From a virus (Duplodnaviria; Heunggongvirae; Uroviricota; Caudoviricetes), in IMG/VR virus record IMGVR_UViG_3300001242_000012: 64,000 bases of DNA, one strand, 5' to 3'. Shown here one piece after another: positions 1-64,000 of this stretch. How positions within the stretch are numbered: the first letter of the stretch is position 1; every line of letters starts with the position of its first letter. Position numbers and translations under genes: made by a program. The notes under the pieces were generated by a model. That model had not been told where the DNA came from, made no database searches, and was given only the letters and a program-made list of their open reading frames with translations.

Positions 1-239
1 AACTTTAGCATTGCTCGGAGGAATGAATGGAGAGATGCTTACTCCCTGGATTAACATTGTCATCTCAATATCCTCTTTTTTGCAAAATGCAACAAGAGGA
101 GCCATTAGATGACTATTTGATTGGTCAATAGCCGGAAGAATATAACTTATGTCATCAAAGTTTATAACATCGTAGTTTTTCTTTGCTACGGCAAGCTTAG
201 TTATAGGCTTAACCGCTGTAGCATGAAGTTCTGTAGCCA

Positions 240-704
240 TTACTTACCTCCCTTAAACGGCAATACGCCGAATTCACATACGAAGGTTTCGCCTTCGATA
301 TAGCCAGTAGCTTTAGAAACTACCTCATTACTACCAGGGTTCTCGACGGCTACTATCCCGTCATCAAATGATACAAGAGATAATTCTTTAACCAATACTG
401 GTGCTTCAAGTCTGATAACAGCTCCTATAATTTCTAAGAGCTCCTTTGACTCTCTTGCCACAAAGTTATCAGACAATGCTAGAACTCCTTGTGCCGGTAG
501 TTTGGGGACAGCATCAAACTGAGCAAGCTTGTCTGTTATGTCAAACTTGACAGTTACTTCTGTTTTGTGAACAGAGTTTGAGAAACCACTGGCTGTAAGC
601 TTTTTAACGATAGTACGTAAATCTGCTTCAGTGGCATGAGGTATAACATAGTTATAACCCTCGACTCTTATGACCGTGACTACGCTGCCAGTTGAAAAAT
701 ACAT
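240..704 (-). CDS. hypothetical protein
   Basis: 154-aa intact ORF on the dominant coding strand; no recognisable motif. Confidence 0.45.
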   Translation of the reverse strand: MYFSTGSVVTVIRVEGYNYVIPHATEADLRTIVKKLTASGFSNSVHKTEVTVKFDITDKLAQFDAVPKLPAQGVLALSDNFVARESKELLEIIGAVIRLEAPVLVKELSLVSFDDGIVAVENPGSNEVVSKATGYIEGETFVCEFGVLPFKGGK

Positions 705-870
705 GTGTTTCCTCCTTTAATCTATTTCTTTTTTTAATAAGCTAGGTATTACTATTAATATTTGGTCAAGGAAAAAGAAAGCCAATAATGGCAATCCAGA
801 CTTTGTTACAACTACTGCAAGTAGTATTGTTATGCAATAAAGAAGTATTGTCGTTACTAACACAGTTGCT

Positions 871-1383
871 TTATCCATGATTGCTTACCTTAATGTTGTG
901 GATAATATCTGATCGGATAAGTTCCCAATCAAGATAATCAAGGGTAATATCTTCTACAGATTCTACACCATACATTCTGATGTATTTCTCATCATCATTA
1001 CTATAATCATTTAACTCGGCATCTGATTCTGGGTTAATTATATTACCGAATCTCGGCGTATAACCTTTAAGGCTGACACCATCATAATATATGATTGAGA
1101 ATACTGGAGCATATTCACCATTGGATATGAATCCTAAGAAGGACAATTCGTTATCTAGTGTCTTATATCCTATTAGGACACCATTAGAGTTAGTAAAATC
1201 ATCTGGATTAAATCCTGCTGTAGCAGGCTCTTCATCAAATTGGACATTGAAGATAACACCATGAGTTCTTAACTCATAGATCATATCTCCCATATCAATA
1301 AGATCATAGTCATCGACAAGATTTTTGATTATATCTTTTAGTCTTTCAAGAGATATCTTTGCTGCTGTTCTCAAGTTTATCAC
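871..1383 (-). CDS. hypothetical protein
   Basis: 170-aa ORF; 4-nt overlap with the downstream gene is typical of operon packing. Confidence 0.45.
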   Translation of the reverse strand: MINLRTAAKISLERLKDIIKNLVDDYDLIDMGDMIYELRTHGVIFNVQFDEEPATAGFNPDDFTNSNGVLIGYKTLDNELSFLGFISNGEYAPVFSIIYYDGVSLKGYTPRFGNIINPESDAELNDYSNDDEKYIRMYGVESVEDITLDYLDWELIRSDIIHNIKVSNHG

Positions 1384-1661
1384 CTCACTTCATAACCATA
1401 ACTTACCTTAGTTATAGAAGATCTTTTTAAGCCTGGGTAGAACATTATAAGTTCATCATAGATATTATTAACATCCCAATTATCTGGTATGGCTAATATA
1501 TACTCATGCAGATTAAAGCATATTTTGACATAGACAACATTACGTATCTCATTCCCACAATACGGACAGAATTTATAGTCGATATTATTGATTGTTATAG
1601 GTCTCTTACAATTATTACATTCCATATAATACCTCCTATAATATATGGGAAGAGGAATCAC
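1380..1661 (-). CDS. small zinc-ribbon protein
   Basis: CNNC...(16 aa)...CPYC double CxxC pairs; ATGA overlaps on both sides. Confidence 0.45.
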   Translation of the reverse strand: MIPLPIYYRRYYMECNNCKRPITINNIDYKFCPYCGNEIRNVVYVKICFNLHEYILAIPDNWDVNNIYDELIMFYPGLKRSSITKVSYGYEVR

Positions 1662-3040
1662 TTCCTCTTCCTTTTCTGCTTTGTGAGTTTGTCAATAATG
1701 TTTCCGGTAAGACTAGATATTATGGCTTTCTCTTGATCAGTCTTCTCAACAATCTGGTCTGATAATTCTGTCTTAGAATATAGGACTTGTAATATTCGCT
1801 CATCTATGCTGTCTTGTGATATAAGGTTAACTACATTGACAGTCTTAAATTCTGAGCCAATTCTACGTATCCTACCAATTCTTTGCTTCAATGTAGCTGG
1901 ATTCCATGGAAGATCGTAATTTACCAATACTGATGCTATTTGAAGATTAATTCCTGCGTTCCCAGCGTCAGTAGAGACAAAGAACTTCACATCTTTATCA
2001 AACCTAAATCTGTCTATAGCAGCTTGTCTTTCATATGGTTTCATTTTACCATTGAGTACCCTACACCCACCTAGTTTACTAAGTCTTTCAACTATAAGTC
2101 TCTGCATACGCTCAAATTGAGTAAATATGACGGCTTTTAAATCTGGATTATCTTCCAGTTTAAGTTGCATAAGTTCATATAACTCATCTAGCTTAGGAGA
2201 CTTTGTGGATTTAATAGCAAATTTAGACGCCATCCGTGATGTACTCATAGACAGTAGTTGTGGAGAATCACTTACTTCAGTAAGCATTGTGAACATACCA
2301 AGTAGCTGACCTTCTTTAGGATGCGGCTCGTCCTTATCCCATGATTTCATCTCTTCCATGATATCACGTATGACAAGACGTATATCCTCATGTAGGGCTG
2401 CTTGTTCTTTTGTCATAGGGATTGTGAAATTATTAATTAACACAGACGGAAGTTCAGGAGCTACTTCATCAACAAGTCTACGCAGTATATATAGAGAGAT
2501 CCTTCCACGTAATTCATTGAGGTTTTTATATCCCAATATAATGCCACGTCTTCCAAATTTCGTTCCCATGACTATATATCTGTTTCTGAATGATGTCCAA
2601 CTTCCTAATATTTCAGGGTTCATAAATGAGAACAAGCTATACAATTCATCAGGACGGTTCTGCATTGGTGTTCCAGTTAGTAGCCATTTATACTTAGCAT
2701 CCAACTGCATAATCTGTTTAGTTGTTATCGCATCCTTGTTCTTTATCTTATGTGCTTCATCAAGGATTATAACATCTGCATCTAATGCTCTTAATCTGTC
2801 TAAGTCCATATCCTGACGCACTAACTCATAGTTTATTACTGTGAAGATGCTATCGTTCTCTTTATAGATTTTAACTCTATCTCCGAGGTCTCCATCAATT
2901 ACTGTAACACTATAGTTAGTAAACTTTCCAATCTCATCTTCCCACTGATACTTTAGTGATGCAGGGCAAATTACCAATATTCTCTTGGCTAAACCATTAC
3001 AAATAAGATAATCCGCAGCACCTATGGATTGTGGAGTTTT
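1658..3040 (-). CDS. SNF2/Rad54-family helicase, exon 2 (starts in Walker A at ...KT)
   Basis: Frame is open from 3064. Motifs KTPQSIGAADYLI...ILVICPASL, DEAHKIKN (DEAH box), LLTGTPMQNRPDELYSLFSFM (SNF2 motif III), plus a C-terminal helicase domain. The ORF-track start at 2977 is only an internal TTG. Confidence 0.8.
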   Translation of the reverse strand, partial: KTPQSIGAADYLICNGLAKRILVICPASLKYQWEDEIGKFTNYSVTVIDGDLGDRVKIYKENDSIFTVINYELVRQDMDLDRLRALDADVIILDEAHKIKNKDAITTKQIMQLDAKYKWLLTGTPMQNRPDELYSLFSFMNPEILGSWTSFRNRYIVMGTKFGRRGIILGYKNLNELRGRISLYILRRLVDEVAPELPSVLINNFTIPMTKEQAALHEDIRLVIRDIMEEMKSWDKDEPHPKEGQLLGMFTMLTEVSDSPQLLSMSTSRMASKFAIKSTKSPKLDELYELMQLKLEDNPDLKAVIFTQFERMQRLIVERLSKLGGCRVLNGKMKPYERQAAIDRFRFDKDVKFFVSTDAGNAGINLQIASVLVNYDLPWNPATLKQRIGRIRRIGSEFKTVNVVNLISQDSIDERILQVLYSKTELSDQIVEKTDQEKAIISSLTGNIIDKLTKQKRKRK

Positions 3041-3604
3041 CAGTTTTGTTATCGTAGTGGCTTTTTATCCTCTACTTCTGGAGCTTCTTGTTCGCTCCTG
3101 GTGGCTACCACCAGAGCCCATGTAAACTCATGGGAGCTCAGCATAACTTTTTACCATATCATTAAGTGTCTGCTATTCTCGCTTCATCCTCAGCATTATC
3201 TGGTAGGAGCTATATTGGAGATACAATATAGTTTATTAATTTTCATATAGATTCACTACGTCTATACCGTCATTGTGCCATATTTAACTATGTTACTCAT
3301 GGCATCGAGACTGCTGCATCTTGGACTCAATGCAGTTCCATTCATCCTTTGCCAATAGTTTGCAAAGTGGCATTATTCACAGACACAAACTAATTCGCTG
3401 ACTTAGGTAGGGCGGCCTCGTGGACAGATTATCTCACTGTCTATGCGTTGCCCCTGACTAGCTCGGTATAGAGCTATTAACTATGTCACCATAGTCAAGT
3501 AAGTTTCCACTTACGCCTTCGGTTCTGATTAGCATTCTCAGCTTCCCAGCTTAATTCCGCCTCTAGTACTCCTAAGACTTTCATCTTAGGACGGCTCCGA
3601 CCGA
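3041..3604 (-). ncRNA. putative self-splicing intron (group I-like), ORF-less, interrupting the SNF2 Walker A motif
   Basis: Exon 1 ends ...DEMGLG at a U (GGT). The next in-frame codons of exon 2 are AAA ACT (KT). The intervening 564 nt ends in G (omega-G rule) and carries stops in all frames. A P7-like GACAG...CTGTC pairing sits next to an S-element-like GAGATAATCTGTCC. Confidence 0.5.
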
Positions 3605-3961
3605 ACCTAAACCCATTTCATCGCCTAGGAGACCTTTCTTAATATGTACTAAGAAAGAAGCTCCTACTAGCTGGAATGGGTATAAAGCTAGCTTAAGATT
3701 GACATCAATAATTTTTATTGGAGGTGTTTCGGGCTTACTGGGCTCCTTTACTATCTCTTCATATGGAACTTCCCAAGTAAGCTCATCTCCAAAGACTTCG
3801 AGTAACAACCCTGCTTGATTTACAGGGACAAGCCATATACCATCTCGATACTTTCTACCGGGGATGGCTTTTACTGTTTCAATTATATCATAAAAAATCC
3901 TTCCTGATAACCCAGAAATCCTGAGCTCAAGAACATTGCCATTTGGCATCACACGTATCAA
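3605..3961 (-). CDS. SNF2/Rad54-family helicase, exon 1 (N-terminus to ...DEMGLG)
   Basis: LYPFQLVGASFL (SNF2 Q-motif LRPYQ..G..WL analogue) and GLLGDEMGLG, which is the first half of Walker A. The ORF then runs into intron sequence and stops. Confidence 0.75.
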
Positions 3962-4016
3962 TTAGATATCCCCTATTGAATTTTCTCATTACTTCCAGTA
4001 TTAGTTACTAAATCTT

Positions 4017-4877
4017 TTAGCCAGCGGCAGCAGCTTGCTTCTTAATGTATCTTAAGTTCAACTGATCCTTGGTATTGCGTTTTGGATCAAAGCCATTGTT
4101 CTTTACATTGAATGTAACTGCATTGACCCTTAATCCACCCATTTCCTTGTTGTTAAGCAAAACATTGCAGAAGTTGAATATCAACATTGCTGCTGTTGAG
4201 TTAGTTGCCATAGACTGAGGATGGCTAATAGCCCGCTCAGCACAGCTTAATTCTGTGGTAAACTTCGTATTGGTATCATTCATAACATCATGGAAGACAT
4301 CAGTGACACAAGGCATGTAGAATGAATGTGGTTTATTATTACCTTCCTGAAGTGTTCCCTTATGGTTTACTCCCAATACTACCTGGCCATTGTAAAGTTC
4401 GTTGCCGCTGTCAAGATATACCATATTTCTCTCACCGGAATAGAACAGATCGGCTATCAACTGCCTGGTCTTATTATTATCAACTGCACCGATAATTATC
4501 GGATAACAGTTCTTATGTAGATCCATAAGCATCTTCAATGCTGCTTTGGTCTCTACATAAGCATCATGAGCGTTGATTGGTGTTCCGAAGGCATTTGAAT
4601 AACGGGCAGCAAGCACCATAGCCTTACTTTTATTCAGGTCTGGCATAATGAAGTTTTGCCGAGTTAAGTTTTTCTCCTCAACTTTATCCGGATCAGCAAG
4701 AGTTATCATATGCTTTTGGCCTTCCTTACGGGTGTAATTCTTAATACTAATCTGTCTTACAAGATTGGGTACCAAGAATCCACCAGTGCCACCATTACCT
4801 ATGATTATGTAATGATGCGGTGCGTTATTGGTCACCGCATCAAAATCAAGTGCGTAAGTCTTTTCAAGTATAGACAT
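4017..4877 (-). CDS. E1-like ThiF/MoeB-family adenylyltransferase
   Basis: Rossmann motif IIIGNGGTGG and the E1 signature ADPDKVEEKNLTRQ, which matches D.D.VE.SNLNRQ. Confidence 0.7.
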   Translation of the reverse strand: MSILEKTYALDFDAVTNNAPHHYIIIGNGGTGGFLVPNLVRQISIKNYTRKEGQKHMITLADPDKVEEKNLTRQNFIMPDLNKSKAMVLAARYSNAFGTPINAHDAYVETKAALKMLMDLHKNCYPIIIGAVDNNKTRQLIADLFYSGERNMVYLDSGNELYNGQVVLGVNHKGTLQEGNNKPHSFYMPCVTDVFHDVMNDTNTKFTTELSCAERAISHPQSMATNSTAAMLIFNFCNVLLNNKEMGGLRVNAVTFNVKNNGFDPKRNTKDQLNLRYIKKQAAAAG

Positions 4878-4890
4878 AATTACCTCCTTA

Positions 4891-6318
4891 CTATTTTAAG
4901 TGCACATTCTTACAATCTTCGATTGTACAATCGCAACAACGATACTGTAATGTGCATGACATACAAAAGGTGTAATGTGGACAATCCGGTCCATCACAGC
5001 TTTCGACAGTTTTTGCAGCCTCAAGATTTTTCTTAGCTGCAAAATCTAAAATAGGCTGACATTCTTTAATTCTATCACATTCGCAACACTTACCGCTGCA
5101 TACTTCACACAGGCTTGCGAGCTCACAGGTGTAACAATTTTCAAGATCTTGTTGAGGCTTAAACATATTCGGATTTTCGTTGATATACTTAATGCCTTTT
5201 TCAACTGGACTCACTACATCTCTCCCAGAGAACATTGCTGTCAATATCAACTGGGAGAGAGATATATCGTCAAAGTTTTTCACAACAAAATCAATGATAT
5301 TCTTTACTCGACTCTGATTGGGCACATCCGCTCTGTGTTCGGGTCCAGACAATACATTTGTTTGCAGTCTGTGCACGTCTGCTCCGTCAGTTTTTTTTTC
5401 CGAATTTGTTTCTGCGTCTGTCCCGGCCCCGTGAAAATACCATTTTTTTTGAGGAATGGCTTCAGTAGTTGCGCCAGCACCAAAAGTAGTTACTTTACCG
5501 TTATTACCATAGGTTAGATAATCTCTTCCACCTTGCCAACCAACTACTGTGGGCTTTTTTAGCTTCGTCATCCACTCTTCCGGGAAGCTAACTTTCGGGA
5601 ATATACCCATTACCTCAGGTACCTGAAGTAAATACTTTTGGTTAGCTACATTCATAGCAATCTCAGGTTTCTCTACGATTTCCCATATGGGGATATTAAC
5701 TTGCTGACCAGCACACGCATAACGTGTGAGGTAAGTTGGGCTAGTAGTGATAGTACCAAATACCATGTAGCACTGAGCTGCATTTTCATTGGCATTGTCA
5801 GTACCAGACCAGAAAGCTCCCATAGTATGATGGCTGTGGATTTCCATTACAGGAACTTTATCAAGGCGTAAGCGATTTACTTCCGGATCTTCATGGAACT
5901 CTGAAAGTCCACCAGAGTTTTTCTGTTCAGGGATGTAAATGAAATGCTCTTTTGTGTCCTGATCCCAGAAGATTAGAGCAGACGCTTCGGTTTTGTCCTT
6001 CTCATGAACAGCTATAAAGAAGTTCAGGATCTGGCAAATCATATGAAACGGAATCTTAGGAATGGACAGATTCAAGCCTAACTTAAGTTTTTGTAAGCCG
6101 GGAACAGTCTCCGGTATCATTACAAAGTCACCCATTCCAGTGTGCCGTACCATCTTTGTACCATCCGCAGTCATGATGTAGTTAACAGCCTTGGTAAGAC
6201 CTTCTGCAGGAACATCAATAAGATAATCAGCAGCTTGTCTGATTAATGCAGCCTTACTTGCAGCCTTTTGTGCTTCTTTCTCTCTAACCTGAGCTTCCAG
6301 CTCATCTTTTAATGACAT
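4891..6318 (-). CDS. JAB/JAMM (MPN+) metallopeptidase with Cys-rich C-terminal zinc-binding region
   Basis: An upstream Glu (TKEHFIYIPEQ) followed by MEIHSHHTMGAFWSGTD, i.e. H-x-H-x7-S-xx-D. The C-terminal ~90 aa carry more than 20 Cys in CxxC-like clusters. Confidence 0.75.
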   Translation of the reverse strand: MSLKDELEAQVREKEAQKAASKAALIRQAADYLIDVPAEGLTKAVNYIMTADGTKMVRHTGMGDFVMIPETVPGLQKLKLGLNLSIPKIPFHMICQILNFFIAVHEKDKTEASALIFWDQDTKEHFIYIPEQKNSGGLSEFHEDPEVNRLRLDKVPVMEIHSHHTMGAFWSGTDNANENAAQCYMVFGTITTSPTYLTRYACAGQQVNIPIWEIVEKPEIAMNVANQKYLLQVPEVMGIFPKVSFPEEWMTKLKKPTVVGWQGGRDYLTYGNNGKVTTFGAGATTEAIPQKKWYFHGAGTDAETNSEKKTDGADVHRLQTNVLSGPEHRADVPNQSRVKNIIDFVVKNFDDISLSQLILTAMFSGRDVVSPVEKGIKYINENPNMFKPQQDLENCYTCELASLCEVCSGKCCECDRIKECQPILDFAAKKNLEAAKTVESCDGPDCPHYTFCMSCTLQYRCCDCTIEDCKNVHLK

Positions 6319-7037
6319 TATCTCAATTCTCCTTCCAAATTTTGAATTATGCTTGCTACAGACCTTAACGGTTTAAGGATTTCATACGGGAATGTAGCAA
6401 CACCATCAAGATGTTTAATTAGGCTATGAACCCTGTCAACCCTTACTGTCCTGCCATTAGGTGTTTGCACAGCCAACGGATAGAAGTTACTGTTCTCAAG
6501 GTGCGCATTAAAATTTGAGCTAAAGAATTGCTCAACGAACCCAGATATACCGGCAAGATTCCTCCATTGTTTTGCTGTGCTATGTCCACCCCAACATATA
6601 TTAGCATCGTCCTGAACATTGGTGAATGGGAAGCGACACAATGTATCTGTTGTAATGAGTATTGGACCCTTAGCAGCATATACATGGCTTAATCTTAACA
6701 TATATTCTCCATTTTGATGTTGATTAAGAATAAATATAAATACACAGCTAGGTACAAGCACATTCTTGTAAACTCCTACAGAGCCTTCATCCTGATAACT
6801 AATACGCCTTCTAGTTTCAGGTATCTGATATACTATCAAAGTGCTAGCGTTTTTCTTAATCATCCTCACAACTCCGTGAGGAGAAGGCATGATACCTGTA
6901 TCATGCCGAAAGTCATTGGCAACTGCTTGAGCAAGGCCATCCGGTGAAATTTGCCTTGTTTTAGAAATCCCATTTTCATCATGTTCAATTAATCTCACGC
7001 TATCTGCGTGAATCTCTAATACAGCCCGTGGTTTCAT
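6318..7037 (-). CDS. candidate E2-like (UBC-fold) protein
   Basis: RFPFTNVQDDANICWGG resembles the E2 HPN...ICL catalytic region. It sits between the JAB and E1 genes. Assignment is weak. Confidence 0.3.
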   Translation of the reverse strand: MKPRAVLEIHADSVRLIEHDENGISKTRQISPDGLAQAVANDFRHDTGIMPSPHGVVRMIKKNASTLIVYQIPETRRRISYQDEGSVGVYKNVLVPSCVFIFILNQHQNGEYMLRLSHVYAAKGPILITTDTLCRFPFTNVQDDANICWGGHSTAKQWRNLAGISGFVEQFFSSNFNAHLENSNFYPLAVQTPNGRTVRVDRVHSLIKHLDGVATFPYEILKPLRSVASIIQNLEGELR

Positions 7038-8221
7038 TAGCTTTCCTCCCCTACATCTGCTATTACGGATGGATTTTCATAAACCATTACCTTCGTTATA
7101 TCAAAACCTAATCCAGTCATGTTTATGAGTTCCACAGCAGACTCATAGTTCTTAAACGGGAACTCCCTTTTCTTTTCATCAACTACTACAAAGCTCCCGT
7201 TCTTCTTGTAGTAAAATCCTGGTTCATTGTTCTTCACTTCATTTTCGTAAAGGTTTTTGAGTGGCATCCAATGTTCTTCGTTGAAGTTACAGTGGAGTTT
7301 ACTATTAGTTTTTACAACAGTATCATGTCGTGGATCAGGCTCGGTTAATATAATTTCAATCCTATCCACTCCAAGGTGTTGACGATAACCTGCCGGAATA
7401 TCAAGCTCTACTTCAGGAGGATAGATATAATAATCTCTATTCCTTAGATTGGGGCCAGTTTTTACTATGATTCTAACGGTGTCTCCTATTTGCACCCATT
7501 TCCTGATTGTTGATAATCTGGTATCTGCTGTAGCAGTTTTGCCAGTATTCTTTGCTAACACTTGGTTCAATCTTTCTTGCATTGTCATAGTTTTAGTGCT
7601 AAGTTGATCTATAAGTGAGTTTATCAACGTTTTTGGTTCAGGAGTCGGGATAGGTTGAATCCTAACAGCTTCAACTATTTGTGTCTTCTTGCGTTCAGCT
7701 ATTTCACGCTGCATTTTTTGCAATTCAGCAAGCTTATCTTTCTTCTTTTGTATGAACGCTTGGATGTCACCGCTTAATTCGTCATGACATTGCTTAAGTT
7801 TGTCTAGCACAACACCCATATTCATAACTCCTGCCAATGAGTTGGATAAGACGCGCTGATGACGAAGATACATAGAGTCTAAGTCCAATGGGATATAAAT
7901 GTATCTCTTCCCATTGCGGATTCTTGTATCATGGAATCCACTTATAGCTATGTTTAGCTCCAATAGAACATGTGCAATTCTTGGTGATGGGAACTTATAA
8001 ATATGAATAGAGTCCTCCAACATCTTAATCATGTCAAAGATTTCTCCTTCAAATCTTATAGAGAAATCATTGTCATTTTGACGGACATAACATCCTGGTA
8101 TTAATGATATGATTAATTCCTTACTTAGCTTTTTGATAAGTGTACTGAATTCTGCGATATCAATTGGAATTTCAATATTCTCAGCAAACTTCTCAATACC
8201 TTTCTGTCTGCCAATTTTCAC
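7037..8221 (-). CDS. hypothetical protein (394 aa) inside the Ubl-system operon
   Basis: Intact ORF; the central coiled-coil-like K/E/Q-rich segment has no catalytic motif. Confidence 0.5.
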   Translation of the reverse strand: MKIGRQKGIEKFAENIEIPIDIAEFSTLIKKLSKELIISLIPGCYVRQNDNDFSIRFEGEIFDMIKMLEDSIHIYKFPSPRIAHVLLELNIAISGFHDTRIRNGKRYIYIPLDLDSMYLRHQRVLSNSLAGVMNMGVVLDKLKQCHDELSGDIQAFIQKKKDKLAELQKMQREIAERKKTQIVEAVRIQPIPTPEPKTLINSLIDQLSTKTMTMQERLNQVLAKNTGKTATADTRLSTIRKWVQIGDTVRIIVKTGPNLRNRDYYIYPPEVELDIPAGYRQHLGVDRIEIILTEPDPRHDTVVKTNSKLHCNFNEEHWMPLKNLYENEVKNNEPGFYYKKNGSFVVVDEKKREFPFKNYESAVELINMTGLGFDITKVMVYENPSVIADVGEES

Positions 8222-8284
8222 AAGTTCTATGAAGTCAGCACGACGTAGGATTTCTACAGAAGTATTAATTTCTGTTCCTCCTTT

Positions 8285-8542
8285 CTATATATAGTCTGAG
8301 CTTGCCACAATAGCAGGGATTCTTTTGATCTTTTCGACAAGTTCTGATATTTGATTTATGACTACAGGCTGTCGGTTTACTACTTCTTTATGAGCTTTGA
8401 GTATGTCGTCTAAGGGCACTTTCATTAAATCATTGGCATTTGTAGCATTAATTACTTTATCAACTACTATCCTTACCTCAATAGGTAAATAATCGTAGTT
8501 GGGCAGATGAAGTAAGTTTTTAGCTAAGTTTTCAGTTGACAT
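8285..8542 (-). CDS. hypothetical protein (85 aa)
   Basis: Intact small ORF between the Ubl-like gene and the 394-aa gene. Confidence 0.4.
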   Translation of the reverse strand: MSTENLAKNLLHLPNYDYLPIEVRIVVDKVINATNANDLMKVPLDDILKAHKEVVNRQPVVINQISELVEKIKRIPAIVASSDYI

Positions 8543-8603
8543 ATAAACACCACCGTAACATATTTACCTGTTAATGGTGGGCAAAAGCCCACCATAACTA
8601 GAC

Positions 8604-8984
8604 TTAACCACGCAGCTTAGCGATGGCTTGCAAGAAGCGAGAGAAGAGACCTTTGGTACCAGCTTTAACTTCAAACTTAACAATCTCGCCTTCTTGGGTT
8701 GGAGTAGCATTTTGAAGTTCAGGGAAGATCTCAGCCATGGATTCCTTGATCTGAGCCAGGGTCATTGTGTCATCCTCAATAACGAGGTTGTTGCCTGCGT
8801 ATTGAACTGTACGAGTACCTTTGGTACCAGCCTTAACCTCGAATTTGATGATCTCGCCTTCTTGGGTTGGAGTAGCATTTTGCAGCTCCGGAAAAATTTC
8901 AGCCATAGACTCTTTAATTTGAGCCAGGGACATAGTGTCATCTTCGATTACCAAATTGTTACCTGCATACTGAACTGTTCTCAC
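8604..8984 (-). CDS. tandem-duplicated small beta-grasp/ubiquitin-like candidate (2 x ~56 aa)
   Basis: Two near-identical repeats of TRTVQYAGNNLVIEDDTM(S/T)LAQIKESMAEIFPELQNATPTQEGEI(I/V)KFEVKAGTKG. The DNA copies differ at many synonymous sites. Genomic context is E1/E2/JAB. Confidence 0.45.
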   Translation of the reverse strand: MRTVQYAGNNLVIEDDTMSLAQIKESMAEIFPELQNATPTQEGEIIKFEVKAGTKGTRTVQYAGNNLVIEDDTMTLAQIKESMAEIFPELQNATPTQEGEIVKFEVKAGTKGLFSRFLQAIAKLRG

Positions 8985-9067
8985 TTAAACATTCCTCCAA
9001 ATTTTTAAATTAGCTGGTTCCCACCTTCCAGCTTTATCCCGACCATTGCGGTCCTACCTCTGCTTTA

Positions 9068-9946
9068 TTACTTAAGACAAGCTTGCTTAACAGCATTTGC
9101 CATATCTTCAAGTGTAGGAGTCAGAAACATTTTGGTTGCTTTGCCTTCATAGGCATTCTCATAATGTTTATATTCGTATTCATCAGGATTGAATATATAC
9201 AGACTCTTACTCTTTCTTCTTACTTCCTCAACAAGTCCAGGTGCTTCTTCTGAACCACGTGTATCGAGGTCAGACATGATAAATACAACAGTTTGAGGAG
9301 ACAATTTATTATGATAATCTTTTAATAGCTTTTTAAGGGCTTTGGGCAAATCAGTTCCACCGCCCCATTGTTGTCTTCTTTCGAGATTAGTCAATGTCTC
9401 TCTCCAGTCAGTCCTAATATCCTTGGTTACATATTCGAGCTTATTTGAAAATATAAATAGCTCAAACTTAGAGATCTCCTGACCGACTGCCTGACAAATT
9501 AAAGTCAATGTTTTAGCATGTCGATCCATTGAGCCTGACGTATCTAAAAGTACTAGTAGTCTAGGCTTATGAATTTTTTTAACCTTCCAGCTGATCTGAA
9601 TTGGTATACCACCAGTAGACTTTGCATTGTTTATAGTCTTACGGAAATTGATCATAGCCATTTTCTTACTTTCCTTGCGATGACGAGACATTGCTGTAAT
9701 GATCTGTCTGGCAATTTTCCGCATATTTCTACGTGCCTTAAGTACCTCGTCTTCATGTATATTAGGTCTCGTAAGATTGCCATCACTTTTTCCTGCTCCA
9801 GGTTGCCCAGGTTGTCCAGGTGGGCCTTCCGGCCCATCCTCATCACCTGGTTTACTTTGTACCTGCGACTGCTGTTGCTGGTTGGTATTTGTCATCCAGT
9901 TCCAAAAGTCTAGGTGGGCGTCTCTTACGCCCGCTCCAACAGCCAT
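9068..9946 (-). CDS. von Willebrand factor A (vWA) domain protein
   Basis: MIDAS motif LLVLLDTSGSMD (DxSxS) and an N-terminal Gly/Pro-rich collagen-like stretch. Its start overlaps the AAA+ gene. Confidence 0.75.
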   Translation of the reverse strand: MAVGAGVRDAHLDFWNWMTNTNQQQQSQVQSKPGDEDGPEGPPGQPGQPGAGKSDGNLTRPNIHEDEVLKARRNMRKIARQIITAMSRHRKESKKMAMINFRKTINNAKSTGGIPIQISWKVKKIHKPRLLVLLDTSGSMDRHAKTLTLICQAVGQEISKFELFIFSNKLEYVTKDIRTDWRETLTNLERRQQWGGGTDLPKALKKLLKDYHNKLSPQTVVFIMSDLDTRGSEEAPGLVEEVRRKSKSLYIFNPDEYEYKHYENAYEGKATKMFLTPTLEDMANAVKQACLK

Positions 9947-11145
9947 TTCGCTCCACCTCTCTCTTGCATCTTATCCAGATCTTCTCTGTTTTTAAGAAAC
10001 AGAGTTGTCAATTGATCAAGCAAGGGAGATTCAATTTTTCTTATGCCCATGTTTGTAAGGGCTGCAGCTAAGTCCAGGCTTTCTGAAACACTAGGCTGTT
10101 TGAGCAAGTTGACCTCATTACGAATAACACTCATGATTCTAGCAATCTGTAGAGCAGTGTTAGGTCGCAAAGTATCAGTTTTTTTCATCAAGATTGTTGC
10201 TTCCTTATCAATGGTCGGAAACCCGACCCAAAGGTAAACACAACGACGACGAAGTGCATCACCAAGATCTCTTACCCCATTAGACGTAAGGATAACTGGC
10301 GGAATCTTCTTAGCGATTACTGTTCCATATTCAGGTATTGATACCTGAAAGTCAGACAGTATTTCAAGAAGGTGAGCTTCGAACTCTTGGTCGACTTTAT
10401 CCACTTCATCAATAAGTAGAACCGGAGTAGGTTCTTCTCTCAATGCTTGGAGTAATGGCCTTTCAAGCAAGTAATCTTCACCAAAGATATTCCCATCGCC
10501 TTTACCACGTTGTATGTCAAGGATCTGTTTCTGATAGTTCCACTCATAAAGTGCATGAGTAGCGTCGATCCCGTCATAACATTGTAGCCGGATAAGCTTT
10601 GTGTTAAAGATTGTGGAAAGTACTTTTGCTAACTCTGTTTTACCACAGCCAGGTGGTCCTTCAACTAGTAATGGCTTACCAAGGGCAAGCGCTACGTAGA
10701 TGTTCATAGCGATATCAGCGCTGCAAACATACTTGCATCTAGTTTCCATTGTATCTTTCAGTGTGTCAGGATTTAGTTCGTTGATCATTTTTTGTAGTTC
10801 TCCTTTGCTACCAAACCTCTTTCTTAGGCCAAATACTATGTCTCTAAAGCCGTATTTAGTGTCGAGCATTATGTCATCAATAGCTTTAATACATCTTTGC
10901 TTTTTAGACAATGGTTTAAGTCCATGTTCCTTGCCGTATCCCAGGACTTCTTTCATCAACTGGTCATGTCTTATAATGAGGTTCATTGCTTCCATTGGAT
11001 CAATAGATCCAGTAGCTATTTCTTCATTCAGCTTTTCTTTAAGTTTAGCTGTAGACATATCAATCCATTCAGGAAGATCAACGCCTGCTTCTAAAGCTTG
11101 GTTCATTGATCTTCTATATGCCTTCTTAATCTCCTTGGGTTGCAT
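9925..11145 (-). CDS. MoxR-family AAA+ ATPase
   Basis: Walker A LLVEGPPGCGKTELAKVL, Walker B VLLIDEVDKV, sensor/arginine region ALRRRC. The pairing with a vWA partner is typical of MoxR. Confidence 0.8.
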   Translation of the reverse strand: MQPKEIKKAYRRSMNQALEAGVDLPEWIDMSTAKLKEKLNEEIATGSIDPMEAMNLIIRHDQLMKEVLGYGKEHGLKPLSKKQRCIKAIDDIMLDTKYGFRDIVFGLRKRFGSKGELQKMINELNPDTLKDTMETRCKYVCSADIAMNIYVALALGKPLLVEGPPGCGKTELAKVLSTIFNTKLIRLQCYDGIDATHALYEWNYQKQILDIQRGKGDGNIFGEDYLLERPLLQALREEPTPVLLIDEVDKVDQEFEAHLLEILSDFQVSIPEYGTVIAKKIPPVILTSNGVRDLGDALRRRCVYLWVGFPTIDKEATILMKKTDTLRPNTALQIARIMSVIRNEVNLLKQPSVSESLDLAAALTNMGIRKIESPLLDQLTTLFLKNREDLDKMQERGGAKWLLERA

Positions 11146-11155
11146 TTAAAGCCCC

Positions 11156-11896
11156 CTATTCTTTCACTGGTGTTAACATACCTACAAATGGATTGGTAGG
11201 TGATACAGCAGTAGGAATAGCTTGCAAAATTACTTTTGACTTGCTTTCCATAACAGCATCAGTTGTATAATCCATGATATCCGGATCGATCTCCGTAATA
11301 TCGGCTCTTCCGGTTTCAATTACACTAAGCTGGTCTTTATTTAGCTTGTAGTAATTTACCAGAGTCATGAAGAATTGAGAGAGTTCCATCACCTTGTCCG
11401 GTATTTCAGTAAAGTCATGAACGACATTGCCAAGTACATCACGAATCAGATACTGACTAGTGCCAGATTTGTGATAAAACTCAAAATAGTTGTTAGCATG
11501 TACTTGATGTAGCACAGGAGTTAATACTGATTCTACAAGATAGAACGCGCCTGCAATTCTGCCTCTTGTTTTGTAAGCTCCTTCAGCTCTATCATTTTGT
11601 GTCATCTTGTGACTTAAAAGTTTTGCAGCAATCATTTGGTTAAGAGCTTCAAAGGGAGGTACTGAAAGTGTCATATTTACATTAGTTATTGACGCATTCT
11701 TACCCATCATATCCCCATAAGATGCCTTGTAAGTTGTTAAGCCTGGCTTAATTATAGAGTCGATAGCTTCTCTAACCTCATTTTCGGTTTCAAAGTTTTC
11801 AAGCTTCAACTTTACTACTACTTCGTACTCACTTCCATTAATCATTTTTAAACCTCTTTTCAAGTTTTTTGAATTTTTCAGCTGTTCTATATTCAA
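11156..11896 (-). CDS. hypothetical protein
   Basis: 246-aa ORF, no motif. Confidence 0.45.
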   Translation of the reverse strand: MNIEQLKNSKNLKRGLKMINGSEYEVVVKLKLENFETENEVREAIDSIIKPGLTTYKASYGDMMGKNASITNVNMTLSVPPFEALNQMIAAKLLSHKMTQNDRAEGAYKTRGRIAGAFYLVESVLTPVLHQVHANNYFEFYHKSGTSQYLIRDVLGNVVHDFTEIPDKVMELSQFFMTLVNYYKLNKDQLSVIETGRADITEIDPDIMDYTTDAVMESKSKVILQAIPTAVSPTNPFVGMLTPVKE

Positions 11897-12191
11897 CAGC
11901 CTTTAATACCGCACTAGCTACATCAATCATTATAAATTTTTCAGAGATTTGGCGACAATTTATTATGAAAAAGAATATAGTTAGTGCTAGGAATCCTATG
12001 CTTATGATGGTCAGCACTATGTTTTCTTCAATCATTGCCTTATACGTCAAGTGTACCCAGACTAATAGCATGAATAAATTAAATGCGCCAGTACCTAACC
12101 CAAAATAAAAATTCTTTTTGGTAAAGTTTAAAAAATGCTTTGCCTCTTTTGGAGTATTAGGTGTCCTGTTTGGTGTTCTCAATACCCGCAC
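11838..12191 (-). CDS. small membrane protein
   Basis: Two hydrophobic helices (LFMLLVWVHL..., LTIISIGFLALTIFFFIIN). Confidence 0.4.
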   Translation of the reverse strand: MRVLRTPNRTPNTPKEAKHFLNFTKKNFYFGLGTGAFNLFMLLVWVHLTYKAMIEENIVLTIISIGFLALTIFFFIINCRQISEKFIMIDVASAVLKAVEYRTAEKFKKLEKRFKND

Positions 12192-12741
12192 CTCCCATTC
12201 TTGCTACGATAAATCTTGCAAACCTATCGGAGCAACGTTCAGCAAATACGTTCCTATATGATAATTGAGTATTCATTATGTCTCGCTTATTGATGTGACT
12301 TTCAGCACTATGTCTGAAATAAGTATCCGACATTAATATATGAGTCGCCATCGGATGTCCTCCAAATTGAGGGTATTTAGCTAAGCTACATAACACCAGC
12401 CAGTGTCCAATTTCATGTGCTGCAGTTAATTTTGCTGCATGAACATGATCATAAACCACATTGCCATTATTAATAGCAACATCAATATATGGCTCTAAAG
12501 TATGCATTGCATGCAGCACATCCACAGCAAAAAAGAATTTAGGCCCGAAACAGTCTACTCGCATCATACCTGGAGACCTATTATCATGAGAGAATGCATT
12601 CTTAAAAAACAAAACTTTTACTTTCTTAGGGAAGTATCTAGCCCATTTAGTACTAGCTACATGGGCAAACACTTCCTTAATCGCTTCAGCGATTTCAGGA
12701 TGTTTAAATTTTTTAGACTTATAAATAAATTTAACTTTCAT
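12157..12741 (-). CDS. putative Zn-dependent metallopeptidase (HExxH)
   Basis: AAHEIGHWLV motif, plus a downstream His (GGHPMATH). Confidence 0.45.
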   Translation of the reverse strand: MKVKFIYKSKKFKHPEIAEAIKEVFAHVASTKWARYFPKKVKVLFFKNAFSHDNRSPGMMRVDCFGPKFFFAVDVLHAMHTLEPYIDVAINNGNVVYDHVHAAKLTAAHEIGHWLVLCSLAKYPQFGGHPMATHILMSDTYFRHSAESHINKRDIMNTQLSYRNVFAERCSDRFARFIVARMGGAGIENTKQDT

Positions 12742-12752
12742 TGCAGCCCTCC

Positions 12753-13535
12753 CTAGTATATTTCATTGTACTCTTCATCTCCTATATCAAGATGGCTATT
12801 TCTTTCCTTGTCTAGTAGGTATTCAAGGAGTGAGATGCCACTCTTAAAACCATTTATAGGGATATTGAAGAATCTCATTAACTCAAATACTTCATATAGT
12901 ATACCAGTATTTTCAGCATTTTGTAACTGATTAGTAAGAGTAATCTGGTTTAATTTTTTATTAACCATAGCTTCTTTAATTGCTTTTACTGTACTATTAC
13001 AAGGTTTCAAGTTACAGGTTACTATGAATCTACAAGCCCTTAACACTATGTTGGTTGTTGGATTTTTTTCCTCCCTTAATCTTAGAATTCTTGTTTCAAG
13101 ATCAAGCCATGTTTGAGGGCAGGCTATTAATCTTCCATCAGGGAATAAAGCCACCTCATTAATTGTAAAGTCAAATCTAGGTGGGTATGGCAGTAATGTA
13201 TTACATGGTACCCAATCAATAGGTATTTCAATCCCGTGGAATAAAAGGTATTGTATCGTTTTATTCCTAACCTGCTCATAACGGATTTGATTATTTCTTA
13301 TTATATAACTATCTAGAAGTGATCGTTCATAATAACAAATATCAATATCACGAGGGTTACCATCAAGAATTAAGTCTCTGATGTAACCACCGACTATTGA
13401 GTATGGATCTCCGTTTGGCAATGAGTACAGATTAAGAAGATTTATAACAATTCTAAGTTCATTTGGGATAGTAAAGCTTACATCACGTATGGATACCATT
13501 ATGGTACACCTCCAAGAGTTCACGTCTAGTATCAC
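12753..13535 (-). CDS. nucleotidyltransferase, CCA-adding/poly(A)-polymerase head-domain-like
   Basis: GGYIRDLILDGNPRDIDICY matches the polbeta-NTase head motif GGxVRDxLLGxxPxDxD of tRNA nucleotidyltransferases. Confidence 0.55.
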   Translation of the reverse strand: MILDVNSWRCTIMVSIRDVSFTIPNELRIVINLLNLYSLPNGDPYSIVGGYIRDLILDGNPRDIDICYYERSLLDSYIIRNNQIRYEQVRNKTIQYLLFHGIEIPIDWVPCNTLLPYPPRFDFTINEVALFPDGRLIACPQTWLDLETRILRLREEKNPTTNIVLRACRFIVTCNLKPCNSTVKAIKEAMVNKKLNQITLTNQLQNAENTGILYEVFELMRFFNIPINGFKSGISLLEYLLDKERNSHLDIGDEEYNEIY

Positions 13536-13908
13536 TGAGTGGAATTATTGGTATACTAAACTCAGTGGAAATCTCATTCAGTATTATGAGATCTCTCTCT
13601 ACGCTTTCCCCTTTGCGTGCACACCATTCATTCGGATGAAGTAAGCCTATGATTTGATCTTTGCTGATTGATAGTGTGTGTTTTCTTATAAATTCTATGA
13701 ATCTTAATGAATCTTCATCATCCTCCAATCCAGTAATCACACTTACAAATTCATTGCATTCATTGTTATCTACTATGATTGCCATGCGACATGTGGCTCT
13801 GTAGAACATAAATTTTACAGAGCCACCTAGTTCTTTGGCAAGATCAAGTTTTAAGTAAAGTTCAGTTAGTGATCCGTGTGGTAGACGGACAAAGACTACG
13901 TTATTCAT
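13483..13908 (-). CDS. hypothetical protein
   Basis: 141-aa ORF. Confidence 0.4.
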   Translation of the reverse strand: MNNVVFVRLPHGSLTELYLKLDLAKELGGSVKFMFYRATCRMAIIVDNNECNEFVSVITGLEDDEDSLRFIEFIRKHTLSISKDQIIGLLHPNEWCARKGESVERDLIILNEISTEFSIPIIPLSDTRRELLEVYHNGIHT

Positions 13909-14076
13909 CTTTAACCACCTTAGCGCTTGACATCACTCTGTTAAAGTAATAGAAACCAACTGCAAATGACATAAAAGCAGGACCAAACTTATTCATAGTA
14001 AAATTAAATGCGGCTGCTATAATAAAAAGCAATACACATGATACATGGAATAATTTAAGATACAAACATACTCCTC

Positions 14077-14472
14077 CTATTCTTGAGGAGTAACCTCCTC
14101 AAGAAATGTGCTAACGTAACTTAGGATTTGAGCTTTGCATTTAGTATTGATGATAAAATCATTGACAAACTTAGCCCTCTCTCCAGGAGCTGCAATGTTT
14201 TTACTTGGCAACTTAATCCTTAATGCTTTATGGCCAACATTAGCCTGTTCAATACTGATGTTGCTCAATGTGCCTGTAAGTGTAGAAATAACAACCTTGC
14301 ATAGTATACCAATCTCTTTCTGCCTGGAATTTGGCGGATGAATAACAATATCATTAATGCCAAGGGCAGTGTTAGATGATTCGGAAGTTACAACAGCCAG
14401 ATCATCCTTATGCTCTAGATACCAAAATGGATTTCTTTTAACCTCAGGTAGTTTTACAGTTAATTCCTTCAC
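14077..14472 (-). CDS. hypothetical protein
   Basis: 131-aa ORF. Confidence 0.4.
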   Translation of the reverse strand: MKELTVKLPEVKRNPFWYLEHKDDLAVVTSESSNTALGINDIVIHPPNSRQKEIGILCKVVISTLTGTLSNISIEQANVGHKALRIKLPSKNIAAPGERAKFVNDFIINTKCKAQILSYVSTFLEEVTPQE

Positions 14473-14689
14473 AAAGAATTCCTCCCTTATATTTTTACAA
14501 ATCTACCGCCACAGAAGTCCTCAGGAACTCCAGTAATTTTTATATAACAACCTTTGCATCTGCAGCAAAGTGGGTGAGTATTACGAGTACGACATACTGA
14601 TGTATCTCTTACTGTATAAATCTTATCTTTTGTAAGTAATCTACGATCCCTTGTCACTACAGCAACTACTATATCGCCAATTACATACA

Positions 14690-15109
14690 TTATACAGCTA
14701 GTTCTTCAACCAGCTTGGTGTCACACAGTTCAATGACATCCTGTTGTTTAGAATCAGATACTATAAAACTGATAGGTGCTTCTTCCACCGGAAGTTCTGC
14801 TGGAAGTTCAATGGCAAGTTCTTCAACAGTAAAATCAAGCTTACCATTCTTAAGATTGTCCAGAGCTCTGTTCACGGCAATTGTTTTGCCAAGCTGTGGG
14901 TTAAACGGCCTGTTCATCGGAATCCGTTTACCTTTCTCGTTGCGCTTATACTTACCAGTTATACGATCACGCACGAAGCCATTAGCGTCATCTGCATTGT
15001 ACTTTGAGAACCCGACTGATGTAATAGCTTCTCCGTCCTTAACTCCTTGAAGAATAGCCACCGTAAAATGTCCTTGTTGAATAACTGCTATCTTGCTCAA
15101 ATTAATCAT
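14690..15109 (-). CDS. hypothetical protein
   Basis: 139-aa ORF. Confidence 0.4.
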   Translation of the reverse strand: MINLSKIAVIQQGHFTVAILQGVKDGEAITSVGFSKYNADDANGFVRDRITGKYKRNEKGKRIPMNRPFNPQLGKTIAVNRALDNLKNGKLDFTVEELAIELPAELPVEEAPISFIVSDSKQQDVIELCDTKLVEELAV

Positions 15110-16864
15110 CTCCTAGTATTTTATTTGCGACCCATCCACACCTACTGTATTTTATACGTTGTTCTGATTCTATAGAATATAGAATTAGTTCTTGATGTGG
15201 ACAAGTTCTTTTACAATCGTAATTACAATTAGAAATTGCCAATACTACTGCATAGCTATTTTTCTTAGCTACTATTTCATCATTATTTATATCCTTTAAA
15301 TCAATTGATAGAACAACTATCTCATCTACTTGAAATTTATTCATATGGGAACCTTTCAAGTTTACTATGATCTATAGTTTTGAGTAGTAATAACTCTTCA
15401 TCAGTGGGTGGTCTAAATGTCCATCCGCATAAGGAACCATTGTATATATTTGATTTCGATGGCCCATAAATTGACAAAGCAATTTTAGGACAGTTCTGTT
15501 CAATGGCTGTTAAACAATTAATTGTTAAACATTTGTGTATGCCTGTGATTATTACTGGCATGCCAATGAACTCACTGAATTGTTCATTATCTACATCAAA
15601 TATTACTACTTGATCTGTCTCAAAGGTTTTCACCTCCTATAAGTCTTTTAAACCCGTAAGCGCAAAGCCAAATAGTTTTTATTTTAAGTATTTGCCCAGT
15701 ACACTTTTCTTTATAATTATGTTCACATCTAGCACGACAGAACTTTGTGTCTTCGATGATATACACACCTTTGCGTGCTACTATTGTTAGCCTTGGGACA
15801 TTATTTGCATACGTACAGACTACGAGTTCTTCTTTCTTGAACAATTTCATCCTTTGTACCATGCAGGCCAGCATGATGTGCAACATACTATAATTCCTTC
15901 AAGAGTGATTAAGGTATGTTTTAATACATTGCGCTTACAATGTGGGCATTGATGTTGTCCATGTATTTTAATAGGGTTATAGGTTATCTTATTTTTATTA
16001 CGTTTCAAAGTTTCACCTCAATCCGAACAAACCAGGAAACTGTAACACTATGGAGTAAACAAAGATTACTGGCAGAACGATCCCTGAACACGTGCATATG
16101 AGAAACCTAATCCAGCGATTATCAATCATCCCGGTTAATCTAAATGAGAATACTGGCAAGATCATTCCTAGGATTACTGACATAATAATAATGCCTAACA
16201 GTTGATTCACCTCCTCCAAATAATCTCCTAACTAAAGATCTTACAAAGCTTGACTTAATAAAATTTGTACACTCATTTATATTATCATTTATGGGAGAGT
16301 AAGTACAGATCCTGTGTAAATAAATACAGTTTGAGCAATGTTCATTATAAATGTCCTGATATAGGGCAGAATGCATAACTACGGTTTTTGACGTAGAAAT
16401 AGAATAATATTTCATTTCTACCTCTACGTCAATACATTCTTCAAGTAAGGCAACTCTTCCTTGATGGAAACAAGTTACTCTTTTACCCATTATGGGTAGC
16501 TCTTCCATGGTGTTATTAAATAATACTTTTACATCAGTAACACCTTCAAAGAACACAGCAATCTCATTTCCATCGCGATACTCAATGATGAAGACCATTA
16601 TTTTTCGTCTTCATTGCTCATACCCATATCAGCTAGCTGACTCATTAATTCTTCAATCCCGCTATTGGTTTTAGCATCAACTAGGACTTTAATATGTCCA
16701 ATCATGGCCTCCATAGCATCTTTACTGCCAGCCATTGCAACTTTCATTTCCTCGATATCCATGTCAGACGAGATTTTTATATTCCCGATTGTGACCTTGG
16801 CATCTTCGACCTCTACTGCAAAACTTTCAATTACTAACTCTCTCTTTGCCAATGTAATTCCTCC

Positions 16865-17443
16865 TTATTTAATATAATAGGTGATACACTCACCTTGGTC
16901 TACAAATTTACCAGTACAAGGGCCTTCTTCATGGTATTTATTCCAGTACCTTGTACAGTTTTCACAAGGATCAAGAAGGACTCCTCTCTTCATTATTCCG
17001 GTATTTCTTGCTTCAATTAACTCCAGGAATACCGGACAATCAGCTTCACAACATGAATCTGATGTTGTCTTAAGTATATTCAATGTTTCATCCGTTCCAG
17101 GGGAAGTGCATCTATTACCGCCTGTAACAAGGCTGACCTCCATTGATACATTGCTGTAATATGAAGGTCTTGCTGTGCGATTCTCACGGCATTGTCTGCA
17201 TGACATTGTCTGTTTCGCAGCATATGCTTCATCTTTGGGATCGCACTCTTTGCAGATATAATTATAATTTGCCATTGTGTCCTTATTTTTGTTCTTAAGT
17301 AGTTTCTGAACTTGGACCCAATGAGAACTTATAAGTGCCCATTTATTTCCACAGCACTTACATACTCTCTGCATGGGCAGTTTGTTCCGATTATAAAGAT
17401 GAACAGCTTTAATGTAGCCTTTAGTTAACAAGCAGAATCTCAA
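16865..17443 (-). CDS. Cys-rich protein (multiple CxxC)
   Basis: 192 aa with about 20 Cys (CKCCGNKW, CKECD, CRQCREN, CENCTRY). Confidence 0.4.
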   Translation of the reverse strand: MRFCLLTKGYIKAVHLYNRNKLPMQRVCKCCGNKWALISSHWVQVQKLLKNKNKDTMANYNYICKECDPKDEAYAAKQTMSCRQCRENRTARPSYYSNVSMEVSLVTGGNRCTSPGTDETLNILKTTSDSCCEADCPVFLELIEARNTGIMKRGVLLDPCENCTRYWNKYHEEGPCTGKFVDQGECITYYIK

Positions 17444-17467
17444 TTTTATCTTCCCCCTTTAGGATAT

Positions 17468-17803
17468 TTAGCCAGCAGCTACTTTCTTTCCTAACTCACA
17501 TTCAATGCATGTTCTGCAATATCTATTGGCGTGGTAGCGGTTGTTCTTTAGCTTAGTTATAAGTAACACGCGCTCATTATGATATGTTGAGCATTTGTCA
17601 CAAGCTCCCGCACTGATGAATGCAGACTTCTTACCAATATTATTCAAACATTCACCGTCAACCAACACTCCACCTGACATTATCCGATCACCAAGTGCGT
17701 ATCCTTGGTTCTTAACATAGGTGGTAGCTACTTCAGAAGCAAAGCCATTGATTAAGGTGTAAAACTTATTAAATAAAAACTGGTCTGCCATGTTACCCCC
17801 CAT
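17468..17803 (-). CDS. hypothetical protein, paralog A (GECLNN family)
   Basis: 111 aa. Shares LING...GECLNN.G.KS...C.KC with the adjacent gene. Confidence 0.45.
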   Translation of the reverse strand: MGGNMADQFLFNKFYTLINGFASEVATTYVKNQGYALGDRIMSGGVLVDGECLNNIGKKSAFISAGACDKCSTYHNERVLLITKLKNNRYHANRYCRTCIECELGKKVAAG

Positions 17804-18128
17804 TCCCTTCGGTAAATTGCAGTGTTAAGTCTGCACAATCCTTGCAGTAAACATCTGCCCAATATACCAATCCACGTTTAATTACCACAAGAACAGTCTC
17901 TTGTTCCTGTAAACAGCTATTACATTTCTGAATGCCAAGTTCAAGAGACTTAGTTCCTGCATTGTTTAAGCATTCACCTAAAACGACCATAAAGCCTGCG
18001 GGATTCAGCTTACCAGGTTTAAAACCTAGATTTACGGCACCTTTAACGCATTTAATTGGTCTTCCGTTTATAAGTGAATAAAGTGTATTGTCTTCATACT
18101 CCTTATTCAATACTACTAACTTGAACAC
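17793..18128 (-). CDS. hypothetical protein, paralog B (GECLNN family)
   Basis: 111 aa; tandem paralog of 17468..17803. Confidence 0.45.
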   Translation of the reverse strand: MFKLVVLNKEYEDNTLYSLINGRPIKCVKGAVNLGFKPGKLNPAGFMVVLGECLNNAGTKSLELGIQKCNSCLQEQETVLVVIKRGLVYWADVYCKDCADLTLQFTEGNGG

Positions 18129-18181
18129 CTCCTATTGTTTGATGCATGTATAACAAGAACTATACATGCATCTTAAAGATA

Positions 18182-18712
18182 TTAATACTCGATTCCTCGC
18201 GCTTCTGCCCACTCACGGTTAGTTTTGATTCCATAATGCAAGTGACGGAGTATTTGTGCCTTGACTGCATCATTTATCTTAATGTCAGATACGTAGTCAG
18301 GCTTTTCCTTCCCTTCCCTTTGCACCTTATAAGATGGATCTTTAAGACTGAGTGAGAAGCGGCCATCATCCAGTGGACGGTAGAAAACAGTGATATTAAA
18401 GATGTCAGCAACCGCCGTTCTTAAGGTTACTCTGCCAAGGATATTGTAGGCGGTTTGATTCTCGCTCTTACCCTCGACAAACTGGATTGAATTGATGCCG
18501 AGTAGTGGGTTTTCACGTTGGGATGTTACCTTATCCAACCCACGTGATGGATCATCTGACAGATACCACATGTCCGCTGAGGAACTACCATCAAATGATG
18601 GTCTTATTCCTGTTGGGTTAGGTATTGATCTCAATGTAGGTGCAGGACTACCTGTCCCAATTTTTGCGCTTTCTCTTAATTGTGCTAACCTTTCAGCTAC
18701 TGATAATACCAT
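18182..18712 (-). CDS. hypothetical protein
   Basis: 176-aa ORF. Confidence 0.4.
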   Translation of the reverse strand: MVLSVAERLAQLRESAKIGTGSPAPTLRSIPNPTGIRPSFDGSSSADMWYLSDDPSRGLDKVTSQRENPLLGINSIQFVEGKSENQTAYNILGRVTLRTAVADIFNITVFYRPLDDGRFSLSLKDPSYKVQREGKEKPDYVSDIKINDAVKAQILRHLHYGIKTNREWAEARGIEY

Positions 18713-18780
18713 TCTAAATTCCTCCTCTAGATTATTATTTACTCACTAGCAGGCTCTTGGCCTAAGTATGTAGAATGTGA

Positions 18781-19335
18781 TTAGGCTGCATTGCCCATCA
18801 CATATCTAACCATTGTTACGAAGGATGGAACATTTAATTCTATAGCACTGAGTGGTAATACATGCTGGAATGTGATTAGAGGCAGCTTGTATCCTCTGGC
18901 AATTCTAATCCCCTGCATTGTCCCACCACCTGTAGCTCCTGGCAATGCAACTGTAATGTCGGAAAGTCCCACTATAGGAAAGTTCCTGGCATGTAACTTA
19001 ATAGCCGCAGGAGCTAATGCTTTAGGATTTGGATGAAACTCATGTACCGTCTGCTCCCATAGTTGATGAATCTTAGGATCAAATACAAGCATTGATTGAG
19101 GTTTATACTTAGTGATTAAATCACTATTATAACTTGCCCATGGTAGTACTACTTCTAGTTCACCACCCATCTGACTAGTTACTCTCATAGCAATCTCATC
19201 AATCCCTACTGCACCACCTGTACGGATCTTAAATCCTAATTGGATTAGCGTACTGGTGTATAATTCAGCAACTTTACGTTGAGCATAACTTGGTTCTCTT
19301 GAACCAATAATAGCAGCAGACAGCATATAGAACAC
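18781..19335 (-). CDS. DprA/LOG-like (SLOG superfamily) Rossmann-fold protein
   Basis: IRTGGAVGIDEIAMRVTSQMGG...ALPGATGGGTMQGIRIARGYKLPLI resembles the DprA GxARGID...GG...SGSL..A motif series. Confidence 0.4.
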   Translation of the reverse strand: MFYMLSAAIIGSREPSYAQRKVAELYTSTLIQLGFKIRTGGAVGIDEIAMRVTSQMGGELEVVLPWASYNSDLITKYKPQSMLVFDPKIHQLWEQTVHEFHPNPKALAPAAIKLHARNFPIVGLSDITVALPGATGGGTMQGIRIARGYKLPLITFQHVLPLSAIELNVPSFVTMVRYVMGNAA

Positions 19336-19403
19336 TCCTCCAAATATAATATGAGGTACTACATGTCTGTTACATGATAAACACCACCCTATGGAATTTA
19401 TTA

Positions 19404-19673
19404 TTACCTAACTTTGTATCTATTACCAACTCTTACAAGCGAAGAATACTTGTGTTCTGGGTATATTCTTACAAGCTTTTCCATGATTTCTTCTGGACTT
19501 AAAACTTTATGGGCGGCTAAGATGTCAGATCCTACATGAATAGACACATGATCTTTTTCCGTAGGTGCTTCTACTTTCTGCTGTAGTTCAACACCACATT
19601 TCGGACAGTAATTATACTTTTCACTTATACGAGTATGGCAATTATTGCACTTCATCATATTGCCTCCCAGCAT
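19404..19673 (-). CDS. zinc-ribbon protein
   Basis: CNNCHTRISEKYNYCPKCG. Confidence 0.4.
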   Translation of the reverse strand: MLGGNMMKCNNCHTRISEKYNYCPKCGVELQQKVEAPTEKDHVSIHVGSDILAAHKVLSPEEIMEKLVRIYPEHKYSSLVRVGNRYKVR

Positions 19674-19735
19674 TCATAAATATAGTAAGCACGCCTACCA
19701 TATGTATAAATACTTAGGTGCACAATATTGTGCAC

Positions 19736-20572
19736 CTATATAATGCCTAACCTGGTCATTACCTTCTTAAGGTTTTCATCTTCAATTGATTTAAGAGTAT
19801 TGTAACGATTGATAATTAAATTTCTTTGTGTATCATGTACAGTAATTTCAATCTTATCAAAGGTGATGGGCGGATTTCTCTTGATTCCTTTGAAGATATC
19901 AGCAAGTTTACTATGAAGATAGTAGGTATCAGTTTCAGTTTGTACTAATACAGATATCAGGTCACGGTATTCCTTCTTTAGGTAGCAGAAATCGGAATTA
20001 CTATTGTAACCATACATATTTGCGTTATTTCTTAGGAAATAGATAAAGCGATGTGTAATCGTATCGATTCTTTTGATAAAATTTTTCATCACTATTTCTG
20101 GGATAGGATTGCCTGTCTCTTGAATAACTTTATCGAATTCCTCATACTTAGCAACTAATTTAGCCACTTCAATCTTACGATCCTTAGTGACTATGTATTT
20201 AAGACCAAGATGCTCTTTAATCTGTAGCCCCCATAGAAGATTAAATTCAGTTAACTTAGTAAGCATCCTCTTCATATCATTAGATTTTTCTTTAACTGGT
20301 TCCGGAGTTTCAGTCTGAGGTTCCCATTCCGGAAGTAAGATATCAGCTCTATTTATATTGCTACCTGTACCACGTATTCTAGTACATAGACCATTGGGAT
20401 AGTACTTAATATCTTTCCCATACACTCTGATACCATTTTTCTCTGTGGTAATGTAACCTACTAGCTTTTTTACTAGTAGGTCAACTTCCACAGCACATTC
20501 ATCGTAACTTTGGAGTAGCTTAATCGATTTAAATAGCTCTTCTACCGGGTTGATATCATATGCACTGTACAT
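19736..20572 (-). CDS. hypothetical protein
   Basis: 278-aa ORF. Confidence 0.45.
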   Translation of the reverse strand: MYSAYDINPVEELFKSIKLLQSYDECAVEVDLLVKKLVGYITTEKNGIRVYGKDIKYYPNGLCTRIRGTGSNINRADILLPEWEPQTETPEPVKEKSNDMKRMLTKLTEFNLLWGLQIKEHLGLKYIVTKDRKIEVAKLVAKYEEFDKVIQETGNPIPEIVMKNFIKRIDTITHRFIYFLRNNANMYGYNSNSDFCYLKKEYRDLISVLVQTETDTYYLHSKLADIFKGIKRNPPITFDKIEITVHDTQRNLIINRYNTLKSIEDENLKKVMTRLGII

Positions 20573-20573
20573 A

Positions 20574-21389
20574 TCACAAACTAACTACGAAGTCTAGCAA
20601 GGTTCTCAGTGATTCTCTTGCTTCTTTCGAGCCGATAGTAACATTCATCTTAGCAACTGTGGTTAAGTTTCTGCAATCAGCAGCATACTTAGTAACATTC
20701 CGGGAGTACTTTTTAATCTTCTTAACCATCGCAGCAAAATCAGGATGAACAATGATGGCCGCTTTCATATCTACTTCAGCTTTCTTAATATTCCGGTCGA
20801 GCTTTTTAATCTGCAGGTTGTATTTGACTAGTTCAACTTCGTATTGTTTCAGCGCTACTGCATACTCAGAATACGGAACATCATCGTCTTCTTCTGGCCT
20901 GGTCGGTGCAGTTTTTCTGAATTCTTCAATTGCGCTTACTGCTTGCTTAAAGGCACCAAATTCATGCATCTTGCCAGTAGCGCCAGCAATCTCTTCGACA
21001 GCTTCTTCAGTAACTCCATATGCTTTATAATAGTTATTATAGCCGTTACTAGGAGCGATAGTTGTATTGCCAGTGAAGTAGTTGAGAAACTCTTTCAATG
21101 ACTTATCATGGTCGTTGAGTCTATTAACAACACCTCTCTGCCAGTCGTCAATAATACTGACTGCCATGGTCTTTTCTTCGGGAAGGAGGTCCCTACTGCT
21201 ACTAGCCATATTCTCAATGGCTGCATTAAGCCCGGTAAAATCAACACCATTAAATAATACTGACATATGAGCTCCCATAGCACTGTCAGGATTATATGTT
21301 GTGAGACAATTCATAGGCTGTGTCTCTTCAACTTGCTCTCCTGCATCAAAAACGTCTGTACCGATAAACTCGCCTTTCATTTTCAACAA
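20574..21389 (-). CDS. hypothetical protein
   Basis: 271-aa ORF, immediately upstream of 19736..20572. Confidence 0.45.
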   Translation of the reverse strand: MLKMKGEFIGTDVFDAGEQVEETQPMNCLTTYNPDSAMGAHMSVLFNGVDFTGLNAAIENMASSSRDLLPEEKTMAVSIIDDWQRGVVNRLNDHDKSLKEFLNYFTGNTTIAPSNGYNNYYKAYGVTEEAVEEIAGATGKMHEFGAFKQAVSAIEEFRKTAPTRPEEDDDVPYSEYAVALKQYEVELVKYNLQIKKLDRNIKKAEVDMKAAIIVHPDFAAMVKKIKKYSRNVTKYAADCRNLTTVAKMNVTIGSKEARESLRTLLDFVVSL

Positions 21390-21407
21390 CTCCTTATATA
21401 TTTTTAA

Positions 21408-21614
21408 TTAAGTGAGAATTGGAATAATAATCTGATTCCCACAATCTGATGGACATTCAACATACGTGTAATCACAGCCATTCTTCACTGGGTAGTTATT
21501 AAATGCTTCACCCAGATCATCAGACTTCTTCTTACGTTCCTCAATATCTTCCTGCGTTAGGTCCACCTTCGCCCCGCAGTTACCACATACAATCATAAAA
21601 CCTTTTCTATACAT
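21408..21614 (-). CDS. zinc-ribbon protein
   Basis: CGNCG...CPSDCGN. Confidence 0.35.
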   Translation of the reverse strand: MYRKGFMIVCGNCGAKVDLTQEDIEERKKKSDDLGEAFNNYPVKNGCDYTYVECPSDCGNQIIIPILT

Positions 21615-21618
21615 AATC

Positions 21619-21960
21619 TCACTTCCTTGTTACAGTACCAGTACCTGATTTCATAGTCGGTTTTATAACAGCAGGTTTACTTATAGTTACAGGAGCTGGT
21701 TTAGTTACTGTTGTAGATGGTGCAGTATTAACTGGTTGTTTGTTAACAATGATTGTTTTATTTATGACTGGTGCTGGTGCATGATACACTGGTGTAGGTA
21801 CGTATACTGGAGTATGAACAACTACAGGACTCTGATGCACTACTGCTGGACTTTGTACTACCGGATTTGGTATTACATTATGCGTAACCGGAACAGGTCG
21901 TGGGTGACTTGAGCAACTAACGGCTAATATGATCACCAGAAGCAGAGCAACTGCAATCAT
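21619..21960 (-). CDS. Pro/Val-rich putative lipoprotein
   Basis: MIAVALLLVIILAVSC signal/lipobox-like N-terminus, then PVxV/TPVY repeats. The start was chosen at an internal Met. Confidence 0.35.
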   Translation of the reverse strand: MIAVALLLVIILAVSCSSHPRPVPVTHNVIPNPVVQSPAVVHQSPVVVHTPVYVPTPVYHAPAPVINKTIIVNKQPVNTAPSTTVTKPAPVTISKPAVIKPTMKSGTGTVTRK

Positions 21961-21980
21961 CGCTACGTGTTTACCTTTAA

Positions 21981-22559
21981 TTATAGTCCCCTCCTTCTTT
22001 TCCAGGTATAAAAACCTTTTACTGAAATACCTGCAACTATAACGCTGATTATTGCCATAGGAATTTCGTCTCTTATTAATGAAAGGATAACAACTACTAT
22101 GCTTGCTATTCCAAGGTATATCCAGCATTCTACCTTCTTCTCAGCCATAACATATTGAGAAAGTATTCCATACGCTATTGCTAGAGCATATCCCGTCACA
22201 TAAGGCATATTGGTATACAGCAAAAGAAGTATGTATGCTATGGTAAATAACACTATACCAGCTATTGTATGGATACCAGTTTCTTTATCAGTTTCATGTG
22301 AGATTTGTAGTATACTTCCATCAAGCATAAGATGTGACCATCTCCACCATCCATAAATACTAATTATTAAAAGTGGTACTTGCATATATAAATCAGGATA
22401 ATCTTTAAGGTAGTAAGATCCTACGGCAGTAGCTATCATACTAACTATTGCTACTGGCCAACAGCGCTTATCCTCATCTATTGCCATAAACATTGATGTG
22501 AAGTTTAGGATTAGTCCTATAATGATCATTATTATTGCCATATCATTCTCCTCCCCCAA
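21981..22559 (-). CDS. multi-pass membrane protein
   Basis: 192 aa with about 5 hydrophobic helices. Confidence 0.45.
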   Translation of the reverse strand: MGEENDMAIIMIIIGLILNFTSMFMAIDEDKRCWPVAIVSMIATAVGSYYLKDYPDLYMQVPLLIISIYGWWRWSHLMLDGSILQISHETDKETGIHTIAGIVLFTIAYILLLLYTNMPYVTGYALAIAYGILSQYVMAEKKVECWIYLGIASIVVVILSLIRDEIPMAIISVIVAGISVKGFYTWKRRRGL

Positions 22560-22822
22560 TTAATCTCAGTAACCTATTGATTAACGTAGACTCATAGTAT
22601 TTACACCTCCCATCACATAATCTGTTATACATATCTTTCATACACATAACGTATACATCTACTTCTGATACGTCTTTTGCTAATAGTGTGATATACGATA
22701 TATCGTCATTGCAATGATTATATACAATGTGTTTGCAGCTAAATTGAGCAGACGGATGTAATACCTTGGCTAGCTTATCACTGGGAATTGGATTATCTCT
22801 TAATATTGGTTCCATATTTCAC

Positions 22823-23155
22823 CTACTCTATTTTATAGCCCCAAGTAAGTCTTTCATCAGTATGACCTACAACCTTGATTTCAATTACATTCTTAGATTT
22901 AGGGTAATAGACTATATCGACGATGTCACCATTATTCACATTTGCACAACTTGTGCATTTGTTAAGAAGTTTAACTTTGCCATCGTTTCCTACAAGTATT
23001 CCTTCAAGAATAATTTTGTATCGATAATCTCTTTCGTAAACTATGACACCGTTTAGCTGCTCCTTATGCTCAACATATTTACTTACGTCACCTTCTAATT
23101 TCTGGTTACAACCAGTTAGTAGAATAAATAGCAGCAGGCATATTAATAATCTCAT
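22823..23155 (-). CDS. lipoprotein
   Basis: MRLLICLLLFILLTGC lipobox. Confidence 0.5.
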   Translation of the reverse strand: MRLLICLLLFILLTGCNQKLEGDVSKYVEHKEQLNGVIVYERDYRYKIILEGILVGNDGKVKLLNKCTSCANVNNGDIVDIVYYPKSKNVIEIKVVGHTDERLTWGYKIE

Positions 23156-23470
23156 TGAGCACCTCCTACCTTGAACAGAGAGTAGCTACGCAGCACAATC
23201 CAGAAATCATCATAATAAAACCAATTAACATCATGCCTCCTGTATCCCAAGACACGAGCATCTCTAATTCTTTCCTTGTGAACATAGAGCTACTACCTCC
23301 TAATACAAAACTATAACTGTTTCGTCATCGCATCTGAGCCTCGTTAGTATTACAGCTCCACCTACCTCAGCATAGGCAGCTTCCGTCAAGACGCTATGTC
23401 TGGGCTTGAACTGGTCTTCGAGCTTATCCTCCCAGCAGATACTCGCTACATGAGGCATGGCTATCCACAG

Positions 23471-23680
23471 TTATAAATCTTCTCCCATAGCTTGTTCATA
23501 CGTCATTTCTTTTTGACATTCGGCGCATGAGCCTATCTTCTCAAGTATATTAAAGGTTTCCTGATTAACATAATAATGAGTTTCGCATATACCACATTTC
23601 CACTTACGATGCGGAATATTATCTATTATTACAGAATCCTCTAAAGGTAATGTATCCAAATTACTCATCCTCCTGTTCAA
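23471..23680 (-). CDS. zinc-ribbon protein
   Basis: CGIC...CAEC. Confidence 0.35.
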   Translation of the reverse strand: MNRRMSNLDTLPLEDSVIIDNIPHRKWKCGICETHYYVNQETFNILEKIGSCAECQKEMTYEQAMGEDL

Positions 23681-25030
23681 ATAGGAATTTGATAACGTTA
23701 TATGGTACAGATATTTTAATAATGTTTTCTTTGTTATACAATTTCATAAACTTGACACCATTATCCATAGTGATAACAAAATAATCACCATCATGACATA
23801 TTAAATGTTTTTCTGCACAACGAAGAATAATTTCTCTTTCTACCTCAAGATAAGCTTTTCTTCTACGTTCAACTTGTTCGTCTAAAGCCTTGTCAGCTAT
23901 GTTTTTAGCTTCAGCCTCTAGTCTTATTTTAGTATTTGATTTAACCAGTACGAACGTCGCTATTGATGTTAATAATATCGTTAAAAATACAATGAAAAAC
24001 GCTACAGTAGAACTTGAGCTATGTATTTATATCACCACCTTTGTAGTATAAATATGACTATTCACTTTGATGAGCACTCATCTTTATACCTAGAAGTTCT
24101 TATAGATTAATCCTAAAGCTATTATAATAAAGAATAATACGGTAAAGATTTTTACATCGAAGTTACCTTCTTTAGATCTCTTTCTAATTGGCCTATCATA
24201 ATCGTTAGGATCGTAATTACTCCACCCAATTGGCATAACCCAACCTCCATTATATCCTTCAAAAAAAATTCCTCCACATGGGAGGATATAAGGGAAAAAA
24301 AGACTACTGCCGTAATCTTATTCCCATTATACCATTACCTTATACTCCATGCAACCATCTTGTAACTTGCTTTTTTCTAGGTTCCTCGAAGCAATGACGG
24401 GCTTGTTAGTGAGATGCCGCTCACACCCGTTTCATATAGGAGATTTTGTTCTCTTAACAGAAAGAAAATCTGCTACCTGCAATAAATTACATTAATCTCC
24501 ACCATCTCCACCGTCAGAATCGAAAAAGTCCAAACTTGATCCACCACCACTACTTTTGCGACCACCTTTTGAGCTAGAGCAAGAAACTACGATTACAAGG
24601 AAGCATATAAATAAAGCAAATATAGCCAAAATACCTAAATCTATATCTATCACCTCCCTATACTCTTATTGTTAACCTTAACTTTTCTCCTGGTATGATT
24701 GCACGAATATTAGCTGTATTAACACAGTCTTCCAGTGAAACAAATGATTCAGCGTATATCCTACTTTCTAAAAGATTAACTACTCTATACTCATTTTCAG
24801 CACAACGACTGTCTTTGACTACGAGTAGTTTGGTTCCGTTACTTAACTCTATTACATCACCGACATTAGGAATCTTCTTAGATTCGCTTCTCTCATCAAT
24901 GATTTGCACACTAATGTCCTCCTAGGTCTACAAATTTACTGTTAATACTTACACCAGCAATCAGGACATAGCTCCTTGCCATCAAGTTCTATAGGAGGTT
25001 CTATACAGTTTGATACTTGTAAGTCTTTCA

Positions 25031-25270
25031 TTAGAGATCCTCTCTATATTTATAATTACATACGCGACTTGGGCATTCATAAATTCGCGTAGTCTGATTT
25101 GTCCTCTCAATCAGCTCATTTCCACATACAGGACAAAAAGGAGTTCTTACTCTTATAGTACCACTCATAGACTTTATCTTCTCTTTAATTCTTTCTGATA
25201 TGCGTTGTATAGCAAAGTGATCAGGATCATAAGTTACAACAATTGTTGTATCAATCTTTAAAGGTTCCAT
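25031..25270 (-). CDS. zinc-ribbon protein (family with 26568..26789)
   Basis: ISERIKEKIKS...CPVCG...CPSRVC. Paralog of ISDRIKAVIKS...CPKCG...CQTC. Confidence 0.45.
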   Translation of the reverse strand: MEPLKIDTTIVVTYDPDHFAIQRISERIKEKIKSMSGTIRVRTPFCPVCGNELIERTNQTTRIYECPSRVCNYKYREDL

Positions 25271-26567
25271 TTAATCATCACCACCAATATCGGGAAAGTC
25301 CCAGCCTCCACTACTTTTACGGCCTCTTGAGTCTCCAGAATTACAAATTATAATTATACCAAGAATGACTAGCAGACCAACAAATATCCAAACATCATCT
25401 ATCACCTCCTTAGCGCTGATAACTATGAGCACCATGCTGAAATCATACAGTTTGAACGAGTTCTGTCGTCATCTGTTTCTTTGTTAAAGAGAGCTATAGC
25501 CATGTCTACGGCAATATCTATATTCTGAGCTATCAAATCTTTGTAAACTCGATAAGTTAGCCCACCTATTACGCCAACACCGAAGCTATTCATATCATTG
25601 CCTCCAATCTCTAACAGCATGTTATCCCATTGACTTATCACATAATGTGATTATCTTTACACCTCTCTGAGAGAGAATTTGATCAAGCTGACTTACCTCT
25701 TCTGGAGTTAAATTGTATAGAGGTCTTACGCCATCATAATGAGCCATTCTCACAGTTAGATACCCAGGTTCAGTTAACTTTACATATTCTTTACGTGCTA
25801 CCTTGTCTAGGTAGAAGATTGACCATATTGCTAGTACAGTAGCAGTTACTGAAAATAGGACGCATATAAATATATCTGTTAGTGGCACTACATCACCTCT
25901 TTACTACTTGAATGTTCAAGATAAAAGCTAAGAACGCTTCTCGCTTCTGCAAGTATAGCACTTATATCCTGCATCCCTTTCAGAGACCTTTTTCCCTGAA
26001 TTCTGCATTTTGACTTTGTAGTGTCATAGAGAAAAATCATAATGGCATTTTCATCAGGGGCTGTTACTTCAATTCGGATGTTGTCAATAATTTTACGGAA
26101 ACATAGGAAGCTGCCATTTCTTTTAAGCTGATTCCTCCATCCGTCTCTTAGAAATGATTGCGTATTTTTAAGTAAATGTGCTTTTAGAGGATTCATATTA
26201 TCACCTCCTAATAATCAAATATCGCTAGGACGCCTTACAGTAGGTCTTGGGAGCTTCTTAACGCTCTTATATATGGTCATAATAGCCTCCATTTAGTTTC
26301 CGAATACTCTTATTACCCTATATTTACTAGTGACCACTTCAGGTTCTAAATTACCCCAGAAATAATCAGAGTATTTGATTAAGTAATAAGCGTCTACTGC
26401 ATCTTCCTTATGTACTTTAATCTCGAATTCGAGATTCCAACCATTAGAAAGTTCACCACATCTGTGTTTCTTTATATTCTCTTGCTTCCTGTTATACAGA
26501 AGGAGCCGATTCCACTCAGGAAGCTTATCTCTAATATCCGTTAAGGAGAGAACCAACATATCAACTC

Positions 26568-26789
26568 CTAATATTTATAATCACAGGTCTGACAGTAGTA
26601 ATTTTCAGATGTGTCGTCTATAGCTACAATCGTCAACATCTTTCCACATTTAGGACAAAATGCTGTTGTAGAACTTACTAAACTTTCTGCGGATTTAATT
26701 ACTGCCTTTATCCTATCTGAAATATTACTGTCAGGATAGAAAAGTAAACGAATTTCACTTTTGACGTATAATGGTTTCAGTTTATTCAC
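26568..26789 (-). CDS. zinc-ribbon protein (paralog of 25031..25270)
   Basis: See 25031..25270. Confidence 0.45.
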   Translation of the reverse strand: MNKLKPLYVKSEIRLLFYPDSNISDRIKAVIKSAESLVSSTTAFCPKCGKMLTIVAIDDTSENYYCQTCDYKY

Positions 26790-26903
26790 CTACTTCTTAA
26801 ACATTACCCATACAAGACCAACACATGCGGCTGCTAAAGATAAACACATTATAGACATTGATATAGATAATATTGACATACATATGTCATTAATCATAGA
26901 CGA

Positions 26904-27362
26904 CTACTTACCCTTTCTTTTCATGATATTAATAAAATCGAATACCCTATTGAGGCAAAGACTAGCTTCAGAATCCCTGCCACCAAGTAAATCCTCATTT
27001 ACCACCATTTCTATAGCACAACTTATCAAGCCTTCAAGTTTACAAAGCTCTACAAGATTATTCCCCTGAGAAGTTGAACCAATATTGTCGTCTGAGTAGC
27101 AGATATACTTCTCCTCAAATGCAATCAAATATTGAGGATCACAGACTATCTTTCCTTTGTCAGAAGTCACTATCCACTGTCCTTCTTTGGGTTCAATACA
27201 GCCGTTGGTAGTTTCAATGACTGGAACCCTATTAACTTTAGGAAGTGGACTATTCTTCTTATAATAACCTATGAATTTACCGTTTAACTCATAACAGAAG
27301 TAGCCATCTTCCATTCCTTTAACATATGGAACTGCGGTGATATTATTTTGAGGTATACTCAT
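26904..27362 (-). CDS. hypothetical protein
   Basis: 152-aa ORF directly downstream of RtcB; no archease motifs recognised. Confidence 0.4.
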   Translation of the reverse strand: MSIPQNNITAVPYVKGMEDGYFCYELNGKFIGYYKKNSPLPKVNRVPVIETTNGCIEPKEGQWIVTSDKGKIVCDPQYLIAFEEKYICYSDDNIGSTSQGNNLVELCKLEGLISCAIEMVVNEDLLGGRDSEASLCLNRVFDFINIMKRKGK

Positions 27363-27465
27363 AATTTATGTCGACCCCTTTAACAATTTTATTATCGCCT
27401 TATTGAAACTAAAGTATTATATCTTCTATCACTACTAGAGTGCTAGTATTGTATCTAGACGTATG

Positions 27466-28689
27466 CTAGCTTGATTTAAAGTTATATATGGGCTTAATGA
27501 TGTTAACTATTTCTATAGTATCACCTGTGTTCTCGATGATCTCCTCTATGGGCTTATAAGCCATAGGAGCTTCATCTATGGTAGATTCAGTAACTGATGA
27601 AGTATAGATGCCTTTCATGGTTAGGACATAATCATTCATATCAATGTTCTTTTTAGCTTGGGACCTACTCATTAGACGTCCTGCACCATGAGGAGCTGAG
27701 AAATTCCAATCAGGGTTTCCCTTACCTATAGCAATGATGCTGCCATCACGCATGTTAATGGGAATGATTAATTTTTCTCCTAACTGAGCAGATACAGCAC
27801 CTTTGCGAAGTATCATATGCTCCAGGTCAATGTAATTATGTATTGTTTGAAAGGAATCCAGCTCACGGTATCTTAATCCTAAGCATTCCTCCACTATTCT
27901 TCTAGCCATGGTCATTCTATTTAAACTAGCATATTGCTGTATAATGGCCACATCATGAAGATATTCTTGCATTAAGGTGCCTTCTAGATAACACAGATCC
28001 TTAGGTATACTACAGGCTTTCTTGCACTCTTGCTGAAGAACCTTCAGAGCTTTTTGTATTTTATGTTCCTTACCAACTGCTTTGTATCCTTTGATTAGAG
28101 CAATCTTCATAGCTTCATAATCATCGTTGAATCCACTATGGTATCCGTAAGCACTGCCCTGGTAGTATTCTGCTACTTGCTTACCAAGGTTCCTACTTCC
28201 ACTATGTATGACTAAATATTTATTATCTTGGCTATCCACATTAATCTCGATGAAGTGATTCCCACCACCAAGGCTACCCAGAGCTTTATTAAAATCTTTG
28301 GCGATCTTACTGATACCTCTAATACAAAGTAATTTATTAATTTGATCTTTGAAATCACACTTTGATAAGACATTGATGTTATAACCGCTTGGAATGTTAT
28401 TAGTGATATAATCATCGAAATTCTTTAGATCAATATCTATATTACCTAACTCAACAACAAGCATGCCGCAGGATATGTCCACACCAACTAAGTTAGGAAC
28501 GATCTTATTCTTTATTGTCATTGTAGTTCCTATGGTACATCCAGCACCTTTATGACAATCCGGCATAATCTTAATTGAACTACCAATCGTAAATTCCTGA
28601 TTACATAATTCAATTATTTGAGATATAGTTTGCGCGTCAACATTGTCTGTAAACACTTCTGCAGTATTATGCTTACCTTTGATAATCAT
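27466..28689 (-). CDS. rtcB: RNA 3'-phosphate/2',3'-cyclic phosphate-5'-OH ligase RtcB
   Basis: MPDCHKGAGC, GGGNHFIE and SAPHGAGR (the histidine-GMP site), at the 407-aa family length. Confidence 0.9.
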   Translation of the reverse strand: MIIKGKHNTAEVFTDNVDAQTISQIIELCNQEFTIGSSIKIMPDCHKGAGCTIGTTMTIKNKIVPNLVGVDISCGMLVVELGNIDIDLKNFDDYITNNIPSGYNINVLSKCDFKDQINKLLCIRGISKIAKDFNKALGSLGGGNHFIEINVDSQDNKYLVIHSGSRNLGKQVAEYYQGSAYGYHSGFNDDYEAMKIALIKGYKAVGKEHKIQKALKVLQQECKKACSIPKDLCYLEGTLMQEYLHDVAIIQQYASLNRMTMARRIVEECLGLRYRELDSFQTIHNYIDLEHMILRKGAVSAQLGEKLIIPINMRDGSIIAIGKGNPDWNFSAPHGAGRLMSRSQAKKNIDMNDYVLTMKGIYTSSVTESTIDEAPMAYKPIEEIIENTGDTIEIVNIIKPIYNFKSS

Positions 28690-29352
28690 AATGTACCTCC
28701 ATTGAGTTTATAGATTCTATTTATTTCGTATCTATTATAATATCTGATATAGAATTTACTGTTAAAGTAACAGTATCACTACTATTAGTAAATTCTATAA
28801 GAAGATTAGTCCTTGGATTACGATGTGAACCATCATCACACACTATTACTCTACTTACTCCGGTAAATTCTTTCTCATCAGTAGTTACTCTTAACATATA
28901 GTACCTCCTAAAAGTAATTACATAATACCCACAATACAACTACTGTGATTATATAACCCCAGAATAGTACTGGCATGATACACCTTCTTATGTTCTTATT
29001 CTCTTGTAAGAGGAGCGCTAATAAAATGACGGGATTGTTTTGCACCATTGAGTGAATAAACTATCCTGCTGCAAGCCTTCAGCAAGTAAAAGCTGGGTCA
29101 TTTTATCAGGAGTAAATCTCATATTGCTTTCATAAATAGACTCCATTGTATCTATAAGGTTATATTTTGAAAGAACTGGTCTGAGAACATCCCATTCTTC
29201 GTCAGTATAATGATCAGTAATAATATGATCATTACTCCAACACTTCTGAGTATTAATAATTATAAAAAACCCGTTACTGGCTTCAGGTTCATTAATTACG
29301 CAGAAGATAAAGTTACTTAAGGAGACGTTACTTAACAATTCGTCACCTCCTA

Positions 29353-29724
29353 CTATTTTGGTGTAATAACGTAGATATACTTTTCCTCATGAACTTCGCC
29401 AGCTTCAATAGTGTGATAATGCTTCTTATCTTCCTTAGTAAATATTATCTGACTAATAAACTCATGAATTAAGCATGTTGTATAATAACTGCAATATGGA
29501 GGGTCACCTGTATCAACTCTATACTCACCTACATAAATGTTATTGAGTTTGAGTACACTTTCTCTACTATGGTATGGCATCTTAGTTGTTCCAGCATAAG
29601 GATCAACAAGCTGAACCTTTTCTGCTTCAGCCGTAGCTTCTTCAAGATGAGGAGAAATAAGAGTGAACAATCCTTCACGGACAACTTTATCGGTACCAAC
29701 TAAAGATATGATCTGTACTTGCAT
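29353..29724 (-). CDS. hypothetical protein
   Basis: 123-aa ORF. Confidence 0.4.
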   Translation of the reverse strand: MQVQIISLVGTDKVVREGLFTLISPHLEEATAEAEKVQLVDPYAGTTKMPYHSRESVLKLNNIYVGEYRVDTGDPPYCSYYTTCLIHEFISQIIFTKEDKKHYHTIEAGEVHEEKYIYVITPK

Positions 29725-29985
29725 TACTAATCACCTCACAATATGTATCTCCAGGGTCTACCAGTCTTTAGACTGATTATGTCTATATTGATTTGTCTTA
29801 AAATTCGGATCACAAGACAATCTGGTGGGATAAGTTCTGTAGCTGTACGAATTGAATCTAATAATATGCGTCTGCCTTCTTCAAGTTTAGCTACACATGT
29901 TGGGCAATACTTTTCATGATCTTCCCTTAATGTATTACATCTTAGACACCATTGCATAGTATCACCTCATAAAGCTATTACTTTA

Positions 29986-30279
29986 TTAAAGTAATAGCTT
30001 ATTTAGACTAGGATCATTCGTTAATTCATCCCAATATGCATCAGGCATTTCTTCAAGACACATTAGTATAAATCCAACAAAATGTTTCCCATGCTCATAT
30101 TCAAGTACCTCAAGCAATACCTTCTGAACATCTTTAGCTGACATTTGTTTAAACCTGTCGAGCAATGGAGGTATAAACATTACACTGTCTACACCTTTAT
30201 CATAGTAATCATAGGTGCCGAACTTTGTTATACCTTCCTTAAGAGCTGCAAGGCATTCTTGTGAAGTAATTGGTTTCAT
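29986..30279 (-). CDS. hypothetical protein
   Basis: 97-aa ORF adjacent to the ncRNA region. Confidence 0.4.
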   Translation of the reverse strand: MKPITSQECLAALKEGITKFGTYDYYDKGVDSVMFIPPLLDRFKQMSAKDVQKVLLEVLEYEHGKHFVGFILMCLEEMPDAYWDELTNDPSLNKLLL

Positions 30280-30307
30280 ATTATACTTCTTCCTTTATAT
30301 TTGTTTT

Positions 30308-31056
30308 ATGGTGGACGTAGGGGGAGTTGAACCCCCGTCCGGAACTGTTACCCTAAACCGTCTACCTAGAATAGACCATCGTGGTCAACGGCAGCACTAA
30401 GTAGCTTGCTCACTTTCATCACTGGGTAGGAGTCGAACCTACAAACTGTAATAACAGCCACGCTTCAGCGTGTAACCTCTGGGTGGACACCCGTAAGCTC
30501 ACTTAGTTACATATAGAGCCGACGTGTCGCTTTGCCAATTTGCCACCAGTGATATTTATTAACCTCCACCACTTGCATTTAGGATGCAAGAAACTATTTG
30601 CCATAGAGTAGGGATTTTAACCCTACATGGACTGAATTTCGGCCACCTACCACCATATTATCATTAGCGACTCCTTAATGGGTTAGGGTTGCACTAATGT
30701 ATGCGAGGCCAGTTTCTAATACTCTACCAGGTTGTCTTCAGAGAACGACCCATAGTTCTCCTACGTACCTTACTAGTCAGTCCTAAACCGGAAAGAGCGA
30801 TTGCTTTCGCCTTCTATGACCTATTGCCTATCTGTAGCCCTTCCGAACTACTGTTTCCGATAGGACTCTCCCATTCTTTGACCCTCATCCGATTGCTGGG
30901 ATAAGCTCGGTGTTTTGGGGCTGATCTCCCAGCTCTAAAGTTAATTAGAGACTAGGCAGCTTGAAGAGTAGTTTTGGCATTTAAAGCCTTGTGGTTATAT
31001 GGTAACCAACCTCTAGGCAAGTTTTACTCTCACGCTCCGTCGAAACCCGGTACGCC
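30308..31056 (-). ncRNA. ssrA: tmRNA-like (SsrA-like) gene, unusually long (~750 nt)
   Basis: Minus-strand 5' end GGGCGUA-CC-GGGUUUCGACGG matches the tmRNA TLD signature (compare B. subtilis GGGGACGUUACGGAUUCGACAGGG). The 3' end CGGACGGGGGUUCAACUCCCCC-UACGUCC-ACCA gives a T-arm plus an acceptor strand complementary to the 5' GGGCGUA with one G-U, then an encoded CCA. An in-frame tag-like ORF sits about 70 nt from the 5' end: GCC AAA ACU ACU CUU CAA GCU GCC UAG = AKTTLQAA*, close to B. subtilis ...GGCAAAACUAAC...GCUGCCUAA. Confidence 0.5.
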
Positions 31057-31160
31057 CATGAATGGAGCGGTATTGGACTTATTTGTCATCTGCCATCCGC
31101 TCCTGAATTAAATGTATATAAGTAAATTAGTGCTGGATTGGCCCTCACAGCTGGGCAAAG

Positions 31161-31412
31161 TTATCCATAGTTCATTAATAAGGTTTTCATCGGAACTGCA
31201 CTTACATATGGTATAGTTTGATATTCTTTAAACTTCACATCAGGATTTCTCGGTATGAATATATCGCACCTATAATTGATATCGAATAGTTTAAAATCAA
31301 ATTGTGGAAATTCACTTCCTACGAGTCCTATCACTATGATTGCTTCATCATGAATATAAACATTGCATGCATATTTAGTTACAGAACAAAAACCTACTAT
31401 TATGACAATCAC
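31161..31412 (-). CDS. hypothetical protein (GTG start)
   Basis: AAGGAGGTG ribosome-binding site 8 nt upstream of the GTG. Confidence 0.4.
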   Translation of the reverse strand: MIVIIVGFCSVTKYACNVYIHDEAIIVIGLVGSEFPQFDFKLFDINYRCDIFIPRNPDVKFKEYQTIPYVSAVPMKTLLMNYG

Positions 31413-31435
31413 CTCCTTAGATTTAATCAGGGCGG

Positions 31436-31475
31436 GCCGTGGTAGGAATCGAACCTACTTTGACTAGTCCACTAG
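31436..31475 (-). other. tRNA-like T-arm element (GUAGG-UUCGAUU-CCUAC), not foldable into a canonical tRNA
   Basis: Perfect T-loop consensus on the minus strand in an intergenic gap. No complementary 5' acceptor strand found within 100 nt. Confidence 0.3.
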
Positions 31476-31487
31476 CTAGCCCGTAAT

Positions 31488-31501
31488 GCCCCCGAAGGGG
31501 C
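31488..31501 (-). terminator. UUCG-tetraloop hairpin (GCCCC-UUCG-GGGGC) just after the SPFH gene stop
   Basis: 5-bp GC stem with a UUCG loop on the coding strand, 7 nt after the stop codon. There is no clear U-tract, so it may be a stability or processing hairpin. Confidence 0.3.
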
Positions 31502-31507
31502 GATATC

Positions 31508-32404
31508 TTATTTGAATAAGCCAGGCATACCTGAGAGTACTGACATACCAGGCGGCACCATCATAACATTAACTTTATCATTGAATTTCTCAATGGCTTT
31601 CAACTGTACAAGGGACGGTGTTAATGATTCAGCAATGATTCTGTTGGCATCTGCTTGAGCTTTAGCATCAATTGTCATAGCTTGAGCACGGCCTTGAGCT
31701 TCTGCTACAGCCTGTTTAATTTCAATTTCTTTCTTCTTAAGAATAAGTTCTGCCTGTTGAGCCTGTTGTGCAGAATTAATCTTATCATTTACGGAAGCTT
31801 GAATGCTGCTTGGTAATCTGACTTCACCGAAGTTGAATCTTTCAACAACGATTCCATCCGGTCCAAAGAACTCTTTTAAATTATTTGTGATTAAGTTACA
31901 AGCTTCTTCACGCTGATCACCTGCAATGCCAAGTACACTGTATGTTCCGGTGCAGTTTTGGGCGATGTTTTTCATGTTGGTACGGATATAAGTCTGTGCA
32001 ATGTCCTGGATATCACGGCCCCTAAACTTATTGTATACGTGGGGAGCCATAGCTGGTTCAATATGATAGGATAAATAACTGTCAATATTCACATTCAAGT
32101 TTTCCTTAGTGGGTATTAACCAAGATTCGTCTTCTGGGCTACCCTCTGTTTTAGAAGCAGTTAATTCCAAAGTTTGCGTACTTACCGGGTATTCTTGAAC
32201 TGATTGTTTAATAGGCATTATAACATGGAAGCCTTGAAGTAGAGGATCTTTTTGTACGCCGCCTTTAGCTCGATCATACAGGACACCTACTTGTCCTGGG
32301 GAAATACTGATTGTACACATAATGGCAATAACGAGAATTACAAATGCTAATATACCTCCTATGGTACCTCCAAGCACAAACTTACCATGTGTTGATAATT
32401 GCAT
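31508..32404 (-). CDS. SPFH/band-7 (HflK/C-prohibitin-like) membrane protein
   Basis: N-terminal TM helix, an SPFH core (PGQVGVLYDRAKGGV...GFHVIMP...), and a coiled-coil AQQAQQAE...AEAQGRAQAMTIDAKAQADAN. Start chosen at an internal Met with a GAGGAG RBS. Confidence 0.7.
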   Translation of the reverse strand: MQLSTHGKFVLGGTIGGILAFVILVIAIMCTISISPGQVGVLYDRAKGGVQKDPLLQGFHVIMPIKQSVQEYPVSTQTLELTASKTEGSPEDESWLIPTKENLNVNIDSYLSYHIEPAMAPHVYNKFRGRDIQDIAQTYIRTNMKNIAQNCTGTYSVLGIAGDQREEACNLITNNLKEFFGPDGIVVERFNFGEVRLPSSIQASVNDKINSAQQAQQAELILKKKEIEIKQAVAEAQGRAQAMTIDAKAQADANRIIAESLTPSLVQLKAIEKFNDKVNVMMVPPGMSVLSGMPGLFK

Positions 32405-32583
32405 ACGATCACTCCTCTTTTTTATTATCTTCGTCTTCCGGCATGGAGAAAAGATTACTAACCCATCCTCCAAATTTAACGAAGAATCTCTTTAAACCTA
32501 TGATACAGGATATAATTACTAGTATGGCAATTAAGAAGTCAATAAACAGCCACGGTCCCATCACCTCACCTCCTTAACGACTG

Positions 32584-33120
32584 CTATTGTACTGTTACCT
32601 TCACTTCATCATTAGTCATTTTGATAGTGAAGAGAGTGTCACCAACTCTAAATGACACCGGATCAGTACCAATTGTAGTTGTTATGGTAGCCTTTACAGG
32701 TTTACTTGATACAGGAGTACTTTGTGTAACTTTCTTATCGGATTCAACCTGAAGCTGTGTCTTAACTACAGCCTTATCTGTATACTTCTTAATTAGGCTT
32801 TTGAACATGCCTTTCTTAATGTAATGATCGGCAAGTTTTTTCATCCTTATCGAAGAATACCCAAGTTCTATTCCTAGATTTGAAATAACACTATCGGGTA
32901 GTGGACACCCATACTCAGATATTGCACTTTTGAGACCTTTGATAATGGATGGGACCAGGTGTTTACGATAAGCCATTACCATACTTTGGCTCGTCCTACC
33001 ACTGATTACATTCTTTGCAAAGGTAACACTGACTGGATGAGTCGGCATAAGATTTAATGCATTCTTTAAAGCATTAATCTCTGTATCCTTCCAGTTATTA
33101 ATTAACATCTTAGCGCTCAA
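32584..33120 (-). CDS. hypothetical protein
   Basis: 178-aa ORF. Confidence 0.4.
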   Translation of the reverse strand: MSAKMLINNWKDTEINALKNALNLMPTHPVSVTFAKNVISGRTSQSMVMAYRKHLVPSIIKGLKSAISEYGCPLPDSVISNLGIELGYSSIRMKKLADHYIKKGMFKSLIKKYTDKAVVKTQLQVESDKKVTQSTPVSSKPVKATITTTIGTDPVSFRVGDTLFTIKMTNDEVKVTVQ

Positions 33121-33143
33121 TTCTCTATCTCCCCTTTAATATT

Positions 33144-33701
33144 TTAACTAGCGAATCTTAACCTCAGAACCTCCTTCCTTAAGATATTATAATAATGATG
33201 AATCTTTGGATTTGTATGTTTTCTCCATTCAGATTCATTATTATCAATTAACATCTTCCTTAAATCTGTAGCAGAAGCATGTACTCCAGGTGGTCTAGGC
33301 ACAATCAACTGATGAGTATAAGGAATTGTATTTTGGTTAAACCATTCGCCTCTGCGTTCATCATTACCTGATATAAACATACCAGGAGTATCACCCAGGA
33401 AGCATTTAGCTGCAGTTAGCAAGTAGTTACCCCATGCTTCTGAAATGTCATCTTCAGTTGTTAGATCAGCTAACGGCATTATCATCAGCTTACCGGATCT
33501 AACTTCATTACTGAAGATCGTCTGGATTAGTTCAATCCTTAGATTTATGGGGAATGGATTTCTTTCATTAGGTATAATACCGGCAGATCCCACAATAACT
33601 AAAAACTTATCGCATAAAGTGAGACCAGGACGTACCAGTGACTCATGCAGGAGGTGAAAGTGTTGGAATCTACCGATACAGAAACCAGTTGATACCATGC
33701 T
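33144..33701 (-). CDS. nadM: nicotinamide-nucleotide adenylyltransferase, NadM-type (HxGH nucleotidyltransferase)
   Basis: GRFQHFHLLHE matches the archaeal/bacterial NadM G.FQPFH.GH motif. The start lies 1 nt after the nadV stop and has a GGAGGT RBS. Confidence 0.55.
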   Translation of the reverse strand, partial: SMVSTGFCIGRFQHFHLLHESLVRPGLTLCDKFLVIVGSAGIIPNERNPFPINLRIELIQTIFSNEVRSGKLMIMPLADLTTEDDISEAWGNYLLTAAKCFLGDTPGMFISGNDERRGEWFNQNTIPYTHQLIVPRPPGVHASATDLRKMLIDNNESEWRKHTNPKIHHYYNILRKEVLRLRFAS

Positions 33702-35124
33702 ACATACCTCCATATCTTGCAATGAAGTTGTTGATGAGACCTTTAATTTCATCAGAAAGAATAATACTCTCCTGAGCTCCAGTCTGCATTCTACCAAGTG
33801 CCATTGTATCATTCCAATCGAATGTTTTTATGTGAGGCACATGCATACTCGGATTCCATTCATATACAGTTTGATACAACTCGCACCCCTTATATTTGTG
33901 CAAGCTTCCTCGTGGAATTACAATCAGGTTTGTATTATCCTTACTGTGATCAAAAGTAATGTCAACTAATCCAGGAATTGATTGTTTAATTTCATCCATA
34001 CTAAGTTTCATTCTGTCTGCACCATTACTATAGGCTGTTTTCATAGCCCAGCCATTAGTATCACGCTCAAGATGCTTATAATATCCTGATCCATGTCCAT
34101 AGAAGACAAAGTCTAATGGAACACCAGCTTCAACGAGTTGAATATCTCTGATTCTGGCTATCCTCAATGACATTGATTCTCCAATGATTGTTGAACAATT
34201 GCCAGTTCCAATTTCTTGTACTGACTTATATATTTCTATGGCTTGTTCAACAACAAGTCCTGAATCAGGGCGAAGTACTACGTGCACACCAGCATTCTTT
34301 GCACGGTGAAGCAGATAGTACATATTTCTGCTGATAAATTTGTTAGCATCCCATGTGTCAATTGGCATTGCTACGATGCCCCAACCTTTAGCTGCTGCAA
34401 CATCAATTGCACGTATACAACAGTCCATTTCAACATCAAACTGCTGTGTTACCTTATGGGCTAGTGCTGGAATACTACCTATAACTGCACTAGAACCAGC
34501 ATGCTCTGCAGCCAAGAAATCATCGGTCCCATGCAGGAATAATGGCCAAGCAATTGCAGCCCAATATGCAGCTTCTTCTGAATTATGACCTCTGTAGCCG
34601 AAGCTGTGGAATCTCCACTTATACTTCTCCCAGTCAAATCCATGTTCTTTACAAGTCTGGAGTAAGTATTGCCTCATATAAAAGGCTTCTGTAGCTAGTG
34701 CCGTGGGCCACCAGCCCTTCATTAGTCTACCTTCCCACCAGGTAACGAGCTCACCAAAACCTTTAACGGTGTTCTGTATCTGAGCAAATGGAGTACCTTT
34801 TGGACACCAGATACCTTCCGGCAACATTTCAACCTTAAGTGGTATACGGCCATCAAGCTCATTGACCACTCGTCTGAATAATGCTTCAGGAAACTCAAGA
34901 TTCATAAACTTGGCCCGATTAATAGCTCTGTCAATATGTTCGTGTGTTAATATCACATTCAAACATCGTTTAGCTATCTCACTAAGACCAAATAAGATCT
35001 GGCCTGCCGCCCTATTGTACATGTGGCTCCCCTCAAAGCCAACATCAATCTTGAAACTCCCATGTCCAAGATTATAGGTATCGGTATGAAATAATGGATT
35101 TTGACCTAGTGTCTCTAAACTCAT
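33700..35124 (-). CDS. nadV: nicotinamide phosphoribosyltransferase (NadV/NAMPT)
   Basis: N-terminal NPLFHTDTYNLGHG (TDSYK.SH-type), at the ~475-aa family length. Confidence 0.7.
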   Translation of the reverse strand: MSLETLGQNPLFHTDTYNLGHGSFKIDVGFEGSHMYNRAAGQILFGLSEIAKRCLNVILTHEHIDRAINRAKFMNLEFPEALFRRVVNELDGRIPLKVEMLPEGIWCPKGTPFAQIQNTVKGFGELVTWWEGRLMKGWWPTALATEAFYMRQYLLQTCKEHGFDWEKYKWRFHSFGYRGHNSEEAAYWAAIAWPLFLHGTDDFLAAEHAGSSAVIGSIPALAHKVTQQFDVEMDCCIRAIDVAAAKGWGIVAMPIDTWDANKFISRNMYYLLHRAKNAGVHVVLRPDSGLVVEQAIEIYKSVQEIGTGNCSTIIGESMSLRIARIRDIQLVEAGVPLDFVFYGHGSGYYKHLERDTNGWAMKTAYSNGADRMKLSMDEIKQSIPGLVDITFDHSKDNTNLIVIPRGSLHKYKGCELYQTVYEWNPSMHVPHIKTFDWNDTMALGRMQTGAQESIILSDEIKGLINNFIARYGGM

Positions 35125-35147
35125 CCTAATCTCTCCCCTTTATTTAA

Positions 35148-35588
35148 TTATTTCTTATAGATGTGGATTGTGTTCTCCCTAAACACTTCATCTATGATGT
35201 TCCTTATAACTGACCATGATGCCCCGCCTAGCCCACACCCTATGCCACAAGGAACACCAACTTTCTTACCTGGTGTAGAATCAATCAACAGCTTTACTCT
35301 ATTGCAGCATAATCTGAATGCTTCTTCATTTGTGTGCTTACCTGTCCTACCATAAGTAGCTTGAGCACACATACTTACAAATGTTAATTTAGGTAGGTAA
35401 GTAATTACTATGTTTCCTAAGGTAAGTCTACCATTTCTGTAAGCGGTCATATAGTCTAGGTAAACTTGGGGAAACATCTCTCTTATCTGACCAGCTATAC
35501 CTGATGCAAATTTACCACAGGAATTAACTTGATGAAGCATAATATTACAGTCAGAAGTTAATAGATTACCTGATATGTCAATTAACAT
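35148..35588 (-). CDS. macro-domain protein (ADP-ribose binding/hydrolase)
   Basis: HQVNSCGKFASGIAGQI, which is a diverged form of the NAAN...GGG motif, and VPCGIGCGLGG, the macro Gly-rich loop 2. Confidence 0.55.
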   Translation of the reverse strand: MLIDISGNLLTSDCNIMLHQVNSCGKFASGIAGQIREMFPQVYLDYMTAYRNGRLTLGNIVITYLPKLTFVSMCAQATYGRTGKHTNEEAFRLCCNRVKLLIDSTPGKKVGVPCGIGCGLGGASWSVIRNIIDEVFRENTIHIYKK

Positions 35589-35596
35589 ATAACCTC

Positions 35597-35932
35597 CTAA
35601 CCAGCAGCAATCAATAATGGCTGCTTAACTTCGTTGAACATAAGTTGTTTCATGTATATAATCAAAGGAATTATTTGTGCTTCAGGAAAGTCCTCATGCA
35701 CATTAATACATGCGCCTACTTTATTGAGTCTCAGCATAAATACATTATTAGTATCCACTGAACCTTCATCGTCAGTAAGCACAAAGCCCCAACCTGCACT
35801 ACCATAATCATTATAATATAAATTGGGGTAAAAACCAAGTCTCTCTACCATTGCATTAATTAATTCATGCTGATGATAATTTGGTATTCCACAGAATGTA
35901 TTCCATCTTGTTATGTCATAATAATCCATCAA
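35597..35932 (-). CDS. hypothetical protein
   Basis: 111-aa ORF. Confidence 0.4.
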   Translation of the reverse strand: MMDYYDITRWNTFCGIPNYHQHELINAMVERLGFYPNLYYNDYGSAGWGFVLTDDEGSVDTNNVFMLRLNKVGACINVHEDFPEAQIIPLIIYMKQLMFNEVKQPLLIAAG

Positions 35933-36029
35933 TGTTTTAAAATCAACATGATCAAGACATACATGAAGTGGAACAAGAACTTTAACGTATTTAACGTCAT
36001 ATGGAATGATTTTTATTGTCTATCACCTC

Positions 36030-36335
36030 CTATAACTTAAGGTTGTCTAGCACTTCGTCCTTAACCCGTTTATCTACAATTCTGTTATAATACATTCCAA
36101 GAGTTGCAAACCTTTCTGATATAAGACACTTGTAATACTGATCATATATCACATGCAGATCTACTTCAAAGTAATTGGCCATTGGTTCTAGTAGATGTGA
36201 AAATGAATCAATTTCAAGTTTATTCTCTTCTATCACATCTACTCCTTTCACGTCTTTAAGTCCTATTGCCTTTGCGAAATCTTCTTTGGTTATATTCTTT
36301 GATGTTCTAAGTTCTCTTATAAATTCACCAAACAT
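36030..36335 (-). CDS. XRE-like HTH protein
   Basis: MFGEFIRELRTSKNITKEDFAKAIGL helix-turn-helix. Confidence 0.45.
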   Translation of the reverse strand: MFGEFIRELRTSKNITKEDFAKAIGLKDVKGVDVIEENKLEIDSFSHLLEPMANYFEVDLHVIYDQYYKCLISERFATLGMYYNRIVDKRVKDEVLDNLKL

Positions 36336-37482
36336 TGTAACCTCCTAGTCTATTTTTTCATCTCAAAACACCCTTTACTAATTGTAGGGTCTTTTATTTC
36401 CATACGCTTATCATAGTACAGTGAAGTGTTATGATCATTATTAGGTTTCAGACATTCATACAGAGATGAATAATCAGCATAGAAATGAGTATATTGTCTC
36501 ATATACCTACAACGGTAACACGTTTCTTTTTCTTCCATCCTGTTACTTCCTAAATGTTAAGATAGTGTTAAGTTTATGTTAAGGAGCGGAATAAAACTTG
36601 ACACAGATAAGCCCATTACTGTATAATGGTTTTGGGAGCTTAAAACTTCTTCATTAGTAATGCTTCAATACTCATTGAGTATATATTAATGATACATGAT
36701 TAATAAATATATAACATGCATCATAAAGAAGTAAGTTTACTCACTTATCAGAACTAACTAATCACTAATGGATATTAAACCTCATGAATGATTAGTTCTG
36801 ATTTACAATTAAAGTGCATAAGTCTCAACTACATCATACAAGACTATAACACTACTGAATGTAATGAATCATTACTAATAAAGAACTGGCTTAAGGATAA
36901 CTATGATCAAATCCCACTATATACCTCTGATTGCTACTTCCGCTTGTTGAGTCACTTTTATAATCCTATTTGGTCATTTTGAGGACACATTATAGTGTCC
37001 TCTCATTGTTATAGATGATAGAAACTATTGCAGTTCCTAATGTAAGAGACATAAAGCCCATAGATATCACTAGCACCTCAGGGCCAAGAAACAGCTTTAT
37101 GGATACACCTGCTATAAAAAATAAATAGGCTAATGCTTCATTGTGATGTTTCTTCCATAGAAGATAGACTAAAAGGATTATTGCAATGATAAGAGCCGAT
37201 ATACCAAATGAAGGAACATGTATCACTGAATTACTCCTTTATTATCTATAAAGTATGAGAATACTAAGTATGATTGTACAAAGATTAATATATATACAAA
37301 TGGATGTAATGCATAAGTCGGGAAAGAAGAAAAGGCAGCATCGAATAACGTATGCAATATAATTATAATATATCCAACACAAGTACCAGCCTGAATATAA
37401 TGTTTCTCGTATATACAGACAATGATAGACATGCTCATGATAATTAAAAGTGATAGATCAAGTGCATAGAATTCCATTTTTA

Positions 37483-38052
37483 TCACCTCAATAATGAATT
37501 TAAATTATGATAAGCCTGGTTGATCTCTGCAAATCTATCATGATCACCAGTGTCCTTATTGTCCGGATGATAACGTTGAGCTAGTTTCCAGTACCTATCC
37601 TTAATCATCTTTAGATTAAGACTACTGACTTTAGGTTCAAGATTTAGAACTACTAGCCAATCCTCAACTGTCTTACTAATCAGGTTATTCCTCTGAGTAG
37701 TACTTAATTTTTCTTGAGCAAGCTTAGCACGTTCCTCGTGTATCTTCTTGGCCCATTCCTTTATGGCCTCTTTTGTTACTTCTTGTCTTTCAATCATTTG
37801 TATGTTGGAATAATAAAGACGATATTTACGTATGATGTATAATACAATGATTTCATGAATTAATGCTGTGAGAGATAGCAGTGAGAATAAGATATCATAA
37901 AGTACATAAGATACTACTATAGACGAAAGGAAGATCATAAGAGAGGCATTATTTGCGTCACTACCAAGCTCATTACCAATAACATTTATCTTGGTTGACT
38001 TGGATTTAAAGAACAGTGTATACCAGAACTTTAATATACTCATTCCGCCCAC
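37483..38052 (-). CDS. membrane-anchored J-domain protein (DjlA-like architecture)
   Basis: N-terminal hydrophobic helices, then a C-terminal J-domain IKDRYWKLAQRYHPDNKDTGDHDRFAEINQAYHNL with the HPD tripeptide. Confidence 0.65.
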   Translation of the reverse strand: MGGMSILKFWYTLFFKSKSTKINVIGNELGSDANNASLMIFLSSIVVSYVLYDILFSLLSLTALIHEIIVLYIIRKYRLYYSNIQMIERQEVTKEAIKEWAKKIHEERAKLAQEKLSTTQRNNLISKTVEDWLVVLNLEPKVSSLNLKMIKDRYWKLAQRYHPDNKDTGDHDRFAEINQAYHNLNSLLR

Positions 38053-38573
38053 TCCTTTATTATAGTATGGGCTTCGTTGAGAACTTTAAACTTTACCTCA
38101 CTCCCTGTATCTTTCCTATCAGGGTGAAGAACTTTAGCCAGGTCACGATATTTACTACGGATAACGTTCATGTCCCTGGTTTGTTGCAGTTCCATTACAG
38201 CAAAGGCTTCAGCTACAGTCATTTTCTTACGAGGCTTAGGCTTAGGTTTAGGTGCTTCTACTTTAGGTCTACCATTAGCCATCAGAATTTCATTATCGAT
38301 CTCATCTAACGTATCAGCAGCTCGCTCATATTCAGCATATTTCTCTTGAAGAGTTTTACCGTATGCTTTAAGTTCCTCAACTTTACGTTCATAGCGAGCT
38401 TTAAGACCTTCCATTATAGCTTCTTCCTTGCTGTATACTTCAAAGGCTTCCTCAAGCCTACCTTTATATAGTTCATAGTTTTGCTCAGCATTATACTTAC
38501 GTCTGAGTAATCCAATATTCACTGTCTTGGCATTACCTAGGAATTTTAACAATTCACTAAGACTTGGTGGCAA
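38040..38573 (-). CDS. J-domain protein (coiled-coil N-terminus)
   Basis: C-terminal IRSKYRDLAKVLHPDRKDTG...LNEAHTIIKEW carries the HPD motif. Tandem with the previous J protein. Confidence 0.65.
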   Translation of the reverse strand: MPPSLSELLKFLGNAKTVNIGLLRRKYNAEQNYELYKGRLEEAFEVYSKEEAIMEGLKARYERKVEELKAYGKTLQEKYAEYERAADTLDEIDNEILMANGRPKVEAPKPKPKPRKKMTVAEAFAVMELQQTRDMNVIRSKYRDLAKVLHPDRKDTGSEVKFKVLNEAHTIIKEWAE

Positions 38574-40125
38574 GTTTACACCCCCAAATATTTTTCTTTT
38601 AATTCTTTAAGTCTAGGAGCACCAATGAGTTTAAACTCATCTCGATTGCCAAAGGCAGATCTCCATCTAGCACTGCACTTCTTACTACAGAATAAACTCT
38701 TCTTGAGTGCAGCAGCCTTCTTACAATTGATGCAGATCATATATCCTCCTAATTAAGTATAGCAATCTTCCAATTATTAGCTATAACACCTATATCTAAG
38801 ATAAAACGTGGGCTTAGCATCCAACCTATATCAGGTACAAGCTCCTTTTTCTCATTAAGCACAGGATCTGGTTTTTCGACATAGGCTAGATCCATAGTTA
38901 ATAAAGGTATGCTATCTAGTAAACTAGTCAGCTCAATCACCTCCGTAAAATTCTTGATATGTAAGATACATAATTTCTGCATCTTCAGTAGATATTATAG
39001 CAGGTATACCAGTATCTTGTATACCATTTTGTTTCACCTTTACATACTGAATTCCTGAAACACATTTGCGAGCGAATATAAGTTTGCCCTCTGCAGTAAA
39101 ACCGAAGAATACAAATCCACTCTTAGCATAATGTTCTTTTAATGTTTCAATATCCATAGCATCACTCCTTCTCAACAAAAATAGGGCTGATACTATTCAG
39201 CCCTACTAGTATAATGCTTTTTAAGCCCAAATACAGCAACACTAAACATCGATATAAAGAAGATTACTTGGACGTAATATAAAAAATAACTTGTACTTAG
39301 GTATGTTAGTATAGTTATAACTTGGTGTGGATATAAATTCCTTGGTATTTGAAGGGTATGTTTGATGGCTGCATTAAGTCCTATAGGATACAGAGATACG
39401 GCGATTATAATGCCAGCTAAGAGTATTATTGCAAGTTCAAGTTTATTATTGGTCAACATCTCTTTGATTGTTTTGATTACGTATTTCCCTCCTATCATTA
39501 ATATTATCAATGATAGTCATGACTAAAAAATATAGCACTATGACGGTAACACCAGTAGCCATGATGCATATTAATAACCCGATATATGACCAAAAACCCA
39601 TAGTTTACTCCCTCCTCGTCATAACTTATATTTAGCTTCTTTCTCTTTATGCTTCCTCCTTTCTTCTATGAACGATAAATACATCATATATATAGCGTAC
39701 GCAGCACCGCATGTTAGTACAATAAGTAGTAGTACAAAAAAGTATCCAAACAGTATATCTCCCATCAGAACACCTCCTTAAAAAAAGAATAGGTGGTAGA
39801 GGAGACTACCACCTTAGTATGATGTGTGAAATTAAGTGCTACCTCCTTCCAGCTTATTAAGGTCAATCAACTAACTTATACGGGATAGATTACACCTAGG
39901 CAGGTACCTATGGCGTAACTGTATAGAAACACATATAGTGTAACTAGCAAAGCCATATTTCAACTAGGTTTGCTACTGTAGAGCAGTAGCAACTTTTATT
40001 TCTTAAAGCACAATTTAAGCAACAAATTGAATGAACCTTTCTGTTGTTTACTGTGCAATCTAGATTAATTGTATTACAATGTTTTGTACAATATCCTTCT
40101 ACATAATTCTCACATTTTAATACAC

Positions 40126-40467
40126 TCATGCAACTTCTCCTAAGTATTTAGCCCCTAAGCTCTTAAGTATCAGGGCTAATACTATTCTATGACAGAATTT
40201 ATTCTTCTTACAGAAGCACTTAAGAACTATATAATTCTGATCTAGTAGCCACTTCCACCTATCAGCATACTTAATCTGTGAATCGAGCATCATCTTATAA
40301 TAGACTTCTATGTACTGGTCATCAGTTATCTTACCTTGTTGATGATCACGTACAATTTTCCAACTAGGAGCGAATGTCTCATCACCAGTTATATCAGCTG
40401 TCTTTCTTGTTATATCAAGACCACTAAGTCCGTTATAACTCATATCAGCTGTTCGAATGTGTAACAA
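40126..40467 (-). CDS. hypothetical protein (DUF488/DUF4326-like C-terminus, weak)
   Basis: ...LKCFCKKNKFCHRIVLALIL resembles the C...CHR motif of those families. Confidence 0.3.
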   Translation of the reverse strand: MLHIRTADMSYNGLSGLDITRKTADITGDETFAPSWKIVRDHQQGKITDDQYIEVYYKMMLDSQIKYADRWKWLLDQNYIVLKCFCKKNKFCHRIVLALILKSLGAKYLGEVA

Positions 40468-40653
40468 AGAACTTCACTCCATTCCTGATGCAACTTCTAA
40501 TTGTACCACAATTACAATCTGCTTCAAGTTGAGAGCAGTTTATGCAGCATACCATTAAATCCGCGTTAGGTTCTACTTCTTCGTGCAATATCTTTCTCTT
40601 TAATCTGGGGCACATTATACTGCACATCCCATCTTTGAATTCAGTGCATTCAA

Positions 40654-41052
40654 TTATAGTAATGTTGTCGGACATCCTGCCTCCATCCAATCCTTAATGA
40701 ATTTATCTCCATCAAGATGGTACTCCATGTGAGCAGAAGGGATATCACCTTCTAGATCTATAATTGGGACAATACTTGCATATTGATTAAGATGCTTATC
40801 TGGAACCTTAATATATACAATATTCTTATCATTGAATAGATCATTGCACTGAATAGCAAGTTTTTCAGGAATTGCAATTTCAACTCTATATTCAGAATAA
40901 GAATTTACATACGACTTAATAACTGAGATATCAAGATCCTTACCTGCTGCCTTTCTCAGTTCACCCAGCAGTTTTAATCCAACTTCTATATTAGGAAGAT
41001 CAACTGCTCTAGTATCAACATTCTTACTACAAGCACAAACTATGAATTGCAT
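40654..41052 (-). CDS. hypothetical protein
   Basis: Start chosen at MQFIVCA with an AAGGAG RBS. Confidence 0.45.
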   Translation of the reverse strand: MQFIVCACSKNVDTRAVDLPNIEVGLKLLGELRKAAGKDLDISVIKSYVNSYSEYRVEIAIPEKLAIQCNDLFNDKNIVYIKVPDKHLNQYASIVPIIDLEGDIPSAHMEYHLDGDKFIKDWMEAGCPTTLL

Positions 41053-41104
41053 ATAACCACTCCTTGATAAAGTCATGGAGGCGCCTTGGACCACTTGGCT
41101 ATAG

Positions 41105-41140
41105 CATGATCAGTGCTACTGGGATTCGAACCCAGGCTCT
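41105..41140 (-). other. tRNA-like T-arm element (CUGGG-UUCGAAU-CCCAG), non-canonical
   Basis: Perfect T-loop consensus in an 80-nt intergenic gap. No acceptor pairing found. Confidence 0.3.
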
Positions 41141-41175
41141 CCTCCTCTGGCGGGGCTAAGCTGGCCCCAAGCTCA

Positions 41176-41751
41176 TTATACAGCAGTTTTACTGATTAGT
41201 AAATTATATCTACTGATAGCTGAATTCAATGCAGGAGCTATGATGTTAGCCATCTTCATTACAATATTCAATCTGGTATTTTGTAAAACAAGGTATTCCA
41301 TATAGCCAGCTACATTTACTATTCCAATAATATGAATGCATCCTACGGGAGGTAATTTCTTATTTACACCAGATCCAGGGTGTATAGGGCCATCTTCTAT
41401 GCGTACATGTCCTATATTCTCTGATTTGCCAAGACAAGCATCAATAGCAATTATGAATGCACCTGGGTGATTAGCATTAATTATCTCAATTGTTTCTTCT
41501 AAATCACTTGCACCAACTGGCTTATCTAATGTTCCATACAAGTGGAACTCATTATCCATTGAGCTCAGTATATGTCCAGTTAACGGTCCTAAGCTGTCAC
41601 CTGTGGAACGGTCAGTTCCTATGCAAATGACAACTATGGATTGAAATAGATATACTTTATACTTAAATAAGTAGTCAAATATAAAGTTTGAGAAGACTCT
41701 TGAGCCAGTTTGTAGATCTAAAGTATTATCTTCCAAACTAACATATTGCAT
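41176..41751 (-). CDS. YyaC-family (GPR/HybD-like) putative sporulation-associated protease
   Basis: ICIGTDRSTGDSLGPLTG matches the YyaC/DUF1256 signature GTDRSTGDxLGPLxG. Confidence 0.55.
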   Translation of the reverse strand: MQYVSLEDNTLDLQTGSRVFSNFIFDYLFKYKVYLFQSIVVICIGTDRSTGDSLGPLTGHILSSMDNEFHLYGTLDKPVGASDLEETIEIINANHPGAFIIAIDACLGKSENIGHVRIEDGPIHPGSGVNKKLPPVGCIHIIGIVNVAGYMEYLVLQNTRLNIVMKMANIIAPALNSAISRYNLLISKTAV

Positions 41752-41762
41752 ATTGCACCCTC

Positions 41763-42116
41763 CTAATTAGCTGTGGTAAGTATAATATGAGTATTGAATA
41801 TCATAACTCTATACATGCGTTTATGTCTTGCATATTCCCATGTAATGATATCACGCTGTTTCAAATTAGGAATATTTCTAATAACTTCAATAAAATTAGT
41901 ATTCTGAACTTTAAAAATACCAACATCGTCTGCTGCATAAATTATTTTATCTTTTAATTCGAGGTAATTCAACTGTTTGAAATCTTTTATTTCAGTTGCA
42001 CGTAAATTCCACAACTGTTGATCCTGGAAAGCTTCAGATATGCTGTCTGCTTCAACAAGTAGAATTTTATCATTAGTTAGTATAAACTGAAATACCTTTA
42101 CATCAAACATTAGCAT
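41763..42116 (-). CDS. hypothetical protein
   Basis: 117-aa ORF. Confidence 0.4.
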   Translation of the reverse strand: MLMFDVKVFQFILTNDKILLVEADSISEAFQDQQLWNLRATEIKDFKQLNYLELKDKIIYAADDVGIFKVQNTNFIEVIRNIPNLKQRDIITWEYARHKRMYRVMIFNTHIILTTAN

Positions 42117-42684
42117 TCCTCCTATAATTTACTCCATACACCTCTCATGAAAAGAGGTGAGAGCAGTAAATTAACACCTCTTCTCATAACATTGCCAGCA
42201 CATCTTATCCTCATAGACAACCTGTGCATCTTCAGGTAGTGACTCAACACCACACAGGTCAACAGATTCAAATATGTCCTCAAGCATTTCCATGTTCTCT
42301 TCTCTGTTGACCTTAGTTCCACAACTAACACACCTACCCATTGTTATCTAACTCCTTTATTCTTCTACTTAATGTTGCACAAGAGCAGTCAGCACTTAAC
42401 TTAGAGCAATTTATACAGCAAAACTTATCGCCTGTTTTAGAACATGGTGCTGATTTACATATTCCATTACTGAAGAATCCACAGTTTTTAACTAAATTAT
42501 ACACCTTACCTCCTATAAGTAATGATGAATATATATAGAGATACTAGTACTGCAATAAATAGCGATCCTATCATCCCATAAAATATCACTAACTCTACTA
42601 TTGAAGGTGGAGTAACAATAGAGATATCCGGCGGTTTAATTATAGGTGCTGGCATAGGCATAAGAAACACATATTAACCTCCAG

Positions 42685-43227
42685 TTATGAAAGAACTTTT
42701 ACCATATAAGCATATACAGCTGCAATAGATTTGAGGCAGCTGATCTCACCACTATCTATCTTACCCAATACATCGGGAATTGGAATCCCGACTACTTCTA
42801 TGTTCTCATTCTCTGTGGGCTCTGGATTGCCTTCAGTGAGATCGGTTGCAAGTAGTATATGTATATTCTCAGTTAAGAATCCTGGTGAACTTAAACCAGA
42901 AAGTAGAGTCTCAATGCTACCAGCAGTATATCCAGTTTCCTCCTTGAATTCCCTTAGACCAGCCATATATTTAGATTCGCCTGGATCTATCTTACCAGCT
43001 GGAAGTTCTAGAAGTATTCTTCCTACAGCATGCCTATACTGCCTGATAAAGATCATATTGTTACTCTTGTCGATACCTAATATAGCTACAGCATTACAAG
43101 ATTCAACGACCTCTCTTATTGTAGGCTTACAATCATCCACTTGCACTTTATCAACTCTTACGGCCATCCTTTTTCCTCGGAATACAGTTTCACCATGTAT
43201 TAACTTTTCAATCTTAGCTGGCATCAT
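42685..43227 (-). CDS. NUDIX hydrolase (ADP-ribose pyrophosphatase-like)
   Basis: Nudix box LPAGKIDPGESKYMAGLREFKEETGY (Gx5Ex7REUxEExGU). Confidence 0.75.
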   Translation of the reverse strand: MMPAKIEKLIHGETVFRGKRMAVRVDKVQVDDCKPTIREVVESCNAVAILGIDKSNNMIFIRQYRHAVGRILLELPAGKIDPGESKYMAGLREFKEETGYTAGSIETLLSGLSSPGFLTENIHILLATDLTEGNPEPTENENIEVVGIPIPDVLGKIDSGEISCLKSIAAVYAYMVKVLS

Positions 43228-43376
43228 ATTACCTCCTTAATCCATTATTATAATTTTACACTTGGGACAAGCATACAATGTTACGGGCACCATACTCTGG
43301 TTTATGTATGCTTCAAAATCTCCAATAATATGAATGAAATCATACACCGTACCTTCGTACCCGCAAACCGGACATT

Positions 43377-43571
43377 TCATTCATTATCCTCCAATTCTAT
43401 TAATTTCATATACCGAACTATACCCTTACAATAAGGGCACATATATACATATAGATTTCTGCGTAGTTTATCAGTAATACTAGTAATCTGACCAAAGAAT
43501 TTGGTAGTAGCCTTATCCCATTCTTCCTCAGAATTTATAGCATCACATTTGGGACATATATGTTTAATCAT
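43377..43571 (-). CDS. zinc-ribbon protein, tandem paralog 1
   Basis: CPKCD...EWD...CPYCKG. Confidence 0.5.
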   Translation of the reverse strand: MIKHICPKCDAINSEEEWDKATTKFFGQITSITDKLRRNLYVYMCPYCKGIVRYMKLIELEDNE

Positions 43572-43783
43572 CTCTTCAGCTTTATGTTCAACTTTGTTAA
43601 TATAAGTTGAACAAATTCAGACTTTTTCCCACAATGAGGACAATGATAATAGCAACCATTCCTATTCTTTAAATCTGTCATGGACACTATTCTATTATAA
43701 TATTTAAGAGTTCCATTATCCCATTCACCAAAGGTGCTCATCTTATCACACCTTGGGCAAATAGCTGCATCAATAGTTAACAT
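43568..43783 (-). CDS. zinc-ribbon protein, tandem paralog 2
   Basis: CPRCD...EWD...CPHCGK. Confidence 0.5.
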   Translation of the reverse strand: MLTIDAAICPRCDKMSTFGEWDNGTLKYYNRIVSMTDLKNRNGCYYHCPHCGKKSEFVQLILTKLNIKLKR

Positions 43784-43977
43784 TTTACCTCCTTAGTAAT
43801 ATCAATAAATATAATACTGTAGAGATGAACAAACTTTCCACAATTAGGACATACATATAAAAGCACACTAATTTTATTAGTTATAGATACTACTCCACCG
43901 AATGTATACTTAGTAGATTCATCCCATTTATCTAGTATATTAATCTTATCACACTTAGGGCATACTGCAACTTCCAT
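43777..43977 (-). CDS. zinc-ribbon protein, tandem paralog 3
   Basis: CPKCD...KWD...CPNCGK. Confidence 0.5.
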   Translation of the reverse strand: MEVAVCPKCDKINILDKWDESTKYTFGGVVSITNKISVLLYVCPNCGKFVHLYSIIFIDITKEVKC

Positions 43978-44243
43978 TATCTCACTCCAATATCACGTGG
44001 GGTTACAATGCCATTTTCAAAGTTATATGTAACCCTAGCCTCATTAGCATTAAGAGCTTTAAGGTACATTGCTTTACCCACTATATATTCTACTTTCCTA
44101 CCTTCTATTAATACATAGATAGAGTAGGAACGAGAACAGTCGTAATCAAACTCCTTAGCATCATATATTTTAACTACATCAGTATGTATAGGAGCGCATC
44201 CTGTGCATAATAATATAAGCAGTATTATATATAGCACTCTCAT
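43977..44243 (-). CDS. lipoprotein
   Basis: MRVLYIILLILLCTGC lipobox. Confidence 0.45.
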   Translation of the reverse strand: MRVLYIILLILLCTGCAPIHTDVVKIYDAKEFDYDCSRSYSIYVLIEGRKVEYIVGKAMYLKALNANEARVTYNFENGIVTPRDIGVR

Positions 44244-44551
44244 GCATTACCCTCCTCAAATTTATATCGTAAGAAAAGACAAGCACATTCAGGTCCGAAT
44301 TCAGCACAATTAATGCAGCATGCAAATTCATTCTTGATATGCCCATTTAATATACTATGAATCCAATCTGCATCATATACATGTATACGATTCTTGAGCC
44401 CAACACCTCCAATACTCATGCACTTGTATATACACATTCCATTAGAAAAGCTTTCACATTTTCCAACTTCATGTGAAGGCAATTTAGGATGATGTATTCT
44501 ATAAATCCAATATACCAATAGTATCAATGCTGAAAGTAATAATACTCTCAT
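44240..44551 (-). CDS. secreted/membrane Cys-rich protein (CCINC family)
   Basis: N-terminal hydrophobic helix plus FSNGMCIYKC...FACCINCAEFGPECAC. Confidence 0.45.
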   Translation of the reverse strand: MRVLLLSALILLVYWIYRIHHPKLPSHEVGKCESFSNGMCIYKCMSIGGVGLKNRIHVYDADWIHSILNGHIKNEFACCINCAEFGPECACLFLRYKFEEGNA

Positions 44552-44913
44552 ATCTTCTCAAGCGCATTCAGTGTTATATATATTGCTTGTATAGCTAAGA
44601 TGATGAGAGATATTACTATATTAGCTGCCAATGAAGTATGCGGCTCACGTTTTCTATCTATAAGATATCCGGCAGCACACATAGATGCTGCCATATTTAT
44701 GATTAAGAGAATAAATACTATTGTTACTGTGTATGCATTCTCTATAATGCCAATGGCTATAGTTATAGAGAATGGTAGCGCAGCCATTATACCAAGAGAT
44801 AACTTTAACCACTTAGGGCAAGGCTTATATCTGTCTAATTGTATGCATATACTAATTAATGCAAATAGTGTGATGATCACTAGGGCTTCTATAATCAGTA
44901 ATACTTGTAGCAT
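44548..44913 (-). CDS. multi-pass membrane protein
   Basis: 121 aa with 3-4 hydrophobic helices. Confidence 0.45.
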   Translation of the reverse strand: MLQVLLIIEALVIITLFALISICIQLDRYKPCPKWLKLSLGIMAALPFSITIAIGIIENAYTVTIVFILLIINMAASMCAAGYLIDRKREPHTSLAANIVISLIILAIQAIYITLNALEKI

Positions 44914-45120
44914 TATATCACCTCGTAATATATATAATGATATTATCGCATATGAAGTATGCTAGAGACATAACGAATACCACAAATGAAGATACATATA
45001 ATCCAAGCGCTGGGATATTAATATTCCTTTCTTCAAAAGTCTTATAGAATAAGATTTGTGTCGTTATAAAAATAACGAATGAGCTTACTATAAGTGATAT
45101 GTTATTCATAATTTTGCCTC

Positions 45121-45576
45121 CTATAAGTCGTATATCTTTGATATACTAATGCCATAGTTAGATCCAGGCAATATAGCTTGCACTAAGGAAATTATCTTAT
45201 TTGGATCGCAGTATGCATATCTACTGGATCTACTCATTTTTCCAGTACCCATATGCTTGTACCATGTTACATAGTCTACGAGCCTGTAAGGATATCTCTT
45301 GAGTAGAGACAGACCATACTCGGTAACTACATAATCTGATCCATCAGTTAGTAGACAATCAGTTTCAACTAACTTATTAAGATACGATAGCCTCTTACTC
45401 TTATTCATTCCCCATAACGGTCCCCATGGAGCACGTAATCTAGTACCAGCTCTCCAATGACCATTATGTAAATCAGCTCTTATACCACCTATGCCTTCAT
45501 CACCAGGATAGTGATACAGGTAGCATAATATTGTGAACATACGATGCCGATCATTCTTATAGCGCATAGATGTCAC
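45121..45576 (-). CDS. hypothetical protein
   Basis: 151-aa ORF. Confidence 0.45.
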   Translation of the reverse strand: MTSMRYKNDRHRMFTILCYLYHYPGDEGIGGIRADLHNGHWRAGTRLRAPWGPLWGMNKSKRLSYLNKLVETDCLLTDGSDYVVTEYGLSLLKRYPYRLVDYVTWYKHMGTGKMSRSSRYAYCDPNKIISLVQAILPGSNYGISISKIYDL

Positions 45577-46655
45577 CTCTAACTATTTCCTTTTCTTATA
45601 TCCTGCTTTAAACTTCCTGCAGGCAAGGTTAAAAGGCTTAGTTAAGCCTTTACACTTTGTGCATTTATTTACGCTAGTCAGATAGAAGGCACAATCCCTA
45701 CAAAAATCCCGTAGCATAGGTTTATAGCAATATGTAGAACGACGCATTATATTAGTCACTCCTTCTACGCAGATTATTCATTTGCAGCTCTTCGTCTTAC
45801 AACCATTGCAGGATTTACAATGTCTTGTATAAGCAGCATGATAAGAGTAGGAACAATTGCATGGCTCCAGATTATCAGCACAATTAGCACAAACTTCAGG
45901 ATCATATTTAATTTGATCTTCCATCTTACATATCGTATTAAACACATCAAACTTACTTCTAGCTTTGTCATTTATAACGAATTGATCACAACTATGGCAT
46001 TCTTCAGGATTAACTAATCTATTAGTTTTACCACAAACCATAACTATCACCCCTTATCTTCCCTGCAGTAATCTGAGAGCTTTGTTCACTTGTCTGAGGG
46101 CATTAAGCCGAGCCTCCATATTATCATGCTTATCAGCAACAACAAAGCCACGTATGATAGAAATAAGGGCTTTCCTCTCAGCCTTCAGTACTCTTACAGC
46201 ATAACGACAACCTCCGATGATGTCGTCATATTTATCGCGGTACTTCTTAACTTCAATACTCAGTTGCACAAGATCTGCATCATCATAGATGTCTGCATTC
46301 TCTGATGCTATGTAGTTATTCAATAAGTCTCCGAATAACTGTCTCATAATTCTCCTCCGTATATTCTGTTAAGGTCTTTTATGACATCTAACAGAATATC
46401 AACTTTAGTCCTAGCAATTGTAGCACTAATACTAGAACCTTTAGTCTCTGGCATTATATTGACTATCTCAGTCAGTAATTTTGTTATCTCACCTTCAATT
46501 ATTGGGTGAGGCATTTACCTAGATAAGTAGGCCATAAATGCCTGTGTGTCTTCTGGACTTAGATTTACATCAAGATACGGGTCTACTTTAATTCGAAGCT
46601 GAGTGTCTCTACCACCAAACACCACAGCTTCGAAACCATTAGATATAAAAGGCAA

Positions 46656-47216
46656 TTATTCCACCCCCACGAACCCAAGTTTAGGTTTACTGAGGTCAAA
46701 GTTAGCAAGGATATATTCAACATCTGGATTCATGATGAACGGATTACCACTTGGTAGATATACATAGATATGGTTATACTTATTGTCATACTCATTACCT
46801 TCGTATGTGCTCTTATTATGCTCGAACACATAGACAGCATGAATATCAAGCATGCCAAAATCTGGTAATGTCATTTCTTTCTCATCCTTAGTGATATTAC
46901 CATTACCACTATATTCATATGTCTTACTCTCACCGAATACAAGATCTGTACCAAGCAAGTTAATACCTTGGCCTATATGTTCTTTACTACCTGCCCATGA
47001 ATGTTCCATTATGTGGTTAGGTAAAGTTATTGCCTTCCCAAATTCCTTGGCATCTTCAAATACCTTAATGCCATATTGGATATTAATATCAAGATTATTA
47101 ATGACAGACTCAATCCTAAGCTTATCAAGTCTACCACCAGTGCGCTTAATTAGCACACCAGTCAACATAGCTTTCTTCTCAAGCTCGGTCAAGGTTTTAA
47201 ACATATATCCTTTCAT
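46656..47216 (-). CDS. hypothetical protein
   Basis: 186-aa ORF. Confidence 0.45.
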   Translation of the reverse strand: MKGYMFKTLTELEKKAMLTGVLIKRTGGRLDKLRIESVINNLDINIQYGIKVFEDAKEFGKAITLPNHIMEHSWAGSKEHIGQGINLLGTDLVFGESKTYEYSGNGNITKDEKEMTLPDFGMLDIHAVYVFEHNKSTYEGNEYDNKYNHIYVYLPSGNPFIMNPDVEYILANFDLSKPKLGFVGVE

Positions 47217-47588
47217 ACTACCTCCTTATACACTAGCTACATTTTTTAATAGCTAATGGTGCAGGATATTGCTCCTGCGGGCATTATAATATTACCACCA
47301 CTGCTCATTGCCCAGATGAGCAGGGATAGCATATTATAGAGGAGGTTAACAATTACCAATATATGGTATATAGCAACTTAGATCTGTAATATAGTGCCAA
47401 ATGTCATGTTACAATACCTTTGAATGCTATCACCATAAATACTAAAGCCTGTATTAACAATAATACTAATGTGATATTACTACTGCATTCGTAATACTTA
47501 TCTTCAATTATATTACACATTGATAATGTCCACATCATTAATGTTATTACAAAGCTTATTACCAATAACATAGTTAGCGTATCTAACA

Positions 47589-48164
47589 TTATGCTCCTTT
47601 CTTACGATTGAAGATATTGTGCATATCATAACACTTATAGCTATCATGATATCCATAGACTCCATTTTTGGTATATCGAACTAGCCCATACCATCTGAGC
47701 TGTTTCTTCTTCAGTTTTTCAATAATCTTAGCTTCAACAATGGTGTATGCATGACTGCACCAATTGTGCAAGCCTTGCAATGCATTTTCAGGACTAGTTC
47801 CTGCGTAGATACCACTTAACTCATGAATTAAAGTCTCATGTATCATGTGGTACTTGCAGTTAATTTTATAGAAGTTAGGAGTCCATTCAAGGATGACAGC
47901 AGCAATATAGCCATGTTCTCCTTGACCAGTATAAGACCTATACCTGAATCCTTCAGGCAATGGAACCTGAGCCAATAATTCAGGTATGTAATCCTCAATA
48001 AGTTCAGCATAAGCTTTCATCATGTATTCCTGAGTTCCTTGTACTTGCCACGCAATATTAGTATATGGCATTACAGGATTATCTGTCATGACCTTAATCT
48101 TAGCAGCTACTGCTTTACTAAACCAGCCACTATGAACGTCTTCAATCAATGTTGTTGCGCTCAT
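47589..48164 (-). CDS. hypothetical protein
   Basis: 191-aa ORF. Confidence 0.45.
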   Translation of the reverse strand: MSATTLIEDVHSGWFSKAVAAKIKVMTDNPVMPYTNIAWQVQGTQEYMMKAYAELIEDYIPELLAQVPLPEGFRYRSYTGQGEHGYIAAVILEWTPNFYKINCKYHMIHETLIHELSGIYAGTSPENALQGLHNWCSHAYTIVEAKIIEKLKKKQLRWYGLVRYTKNGVYGYHDSYKCYDMHNIFNRKKGA

Positions 48165-48445
48165 TGCATATTCCTCCTTGGACTAAATTCTCAAAGCTAC
48201 AATTAGTGCATAGACCATCAACTACTTCGGGACTCTAACCATACTTGTGGCATAACTAATCTCCAAAAATCATTAATAACCCAGTTATGAATACAAATGA
48301 ACCTGCACATGTTATGACTGCAATATTGAATAATTTTTCCTTTAACATCCCAAATTGATGTAATAGGAAAGTTACTATGGATGCAGTAATTGTTACTGTA
48401 AGCAATATCTCTAAAATCAATATAAACATATCTAACACTTCTTCC

Positions 48446-49015
48446 TTATAAAAAATAAAGTAGTAACTCTTCACCAGGCGGCAATGGACAGTGTTCCTTC
48501 CACTGTAGTTTCCTGACCACTGACCACCCATTAAAGTTAATATTACTAAAGTCATACTTATCATACAATCTACTGTCAATTGATAAACGTAATGAAATAT
48601 AATCTGGGCAGTACTGAATAAGAACTTCTGACAGTTGTTTTAAAGCAACAATATCAGCGTCAGTGGATTCATAATGGACTGTATAGTGTAGTCCGTGAAT
48701 GTATCTGAATATTACTTTATAGAAATCTCTAAGCTCATTATTATACAATGCACTATAGAGATAAACCTTACCATTGTATTTTACATCATTGAGCCGTTGT
48801 ACAAATTCTAATATATTTTTAGGTATCTTACAAGGCTCACCACCTGTGATAATGATCTCCTTATAATCTAGGAGATCATTTGGATTTGAAATGAGTTTTG
48901 CCCTACCAATCATATCGGTAGTTGAGCAGTTAGGACACTTCCTATCACACCTCAGTGTAGTAATCACTCTTGCTTTATCCATCCACACGCCTCCCTTAGA
49001 TAAGCGCAACCACAT
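48446..49015 (-). CDS. radical SAM protein (small activase/QueE-like)
   Basis: LRCDRKCPNCS (Cx3Cx2C) and IIITGGEPC (GGEP SAM-binding motif). Confidence 0.5.
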   Translation of the reverse strand: MWLRLSKGGVWMDKARVITTLRCDRKCPNCSTTDMIGRAKLISNPNDLLDYKEIIITGGEPCKIPKNILEFVQRLNDVKYNGKVYLYSALYNNELRDFYKVIFRYIHGLHYTVHYESTDADIVALKQLSEVLIQYCPDYISLRLSIDSRLYDKYDFSNINFNGWSVVRKLQWKEHCPLPPGEELLLYFL

Positions 49016-49170
49016 CTATAACTGAGACTTGCGCAATTAATACAACATTTATATCTATGCTTATCACTTCTACGAGAATAAGATTTTAATGTTATGCCGC
49101 AAATAGTTTTACAAGGCATTCTACAGCTTCCATCATAGAAGTATGGGCATTTACTAGTTATGTCATACAT
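48964..49170 (-). CDS. small Cys-rich protein (MYDITS.C.YF..G.C..PC...CC.NC family)
   Basis: Paralog of 49163..49372 and relative of 50516..50734. Confidence 0.45.
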   Translation of the reverse strand: MYDITSKCPYFYDGSCRMPCKTICGITLKSYSRRSDKHRYKCCINCASLSYRCGCAYLREACGWIKQE

Positions 49171-49372
49171 TACTATTCCTCATGTGTAATCTCATTTTAT
49201 AACATCCACAATCTGCGCTAACGTTCACACAATTAGCGCAGCATTTATACTCATACATATCAGATGCATGGCCACTATACTTTATTGTAGTCGTACCAAG
49301 TAACGTTTTCATACATGGTAGACGACACATACCATTTTTAAAGTAGACACACCTACTAGTTATGTCATACAT
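49163..49372 (-). CDS. small Cys-rich protein (same family)
   Basis: MYDITSRCVYFKNGMCRLPC...KCCANCVNVSADCGC. Confidence 0.45.
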   Translation of the reverse strand: MYDITSRCVYFKNGMCRLPCMKTLLGTTTIKYSGHASDMYEYKCCANCVNVSADCGCYKMRLHMRNSNV

Positions 49373-49944
49373 TATAGCTTTATGAATCCAGATAACTGAA
49401 CAATGAACACATCACTGAGTGTACACGAGCCATCAGTCATCGTAACCTTAATGATATCTCCTACAGACATGGATCTTCCCCTATAGTCATCAGGACGATA
49501 TACATTAAATTTAGTGAATAAGTGTTCTGCCAGTTCCTCAGTCGGGTAATTATCAGGATTAGGCGTGAATTCACCCTTATCCGTATACACTAATTGATAA
49601 TCACTAAACATCATAGGCTGTTGGTAGATGCTTGCAATGTACTCTATATTACATCCAACGACAACAACATTGTCTAAGGACACATAATCTGAATATCCAT
49701 TGTATATATTGCTCTCAGCAGTTACACAGTGGATAGTGTCATCCAGAACACGGGCCATAGCCTTTACTTTCTCGCCCTTTCTGAATACTACCACGAATCT
49801 ACCACAGTTATCGGCATACTCATCCTTAATGAATGTAATAGTAACTGGGATTTCCTTACCTACACAACTATCATGTTTGCATGCAGGACAATTTCCGCAA
49901 CCATTGAATTTGCCTATTTTAAGCATGATGGACCTCCTATTCAT
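49372..49944 (-). CDS. hypothetical protein
   Basis: 190 aa; N-terminal CGNCPACKHDSC. Confidence 0.45.
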   Translation of the reverse strand: MNRRSIMLKIGKFNGCGNCPACKHDSCVGKEIPVTITFIKDEYADNCGRFVVVFRKGEKVKAMARVLDDTIHCVTAESNIYNGYSDYVSLDNVVVVGCNIEYIASIYQQPMMFSDYQLVYTDKGEFTPNPDNYPTEELAEHLFTKFNVYRPDDYRGRSMSVGDIIKVTMTDGSCTLSDVFIVQLSGFIKL

Positions 49945-50515
49945 ACCTATTATAATCTAAATCTATCCATAGTGAGCATGTCTTACATTTTTCATTACCA
50001 TTGCCTGTACACAATGGATAGATTGTATCCTCCCATATCTTTGGTGCTGCAGCCACAACAATTTCTATTACATATACCGTTCTTGAAGCTAGTACATTTA
50101 GTCACTATGTTAAATACATCTATGATATCACTTCCTAGTGATTAGAATGTAGACAACTAATCTGGCCCAAAACATTCTTCATACCATGCATCACATGGTT
50201 CGCTACAATCTATGGTACATTTCCTACAACACTTTGGTTTAGTGTCTTTACATTCGTCTTTCATAGGTATACTAGTCTCACAATTCTTATCATATTCCAT
50301 TATATCACTCCTCCCGTATCGTATATTATACAGAATATAATCATAGTTACTATCAGAATGATAATGGAGCACATAATACAATCATACATACGTATAAGCT
50401 GCTCATTACTAATCTTTCCCTTACATACTAGTGATACAATAAGTGGGCCTATCATTATTAGTAATGCTATAATCATTATGACGTACGCCAGTGTATCTGC
50501 TATGTTACATTCCTC

Positions 50516-50734
50516 CTAATGCTGTATCACAAATCTTATTTTTTGGCAACAACACCTGTAACTGAGATGAACGCAATTTATACAACATGGAGCAGGACTA
50601 TCCTCAAATGCCATACCTTCGTATTTACCATATGGTATACTACACATAAACTTACACATACCGTTATCATACCATATACACTTATTAGTTACATTGTAGA
50701 TACTGTGCATTATATACCTCCTGTAACTATTCAT
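50516..50734 (-). CDS. small Cys-rich protein (CCINC family)
   Basis: NKCIWYDNGMCKFMC...PCCINCVHLSYRCCC. Confidence 0.4.
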   Translation of the reverse strand: MNSYRRYIMHSIYNVTNKCIWYDNGMCKFMCSIPYGKYEGMAFEDSPAPCCINCVHLSYRCCCQKIRFVIQH

Positions 50735-50805
50735 GCACCCATTAGAACTAAGGCCATATCTCTCATACTATATATCTACTATATAGCCTAGATAACTATA
50801 TATTT

Positions 50806-51590
50806 TCTCCTCTATATAGGGCACAGGACTACTTATGGCCACTTATCACCGGACAGAGCTTCATATTGCCTTACAGGGTATCTCCCTCTCATTTAGAGAG
50901 TATTTCTAATCTCAATCAATTTATCACCAATCCTGAGGCAATGGCACCCATTACTAAGGTCAGCACAGTTTATACAGCACTTATATATATGATAGTCCTC
51001 TATAATCATATCTTTAAGTGTATATACTATTTCTCCCTTATAGTTTAGTAATGCCCTACACTTTCTATTGCACATACCATCATTATAGTATGGACACTTA
51101 CTAGTTATACTATATATGCTATCACCCCTATATATTTATATTAATATCTTCCCTATATAGGAATTGTCAGATAATTCTCAGATTTCTCCCTATATAGGGA
51201 CTAACATTACATCTTACAGAGTATCTTCCATAGAATGACTGCTATTATTATTAGTACAACAGTTTGTAACATTATATCACCTCCTTATGCTATATATAAG
51301 ACTATAAGTGCACATCATAAATATATACACACATATACACTAGTGCCGCATTCAAATCCTATTGTAGCTGAAAGCCTATGATATAGCCGAAGGCTTAGCT
51401 CACAATGCCCTTAATTCTCACCAGGATGCCCTACAGCATGAGCTAACTCCACTTCAGGTATTACGAGTCCTGAAGTGAAAATTAGCTACTGTACGGGCCT
51501 TAAATCAAAGCAACTAGGATATCTTAATGTGTTATACTAATTACTAATGTGTTATACTAATACGGTATTTCCCTATATAGAGATAATCGT
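50806..51590. repeat. cluster of at least 5 copies of a CCCTATATAG(G/A) palindromic motif plus a tandem TAATGTGTTATACTAAT x2 repeat, in a mostly non-coding stretch
   Basis: Motif copies at about 50811, 51151, 51187 and 51571, with a degenerate one at about 51127. The tandem 19-mer is at 51527-51564. Confidence 0.5.
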
Positions 51591-51618
51591 ATTAGTATGT
51601 CACAATTAACTTAATATG

Positions 51619-52971
51619 TTATACTCTTGCTGCTCTAGCAGCCTTGATAGTCAAGTAGTTGACTAAGCGCTTATGAGCATAGCCTAACATTTGCGCATAG
51701 ATCTGATGAGTCATACCAGCTCTCTTGAAGTAGTAGTCAACAACTTGCTCACCCTTGTCATCCAACATAGGGTTGCCGTCCTTGTCTTTCTTCTCTACTC
51801 TAGCATATATACCAGAGAGACGGACGTACATACGACCAAGCTCATCAGTCTCCTGAATTATGGCATAGTCTTCAGCATCACCTGCTACTCCACGAATGGA
51901 TAATATTACCTGATGACCATCACGTGTCATCCAGCCAACATTCTTGACGAGTGCTTCAGTTACACTCTTGAATTTCATGATGGGCTGATCACCAATGGTA
52001 ATAAATCCCAACTCCTCATTGATTTGTTCATCAGTCACCATACTCATATCGATCTGCTTAGGACCAACGAATAATGACCCACGCTCTAAGTACCACAATT
52101 TGTTCTTTAATGTAGCACCAGCACCCATAGTAGGTGTATAGTCACCATCAAATGCTCCAGCCTCATAATCAGCTGCAATCTCAGCAGTGTCAGGACGGCC
52201 AGTAGCACCAGCACTACTCAACATACCAGTAATGGACGGCCTACCAGCAGCACCAATGGTCGGACGAGTGGTAGCAGTGCTGTTACGTAAGGCAGCAAGT
52301 GCACTGGCCATGTTACCACCTTTAGCACTTATGGTCTTGTCGCTGATCTTAACATCAACGGTAGCAGTGGTGGTAGCGCCATTGGTAGCAGGTGCAGTAG
52401 CATCTTTGGTAGCACCTGTAAGTTGGTTGAGTTTGTTCTGGATGTTATTTGTCATAGCGTTAGTCATTGTGGATTCCCCCTTATTATTGTTGATTAATGC
52501 AGCCAATTTAGTTTGAGCCTCAGTTACTGAATTCATAGTAGTAGCCTCCTTAGTATTATTAACTTCAGTTAAACCGTGATGAGCTGCTAACTCTTCTGCA
52601 CGGTCAACCAACATATTAATTAACTCGCCCATTTCCCATTCACTATGGGCTAAGCGATAAGGGATTTCAACCAGCAATGAGTGGACAGGACCCTTAACCA
52701 TAGCCACTCTGAATCTAGCATCTAACGCGACATTCCCAGCATCACTGCTATAATAGGCATTACCACCATAGAGGAGCAAGAACAGACCAGGAGCCAATAT
52801 CTTAAGGGTATCATAACCCTTGAATAAATCATGCTGATTCATCTTAGTACCAGCACCCATGCACTTAGCAATAATCTCATCCATACTAGGCACGGGAACA
52901 ACCAGCTCAACATCAGTTACAGTGCTTTCGTTAATCATTTCAGGAAATTGTACAGTGTTTTTCTTAGTCAT
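51619..52971 (-). CDS. hypothetical protein with Ala/Thr/Gly-rich central low-complexity region (possible virion protein)
   Basis: Start chosen at MTKKNTVQF with a GAGGAGGT RBS. The low-complexity ATGATTTA... region is typical of decoration or scaffold-like proteins. Function unassigned. Confidence 0.5.
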   Translation of the reverse strand: MTKKNTVQFPEMINESTVTDVELVVPVPSMDEIIAKCMGAGTKMNQHDLFKGYDTLKILAPGLFLLLYGGNAYYSSDAGNVALDARFRVAMVKGPVHSLLVEIPYRLAHSEWEMGELINMLVDRAEELAAHHGLTEVNNTKEATTMNSVTEAQTKLAALINNNKGESTMTNAMTNNIQNKLNQLTGATKDATAPATNGATTTATVDVKISDKTISAKGGNMASALAALRNSTATTRPTIGAAGRPSITGMLSSAGATGRPDTAEIAADYEAGAFDGDYTPTMGAGATLKNKLWYLERGSLFVGPKQIDMSMVTDEQINEELGFITIGDQPIMKFKSVTEALVKNVGWMTRDGHQVILSIRGVAGDAEDYAIIQETDELGRMYVRLSGIYARVEKKDKDGNPMLDDKGEQVVDYYFKRAGMTHQIYAQMLGYAHKRLVNYLTIKAARAARV

Positions 52972-53089
52972 TTTAAATGACCTCCTCATATTATTTTGTA
53001 TTCAGTTGTCACAGCGCAGGGTACACCTATGGTTTCCCTGGCCCTTCCTTACCTCGCTCGCTACGCTCGCTCGGTAACGGCAAAATGGT

Positions 53090-53166
53090 AGGAGAAATGA
53101 ACAAAGGGAGGACTCACGTCCTCCCTGCCCCTCTCCTTATTAGCGGGGGCTTGCGCCCCCGCGCCC
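53090..53166 (-). terminator. tandem GC-rich GNRA-tetraloop hairpins followed by a U-tract, i.e. an intrinsic terminator after the 660-aa gene
   Basis: Minus strand reads GGGGCGCGGGGGC-GCAA-GCCCCCGC, then GGGAGGAC-GUGA-GUCCUCCC, then UUUGUUCAUUUCUCC. Confidence 0.5.
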
Positions 53167-53172
53167 CTGTGA

Positions 53173-55071
53173 TTAGCCACAAAGACTGGTGAATAGAGCA
53201 TACATCTTATCTCGAAAGACAGGATGCAGCTTTTCTACACACTCATAGACGGCCTCAACTCCTTTGTCTGGTAATATTGAGCCTTTCACAATATTGTCCG
53301 CAACTTGGACTAGGAAATCTCTAGCCTTAGTTGCATCATCCAATGCTATGGCGAGTTCCTTGTGGTGTGCAGCAGGCATATCCTCAACCATAGGTACTAA
53401 GTCAACGAGTAACTCATCAGTTGACTTAACAATATTAGAAAAGATATACTCAGAGAATATGCCGAGTACATCACTAATGAATTGCTCCCTCTCTCTACCT
53501 TGTATGTCATAAGGAGTAGGTTTAACGAAATTATTCTCAACTTTACTCTTGACAGTCTTCAAATCCCTGACTACCTCGAATAGCTCAGGTATAATCGTGA
53601 TGTATATACCATGCCCGGTATTAAACATCACACGTCCAGTGTATTCAGCATTGATTCCATGACCATCACCAGGAAGACCAATGCTCCATGACGGGATACT
53701 AGCACCCTTAGGAATGCGCTCAGTGAATGCAGCGATCTTATGTTCAATGTTCCATGAATCTCTATGCCATAAGCCAGGAATTCTACCACTAGGACCGCTA
53801 AACCTATAGTATGGGCAGCTTCCACCCATCTTGGTCCCAACATCGTAGAGTAAACCAGTCCAGTTCACAATCTTTCCACCATATGGATAACGGTATGTTG
53901 CACCTCCAACAGCACCATAACCATATATTGGTATGCGATTGCCGTATTCATCCAACTCGTATTCATATCTCTTTTCACCAGTGGTAGCATCAACTACCTC
54001 CAACCTCTTATGACCTATAATTGCATTGACATCCTCTTTATCTCTGAATGCCCACTCATTGCGGACATTCTCAGCATCCAGCATAGGATTAGTGAGTGTC
54101 ATGCAACACACACTACTGCTATTAGCATCCTTGCCTGTCCTCTTCTTATCTGATATTGTATAATCAGATAAGGATAAGAACATGTGCCCTTCATGATCAG
54201 GATACATGCGCTTGAAGTTCACGCATGTTACGCAACTCTGAACTTTTACACCACCATCAGGCCATACTCCAGGACTACCATCATGAATGGTATGTGTACC
54301 CTTAAACATATTGGCGATGGCAGTGAGGCAGGCATTCACCTCCTGGACTACTGGTGCACCTTTCCCGCAATAAGCTGGATCAAGCGCTTGGAATCTATTA
54401 GTGATCCATACGTCACTATAATATTTCCCATCGGTTTTAGACTTCCTAGTCGGGAAGCCACACATTACTGGGCCATCATCCCAACTCATGGCTTCTAATA
54501 CCCAAAGGCCAGTACCCTCGGATTTAATAAAACCTTCCTTCCTGCGTACAGGTACACAATTGAGTGTTGCGGCATCAATATCCTTTATCAACACCCAATC
54601 TTCCTTCTTACTACCAAAGCGGTAGAACATTCCAGTGGTAACAACTCCAGGAGGTAGTTGAACCAAGAGTCTACCATGTAGGTGTCCAGTTCCTCTCTCT
54701 CCAGTTTTCTTTCCCTCTGCATCACGCTTGTCAAACGTGAAGGAACGCATTGGCTTCGAGCCAAATCCCTCAGCATCAACTACTACTATTTCAGTAGTAA
54801 TTTCCTGGATCTTCTCCAGTGGGGTTTCACCAATATCAACTGATGAATATTTGACTGACACCTCCTTCTTAGTTGATACATCGGTACCAACGTGTTTACT
54901 ATGAGCGTCCTTCAGTAGAAGAATCACCGAATGGATCTGCGACAGGCGGTCATTCTTTTGTGCCTGTGTAAGATCGTCCCTGGACTTTAACTCTCTGGCT
55001 TCCAGGGATAAAGCTTTGATCTTCTCCTCAGCATTCTCTCTGCTGAGATTTGCTAATATGGTTTGTGTCAT
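53173..55071 (-). CDS. large hypothetical protein (about 630 aa)
   Basis: Start chosen at MTQTILANL with a GAAAGGAG RBS. Followed by a strong terminator, which suggests high expression. No motif recognised. Confidence 0.55.
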   Translation of the reverse strand: MTQTILANLSRENAEEKIKALSLEARELKSRDDLTQAQKNDRLSQIHSVILLLKDAHSKHVGTDVSTKKEVSVKYSSVDIGETPLEKIQEITTEIVVVDAEGFGSKPMRSFTFDKRDAEGKKTGERGTGHLHGRLLVQLPPGVVTTGMFYRFGSKKEDWVLIKDIDAATLNCVPVRRKEGFIKSEGTGLWVLEAMSWDDGPVMCGFPTRKSKTDGKYYSDVWITNRFQALDPAYCGKGAPVVQEVNACLTAIANMFKGTHTIHDGSPGVWPDGGVKVQSCVTCVNFKRMYPDHEGHMFLSLSDYTISDKKRTGKDANSSSVCCMTLTNPMLDAENVRNEWAFRDKEDVNAIIGHKRLEVVDATTGEKRYEYELDEYGNRIPIYGYGAVGGATYRYPYGGKIVNWTGLLYDVGTKMGGSCPYYRFSGPSGRIPGLWHRDSWNIEHKIAAFTERIPKGASIPSWSIGLPGDGHGINAEYTGRVMFNTGHGIYITIIPELFEVVRDLKTVKSKVENNFVKPTPYDIQGREREQFISDVLGIFSEYIFSNIVKSTDELLVDLVPMVEDMPAAHHKELAIALDDATKARDFLVQVADNIVKGSILPDKGVEAVYECVEKLHPVFRDKMYALFTSLCG

Positions 55072-55163
55072 GTGGACACACTCCTTTCGGCGGTTAGGTC
55101 GCCACCCAATATTAGTGCATAAGCACCAGAAAACCCAGGATGTTACTCCTGGGCTCAAGCTAC

Positions 55164-55685
55164 TTATATACGGTCAAGTAAGCTATCCAACCTTGACTTC
55201 TTTTTCTTGCGCTTAGACTTAGTTTCCTGCTCCTCTACAAGTGCTATGAAATCCTTCTTCAGGTTCTCATAGTTCTTCTTGAGGCGTTTAACCTCTGCAG
55301 CATCTGACCTTCTAGATGTGGTTGTCCTAGATTCACTCAATACATCAGCTATTGCGCTGAATACATTCTTAGTGGTTAATATAACATCATTGACAATCCT
55401 TCCATGAGAAGCACTAGTGGACTTAACTTCATAGCCATCCTCATACTTCTCTAAAGCCCATTCATAGGCTTCTATCTCTTCGAGAATGGACTCTTCTTCA
55501 TCCTCGTCATCAACATCTTCGAGTTCCTCGTTAAGGTCCTCAACGATCTCTGAGATGAGTTTCTTTGCCTTGCGCTTGTTATTCTTGTCGAATAACCTAA
55601 TGACCTCAAGTAGGGTCTCTGCCTGTAGTTCAGTGACTTTGCGCAATACTATACCGTTTGAACTAACAACTGTTAACTTTTTCAC
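55164..55685 (-). CDS. hypothetical acidic protein, paralog A
   Basis: Shares N-terminal (V)x(V)xxNGxxxxxVT(E/D)xQ and an acidic D/E run followed by E(E)LNAI(D/E)WA with 55765..56358. Confidence 0.5.
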   Translation of the reverse strand: MKKLTVVSSNGIVLRKVTELQAETLLEVIRLFDKNNKRKAKKLISEIVEDLNEELEDVDDEDEEESILEEIEAYEWALEKYEDGYEVKSTSASHGRIVNDVILTTKNVFSAIADVLSESRTTTSRRSDAAEVKRLKKNYENLKKDFIALVEEQETKSKRKKKKSRLDSLLDRI

Positions 55686-55764
55686 TGATATTCCTCCTAA
55701 TATATTTTAATTTCCCCTAGCACAAATGCATTTGGCATGCTAGGGGTTAATGCCGACTGATTAT

Positions 55765-56358
55765 CTAGCTATCAAATTCAGGTGTACCAGCTTCGATCTG
55801 CTGGAGTAATTTCTCAGTGCGTTTCTTATTATCTTTAACTGTAGCATTAGGTTTAACAGTAGGAGCAGTAAGATCCTCTAACTGTTTGGTTAATTCGGCA
55901 ATTTGTTTCTTAAGATCAGCACAGTGCTCATTAAGAGCATCACGCTGTTCTAGTAACTCTTCGGCAGCATCAAGGAGTTGTTCATTCTCATCCTTGACTT
56001 CTTCCAGTTCTTTCTCAAGTTCCTTGCACTTTGTACGGTAATCAACCGTGCATTTCAGGTTCTTTAATGCTGAACCAACAATGCCCTTCTTAACCTCATA
56101 ACCACGGGCACGTTTAGCCATGGCCCAATCGATGGCGTTGAGCTCTTCCTGTAATTGATCGATAGTATCCTCATCGTCTTCATCGTTGATATCGTCCTGA
56201 AGACCACGGGTCTGGCTATTGATCATGCGGACAGCCTTATGCTGTTCATTATCCTCGAATATCTTTGTGATAGTGAGGAACGCGACCTTCTGCACATCAG
56301 TCACATTCATTTCCTTGCCATTCTTATTCACGATTACTACGCCTTTAATGTTTTTCAT
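55765..56358 (-). CDS. hypothetical acidic coiled-coil protein, paralog B
   Basis: See 55164..55685. C-terminal coiled-coil LEKELEEVKDENEQLLDAAEELLEQRDALNEH. Confidence 0.5.
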   Translation of the reverse strand: MKNIKGVVIVNKNGKEMNVTDVQKVAFLTITKIFEDNEQHKAVRMINSQTRGLQDDINDEDDEDTIDQLQEELNAIDWAMAKRARGYEVKKGIVGSALKNLKCTVDYRTKCKELEKELEEVKDENEQLLDAAEELLEQRDALNEHCADLKKQIAELTKQLEDLTAPTVKPNATVKDNKKRTEKLLQQIEAGTPEFDS

Positions 56359-57038
56359 TATTAAATTCCTCCAATATAATTTTATGTCAGTCTTTCAACT
56401 GCATGTCGACCACTAGCTAGTTGATTAACCTGTTTCACCTCCTCCAGGTTAAAGCCCTCATATGAGGGCCAAGATTAATGCATTGCTAGTTTTCTCTTCT
56501 CCACTTCCTTCCTAGTAATTTTACTTGCATTCTTTGCTATAGTGGCGAGCACACGCAGAGGATCTCTTCCACTGGGATCAGCAACGTACTCGCTGATATA
56601 ACGTGATATCCTTAACAGCTCATCATCAATTTTATGCATACCCACGTCCTCCTAATTAATTATTTATCGACCATTATACATGGACTATAGCGCCATGAGC
56701 TGACCCAATTCACCTCCTATGGGCTAAATGTTGGTTATACGAAGATCAAGACGATGCGCGGGTACAAGTTATCGGGGCGCAGTAGAACGCCTACACCGCA
56801 GGCATTCGGTATTACGGTACTACTAGGTCTTGCAGTGTTATAATGTTGCTGTGAATATTGGAGCATGATTGTTAAAACCCCTTTTCTGACGATTAGTATG
56901 TTTAGACTGTGTATATTGAATGATGCTGTATTGCGGAAAGACTAGGCAACCCTCCTCCTGCTAAATACTTTTCTTGCCCACCCACCTTGTAGAGCATAGC
57001 TAACTCTACCCCATTTACCACAGAGGAACTATATACTA

Positions 57039-57431
57039 TTACCTACGACGTGTTCTTTTTGCCCTTGCAGCATCTTCAAGGGCAGAAGATGCTCTATTAG
57101 CCATTTTGCGCTTCATAGTGCCATTATCGTAGGTATAGTCATCACGTAGTTGTTTCAACTCATACGGATGAACACATTCCCTGCACCTTGATAACTTACC
57201 GAAAAACACGGAAGCTTTTGCTTTCTGTGGTGGTAAATTAACAGTGGTATGTGTCGGTCCTACACGAAGTCCATAGCGAATATCAACTACGTAACCTTCA
57301 ACTCTGTGGTATACGCAGGTACCGTATTCGTCTAAACCCCTGACTAATGAGAACACGGCACGCTCATGTTGACTTAAATGGGGATAATCTATTTTCTTAA
57401 CTCTGAGAATCTGCTCCGCTGTCTTCCGCAT
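57039..57431 (-). CDS. hypothetical basic protein
   Basis: 130-aa ORF. Confidence 0.4.
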   Translation of the reverse strand: MRKTAEQILRVKKIDYPHLSQHERAVFSLVRGLDEYGTCVYHRVEGYVVDIRYGLRVGPTHTTVNLPPQKAKASVFFGKLSRCRECVHPYELKQLRDDYTYDNGTMKRKMANRASSALEDAARAKRTRRR

Positions 57432-57951
57432 TGGAGTCTCTCCTTCCGTGTTTAAATAATATGAATGTTACTGCTCTCCTGACTGCCCTCACCATAAGTG
57501 GCATAATCTTTGGCACCACTATTATAGCTCGTAGTCTTCTGAGTGTCTTTTTCTGTCTATCCCGGTAAATAACAGCTGCTAATCGGGATAGTTGTTCAAT
57601 CTCTCTCTCGACAGTAGTCTCAAGCTGCAATGGATAGAGTAAAGGGAGTTCAAGTTCTCTACCCATCAGGATGTTAATTGTTTCCACTCTACGTATCTTG
57701 CTACTCAAGCAGTATGACACGGCTCTTACGTAGCACTTAACGTGGAAGTTCTCTACGTGATAATTACCGGAGATTAATCTCCCGGAGTAATCATCAACAC
57801 AAGCCGTTATTGCTTTAATCCTATATTCTAACTGATTGGTGAATGATATCAATTTTGTTTGTAACATATAAGCAATGTATATAGCTGCTATGATTGAAAT
57901 TATGATTGTCATGTGTGTTCCCCCCCATATTATGAATTTAATATTAAGCAA
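57397..57951 (-). CDS. membrane protein
   Basis: N-terminal TM helix TIIISIIAAIYIAYM. Confidence 0.4.
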   Translation of the reverse strand: MLNIKFIIWGGTHMTIIISIIAAIYIAYMLQTKLISFTNQLEYRIKAITACVDDYSGRLISGNYHVENFHVKCYVRAVSYCLSSKIRRVETINILMGRELELPLLYPLQLETTVEREIEQLSRLAAVIYRDRQKKTLRRLRAIIVVPKIMPLMVRAVRRAVTFILFKHGRRDSNAEDSGADSQS

Positions 57952-57960
57952 TTGGGGTTG

Positions 57961-58347
57961 TTACATTCCCATAGAACGCTCAAACTCTATGTCGTAGGGA
58001 GGGATATCTACCACAGGTATCCCGTTAAAGGTAGACAAGGCAGTAAGCCCTTCTATCCTATATTCCCTGGCCATTCTCTGGCCAAAACCTTTCCAAAACT
58101 CGACAGACTCTTTAAGCCTGTCTATCTGACTGACTTGGTTCCTGAGGGCAGCGACCTCTTGCTTATACGAAGCAATAATCTTTTCTGCTTCGCACAACAA
58201 TTCAGCGAACCTCCCAGCCTCATCAGCAGATGACTTATTAGCCCGCGATGATGCCAACTCAGCACCAATCATAACTGCTACTACGATAGCACCTAATGTG
58301 CTGATGCAACCGAGCGCGAAAAACAGGTTAGATACTAACATGTACAT
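57961..58347 (-). CDS. membrane protein
   Basis: N-terminal TM helix; 128 aa. Confidence 0.4.
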   Translation of the reverse strand: MYMLVSNLFFALGCISTLGAIVVAVMIGAELASSRANKSSADEAGRFAELLCEAEKIIASYKQEVAALRNQVSQIDRLKESVEFWKGFGQRMAREYRIEGLTALSTFNGIPVVDIPPYDIEFERSMGM

Positions 58348-58856
58348 CCCTCCATATCCTTCTTTAACTTATCCGCTAGCATGTAGCGGTCAATCAACCA
58401 CAGACGCTTTGCGAATAATTCCTTGCCTGTGGGGCCGACAGTTACTGGTTCCTGCACAGTGCCATTACATTGCATGGAATATACAGCAATGGCACGATCT
58501 AATGCGGAGAGCTCATCTCTGGTATTCAACCATACATAAGCTCTGAATCCAGACACCGAATGAATAATCAGAGTATCGTTATTCCCATTGCGGTACAAGC
58601 AAACGAGGATATCGTCATTCGATATCTCGACATACTTTGAGTCAGCGCTAATGATAATGCTAGCTCCGCAAGGGTCATAGGAGCTGGGCTGCACTATCTC
58701 AGCTTCTACTGGAGTTGCAATGGTCCTGTGTCTGTGTACACGAGGACCATTTGTTATCCAGTTATTTATGGCAGCATTAAACTGCTCTAATGCTGGATCT
58801 GGTCTCTTAAACAATGACTTTACTGCATTAATTGCCTTCATAATTAGACTCTTCAT
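58335..58856 (-). CDS. hypothetical protein
   Basis: 173-aa ORF. Confidence 0.4.
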   Translation of the reverse strand: MKSLIMKAINAVKSLFKRPDPALEQFNAAINNWITNGPRVHRHRTIATPVEAEIVQPSSYDPCGASIIISADSKYVEISNDDILVCLYRNGNNDTLIIHSVSGFRAYVWLNTRDELSALDRAIAVYSMQCNGTVQEPVTVGPTGKELFAKRLWLIDRYMLADKLKKDMEGCTC

Positions 58857-59346
58857 TCACATCTACCTCCTTCCATGATGTATAATAGTTATAACCCTGG
58901 CTATCGTATAAACCATAGATGCCAGACTCATATTGGACAAGAAATGAGCGCTTGGCAAAAGCGCGAACATCCACTATCTTGTCGTTAAAGAGACCGGGAT
59001 CTTCCTGCAACTTGAAGACGTTGCCATACCTGTCCTCAAGCCAGCCGCCATTGACAACACTGATGTCTCCTAGGAGACCATTGTGCCAGCCGTGTTTCAA
59101 GTCAGCGTATAACTGCTTGTCCCACAGCTTACGCGCATCTATGGTGACAGTTGATTTGAGCTGACTCTTGATCCACTTAACCTGGTCAGTGGTTAGGCCG
59201 TTGACCTGGTAACTAGGCGCAGGAATAGACGCGTACTCTACCACTTGCTGTGGACGTGCTTGCACAGCCTGATAGAAACTAGCGAACGAGATAAAGCACA
59301 GAACAACCAATGAAGCTATCATGGTGCACATTCCTGGACGTTTCAT
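58828..59346 (-). CDS. secreted hypothetical protein
   Basis: Signal-peptide-like MCTMIASLVVLCFISFASFYQAVQA. Confidence 0.4.
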   Translation of the reverse strand: MKRPGMCTMIASLVVLCFISFASFYQAVQARPQQVVEYASIPAPSYQVNGLTTDQVKWIKSQLKSTVTIDARKLWDKQLYADLKHGWHNGLLGDISVVNGGWLEDRYGNVFKLQEDPGLFNDKIVDVRAFAKRSFLVQYESGIYGLYDSQGYNYYTSWKEVDVNEESNYEGN

Positions 59347-59809
59347 GTTATCCCTCCTATAATATTTGCAGTATGTGGTTCACCACACCTGCTAATTTGT
59401 TTGCAGGACAATTCAGGACTCTGATAGTAATGCGATTAAGCTTGGCCTCATCAATATCTGTCTGATGTAAGCCAAACCGATACACAAACTTAATATCAGA
59501 TCTGAACTCCTCAACATCACATATACCGCAATTGAGCCTCCTGACTACGTCAAGAAGCTCCCTTCTTACTGAATCATTAAACACTAGACATCCTCCTCTA
59601 TTATTGTTTCGTCAACAATATTAGTAGGACAGTTGCTAGATGTCATGTGATTAATAGTCAGGACGGTTGTTGCAACTACTACGTAGATGATTCCCAGAAC
59701 AATTTCCATGTACTTTATCCACCTCCTTCTTCATAATCTGTTTGATGCTACCCACCTTTCCTGTGCATGAGCACAATAGAGCCCAGCGGGTATACTGGGC
59801 TCAATCTAC

Positions 59810-60349
59810 TCACTTTAACTTATTAGTTATATAGTGAATAGAATAGGACTGAGCATCGTGTTCACTCCACCGATTACCATACTCGATAAGTGATTCTCCG
59901 TTGAACCACATATCATGATAGAATATCTTACCAGTCACTAATTGTGCCCAATGACGTAGCTCATGAATAAGATTTTTTATAAGAAACATTTTATATACAC
60001 TTCTTGGTATCATTTCGCATAATGGTATTCTATATCTTTTACCATTAATGTATTTGAACTGGGATACCAATGGGAATAATGTAATACTAGCTGAACCTAA
60101 CGTATACTTATGATAATAGCCATCCATATGATATTGATAATATAGTTGGCCAGTTGTAATGCAGTGAGCAGACGCACTCACAAACATTCTGTCTTCTATT
60201 CCATCTGACTCGATGCCGAATTCGGCACATAAGTCAGCAATAATTGGTTCTGAATACTCGTCAATGATCTGCCTGCCCATGTCAAGCAGTTCATTCTCGG
60301 TAATCCAGAACCCAAGCTTGTGCAGTGCGCGAGGGATAATATATTTCAT
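59810..60349 (-). CDS. putative HExxH metallopeptidase-like protein
   Basis: LIHELRHWAQ motif. Weak. Confidence 0.3.
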   Translation of the reverse strand: MKYIIPRALHKLGFWITENELLDMGRQIIDEYSEPIIADLCAEFGIESDGIEDRMFVSASAHCITTGQLYYQYHMDGYYHKYTLGSASITLFPLVSQFKYINGKRYRIPLCEMIPRSVYKMFLIKNLIHELRHWAQLVTGKIFYHDMWFNGESLIEYGNRWSEHDAQSYSIHYITNKLK

Positions 60350-60610
60350 CGTTATCCCTCCAATTCAAGGAAGGCACGAACTATCTTGCGATAGCCTTTA
60401 CGAACCTTGCCTTGCTTTGTTAGTCTTTCAGGAGGAATATACATCTGTAAGCCATCAGGACGTGTGACAACCATACCACTGGGGGCGTTGTCCACAATAC
60501 TCAGGTTAGGACGCTTATTTCTGCGTCCATGAGTCTGCTTACAAGCACTACGAGCAGCAGACTTTACTTCACGCTGATGCTCAACATAAACATATAAACT
60601 ATCACGCATA

Positions 60611-60901
60611 CTATTCAGCCTCCTCTACTATTTTGATTTCCTGGTTCACTTCATTGAAGACACCAAGGATCTTGTCTAATGCAATCCCTGTCTTCTCAGC
60701 GAACATCTTAGCTAACCTTACTTGGTTCTTTGCTTCAGATAGAGTAGGTGCAATTGCCATAATTTCAACTAGATTGAATACTGCCATATTTCTCACCTCC
60801 TTACTAAGGGAATGCCCCTTTTCATATCCACAACAGTAGACATGAAGAAGGACACTCTTCGGAGTGTCCCTAGTTCTAGTCACCGTATAGTTCATCCTCA
60901 A
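60611..60901 (-). CDS. hypothetical protein
   Basis: 96-aa ORF. Confidence 0.35.
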   Translation of the reverse strand: MRMNYTVTRTRDTPKSVLLHVYCCGYEKGHSLSKEVRNMAVFNLVEIMAIAPTLSEAKNQVRLAKMFAEKTGIALDKILGVFNEVNQEIKIVEEAE

Positions 60902-62122
60902 TTACATTTAGGTACTAGGTGCAGGTACTCATTCTTGTCTACATCCGGTACCTCGATGAACGGAGAAGAGCTTTCAACCTCAGGCATTACGATGATGTCT
61001 GTTCTTAAAGTGATGATACCAATAGGTGCATCTACAATAAGAGCGTTTCCAATTGTGATAGCCTTCCTAGTTCCTACTAATCCAAATTTCATAACACATT
61101 CTCCTTCCGCGTATCATGCTCGCCAGCTAATAGTAACTCATATGAGCCCTACTATACCTACTACTATGAATAGATATAGTAGAGCGCATATAGCGCCCTA
61201 CTTGGTTAACTTTTTCATTGCCTCCATGAACTTACGGTAGTCACCTACCTTCATCGCTAGGTAGGCTTGATCTACCTTTCTTCTCTTTTCTCTTTCCATC
61301 ATCCTGGCAGCTAACTTTGTTTCTTCTACGTTCCATTTCATTGTACATACCTCCTTAATTAGTAGTCTAATAGACTCCATAGCGTGCACCGCTATATAAG
61401 CCAGTGCACACAAGCAATCTACTATACTGCCTTAGCGGATAAGGCCCATCTATACATGTCAAGGCATAACGCCTCAGCCATATATCTATTTCTTGCTCTT
61501 ACCCTCTCCAGGAACTCGAATTCTTCATTGTTCTCGTTCCTAGCCTTAACCCATACCCAGTACATTGTCATTGCGCATTCTCCTTTATCCATGCCTTCCC
61601 ATACAGGGTAAGGTCTTACAGGTAGGGCATATAGACCCTATACTACATACACATATATGCACTATAGAGCCCATATGCATACATAGAAGTACTTATACAC
61701 ATATGTATGCATACATATATACTATCTACTTATATACTGTATACCTACTACAGTATAGATGTCACACATGATGCTGACGTACATCATGCTAGCAGTGAGT
61801 CTTGTGTGCTCTATGTTATCTACTACATATGTGACTATATACATGTAGCCACCTCCTCTACATAAGTATAGCCCTGTACATACACTGTGCGCATACATAC
61901 AGGGCTACTATGGGTACACCTACAGTACTATATCTACTATAGATATATACTTATACATAATACTCATGAGTACATACATGTAGTAGTGCACTACACTGTA
62001 CTCATACTCATTACACGTAATCTCATACTCATGTTCTATCATATATACCACATCCTCTCTAGTCTGTCTCATCAGTACATAGAGGCTACCTATGTATACA
62101 TGGGCATACACCCATGTTTCGA

Positions 62123-62419
62123 CTATTGTACATTCCAGAAGTACTTAATGTTCTGTCTATACACATCAAGTACATCGGCTAGTACATGCTCACCATTATC
62201 ATGTAGTAGTTGTATCTGTTCTACTGTTACCCATATGTCTCTACCTTTGTAATACACAAGAGTAGGTTGATTTAAGGCTACAGTTACAGTACTACCATTA
62301 ATAGTTGCTAATCTCATTATACATTCTCCTTCATCCATGCCTGCCATCTGGTCAGGTCTTACAGGTATATATTGATGGGGGTGGGTAAAACACGAAAGTT
62401 GATATTCCATCATATACAT
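62123..62419 (-). CDS. hypothetical protein
   Basis: 98-aa ORF at the edge of the low-complexity junction. Its non-repetitive composition suggests it is real. Confidence 0.35.
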   Translation of the reverse strand: MYMMEYQLSCFTHPHQYIPVRPDQMAGMDEGECIMRLATINGSTVTVALNQPTLVYYKGRDIWVTVEQIQLLHDNGEHVLADVLDVYRQNIKYFWNVQ

Positions 62420-62539
62420 AATACCCTAGTATAAAATAATTCAAGTTTTAGACCCTAGTATAAAATAATTTCACTCTACATGAAATTCCCATGTGTAAAT
62501 TACTCCAAAATGTAGGTATTAGTAGTATGAGGTGATAAT

Positions 62540-62884
62540 GTGGAGAATTTATATAATATGTACATCACTCAAGAACTGAGTACTTACGAGATAGGTGCTA
62601 CCCTTGGCGAGTACAGTACTACGGTGCAAAGGAAGTTGAAGAGACTTGGTATACCACTACGGAGCAGGTCTGAATGTCATAAGACCAGTAGTGAACTAGA
62701 TAGGATTAGTGGTCGTAGGAAGTATGTGATTGGTGATAAGGTTGGGATGTTAACCATACTTGGTGACTATGGTCATAATGATCGTGGAGAGCTACTATAT
62801 CTGTGTCGCTGCGAATGTGGGAAGGAATTGAAGGTCAGAGCTAATAAGATTCCTAAGTCATGTGGGTGTAGAAGAAAAATTTAG
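62540..62884 (+). CDS. HTH DNA-binding protein with C-terminal Cys cluster
   Basis: LSTYEIGATLGEYSTTVQRKLKRLGI helix-turn-helix, then CRCECG...CGC. First plus-strand gene after the strand switch. Confidence 0.5.
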   Translation: MENLYNMYITQELSTYEIGATLGEYSTTVQRKLKRLGIPLRSRSECHKTSSELDRISGRRKYVIGDKVGMLTILGDYGHNDRGELLYLCRCECGKELKVRANKIPKSCGCRRKI

Positions 62885-62990
62885 TAGGGCATGTAATAAA
62901 ACACCCCAAATTTAGGTATTATATAGTATAAGTACCTCCATAGGAGGCAGAGAACTAAACATCAAGCTCCACTAGAGAGGTATTAAAATT

Positions 62991-63656
62991 ATGAAACCAG
63001 GACCAAAGACACCAGAAGCTATAGCTAAAGTTACTAAGAATTTACCAACTGAATTACCAGCAGAATGGAGTATATCCGAACGTGGCGTAGAGGCCATTCG
63101 AGTATCAGTTGCTATGAGTAATACCAAGCATGGATTATTTGCGCACGTACCCATCATGTGTAAGGGTGAACAATGTCCATATGCAGATACATGCATCCTA
63201 GTACTCCGTGATCTACATGCACCAGGAGAAAGGTGCCCACTAGAGATAGCGGCAATTATGGATAGATTCGATAAGTATATGAGACAACTTGGTATAGAGG
63301 AAGATAACGCTGTAGATCTAGGTATACTCAAGAACCTGGTGGACATCGAGATACAGATAGTTAGGGCAGATAAGAAGATAGCCATTAATGGTGACTTCAT
63401 AGACAACGTCATTGCTGCTATATCAGCGCATGGTGACGCATACTACAAGCCTGAACTTGGTAAGGCAGCAGACTTTAAACTTAGGCTCATATCAGAACAT
63501 TGTAGACTATTAGGGATACTTCATGCTACTCGTAAGGATAAAGCGGCAGATAAACTAAGTATCAATATTGATGCAAGTAACTATGCTGCTAAATTACTCG
63601 CTCGTCGTGCAGAAATGCAGAGATTAGAAGATAATACTATAGACGTGACGCCATGA
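62991..63656 (+). CDS. hypothetical protein
   Basis: 221-aa ORF with a GGAGG RBS at 62940-62950. Confidence 0.5.
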   Translation: MKPGPKTPEAIAKVTKNLPTELPAEWSISERGVEAIRVSVAMSNTKHGLFAHVPIMCKGEQCPYADTCILVLRDLHAPGERCPLEIAAIMDRFDKYMRQLGIEEDNAVDLGILKNLVDIEIQIVRADKKIAINGDFIDNVIAAISAHGDAYYKPELGKAADFKLRLISEHCRLLGILHATRKDKAADKLSINIDASNYAAKLLARRAEMQRLEDNTIDVTP

Positions 63657-64000
63657 CCGCAGCAGAGTATATAGTTAGAAGAAATGCAGCTAGGAGTAAG
63701 AAGTCGACTAGTGAAGACACATATCGTAGAGTGTATGCTAAGGTTAGAGCACGTAGCTCAGCGAGTAAGCTAACTAGGTATATGGGTAAGTATGGAAAGT
63801 TATTAGCTGGTACTGGAGTAACACTATTCGGACTAGCGACCTTCATGGATATAGACCGTGGTCTACGGGAGAATGCTGACGAGGCCAGGGAATTACATAA
63901 GCAAGAATTAGAATTAGTGAGGCGCGACAATATAGCTAGACGTAAGCGTAATGCAGAGATAGCTGGACTACCCGGTGATCCATTCCTAGGTATGGTCCAG
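63653..64000 (+). CDS. hypothetical basic protein (partial, runs off window)
   Basis: ATGA overlap with the previous gene; the ORF is open to the window end. Confidence 0.4.
   Translation, partial: MTAAEYIVRRNAARSKKSTSEDTYRRVYAKVRARSSASKLTRYMGKYGKLLAGTGVTLFGLATFMDIDRGLRENADEARELHKQELELVRRDNIARRKRNAEIAGLPGDPFLGMVQ

What the first reader, a model, noticed from the sequence alone, without database searches (positions are those of the whole stretch)
33144..35588. NAD+ salvage and ADP-ribose processing block: NadV - NadM-type NMNAT - macro domain (plus Nudix at 42685-43227)
NadV (NAMPT) and a NadM-type NMN adenylyltransferase overlap by 1 nt between stop and start. A macro-domain protein follows immediately, and a Nudix ADP-ribose-pyrophosphatase-like gene lies 7 kb downstream. 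NadV plus NMNAT is the phage NAD reconstitution route that counters NAD-depleting defences (Thoeris, DSR, SIR2/TIR systems). Using an archaeal-type NadM rather than the bifunctional NatV, together with a co-operonic macro domain, is a less common configuration. The macro domain may hydrolyse ADP-ribose-derived immune signals or remove ADP-ribosylation.
Basis: partly seen in the sequence, partly recalled or inferred. Interest (0 to 1): 0.55.

Follow-up and report, generated by a model that had tools for sequence, protein, structure and literature searches.

The report
Phage NAD+ rebuilding genes with macro domain
A large groundwater phage carries a very divergent copy of the known two-enzyme phage pathway that rebuilds NAD+ from nicotinamide, packed against a macro-domain enzyme of the kind recently shown to help phages beat NAD+-destroying bacterial defences; it is an unreported arrangement of known parts, not a new system.

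Summary
All lie on the minus strand.

- **NadV (35124..33700):** a NAMPT-type nicotinamide phosphoribosyltransferase. Every key human NAMPT residue is kept, including D219 and H247.
- **NMNAT (33698..33144):** a standalone NadM-type enzyme with its catalytic residues intact.
- **Macro (35588..35148):** an ALC1-like macro domain with His19, Asn22 and Gln76.
- **Nudix (43227..42685):** an ADP-ribose pyrophosphatase.

Three details need correcting. NadV and NMNAT are separated by one base (TAG-C-ATG) and do not overlap. The macro gene comes first in the direction of transcription. The Nudix gene lies upstream, beyond two terminator-like hairpins.

I also found a PnuC-type transporter gene at 22559..21981.

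The NadV-NMNAT pair is NARP2-type. No Adps homologue lies in the window. All 13 related loci also have NadV followed directly by NadM.

The macro belongs to the family found in Adps-macro-Namat ("NARP1-AP") operons, where one member is a proven ADPR-1''-phosphate phosphatase. Next to a NARP2 pair I saw it only here, in 1 of 14 clade loci. Its substrate is unresolved: ADPR-1''-phosphate, or ADP-ribosylated DNA or protein.

Verdict: a new variant of a known kind, of modest interest.

The parts
35148..35588 (-). Macro-domain protein, 146 aa. It belongs to the ALC1-like class and carries His19, Asn22, Ser29 and Gln76. It is the first gene of the three-gene block, 8 nt after the preceding ORF and 23 nt before NadV.
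   Evidence: Pfam Macro 38 bits. phrog_335 'phosphatase' E 8.9e-29. Family profile against the PDB: BT1257 1.4e-21, SCO6735 5.9e-17, DarG 8.6e-15, Poa1p 1.7e-13, TARG1 5e-12. AlphaFold model pLDDT 91.2. Foldseek TM 0.81-0.89 to DarG, BT1257, Poa1p, TARG1 and SCO6735. Best match among cultured phages is the macro gene inside the Adps-macro-Namat operon of Vibrio phage RYC, 34% identity over 99% of the protein.
33700..35124 (-). NadV, a NAMPT-type nicotinamide phosphoribosyltransferase of 474 aa. It is very divergent: about 27% identity to NadV of cultured phages.
   Evidence: phrog_448 E 6.1e-48. NCBIfam PRK09198 E 7e-45. PDB hits are NAMPT structures only (7yqo 2.1e-24, human NAMPT about 5e-19). 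Active-site residues map onto human NAMPT, whose sequence I verified as identical to 2gvg. In 13 of 13 related loci the homologue (45-48% identity) is followed directly by a NadM-like gene.
33144..33698 (-). Standalone NadM-type NMN adenylyltransferase, 184 aa. It is probably translationally coupled to NadV (TAG-C-ATG, with GGAGG 8 nt upstream). The usual HxGH motif reads H-L-L-H here.
   Evidence: NCBIfam best hits are all NadM or NadM-Nudix families (E 6.3e-12 to 1e-10). Exhaustive search: 838 representatives, mostly about 180 aa. Profile against the PDB: 2qjt 1.7e-25, 2qjo 3.5e-25, 1f9a 4e-24. Model pLDDT 93.9, with 2qjo the top Foldseek hit at TM 0.80. Family consensus is GRFQxxHxGH ... 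ISATxxR.
33696..33702 (-). Junction between NadV and NMNAT. The NadV stop TAG is 33702..33700, base 33699 is a single spacer, and the NMNAT ATG is 33698..33696.
   Evidence: Read directly from the sequence.
42685..43227 (-). Nudix ADP-ribose pyrophosphatase (NudF/YqkG-like), 180 aa. It lies 7 kb upstream of the block and is probably a separate transcription unit.
   Evidence: Pfam NUDIX 45.1 bits. PDB ADP-ribose pyrophosphatases: 8wv3 5e-26, 1mk1 1.6e-23, 1v8i 1.8e-21. NCBIfam NudE 4.4e-23. The Nudix box GKIDPGESKYMAGLREFKEETGY is complete, and an SPG proline lies 15 residues after it (read; the proline signature is from my own knowledge).
21981..22559 (-). PnuC-type nicotinamide riboside transporter, 186-192 aa with at least 4 hydrophobic helices. 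It lies 11 kb downstream of the block. No NadR-type kinase was found in the window.
   Evidence: Pfam NMN_transporter 85.8 bits, profile positions 3-175 of 175. Hydrophobicity scan. No Walker-A motif except in the MoxR-like ATPase and its neighbouring ORF.
39180..39814 (-). Two terminator-like hairpins (39207..39180 and 39814..39791) lying between the Nudix gene and the macro-NadV-NMNAT block.
   Evidence: Consensus scan: 12 terminator-like sites found against 5.9 +/- 2.4 expected from shuffles. These two have the longest stems, 11 and 9 pairs. Function is not shown.

Best explanation
**What it is.** The block is a NARP2-type phage NAD+ reconstitution module with ADP-ribose-processing accessories.

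**Steps shown by homology and conserved catalytic residues**
- NadV joins nicotinamide to PRPP to make NMN. The phospho-histidine equivalent (H247) is kept, so ATP-coupled catalysis is likely.
- The NadM-type enzyme, probably translationally coupled to NadV, adenylates NMN to NAD+.
- The Nudix enzyme, encoded 7 kb away, splits free ADP-ribose into AMP and ribose-5-phosphate.

**Inferred steps**
- The macro-domain enzyme, transcribed just ahead of NadV, releases free ADP-ribose from a 1''-substituted derivative.
- I favour ADPR-1''-phosphate as that substrate. This is the product of RES-domain NADases, and a family member (Adpp) dephosphorylates it in NARP1-AP operons.
- Macro plus Nudix would then turn defence-generated ADPR or ADPR-1''P into ribose-5-phosphate.
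- Host Prs converts ribose-5-phosphate to PRPP for NadV. This closes the loop and eases the PRPP drain that makes NARP2 costly.
- PnuC could bring in nicotinamide riboside as an extra precursor.

**Net effect.** NAD+ stays available during infection despite NAD+-depleting defences such as Thoeris, DSR, SIR2-HerA and aRES.
For: **Enzyme identities and residues:**

**Gene coupling**
- 1-nt spacer with an SD sequence between NadV and NMNAT; 23-nt gap between macro and NadV.
- NadV is followed directly by a NadM-like gene in 13 of 13 related loci, with a separate Nudix gene next in five of them.

**Against NARP1**
- No Adps (Prs-like) homologue in the window by tblastn or Pfam.

**Macro family linked to NAD+ reconstitution**
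- 25 of 80 viral macro loci carry Adps and Namat beside the macro gene.
- Vibrio phage RYC has an Adps-macro-Namat operon.
- Homologue P0005 sits in a Namat-macro-NadE-NADAR locus.
- Ser29 is found in 9 of 9 NARP1-context lineages against 11 of 42 other sequences, and the window protein has it.

**Literature**
- NARP2 defined and shown to defeat NAD+ depletion: bioRxiv 10.1101/2024.02.11.579819.
- Adpp is an ADPR-1''P phosphatase: bioRxiv 10.64898/2026.01.28.702374.
- PnuC-NadR forms NARP3: PMC13464706.
Against: - Nothing here is biochemical; every step rests on homology or context.
- The macro protein is equally distant (33-39% identity) from NARP1-context and other macros, so no orthology to Adpp can be claimed.
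- Its N22/Q76 pair is exactly the pair shown essential in SCO6735, a DNA and protein de-ADP-ribosylase (PMC9411070).
- Poa1p S30 is not conserved; the window has K26 there (my alignment, from memory of the Poa1p sequence).
- None of the other 13 loci of this NadV clade has a macro gene nearby. The adjacency could be an accident of one genome.
- NARP2 alone already cancels aRES in the published test, so the need for a phosphatase is not obvious.
- The HxGH motif of the NMNAT reads HLLH.
- Only 64 kb of a 244-kb genome was seen. An Adps or NadR gene could lie elsewhere.
- Many NadM-like loci have no NadV within 8 kb.
Confidence: 0.7

Rival explanations
1. The macro protein is an independent counter-defence enzyme that strips ADP-ribose from phage DNA or proteins. 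It would be an orphan antitoxin of the DarG / AdfM / SCO6735 kind, acting against DarT-type toxins. On this reading it only happens to sit next to the NAD+ genes, and the link is simply that both answer NAD+-consuming defences.
For: - The top fold matches include the DarG macro domain (5m3e, TM 0.86), and DarG is the best NCBIfam match (E 4.6e-14).
- N22 and Q76 align with SCO6735 N27 and Q85. Mutating either of those abolishes removal of thymidine-linked ADP-ribose, and SCO6735 rescues cells from DarT (PMC9411070).
- Phage macro proteins that neutralise DarT2 are known (AdfM, PMC13309987).
- No other locus of this NadV clade has a macro gene.
Against: - The catalytic lysine of DarG (K80) and AdfM (K78) is a glutamine here.
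- The SCO6735 DNA-binding lysines K34 and K89 do not align with lysines in the window protein (my reading).
- The family recurs inside NAD+ reconstitution operons in at least 9 lineages, and a member from such an operon is a proven ADPR-1''P phosphatase.
- Chance adjacency to NadV in a genome I estimate at about 400 genes is roughly 0.5%.
Confidence: 0.3
2. The genes are ordinary auxiliary metabolic genes. They raise NAD+ for the phage's own replication in a nutrient-poor groundwater host and are not aimed at any defence system.
For: - NARP2 raises NAD+ whether or not a defence system is present (bioRxiv 10.1101/2024.02.11.579819).
- NadV is found in 33% of jumbo phages and macro domains in 56% (PMC9503650).
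- A PnuC importer suits precursor scavenging.
Against: - The two readings do not exclude each other.
- The accompanying macro and ADPR pyrophosphatase act on NAD+ breakdown products, not on precursors.
- Published knock-in experiments show that the pathway's benefit appears against NAD+-depleting defences.
Confidence: 0.25
3. The macro domain serves RNA repair. It would dephosphorylate the ADPR-1''-phosphate produced when a Tpt1/KptA enzyme removes 2'-phosphates during tRNA repair. This would fit the conserved neighbourhood with the RtcB ligase.
For: - RtcB lies at 27466..28689.
- RtcB, a NAD+ PRTase and an SPFH/Band7 gene recur together in Rhizobium phage B1VFA. They recur with a macro gene in about 20 viral contigs.
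- Poa1p, a structural neighbour (TM 0.88), does exactly this job in yeast.
Against: - No Tpt1/KptA, ART or 2H phosphoesterase was detected by Pfam in the ORFs scanned.
- RtcB joins 2',3'-cyclic phosphate ends directly. It leaves no 2'-phosphate and uses GTP, not NAD+ (established knowledge).
Confidence: 0.1
4. The PRTase is a Namat, not a Nampt. The block would then be a NARP1-AP pathway whose Adps gene lies outside the window.
For: - Namat and Nampt are homologous.
- The macro family is typical of NARP1-AP operons.
- Only 64 of 244 kb was seen.
Against: - No Adps homologue lies in the window. In the NARP1 loci seen here Adps lies within a few kb of Namat.
- RYC Namat does not hit the window PRTase at E 1e-3, although it hits classical NadV at 1e-33 to 1e-36.
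- The gene is probably translationally coupled to an NMNAT, as in all 13 relatives.
- Published surveys found no phage with both NARP1 and NARP2.
Confidence: 0.05

Closest known systems
NARP2 (Vibrio phage KVP40 NadV + NatV; Lee et al. 2017, Osterman et al. 2024)
   Same: Both pair a NAMPT-type PRTase with a NadM-type NMN adenylyltransferase. An ADP-ribose-cleaving Nudix activity is also encoded by the phage. The expected chemistry is nicotinamide + PRPP -> NMN -> NAD+.
   Different: - The proteins are only about 27% identical to those of cultured phages.
- NadM and Nudix are separate genes 7 kb apart instead of one bifunctional NatV.
- A macro gene is packed directly upstream of NadV.
- The NMNAT motif reads HLLH, not HxGH.
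NARP1-AP (Adps - Adpp macro phosphatase - Namat; Vibrio phage Gary, bioRxiv 10.64898/2026.01.28.702374). The same layout occurs in Vibrio phage RYC.
   Same: A macro-domain gene of the same sequence family (34% identity to the RYC protein) sits directly next to a NadV-family PRTase within a NAD+ reconstitution block. His19, Asn22, Ser29 and Gln76 are shared.
   Different: - There is no Adps gene in the window.
- The PRTase belongs to another clade and is paired with an NMNAT.
- ADP-ribose would be routed through a Nudix enzyme and host Prs, not through ADPR-PP.
SCO6735 / BT1257 subclass of ALC1-like macro domains (PMC9411070), and the phage anti-DarT macro protein AdfM (PMC13309987)
   Same: They share the fold (TM 0.83-0.89) and give the best profile matches. 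The Asn/Gln pair matches SCO6735 N27/Q85.
   Different: - DarG and AdfM use a catalytic lysine, which is absent here.
- The SCO6735 DNA-binding lysines are not aligned with lysines in the window protein.
- SCO6735 is a chromosomal gene with no link to NAD+ salvage.
NARP3 (PnuC + NadR; PMC13464706)
   Same: A phage-encoded PnuC-type transporter is present.
   Different: - No NadR or any small P-loop kinase lies in the window.
- PnuC is 11 kb from the NMNAT gene and not in an operon with it.
NadM-Nudix of Francisella and Synechocystis (2qjt, 2qjo) and archaeal NMNAT (1f9a, 1ej2)
   Same: They share the fold and catalytic residues. These are the best sequence-profile and structure matches.
   Different: The window protein lacks the fused Nudix domain of the bacterial enzymes. 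Sequence identity is only about 20%.
NAD+ gene neighbourhood of Rhizobium phage B1VFA
   Same: RtcB, the NAD+ salvage genes and an SPFH/prohibitin gene lie within a few kb of each other, as in the window.
   Different: B1VFA has a fused NadM-Nudix gene placed ahead of NadV, and no macro gene in the stretch examined.

Membership tests
NARP2 (phage Nampt + Nmnat pathway) | A NAMPT-type PRTase with the nicotinamide-specific active site | tested here: met
   Only NAMPT structures are hit in the PDB. Y18, F193, R196, D219, H247, R311, D313, G353, R392, K400 and K423 are conserved; D354 is E and G384 is S.
NARP2 (phage Nampt + Nmnat pathway) | An NMN adenylyltransferase encoded with the PRTase | tested here: met
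   The NadM-type gene starts 1 nt after the NadV stop codon. Its identity rests. The same pairing occurs in 13 of 13 related loci.
NARP2 (phage Nampt + Nmnat pathway) | No Adps gene in the same phage (published surveys found no phage with both NARP1 and NARP2) | tested here: inconclusive
   No Adps homologue lies in the 64-kb window. The other 180 kb of the contig was not available.
NARP2 (phage Nampt + Nmnat pathway) | Makes NAD+ from nicotinamide, PRPP and ATP, and rescues phage from NAD+-depleting defence | not testable with these tools
   This needs enzyme assays and infection assays.
NadM-type NMNAT | Nucleotidyltransferase fold with the (H/T)xGH and ISxTxxR motifs and the catalytic Arg | tested here: met
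   R10, H15, H18, S142-x-T144-x-x-R147 are present. The glycine of HxGH is a leucine (HLLH), which is rare in the family. Model TM 0.80 to 2qjo.
NadM-type NMNAT | Closer to NMNAT than to PPAT, GCT or FAD-synthase relatives | tested here: met
   Profile E-values are 1e-25 against NadM structures and 1e-6 to 1e-5 against PPAT and GCT. All 65 family members hit the NadM NCBIfam models.
Adpp (NARP-associated macro phosphatase) | Poa1p-like / ALC1-like macro fold with the conserved His (Poa1p H23) | tested here: met
   Foldseek TM to Poa1p is 0.88. H19 is at least 90% conserved in the family. The equivalence to H23 rests on my recalled Poa1p sequence and the mutant names in the PDB list.
Adpp (NARP-associated macro phosphatase) | Encoded inside a NAD+ reconstitution operon, next to the PRTase | tested here: met
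   The gene ends 23 nt upstream of NadV. The operon is NARP2-type, however, not NARP1-type.
Adpp (NARP-associated macro phosphatase) | Orthology to characterised Adpp, and ADPR-1''P phosphatase activity | tested here: inconclusive
   Identity is 34% to the RYC operon macro. The window protein is equally distant (33-39%) from macros in other contexts. Ser29 agrees with all 9 NARP1-context lineages. Activity cannot be tested here.
NARP1 / NARP1-AP | An Adps (Prs-like ADPR pyrophosphokinase) gene beside the PRTase | tested here: not met
   tblastn with RYC Adps finds nothing in the window but hits the NARP1-type loci. No Prs-type Pfam domain was found.
DarG / AdfM macro antitoxins | Catalytic lysine (DarG K80, AdfM K78) | tested here: not met
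   The aligned position is Gln76, which is invariant in the family.
SCO6735-type ALC1-like macro domain | The Asn27 / Gln85 pair required for activity | tested here: met
   In the profile alignment to 5e3b, N22 and Q76 fall on N27 and Q85 once the 20-residue tag offset is removed (PMC9411070).
Nudix ADP-ribose pyrophosphatase | Complete Nudix box, plus closest similarity to characterised ADPRases | tested here: met
   The box GX5EX7REUXEEXGU is intact. The best PDB matches are all ADPR pyrophosphatases, E 5e-26 to 1e-21.
NARP3 (PnuC + NadR) | PnuC transporter together with a bifunctional NadR (ribosylnicotinamide kinase + NMNAT) | tested here: not met
   PnuC is present. No AAA_28 or NadR hit and no small Walker-A protein were found in the window.

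The most novel reading that the evidence does not exclude
The phage runs a closed recycling loop that has not been described, a "NARP2 with an associated phosphatase".

- The macro enzyme turns ADPR-1''-phosphate, made by RES-type NADases, into ADP-ribose.
- The phage Nudix enzyme turns ADP-ribose into ribose-5-phosphate.
- Host Prs regenerates PRPP from it.
- NadV and NadM rebuild NAD+.

The phage would then recover both halves of the NAD+ molecule that defence systems destroy, without Adps. It would also avoid the PRPP drain that makes plain NARP2 costly.
Probability: 0.3. Interest if true: 0.5.

Novelty: new variant of a known kind. Interest (0 to 1): 0.35.

Why it matters
NAD+ depletion is one of the commonest ways bacteria stop phages, and three phage pathways that rebuild NAD+ have been described since 2024. 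This locus shows two things.

- The NARP2 pathway exists in uncultivated groundwater jumbo phages in a form so divergent that standard Pfam thresholds barely detect it.
- Its parts can be shuffled. The adenylyltransferase and the Nudix hydrolase are separate genes. A lone PnuC is present. A macro-domain gene of the family so far tied only to NARP1 is attached to it.

If the macro enzyme proves to be an ADPR-1''-phosphate phosphatase here, phosphatase-assisted recycling would not be limited to NARP1. Surveys that look only around Adps/Namat pairs would then under-count it.

The practical value is modest. The locus offers candidate enzymes for testing and a caution for annotation pipelines.

Tried and rejected
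**Searches that found nothing or failed**
- A nucleotide search of the block against 50,697 phage records found nothing. The phage has no close cultured relative.
- A single-protein scan of IMG/VR with the NMNAT found nothing. The 65-sequence alignment was too diverse to seed a scan. A 10-sequence alignment worked.
- Two look-ups of window ORFs by exact product failed, probably because my start codons differ from the public gene calls.
- Rfam at gathering thresholds found no RNA family in the window. ARAGORN found no tRNA or tmRNA.

**An error I corrected**
- I first read the 'HSFG' and 'AWPLF' motifs of NadV as loss of NAMPT D219 and H247.
- That came from mis-remembering which motif carries which residue number.
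- Mapping onto the human sequence, which I verified as identical to PDB 2gvg, showed that both residues are conserved. I dropped the idea of a nicotinate-type or histidine-less enzyme.

**Ideas tested and not supported**
- A nicotinamide riboside kinase to partner PnuC: no Walker-A protein other than the MoxR-like ATPase and its neighbouring ORF.
- Promoter mapping: the consensus scan gave fewer sites than shuffled sequence (48 against 57.8), so I drew no promoter conclusion.
- A basic residue at macro position 26 as an Adpp signature: after de-replication it holds in only 4 of 9 lineages, so I dropped it. Ser29 holds in 9 of 9.
- Placing the window macro within a NARP1-specific branch: identities are flat at 33-39% to all groups, so no assignment was possible.


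Full report
**Source and layout**

The window belongs to a 244-kb contig from the Rifle groundwater metagenome (ANAN16-1 scaffold_26). The same protein is seen on 22 contigs.
- G+C is 32-44%, and almost every gene is on the minus strand.
- No cultured phage shares nucleotide similarity with the block.
- I take it to be a jumbo phage on gene content: SNF2 helicase, RtcB and many small ORFs with no known family.

On the coding strand the order is:
- a 111-aa ORF (35932..35597)
- macro (35588..35148)
- NadV (35124..33700)
- NMNAT (33698..33144)
- a 174-aa ORF
- a 50-aa ORF
- an SPFH/Band7 gene (32404..31508)

The gaps are 8 nt before macro, 23 nt before NadV, 1 nt before NMNAT and 35 nt before the 174-aa ORF. 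Each of these four starts is preceded by a Shine-Dalgarno-like sequence.

**Checking the observation**

The NMNAT start is 33698, not 33701.
- The junction reads TAG-C-ATG, a one-base spacer with GGAGG 8 nt upstream of the ATG. It is not an overlap.
- Public gene calls use the same 184-aa product.

The macro gene precedes NadV in transcription. The Nudix gene (43227..42685) lies 7 kb upstream, beyond two terminator-like hairpins.

Family matches exist for all four proteins but are weak by Pfam standards. For that reason I tested each identity further.

**NadV**
- PHROG 448 matches at E 6.1e-48 and NCBIfam PRK09198 at E 7e-45.
- All 32 solved structures hit at E <= 1e-3 are nicotinamide phosphoribosyltransferases. 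None is a nicotinate enzyme.
- I aligned it with human NAMPT, having first confirmed that my recalled sequence is identical to PDB 2gvg.
- Conserved residues:
  - Y18 and F193, the nicotinamide sandwich
  - R196
  - D219, the residue that selects nicotinamide over nicotinate
  - H247, the phospho-histidine
  - R311, D313, G353, R392, K400 and K423
- D354 is Glu throughout this clade, and G384 is Ser in the window protein. The roles of these residues are established knowledge of NAMPT, not tested here.
- The closest cultured-phage proteins are only about 27% identical. A clade of viral-contig proteins is 45-48% identical.

**NMNAT**
- The single-sequence evidence was thin: Pfam 21 bits, and the best PDB hit at E 8e-6.
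- An exhaustive search found 838 cluster representatives, mostly about 180 aa.
- A 65-member alignment gives the consensus GRFQxxHxGH ... RNPF ... ISATxxR.
- The profile of that alignment hits the NadM-Nudix enzymes of Francisella and Synechocystis and the M. jannaschii NMNAT at E 1.7e-25 to 4e-24. Pantetheine-phosphate and glycerol-3-phosphate transferases reach only about 1e-6 to 1e-5.
- All 65 members hit the NadM NCBIfam models.
- The AlphaFold model is confident (pLDDT 93.9). Its best structural match is NadM 2qjo at TM 0.80.
- R10, H15, H18 and R147 correspond to R11, H16, H19 and R136 of the M. thermoautotrophicum enzyme, the residues mutated in deposited structures.
- One oddity: the glycine of HxGH is a leucine here.
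- A relative fused to an isochorismatase (nicotinamidase-like) domain also ties the family to pyridine metabolism.

**Nudix and PnuC**
- The Nudix protein has a complete Nudix box. Its best matches are characterised ADP-ribose pyrophosphatases, E 5e-26 to 1e-21.
- The same scans, together with the precomputed Pfam annotation of the central 20 kb, found none of the following:
  - Prs/Adps
  - NadR kinase
  - Tpt1/KptA
  - ADP-ribosyltransferase
  - sirtuin

**Macro domain**

Fold and class:
- The model (pLDDT 91.2) superposes on DarG, BT1257, Poa1p, TARG1 and SCO6735 at TM 0.81-0.89. This is the ALC1-like class.
- The family profile matches BT1257 and SCO6735 best.

Active-site residues:
- The catalytic lysine of TARG1, DarG and the phage protein AdfM is an invariant glutamine here (Q76).
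- N22 and Q76 align with SCO6735 N27 and Q85. Mutating either of those abolishes removal of thymidine-linked ADP-ribose (PMC9411070).
- H19 is at least 90% conserved in the family.

Genomic context of the family:
- A January 2026 preprint showed that 15% of NARP1 operons contain a Poa1p-like macro protein, Adpp. It dephosphorylates ADPR-1''-phosphate, the product of RES-domain NADases, so that NARP1 can use it (bioRxiv 10.64898/2026.01.28.702374).
- The best cultured-phage match of the window macro (34% identity, 99% coverage) lies in exactly such an operon in Vibrio phage RYC: Prs-like, macro, 562-aa PRTase.
- Among 80 viral macro loci, 25 carry Adps and Namat beside the macro gene. They often also carry NadE, RtcB, Band7 and NADAR.
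- The window protein is equally distant (33-39%) from macros in NARP1 context and in other contexts.
- One position separates the two groups: Ser29 in 9 of 9 NARP1-context lineages against 11 of 42 other sequences. The window protein has Ser.

**Which pathway**
- The window has no Adps homologue.
- Its PRTase is not detected by the RYC Namat at E 1e-3, although classical NadV proteins are.
- The PRTase is probably translationally coupled to an NMNAT.
- In the 13 other loci of the same NadV clade, a NadM-like gene follows directly. In five of them a separate Nudix gene follows that.

This is the NARP2 logic (bioRxiv 10.1101/2024.02.11.579819). None of those 13 loci has a macro gene within 8 kb. 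The macro-NadV-NadM triple is therefore unique in my sample. It joins a NARP2 pair to a macro family otherwise seen with NARP1.

**How it probably works**
- Shown by homology and conserved residues:
  - NadV makes NMN.
  - NadM makes NAD+.
  - Nudix cleaves ADP-ribose.
- Inferred:
  - The macro enzyme frees ADP-ribose from a 1''-substituted form. I favour ADPR-1''-phosphate over ADP-ribosylated DNA or protein, at roughly 45 to 35.
  - The Nudix product, ribose-5-phosphate, returns to PRPP through host Prs.
  - PnuC supplies extra precursor.

The rivals are set out separately. The main one is that the macro protein is an unrelated anti-DarT-type enzyme.

**Comparison with what is known**

A 2022 survey of viral NAD+/ADP-ribose systems reports (PMC9503650):
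- NadV in 33% of jumbo phages and macro domains in 56%
- NadM always together with NadV
- NADAR genes in NadV/NadM neighbourhoods

NARP2, NARP1-AP, NARP3 and phage macro antitoxins are all published. The window is therefore a very divergent member of a known pathway. Three features vary from the published forms:
- NadM and Nudix as separate genes
- a lone PnuC
- an Adpp-family macro gene attached to a NARP2 pair

I found no report of the last feature in the papers I read.

**Limits**
- Nothing was tested biochemically.
- Only 64 of 244 kb was visible.
- The viral loci are heavily redundant; many come from one gut dataset.
- My Poa1p residue equivalences rest on a recalled sequence.

Noticed in passing
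window 30309..31057 (-), inside the ORF-poor stretch 30280..31507: A tmRNA-like gene about 750 nt long, roughly twice the usual size. Its 5' end GGGCGUA pairs with UACGUCC before a terminal ACCA, giving a 7-bp acceptor stem with a G3:U pair. A T-arm (GGGGGUUCAACUCCCCC) is present, and a possible tag frame GCC AAA ACU ACU CUU CAA GCU GCC UAG reads AKTTLQAA*. Rfam tmRNA scores 29.6 bits (cut-off 47; E 5e-10), and ARAGORN does not call it. Other T-arm-like hairpins lie near 31455, 30620 and 30440. RtcB is 2 kb downstream.
   Followed up: partly
window 4017..7037 (-): Three consecutive genes encode a prokaryotic E2 (6318..7037, Prok-E2_D), a JAB deubiquitinase-like protein (4891..6318) and a ThiF-type E1 (4017..4877). 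Together they form a ubiquitin-like conjugation set inside a phage genome.
   Followed up: partly
window 27466..35588; L094 (Rhizobium phage B1VFA); L110-L142 and related viral loci: RtcB ligase, the NAD+ genes and an SPFH/Band7 (prohibitin-like) gene recur within a few kb of each other in distantly related phages, although the proteins are only 27-50% identical. The reason for the SPFH and RtcB linkage is unexplained.
   Followed up: partly
L014, L021, L033, L049, L044 (IMG/VR viral contigs): NARP1-type operons (Adps, Namat, macro) are here followed by an NH3-type NAD synthetase (NadE). A NadM-like gene lies within 8 kb. A NARP1 phage carrying an NMNAT-like gene as well is not what the published NARP1/NARP2 dichotomy predicts.
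   Followed up: no
window 39944..40129, 40445..40690, 42334..42504, 44240..44551 (-): Four small ORFs share a cysteine-rich motif of the form CC(I/L)NC(S/A)...(D/E/S)C.C. They look like a paralogous family of small zinc-binding proteins scattered between the Nudix gene and the macro block. A second set of three tandem 64-71-aa ORFs (43377..43977) shares CPxCD...CPxCG motifs.
   Followed up: no
window 37483..38573 (-): Two adjacent genes each end in a DnaJ (J-domain) module.
   Followed up: no
window 9068..11145 (-): A MoxR-like AAA_5 ATPase (9925..11145) lies next to an ORF that probably carries the VWA_CoxE domain (9068..9946). I did not map the VWA domain to this ORF directly.
   Followed up: no
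window 18781..19335 (-): A DprA/SLOG-like protein: DNA_processg_A at E 1.3e-12, and SLOG cluster 4 at E 1.9e-4. SLOG domains have been proposed to sense or process ADP-ribose derivatives in phages (PMC9503650), so it may belong to the same NAD+/ADPr network.
   Followed up: no
window 41176..41751 (-) and one ORF in alignment A4: A DUF1256 (YyaC-like, germination-protease fold; E 2.3e-58) protein and a YodL-like protein are present. The Nudix protein is closest to ADPRases that I believe are Bacillus-type. Together these hint at a Firmicutes host.
   Followed up: no

What the first reader, a model, noticed from the sequence alone, without database searches (positions are those of the whole stretch)
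50806..51590. Cluster of palindromic CCCTATATAGG motifs and a tandem TAATGTGTTATACTAAT repeat in an ~800-bp gene-poor stretch
Five copies of (T)CCCTATATAG(G/A) occur within 800 bp, and a perfect tandem 19-mer is present at 51527-51564. They sit at the boundary where base composition shifts, upstream (on the coding strand) of the small Cys-rich genes and the AT-rich block. The motif is a perfect palindrome around TATATA. It could be a phage-specific promoter consensus (T7-like single-subunit RNAP promoters are ~20-bp conserved boxes), a set of operator sites, or replication-origin iterons.
Basis: seen in the sequence. Interest (0 to 1): 0.55.

Follow-up and report, generated by a model that had tools for sequence, protein, structure and literature searches.

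The report
Local palindromic control sites, huge phage
A 12-14-bp palindrome (TCCCTATATAGGGA) is repeated only within one 0.8-kb stretch of a 244-kb uncultured phage, ahead of tandemly duplicated tiny genes and a probable structured RNA, so it is most likely a local gene-control site and not a genome-wide phage promoter.

Summary
All five CTATATAG octamers found in 83.4 kb of this phage lie in window 50779-51580. Four are full sites of the form YCYCTATATAGRG(A): 50809, 51150, 51187 and 51570. The tandem repeat is a perfect 17-mer, present twice at a 20-bp period. There is also a degenerate third copy and an inverted copy, and together they form a 57-bp imperfect palindrome centred on site 51570.

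The region is an array of duplicated cassettes: a Cys-rich small ORF followed by a tiny membrane peptide. The palindrome is the best-conserved intergenic block. Next to it lies a candidate ~190-nt structured RNA (51335-51525, minus strand, z = -4.5) followed by a 21-aa hydrophobic ORF.

The motif is absent from the other ~82 kb examined, which argues against a T7-like genome-wide promoter. The motif hairpins are too weak to be terminators. There is no GC-skew signal of an origin.

My best reading, at about 0.4, is a set of operator-type binding sites for a dimeric regulator at cassette-specific promoters. The phage has no relatives in any collection searched and no recognisable regulator gene nearby, so the mechanism stays inferred. 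The kind of element is ordinary and this instance is new. Interest is modest.

The parts
50809..50822 (-). Palindromic site 1 (site-I type). The coding (minus) strand reads GCCCTATATAGAGG followed by AGAAAAT. It lies 70 nt after the stop of Cys-rich ORF B and 98 nt before the ATG of ORF A.
   Evidence: Homologous by position to site 4 in the alignment.
50776..50788 (-). Degenerate site (site-II type) upstream of ORF A. The minus strand reads GGCTATATAGTAG and is preceded by TTATCT. It lies between TTATCT and a TATAGT -10-like hexamer 17 nt further on.
   Evidence: The hexamer reading is my own inspection of the sequence.
51126..51135 (-). On the coding strand it is ATATATAGGGGTGA, the Shine-Dalgarno region of ORF B. 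It aligns with the AGGAGG ribosome-binding site of ORF A and is probably not a true site.
51150..51163 (-). Palindromic site 3 (site-II type). The minus strand reads TTCCTATATAGGGA and is preceded by ATTATCTGACAA. It lies inside the 16-nt spacer of a sigma-70-like match, CTGACA-16-GATATT.
51187..51200 (-). Palindromic site 4 (site-I type), a perfect 14-bp palindrome TCCCTATATAGGGA followed by GAAAT. It starts 6 nt after the stop of the 21-aa ORF and is 37 bp centre-to-centre from site 3.
51570..51583 (-). Palindromic site 5. The minus strand reads TCTCTATATAGGGA, preceded by ATTATC and followed by AATACC. It starts 35 nt after the stop of the 456-aa gene and sits at the centre of a 57-bp imperfect palindrome.
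   Evidence: (I4)
51525..51561 (.). Two perfect 17-mers, TAATGTGTTATACTAAT, at a 20-bp period. On the + strand each contains TGTGTTATACT, an extended -10-like TRTGnTATAAT match.
   Evidence: (D4)
51588..51628 (.). An inverted partial copy of the 17-mer (51588-51604, pairing with 51548-51564 at 88% over 17 nt) and a degenerate direct copy (51612-51628, 14/17) that overlaps the last codons of the 456-aa gene.
   Evidence: (I4, D4)
51335..51525 (-). Candidate structured RNA, either a free ncRNA or a long 5' leader. It is a GC island (43-46% GC against 25-30% in the flanks). The predicted fold is a closed Y shape at -68.3 kcal/mol, z = -4.5. The + strand folds 13.7 kcal/mol less well.
   Evidence: No Rfam match.
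51207..51272 (-). A 21-aa hydrophobic ORF, MLQTVVLIIIAVILWKILCKM, with a strong Shine-Dalgarno sequence (AAGGAGGTGA). A decayed copy lies at about 50860-50886. It resembles the N-terminus of the 58-aa membrane ORF at 50300-50476.
   Evidence: (D5)
50893..51117 (-). Cys-rich small ORF B, a paralogue of 50516-50710, 48964-49170 and 49163-49372. It has no ATG/GTG/TTG at the homologous start position and reads ATA there.
50516..50710 (-). Cys-rich small ORF A (64 aa), preceded by an AGGAGG Shine-Dalgarno sequence.
   Evidence: (P0005)

Best explanation
The CCCTATATAGGG elements are short DNA-level control sites that belong to a tandemly duplicated small-gene cassette. Each cassette carries a Cys-rich ORF of about 65-75 aa followed by a tiny membrane peptide. 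One cassette position is occupied by a structured RNA of about 190 nt plus a 21-aa ORF.

Each cassette carries one or two copies of a 12-14-bp dyad, YCYC-TATATA-GRGR, just after the previous ORF and 30-100 nt before the next start codon. I infer that a dimeric DNA-binding regulator, phage or host and not identified, binds these dyads.
- The 'site-II' copies (51150, 51570, 50779) lie inside or at the edge of weak sigma-A-like promoters: a TTATCT or CTGACA -35-like hexamer, a 16-18-nt spacer, then a TATAGT, GATATT or TATTAG -10-like hexamer.
- The 'site-I' copies (51187, 50809) lie 20-37 bp upstream, where they could act as auxiliary sites for cooperative binding.

On this reading the cluster switches one local block of small genes on or off. 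It is not the phage's general promoter. The 17-mer repeats flank site 5 symmetrically and form the AT-rich head of the structured-RNA unit. They could be promoter elements or sites for a second factor.

**Shown:** the sites, their symmetry, their restriction to this locus, the duplication history, the predicted RNA fold.
**Inferred:** protein binding, the promoters, the regulatory outcome.
For: - **Restriction to one locus.** All CTATATAG copies in 83.4 kb lie within 0.8 kb.
- **Dyad symmetry kept in each copy.** Each carries a different single deviation: CTC in the left arm of site 5, GAG in the right arm of site 1, a shortened left arm in site 3.
- **Best-conserved intergenic block.** In the alignment of the regions upstream of ORFs B and A, the core is the only long ungapped identical block, and the surroundings are full of gaps.
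- **Position relative to promoter-like hexamers.** Site 3 lies in the spacer of CTGACA-16-GATATT. TTATCT precedes sites 3, 5 and 50779.
- **A precedent.** The same decamer, CCTATATAGG, occurs as a pair 34 bp apart between the divergent C repressor and cox genes of many P2-like prophages. That geometry matches the one published for the W-phi C operator, with 10-bp half-sites 34 bp apart (PMC1904268).
- **RNA hairpins are weak.** They fold at -3.8 to -7.1 kcal/mol, no better than shuffles, which favours recognition at the DNA level.
Against: - No DNA-binding protein is recognisable within about 10 kb. Only one sub-threshold wHTH hit appears, at 45121-45576.
- There is no P2 C or Cox homologue in the 83 kb.
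- The sigma-70-like matches are weak and no more frequent than in shuffled sequence: 5 found against 6.6 expected.
- Sites 3 and 4 are 37 bp apart, about 3.5 helical turns, which is not in phase.
- Direct duplication alone explains part of the similarity and the shared orientation.
- No relatives exist, so conservation across genomes could not be tested.
Confidence: 0.4

Rival explanations
1. The sites are local promoters. The element is the core of a promoter, read by a phage-encoded or phage-modified RNA polymerase or by an odd host holoenzyme. TATATA would be the melting region, and transcription would start in the GGGAGA purine tract as at T7-type promoters. Tandem copies would drive the small-gene cassettes and the structured RNA.
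For: - On the coding strand, site 4 reads CTATATAGGGAGA. TATAGGGAGA equals T7 positions -4 to +6 (own knowledge of the T7 consensus, sequence).
- Every copy lies directly after the preceding ORF and upstream of the next one, at the head of the AT-rich small-gene block.
- Pseudomonas phage SM1 shows the same pattern. All 6 of its CTATATAG copies lie within 0.9 kb of a gene-poor stretch, and two read CCTATATAGGGAGACCATAATG and CTATATAGGAGAATCATTATG just before start codons.
Against: - There are no copies elsewhere in 83.4 kb carrying about 130 co-oriented genes.
- Positions upstream of about -10 are not conserved.
- The dyad symmetry is not needed for a promoter.
- No RNA polymerase gene was seen in the window. 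The largest ORFs are 661, 475 and 474 aa and carry no RNAP domains.
- No consistent -35 element is present.
Confidence: 0.2
2. The element acts on the minus-strand transcript. A small anti-SD/SD-like hairpin (UCCCU-AUAU-AGGGA) followed by a polypurine tract would serve as an intercistronic processing site, a 5' mRNA stabiliser of the STAB-SD type, or a protein-binding hairpin. The 57-nt hairpin around site 5 would be an RNase III-like site ahead of the structured RNA.
For: - The right arm plus flank is Shine-Dalgarno-like (GGGAGA, GAGGAGA) with no usable start codon behind it.
- The host uses strong AAGGAGGTGA Shine-Dalgarno sequences.
- Site 5 sits at the tip of a 17-bp stem in the minimum-free-energy fold.
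- A similarly shaped hairpin, GCCCTCATATGAGGGC, follows a stop codon at 56454-56469 and folds at -12.5 kcal/mol.
Against: - The hairpins are weak and not better than shuffles.
- Site 1 has a C-A mismatch on the coding-strand RNA, while site 5 keeps pairing only through a G-U pair. The variation tracks DNA dyad symmetry and not RNA pairing (I18, 49).
- No U-tract follows.
Confidence: 0.12
3. The copies are relics of duplication with no function of their own. They would be left over from repeated partial duplications of the 5' end of the cassette, including TATATAG-like strings derived from the ATG-TAT-GAC / ATA-TAT-AGT start of the Cys-rich ORFs and their ribosome-binding sites.
For: - The repeat families have a period of about 342 bp (D1, D5, D9).
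- The TATATAG at 51110-51116 lies in the first codons of ORF B, and the copy at 51126 lies in its ribosome-binding site.
- The phage is clonal across samples, so selection cannot be read from variation.
Against: - The 12-14-bp core is much better conserved than the surrounding intergenic DNA, and better than the 34-38% protein identity of the paralogues.
- Symmetry is kept in every full copy.
- Site 5 lies in a non-homologous context, ahead of the RNA element.
Confidence: 0.12
4. The region is a replication origin or a partition site. The 20-bp-period 17-mers would be iterons, the palindromes binding sites for an initiator or centromere-binding protein, and the 25% GC stretch the unwinding element. 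The unknown 456-aa protein next door would be the initiator.
For: - Direct repeats two helical turns apart, plus an inverted copy and an AT-rich segment.
- The third repeat overlaps the 3' end of the 456-aa orphan gene.
- Arrays of (A)CCTATATAGG(T) at a period of about 22 bp exist in other metagenomic contigs.
Against: - There are only two perfect repeats.
- The palindromes are irregularly spaced: 37, 341 and 383 bp.
- Cumulative GC skew shows no inflection here. The only turn is near 62 kb, where gene orientation flips.
- The 456-aa and 661-aa neighbours match no replication or partition family.
Confidence: 0.07

Closest known systems
Operator of the immunity repressor C in P2-like coliphages (W-phi type: two 10-bp half-sites 34 bp apart at the early promoter Pe)
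   Same: The same decamer, CCTATATAGG, is used as a repeated site. It occurs in pairs a few helical turns apart in a phage intergenic control region next to promoter hexamers.
   Different: - Here the spacing is 37 bp, not 34.
- Four or five sites are spread over 0.8 kb.
- No C or Cox homologue is present in 83 kb.
- The setting is not a divergent lysis-lysogeny switch.
- The host type appears unrelated, judging by the strong-SD, Firmicute-like signal.
- The resemblance is in how the sites may work, not in family membership. That CCTATATAGG is the C operator in those prophages is itself my inference from geometry.
T7-group single-subunit RNAP promoters (TAATACGACTCACTATAGGGAGA)
   Same: TATA followed by GGGAGA on the coding strand at site 4. 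Tandem copies lie at the head of a gene block.
   Different: The conserved block is shorter and is a dyad. There is no conserved -17 to -10 part. The sites are confined to one locus. No cognate polymerase was seen.
CTATATAG cluster of Pseudomonas phage SM1 (Samunavirus), NC_041877.1 71652-72581
   Same: All six copies in a 93-kb genome lie in one gene-poor stretch of about 0.9 kb ahead of small ORFs, as C(T)CCTATATAGGG followed by purines.
   Different: The phage and host are unrelated (54% GC locus). Its function is also unknown. Two of the SM1 copies abut real start codons, which is not the case here.
Type I toxin-antitoxin loci and structured 5' leaders of small hydrophobic peptides
   Same: A 21-aa hydrophobic ORF with a strong Shine-Dalgarno sequence lies behind a long, strongly folded leader. 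Extended -10-like motifs on the opposite strand lie upstream.
   Different: There is no evidence for an antisense RNA. The peptide is part of a duplicated cassette together with Cys-rich ORFs. Nothing has been tested.

Membership tests
T7-like single-subunit RNAP promoter | An asymmetric consensus of about 19-23 bp, conserved from about -17 to +6 in all copies | tested here: not met
   Only about 14-18 bp are shared (YCYCTATATAGRG plus a purine tract). The sequence upstream of the C-rich arm differs in every copy.
T7-like single-subunit RNAP promoter | Recurs across the genome upstream of gene blocks | tested here: not met
   There are no further copies in 83.4 kb, 34% of the genome.
T7-like single-subunit RNAP promoter | A cognate single-subunit RNAP gene in the genome | tested here: inconclusive
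   No ORF in the window is large enough or matches an RNAP family. The flanks show PolIII-alpha, NrdD, terminase and portal only. Two thirds of the genome were not seen.
T7-like single-subunit RNAP promoter | Initiation region TATA followed by GGGAGA | tested here: met
   Site 4 reads TATAGGGAGA. Sites 3 and 5 read TATAGGGAAG and TATAGGGAAA, and site 1 reads TATAGAGGAG.
Repressor operator (dimeric HTH type, e.g. P2/W-phi C, lambda-like) | Dyad-symmetric or repeated half-sites of about 10-17 bp | tested here: met
   One perfect 14-bp palindrome and three near-perfect ones.
Repressor operator (dimeric HTH type, e.g. P2/W-phi C, lambda-like) | Overlap with the -35/-10 elements of the regulated promoter | tested here: inconclusive
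   Site 3 lies in the spacer of CTGACA-16-GATATT. TTATCT-17-TATAGT lies around 50779 and TTATCT-18-TATTAG around site 5, read. Such matches are at chance frequency.
Repressor operator (dimeric HTH type, e.g. P2/W-phi C, lambda-like) | A cognate regulator gene adjacent | tested here: not met
   No HTH or other DNA-binding family was found in neighbouring ORFs. There is no P2 C or Cox homologue. The neighbours are orphans, so a novel regulator cannot be excluded.
Iteron-type replication origin | At least 3-4 direct repeats of 17-22 bp in helical phase, next to an AT-rich unwinding region | tested here: inconclusive
   There are two perfect 17-mers 20 bp apart, one 14/17 copy 67 bp further on, and one inverted copy. 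GC is 25% at 51520-51599.
Iteron-type replication origin | A skew inflection and/or an adjacent initiator gene | tested here: not met
   Cumulative GC skew is monotonic through 51 kb. The 456-aa neighbour matches no family and has only one remote homologue.
Intrinsic terminator | A stable GC-rich hairpin followed by a U-tract | tested here: not met
   Motif hairpins fold at -3.8 to -7.1 kcal/mol with z between -0.1 and -1.5. No terminator-like site lies at any copy.
Known RNA family (for 51335-51525) | A match to an Rfam covariance model | tested here: not met
   There were no hits at gathering score. At E<=10 only noise appeared, at 15-18 bits.

The most novel reading that the evidence does not exclude
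The locus may be a self-contained RNA-centred module of a huge phage. The palindromes would be cassette-specific promoters with a T7-like initiation region, read by an unrecognised phage polymerase or factor. They would launch a novel structured RNA of about 190 nt and a 21-aa membrane-peptide gene. Opposing extended -10 promoters in the 17-mer repeats would supply an antisense partner. The whole would then be a new phage-borne type-I-toxin-like or RNA-regulated switch at the boundary between two expression blocks.
Probability: 0.1. Interest if true: 0.6.

Novelty: new member of a known kind. Interest (0 to 1): 0.3.

Why it matters
Gene regulation in uncultured huge phages is essentially unknown. 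This locus gives a small, precisely delimited and experimentally portable candidate: four dyad sites, two 17-mer repeats, one candidate structured RNA and tiny genes. The motif is strictly local, which rules out its use as a genome-wide promoter marker for annotating this phage. If a binding protein or transcription starts were found, the locus would show how a huge phage controls a fast-evolving, tandemly amplified block of small Cys-rich and membrane proteins that sits next to an HxsC-like radical SAM enzyme. As it stands, it is an ordinary kind of element in an unusual genome.

Tried and rejected
**Comparative analysis gave nothing.**
- DNA and protein searches against INPHARED found no match.
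- IMG/VR scans with the 456-aa, 661-aa and YodL-like proteins and with P0007 found no relatives.
- A JGI metagenome scan with P0007 found none.
- The 5.8-billion-protein search returned only fragments of the same phage.
- The 1.84-billion-representative HMM search found one 28%-identical protein.
- Every contig fetched is 100% identical to the window, so there are no strain variants.

**Readings rejected.**
- Stop-codon recoding as the cause of the gene-poor stretch: every frame carries at least two kinds of stop, and all three stops end genes.
- Terminator function.
- A known RNA family for the structured region and a tRNA or tmRNA there.
- A P2-type C/Cox switch.
- NrdR, Zur, DnaA and LexA boxes, considered from memory. 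The spacing or half-sites do not fit, and these were not tested formally.
- Invertase sites: sites 1 and 5 are exact 12-nt inverted copies (I18), but no recombinase domain lies nearby.

**Analyses that were uninformative.**
- De novo k-mer enrichment in intergenic gaps found only the Shine-Dalgarno motif and no second promoter-like motif.
- The sigma-70 and extended -10 scan of the window was too noisy in this AT-rich DNA.
- AlphaFold on the four Cys-rich paralogues gave pLDDT 49, so no fold search was run.
- The literature search for the motif strings found only unrelated eukaryotic CArG-box and primer hits.
- The sample and assembly accessions appear in no searchable paper.

Full report
**Source and setting.**
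The window is part of an uncultured phage genome of about 244 kb.
- Proteins from the window lie on ENA scaffold ERZ28564079 ANAN16-1_SAMN03203002 scaffold_26 (244,005 bp), on NCBI CACVGJ010000001.1 (244,049 bp) and on Logan contigs of SRR1658469 and SRR3309327. Every copy fetched is 100% identical to the window.
- Almost all genes up to about 62.4 kb are on the minus strand. To the right, terminase and portal genes run on the plus strand. To the left lie PolIII-alpha and NrdD.
- Recognisable genes include RtcB, a NAMPT-like enzyme, an SNF2 helicase and an HxsC-like radical SAM enzyme.
- Intergenic k-mers are dominated by AAGGAGGTGA, which suggests a host that relies on strong Shine-Dalgarno sequences.
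- The finding sits where a 41-46% GC block of larger orphan genes (52-61 kb) meets a 33-38% GC block of small genes.

Yes.
- The palindromic octamer CTATATAG occurs five times in the window, at 50779, 50812, 51153, 51190 and 51573, and nowhere else.
- I added 9.8 kb on the left and 9.7 kb on the right from identical contigs. The result was unchanged over 83.4 kb. The 14-mer TCCCTATATAGGGA with up to 2 mismatches occurs only at 51150, 51187 and 51570.
- As a look-elsewhere control over all 256 palindromic 8-mers, a cluster of five within 1 kb appeared in 2 of 300 Markov shuffles.
- Four sites are full copies of YCYCTATATAGRG(A): 50809-50822, 51150-51163, 51187-51200 (a perfect 14-bp palindrome) and 51570-51583.
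On the coding strand it is the GGGGTGA ribosome-binding region of a small ORF, and it aligns with the AGGAGG ribosome-binding site of its paralogue.
- The tandem repeat is a perfect 17-mer present twice at a 20-bp period (51525-51541 and 51545-51561). A 14/17 copy lies at 51612-51628 and an inverted partial copy at 51588-51604.
- The second direct copy (51548-51564) and the inverted copy (51588-51604) bracket site 51570. Together they make a 57-bp imperfect palindrome, 51548-51604, with 17-nt arms 88% complementary.

**What lies around the sites.**
All positions below are read on the minus, coding strand.
1. The 456-aa orphan gene stops at 51619.
2. Site 5 follows 35 nt later.
3. A 346-nt stretch (51273-51618) is closed in all frames. 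No single-stop recoding opens it.
4. A 21-aa hydrophobic ORF (51272-51207) follows, with a strong Shine-Dalgarno sequence.
5. Site 4 starts 6 nt after that ORF's stop, and site 3 lies 37 bp further on.
6. Cys-rich ORF B follows (51117-50893). It has ATA where its paralogues have ATG.
7. A decayed remnant of the small peptide comes next, then site 1, then a degenerate site at 50779.
8. Cys-rich ORF A follows (50710-50516), then a 58-aa membrane ORF.

Repeat families with a period of about 342 bp (D1, D5, D9) and the alignments show tandem duplication of one cassette. In the alignment of the two intergenic regions:
- Site 4 matches site 1: TAGTCC...CCCTATATAG(A)GGAG(A)AAAT.
- TTATCT followed by 0-8 nt and then CTATATAG recurs at site 3, at site 5 and at 50779.
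- The dyad core is the only long ungapped identical block, although the encoded paralogues are only 34-38% identical.

Because the duplications are direct, the shared orientation and part of the flank similarity follow from descent. They do not show that the element has a direction.

**A probable structured RNA.**
- Positions 51335-51525 form a GC island of 43-46% between flanks of 25-30%.
- The minus-strand RNA folds into a closed Y shape at -68.3 kcal/mol, z = -4.5, with 0 of 200 shuffles as good. The plus strand reaches only -54.6 kcal/mol.
- The larger 331-nt segment gives z = -5.15.
- Rfam finds nothing and ARAGORN finds nothing.

I treat it as a candidate ncRNA or a long leader of the 21-aa ORF. 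Without relatives, covariation cannot be tested.

**Weighing the readings.**

*Genome-wide phage promoter.* The motif is absent from the other ~82 kb, which carry about 130 co-oriented genes. The conserved part is short and symmetric, and no polymerase gene is visible. A local promoter is not excluded. Site 4 reads TATAGGGAGA, the T7 -4 to +6 sequence (own knowledge), and every copy lies at the head of a unit.

*Terminator or stable RNA hairpin.* Rejected. The hairpins fold at -3.8 to -7.1 kcal/mol, are not better than shuffles, and no U-tract follows.

*RNA element.* The pattern of variation argues for DNA. Sites 1 and 5 are exact reverse complements of each other (I18). The single deviation therefore falls in either arm of a DNA dyad. 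On the coding-strand RNA it is a G-U pair in one site and a C-A mismatch in the other.

*Origin.* Weakly supported. There are two perfect iteron-like repeats and an AT-rich segment. There is no skew inflection, the palindromes are irregularly spaced, and no initiator is recognisable.

*Operator.* This fits the symmetry and the pairing. It also fits the position of three sites between weak -35-like (TTATCT, CTGACA) and -10-like (TATAGT, GATATT, TATTAG) hexamers (sequence). Those hexamer matches are at chance level, and no regulator gene is detectable.

**Precedents found.**
- *IMG/VR scan.* Searching for CCTATATAGG-N15-45-CCTATATAGG returned 43 loci. Most are P2-like prophages of the Yersinia L-413C / E. 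coli P2-like type. In these, two decamers lie 34 bp centre-to-centre between the divergent C repressor and cox genes. That is the geometry published for the W-phi C operator (PMC1904268). It shows that this decamer can serve as an operator half-site, but there is no homology to the present locus.
- *Pseudomonas phage SM1.* Another hit from that scan. All six CTATATAG copies in its 93 kb lie within 0.9 kb of a gene-poor stretch. This parallels the present finding, and its function is also unknown.
- *Metagenome scan.* It found many arrays of (A)CCTATATAGG(T) at a period of about 22 bp. These scans were designed to find pairs, so they show what is possible and say nothing about frequency.

**Verdict.**
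The feature is real and non-random. It is best explained as a set of local DNA control sites, operator-type dyads at cassette-specific promoters, that were amplified together with a small-gene cassette. The sites lie beside a candidate structured RNA. My confidence in the operator reading is about 0.4. A plain local promoter is at about 0.2. An RNA-level element and a functionless duplication relic are at about 0.12 each. An origin or partition site is at about 0.07. The kind of element is known and this instance is new. It cannot be resolved further without transcript ends, the rest of the genome or a relative.

Noticed in passing
window 30280-30700 (minus strand), especially 30309-30366: A 420-nt non-coding, GC-richer gap ends in a tRNA-like 3' domain, GGACGGGGGTTCAACTCCCCCTACGTCCACCA. 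Rfam tmRNA matches only the acceptor/T-arm part (29.6 bits, E 3.6e-10, below the gathering score of 47). A second T-arm-like GTAGGTTCGACTCCTAC lies at about 30425-30441. ARAGORN calls nothing. It may be a divergent phage tmRNA or a tRNA-like RNA.
   Followed up: partly
window 48446-49015 (minus strand) and the small ORFs at 48964-51117: A 189-aa HxsC-like radical SAM protein carries CX3CX2C (CDRKCPNC) and GGEP motifs. It matches phrog_31524 and is 27-30% identical to crAss-like and LoVEphage proteins. It sits at the downstream end of, and overlaps by about 50 nt, a tandem family of 60-75-aa proteins with 8 invariant Cys (C-x7-C-x3-C ... CC-x-N-C-x6-C-x-C). These could be substrate peptides or metal-binding partners. 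The family has no homologues outside this phage.
   Followed up: partly
window 50893-51117 and 49937-50105: Cys-rich paralogue B has ATA where the others have ATG, so it is either a non-canonical start or a decaying copy. Another paralogue appears split by a frameshift into the ORFs 49995-50105 and 49937-50056. This suggests rapid birth and death of these genes.
   Followed up: partly
window 4017-8984 (minus strand): A ubiquitin-like conjugation set lies in a row: ThiF/E1-like (4017-4877), JAB (4891-6318), Prok-E2_D (6318-7037) and a faint Prok_Ub hit (8604-8984). It sits next to VWA and AAA+ genes at 9068-11145.
   Followed up: no
NC_041877.1 (Pseudomonas phage SM1) 71652-72581; locus L037: All six CTATATAG copies in this 93-kb genome lie in one gene-poor stretch of about 0.9 kb. 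Two read CCTATATAGGGAGACCATAATG and CTATATAGGAGAATCATTATG directly before start codons. The first resembles the T7 phi10 start GGGAGACCACAACGG (own knowledge).
   Followed up: partly
loci L010-L052 (e.g. L022 1356-1399): About 35 P2-like prophages carry CCTATATAGG-N24-CCTATATAGG between the divergent C repressor and cox genes. Related prophages keep the decamers while the spacer sequence and length change (21-24 nt). These are probable C operators of this immunity type.
   Followed up: partly
metagenome loci such as L076, L091, L116, L122 and L125; also L132, L102 and L075: Arrays of (G)ACCTATATAGGT(C) and close variants (ACCAATATAGGT, ACCTATATTGGT) occur at a period of about 22 bp in 50-60% GC contigs, many of which appear to be gut-metagenome assemblies. 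Other tandem arrays are built around the same decamer. They look like iteron or centromere arrays. The elements that carry them were not identified.
   Followed up: no
window 56454-56469 and 19715-19738: Strong perfect palindromes sit right at or after stop codons. GCCCTCATATGAGGGC folds at -12.5 kcal/mol with z = -3.7. TAGGTGCACAATATTGTGCACCTA is 24 bp long and its first three bases are the stop codon. They are probably intercistronic hairpins or terminators.
   Followed up: no
window about 61600-62540: Part of this stretch is non-coding. It contains the point where leftward and rightward (structural) genes diverge and where GC skew turns. It is rich in TATGTAT, GTATAT and TATAGTAGATATAG-like repeats and shares the 13-mer TATATCTACTATA with 50771-50783.
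   Followed up: no
window 51619-52989 and 53173-55158 (minus strand): The two large genes just upstream of the finding (456 aa with a long Thr/Ala/Gly-rich linker, and 661 aa) are near-complete orphans. They have no Pfam, PHROG or PDB match. In 5.8 billion and 1.84 billion protein sets, the only hits besides fragments of this phage are to one 28%-identical protein.
   Followed up: partly
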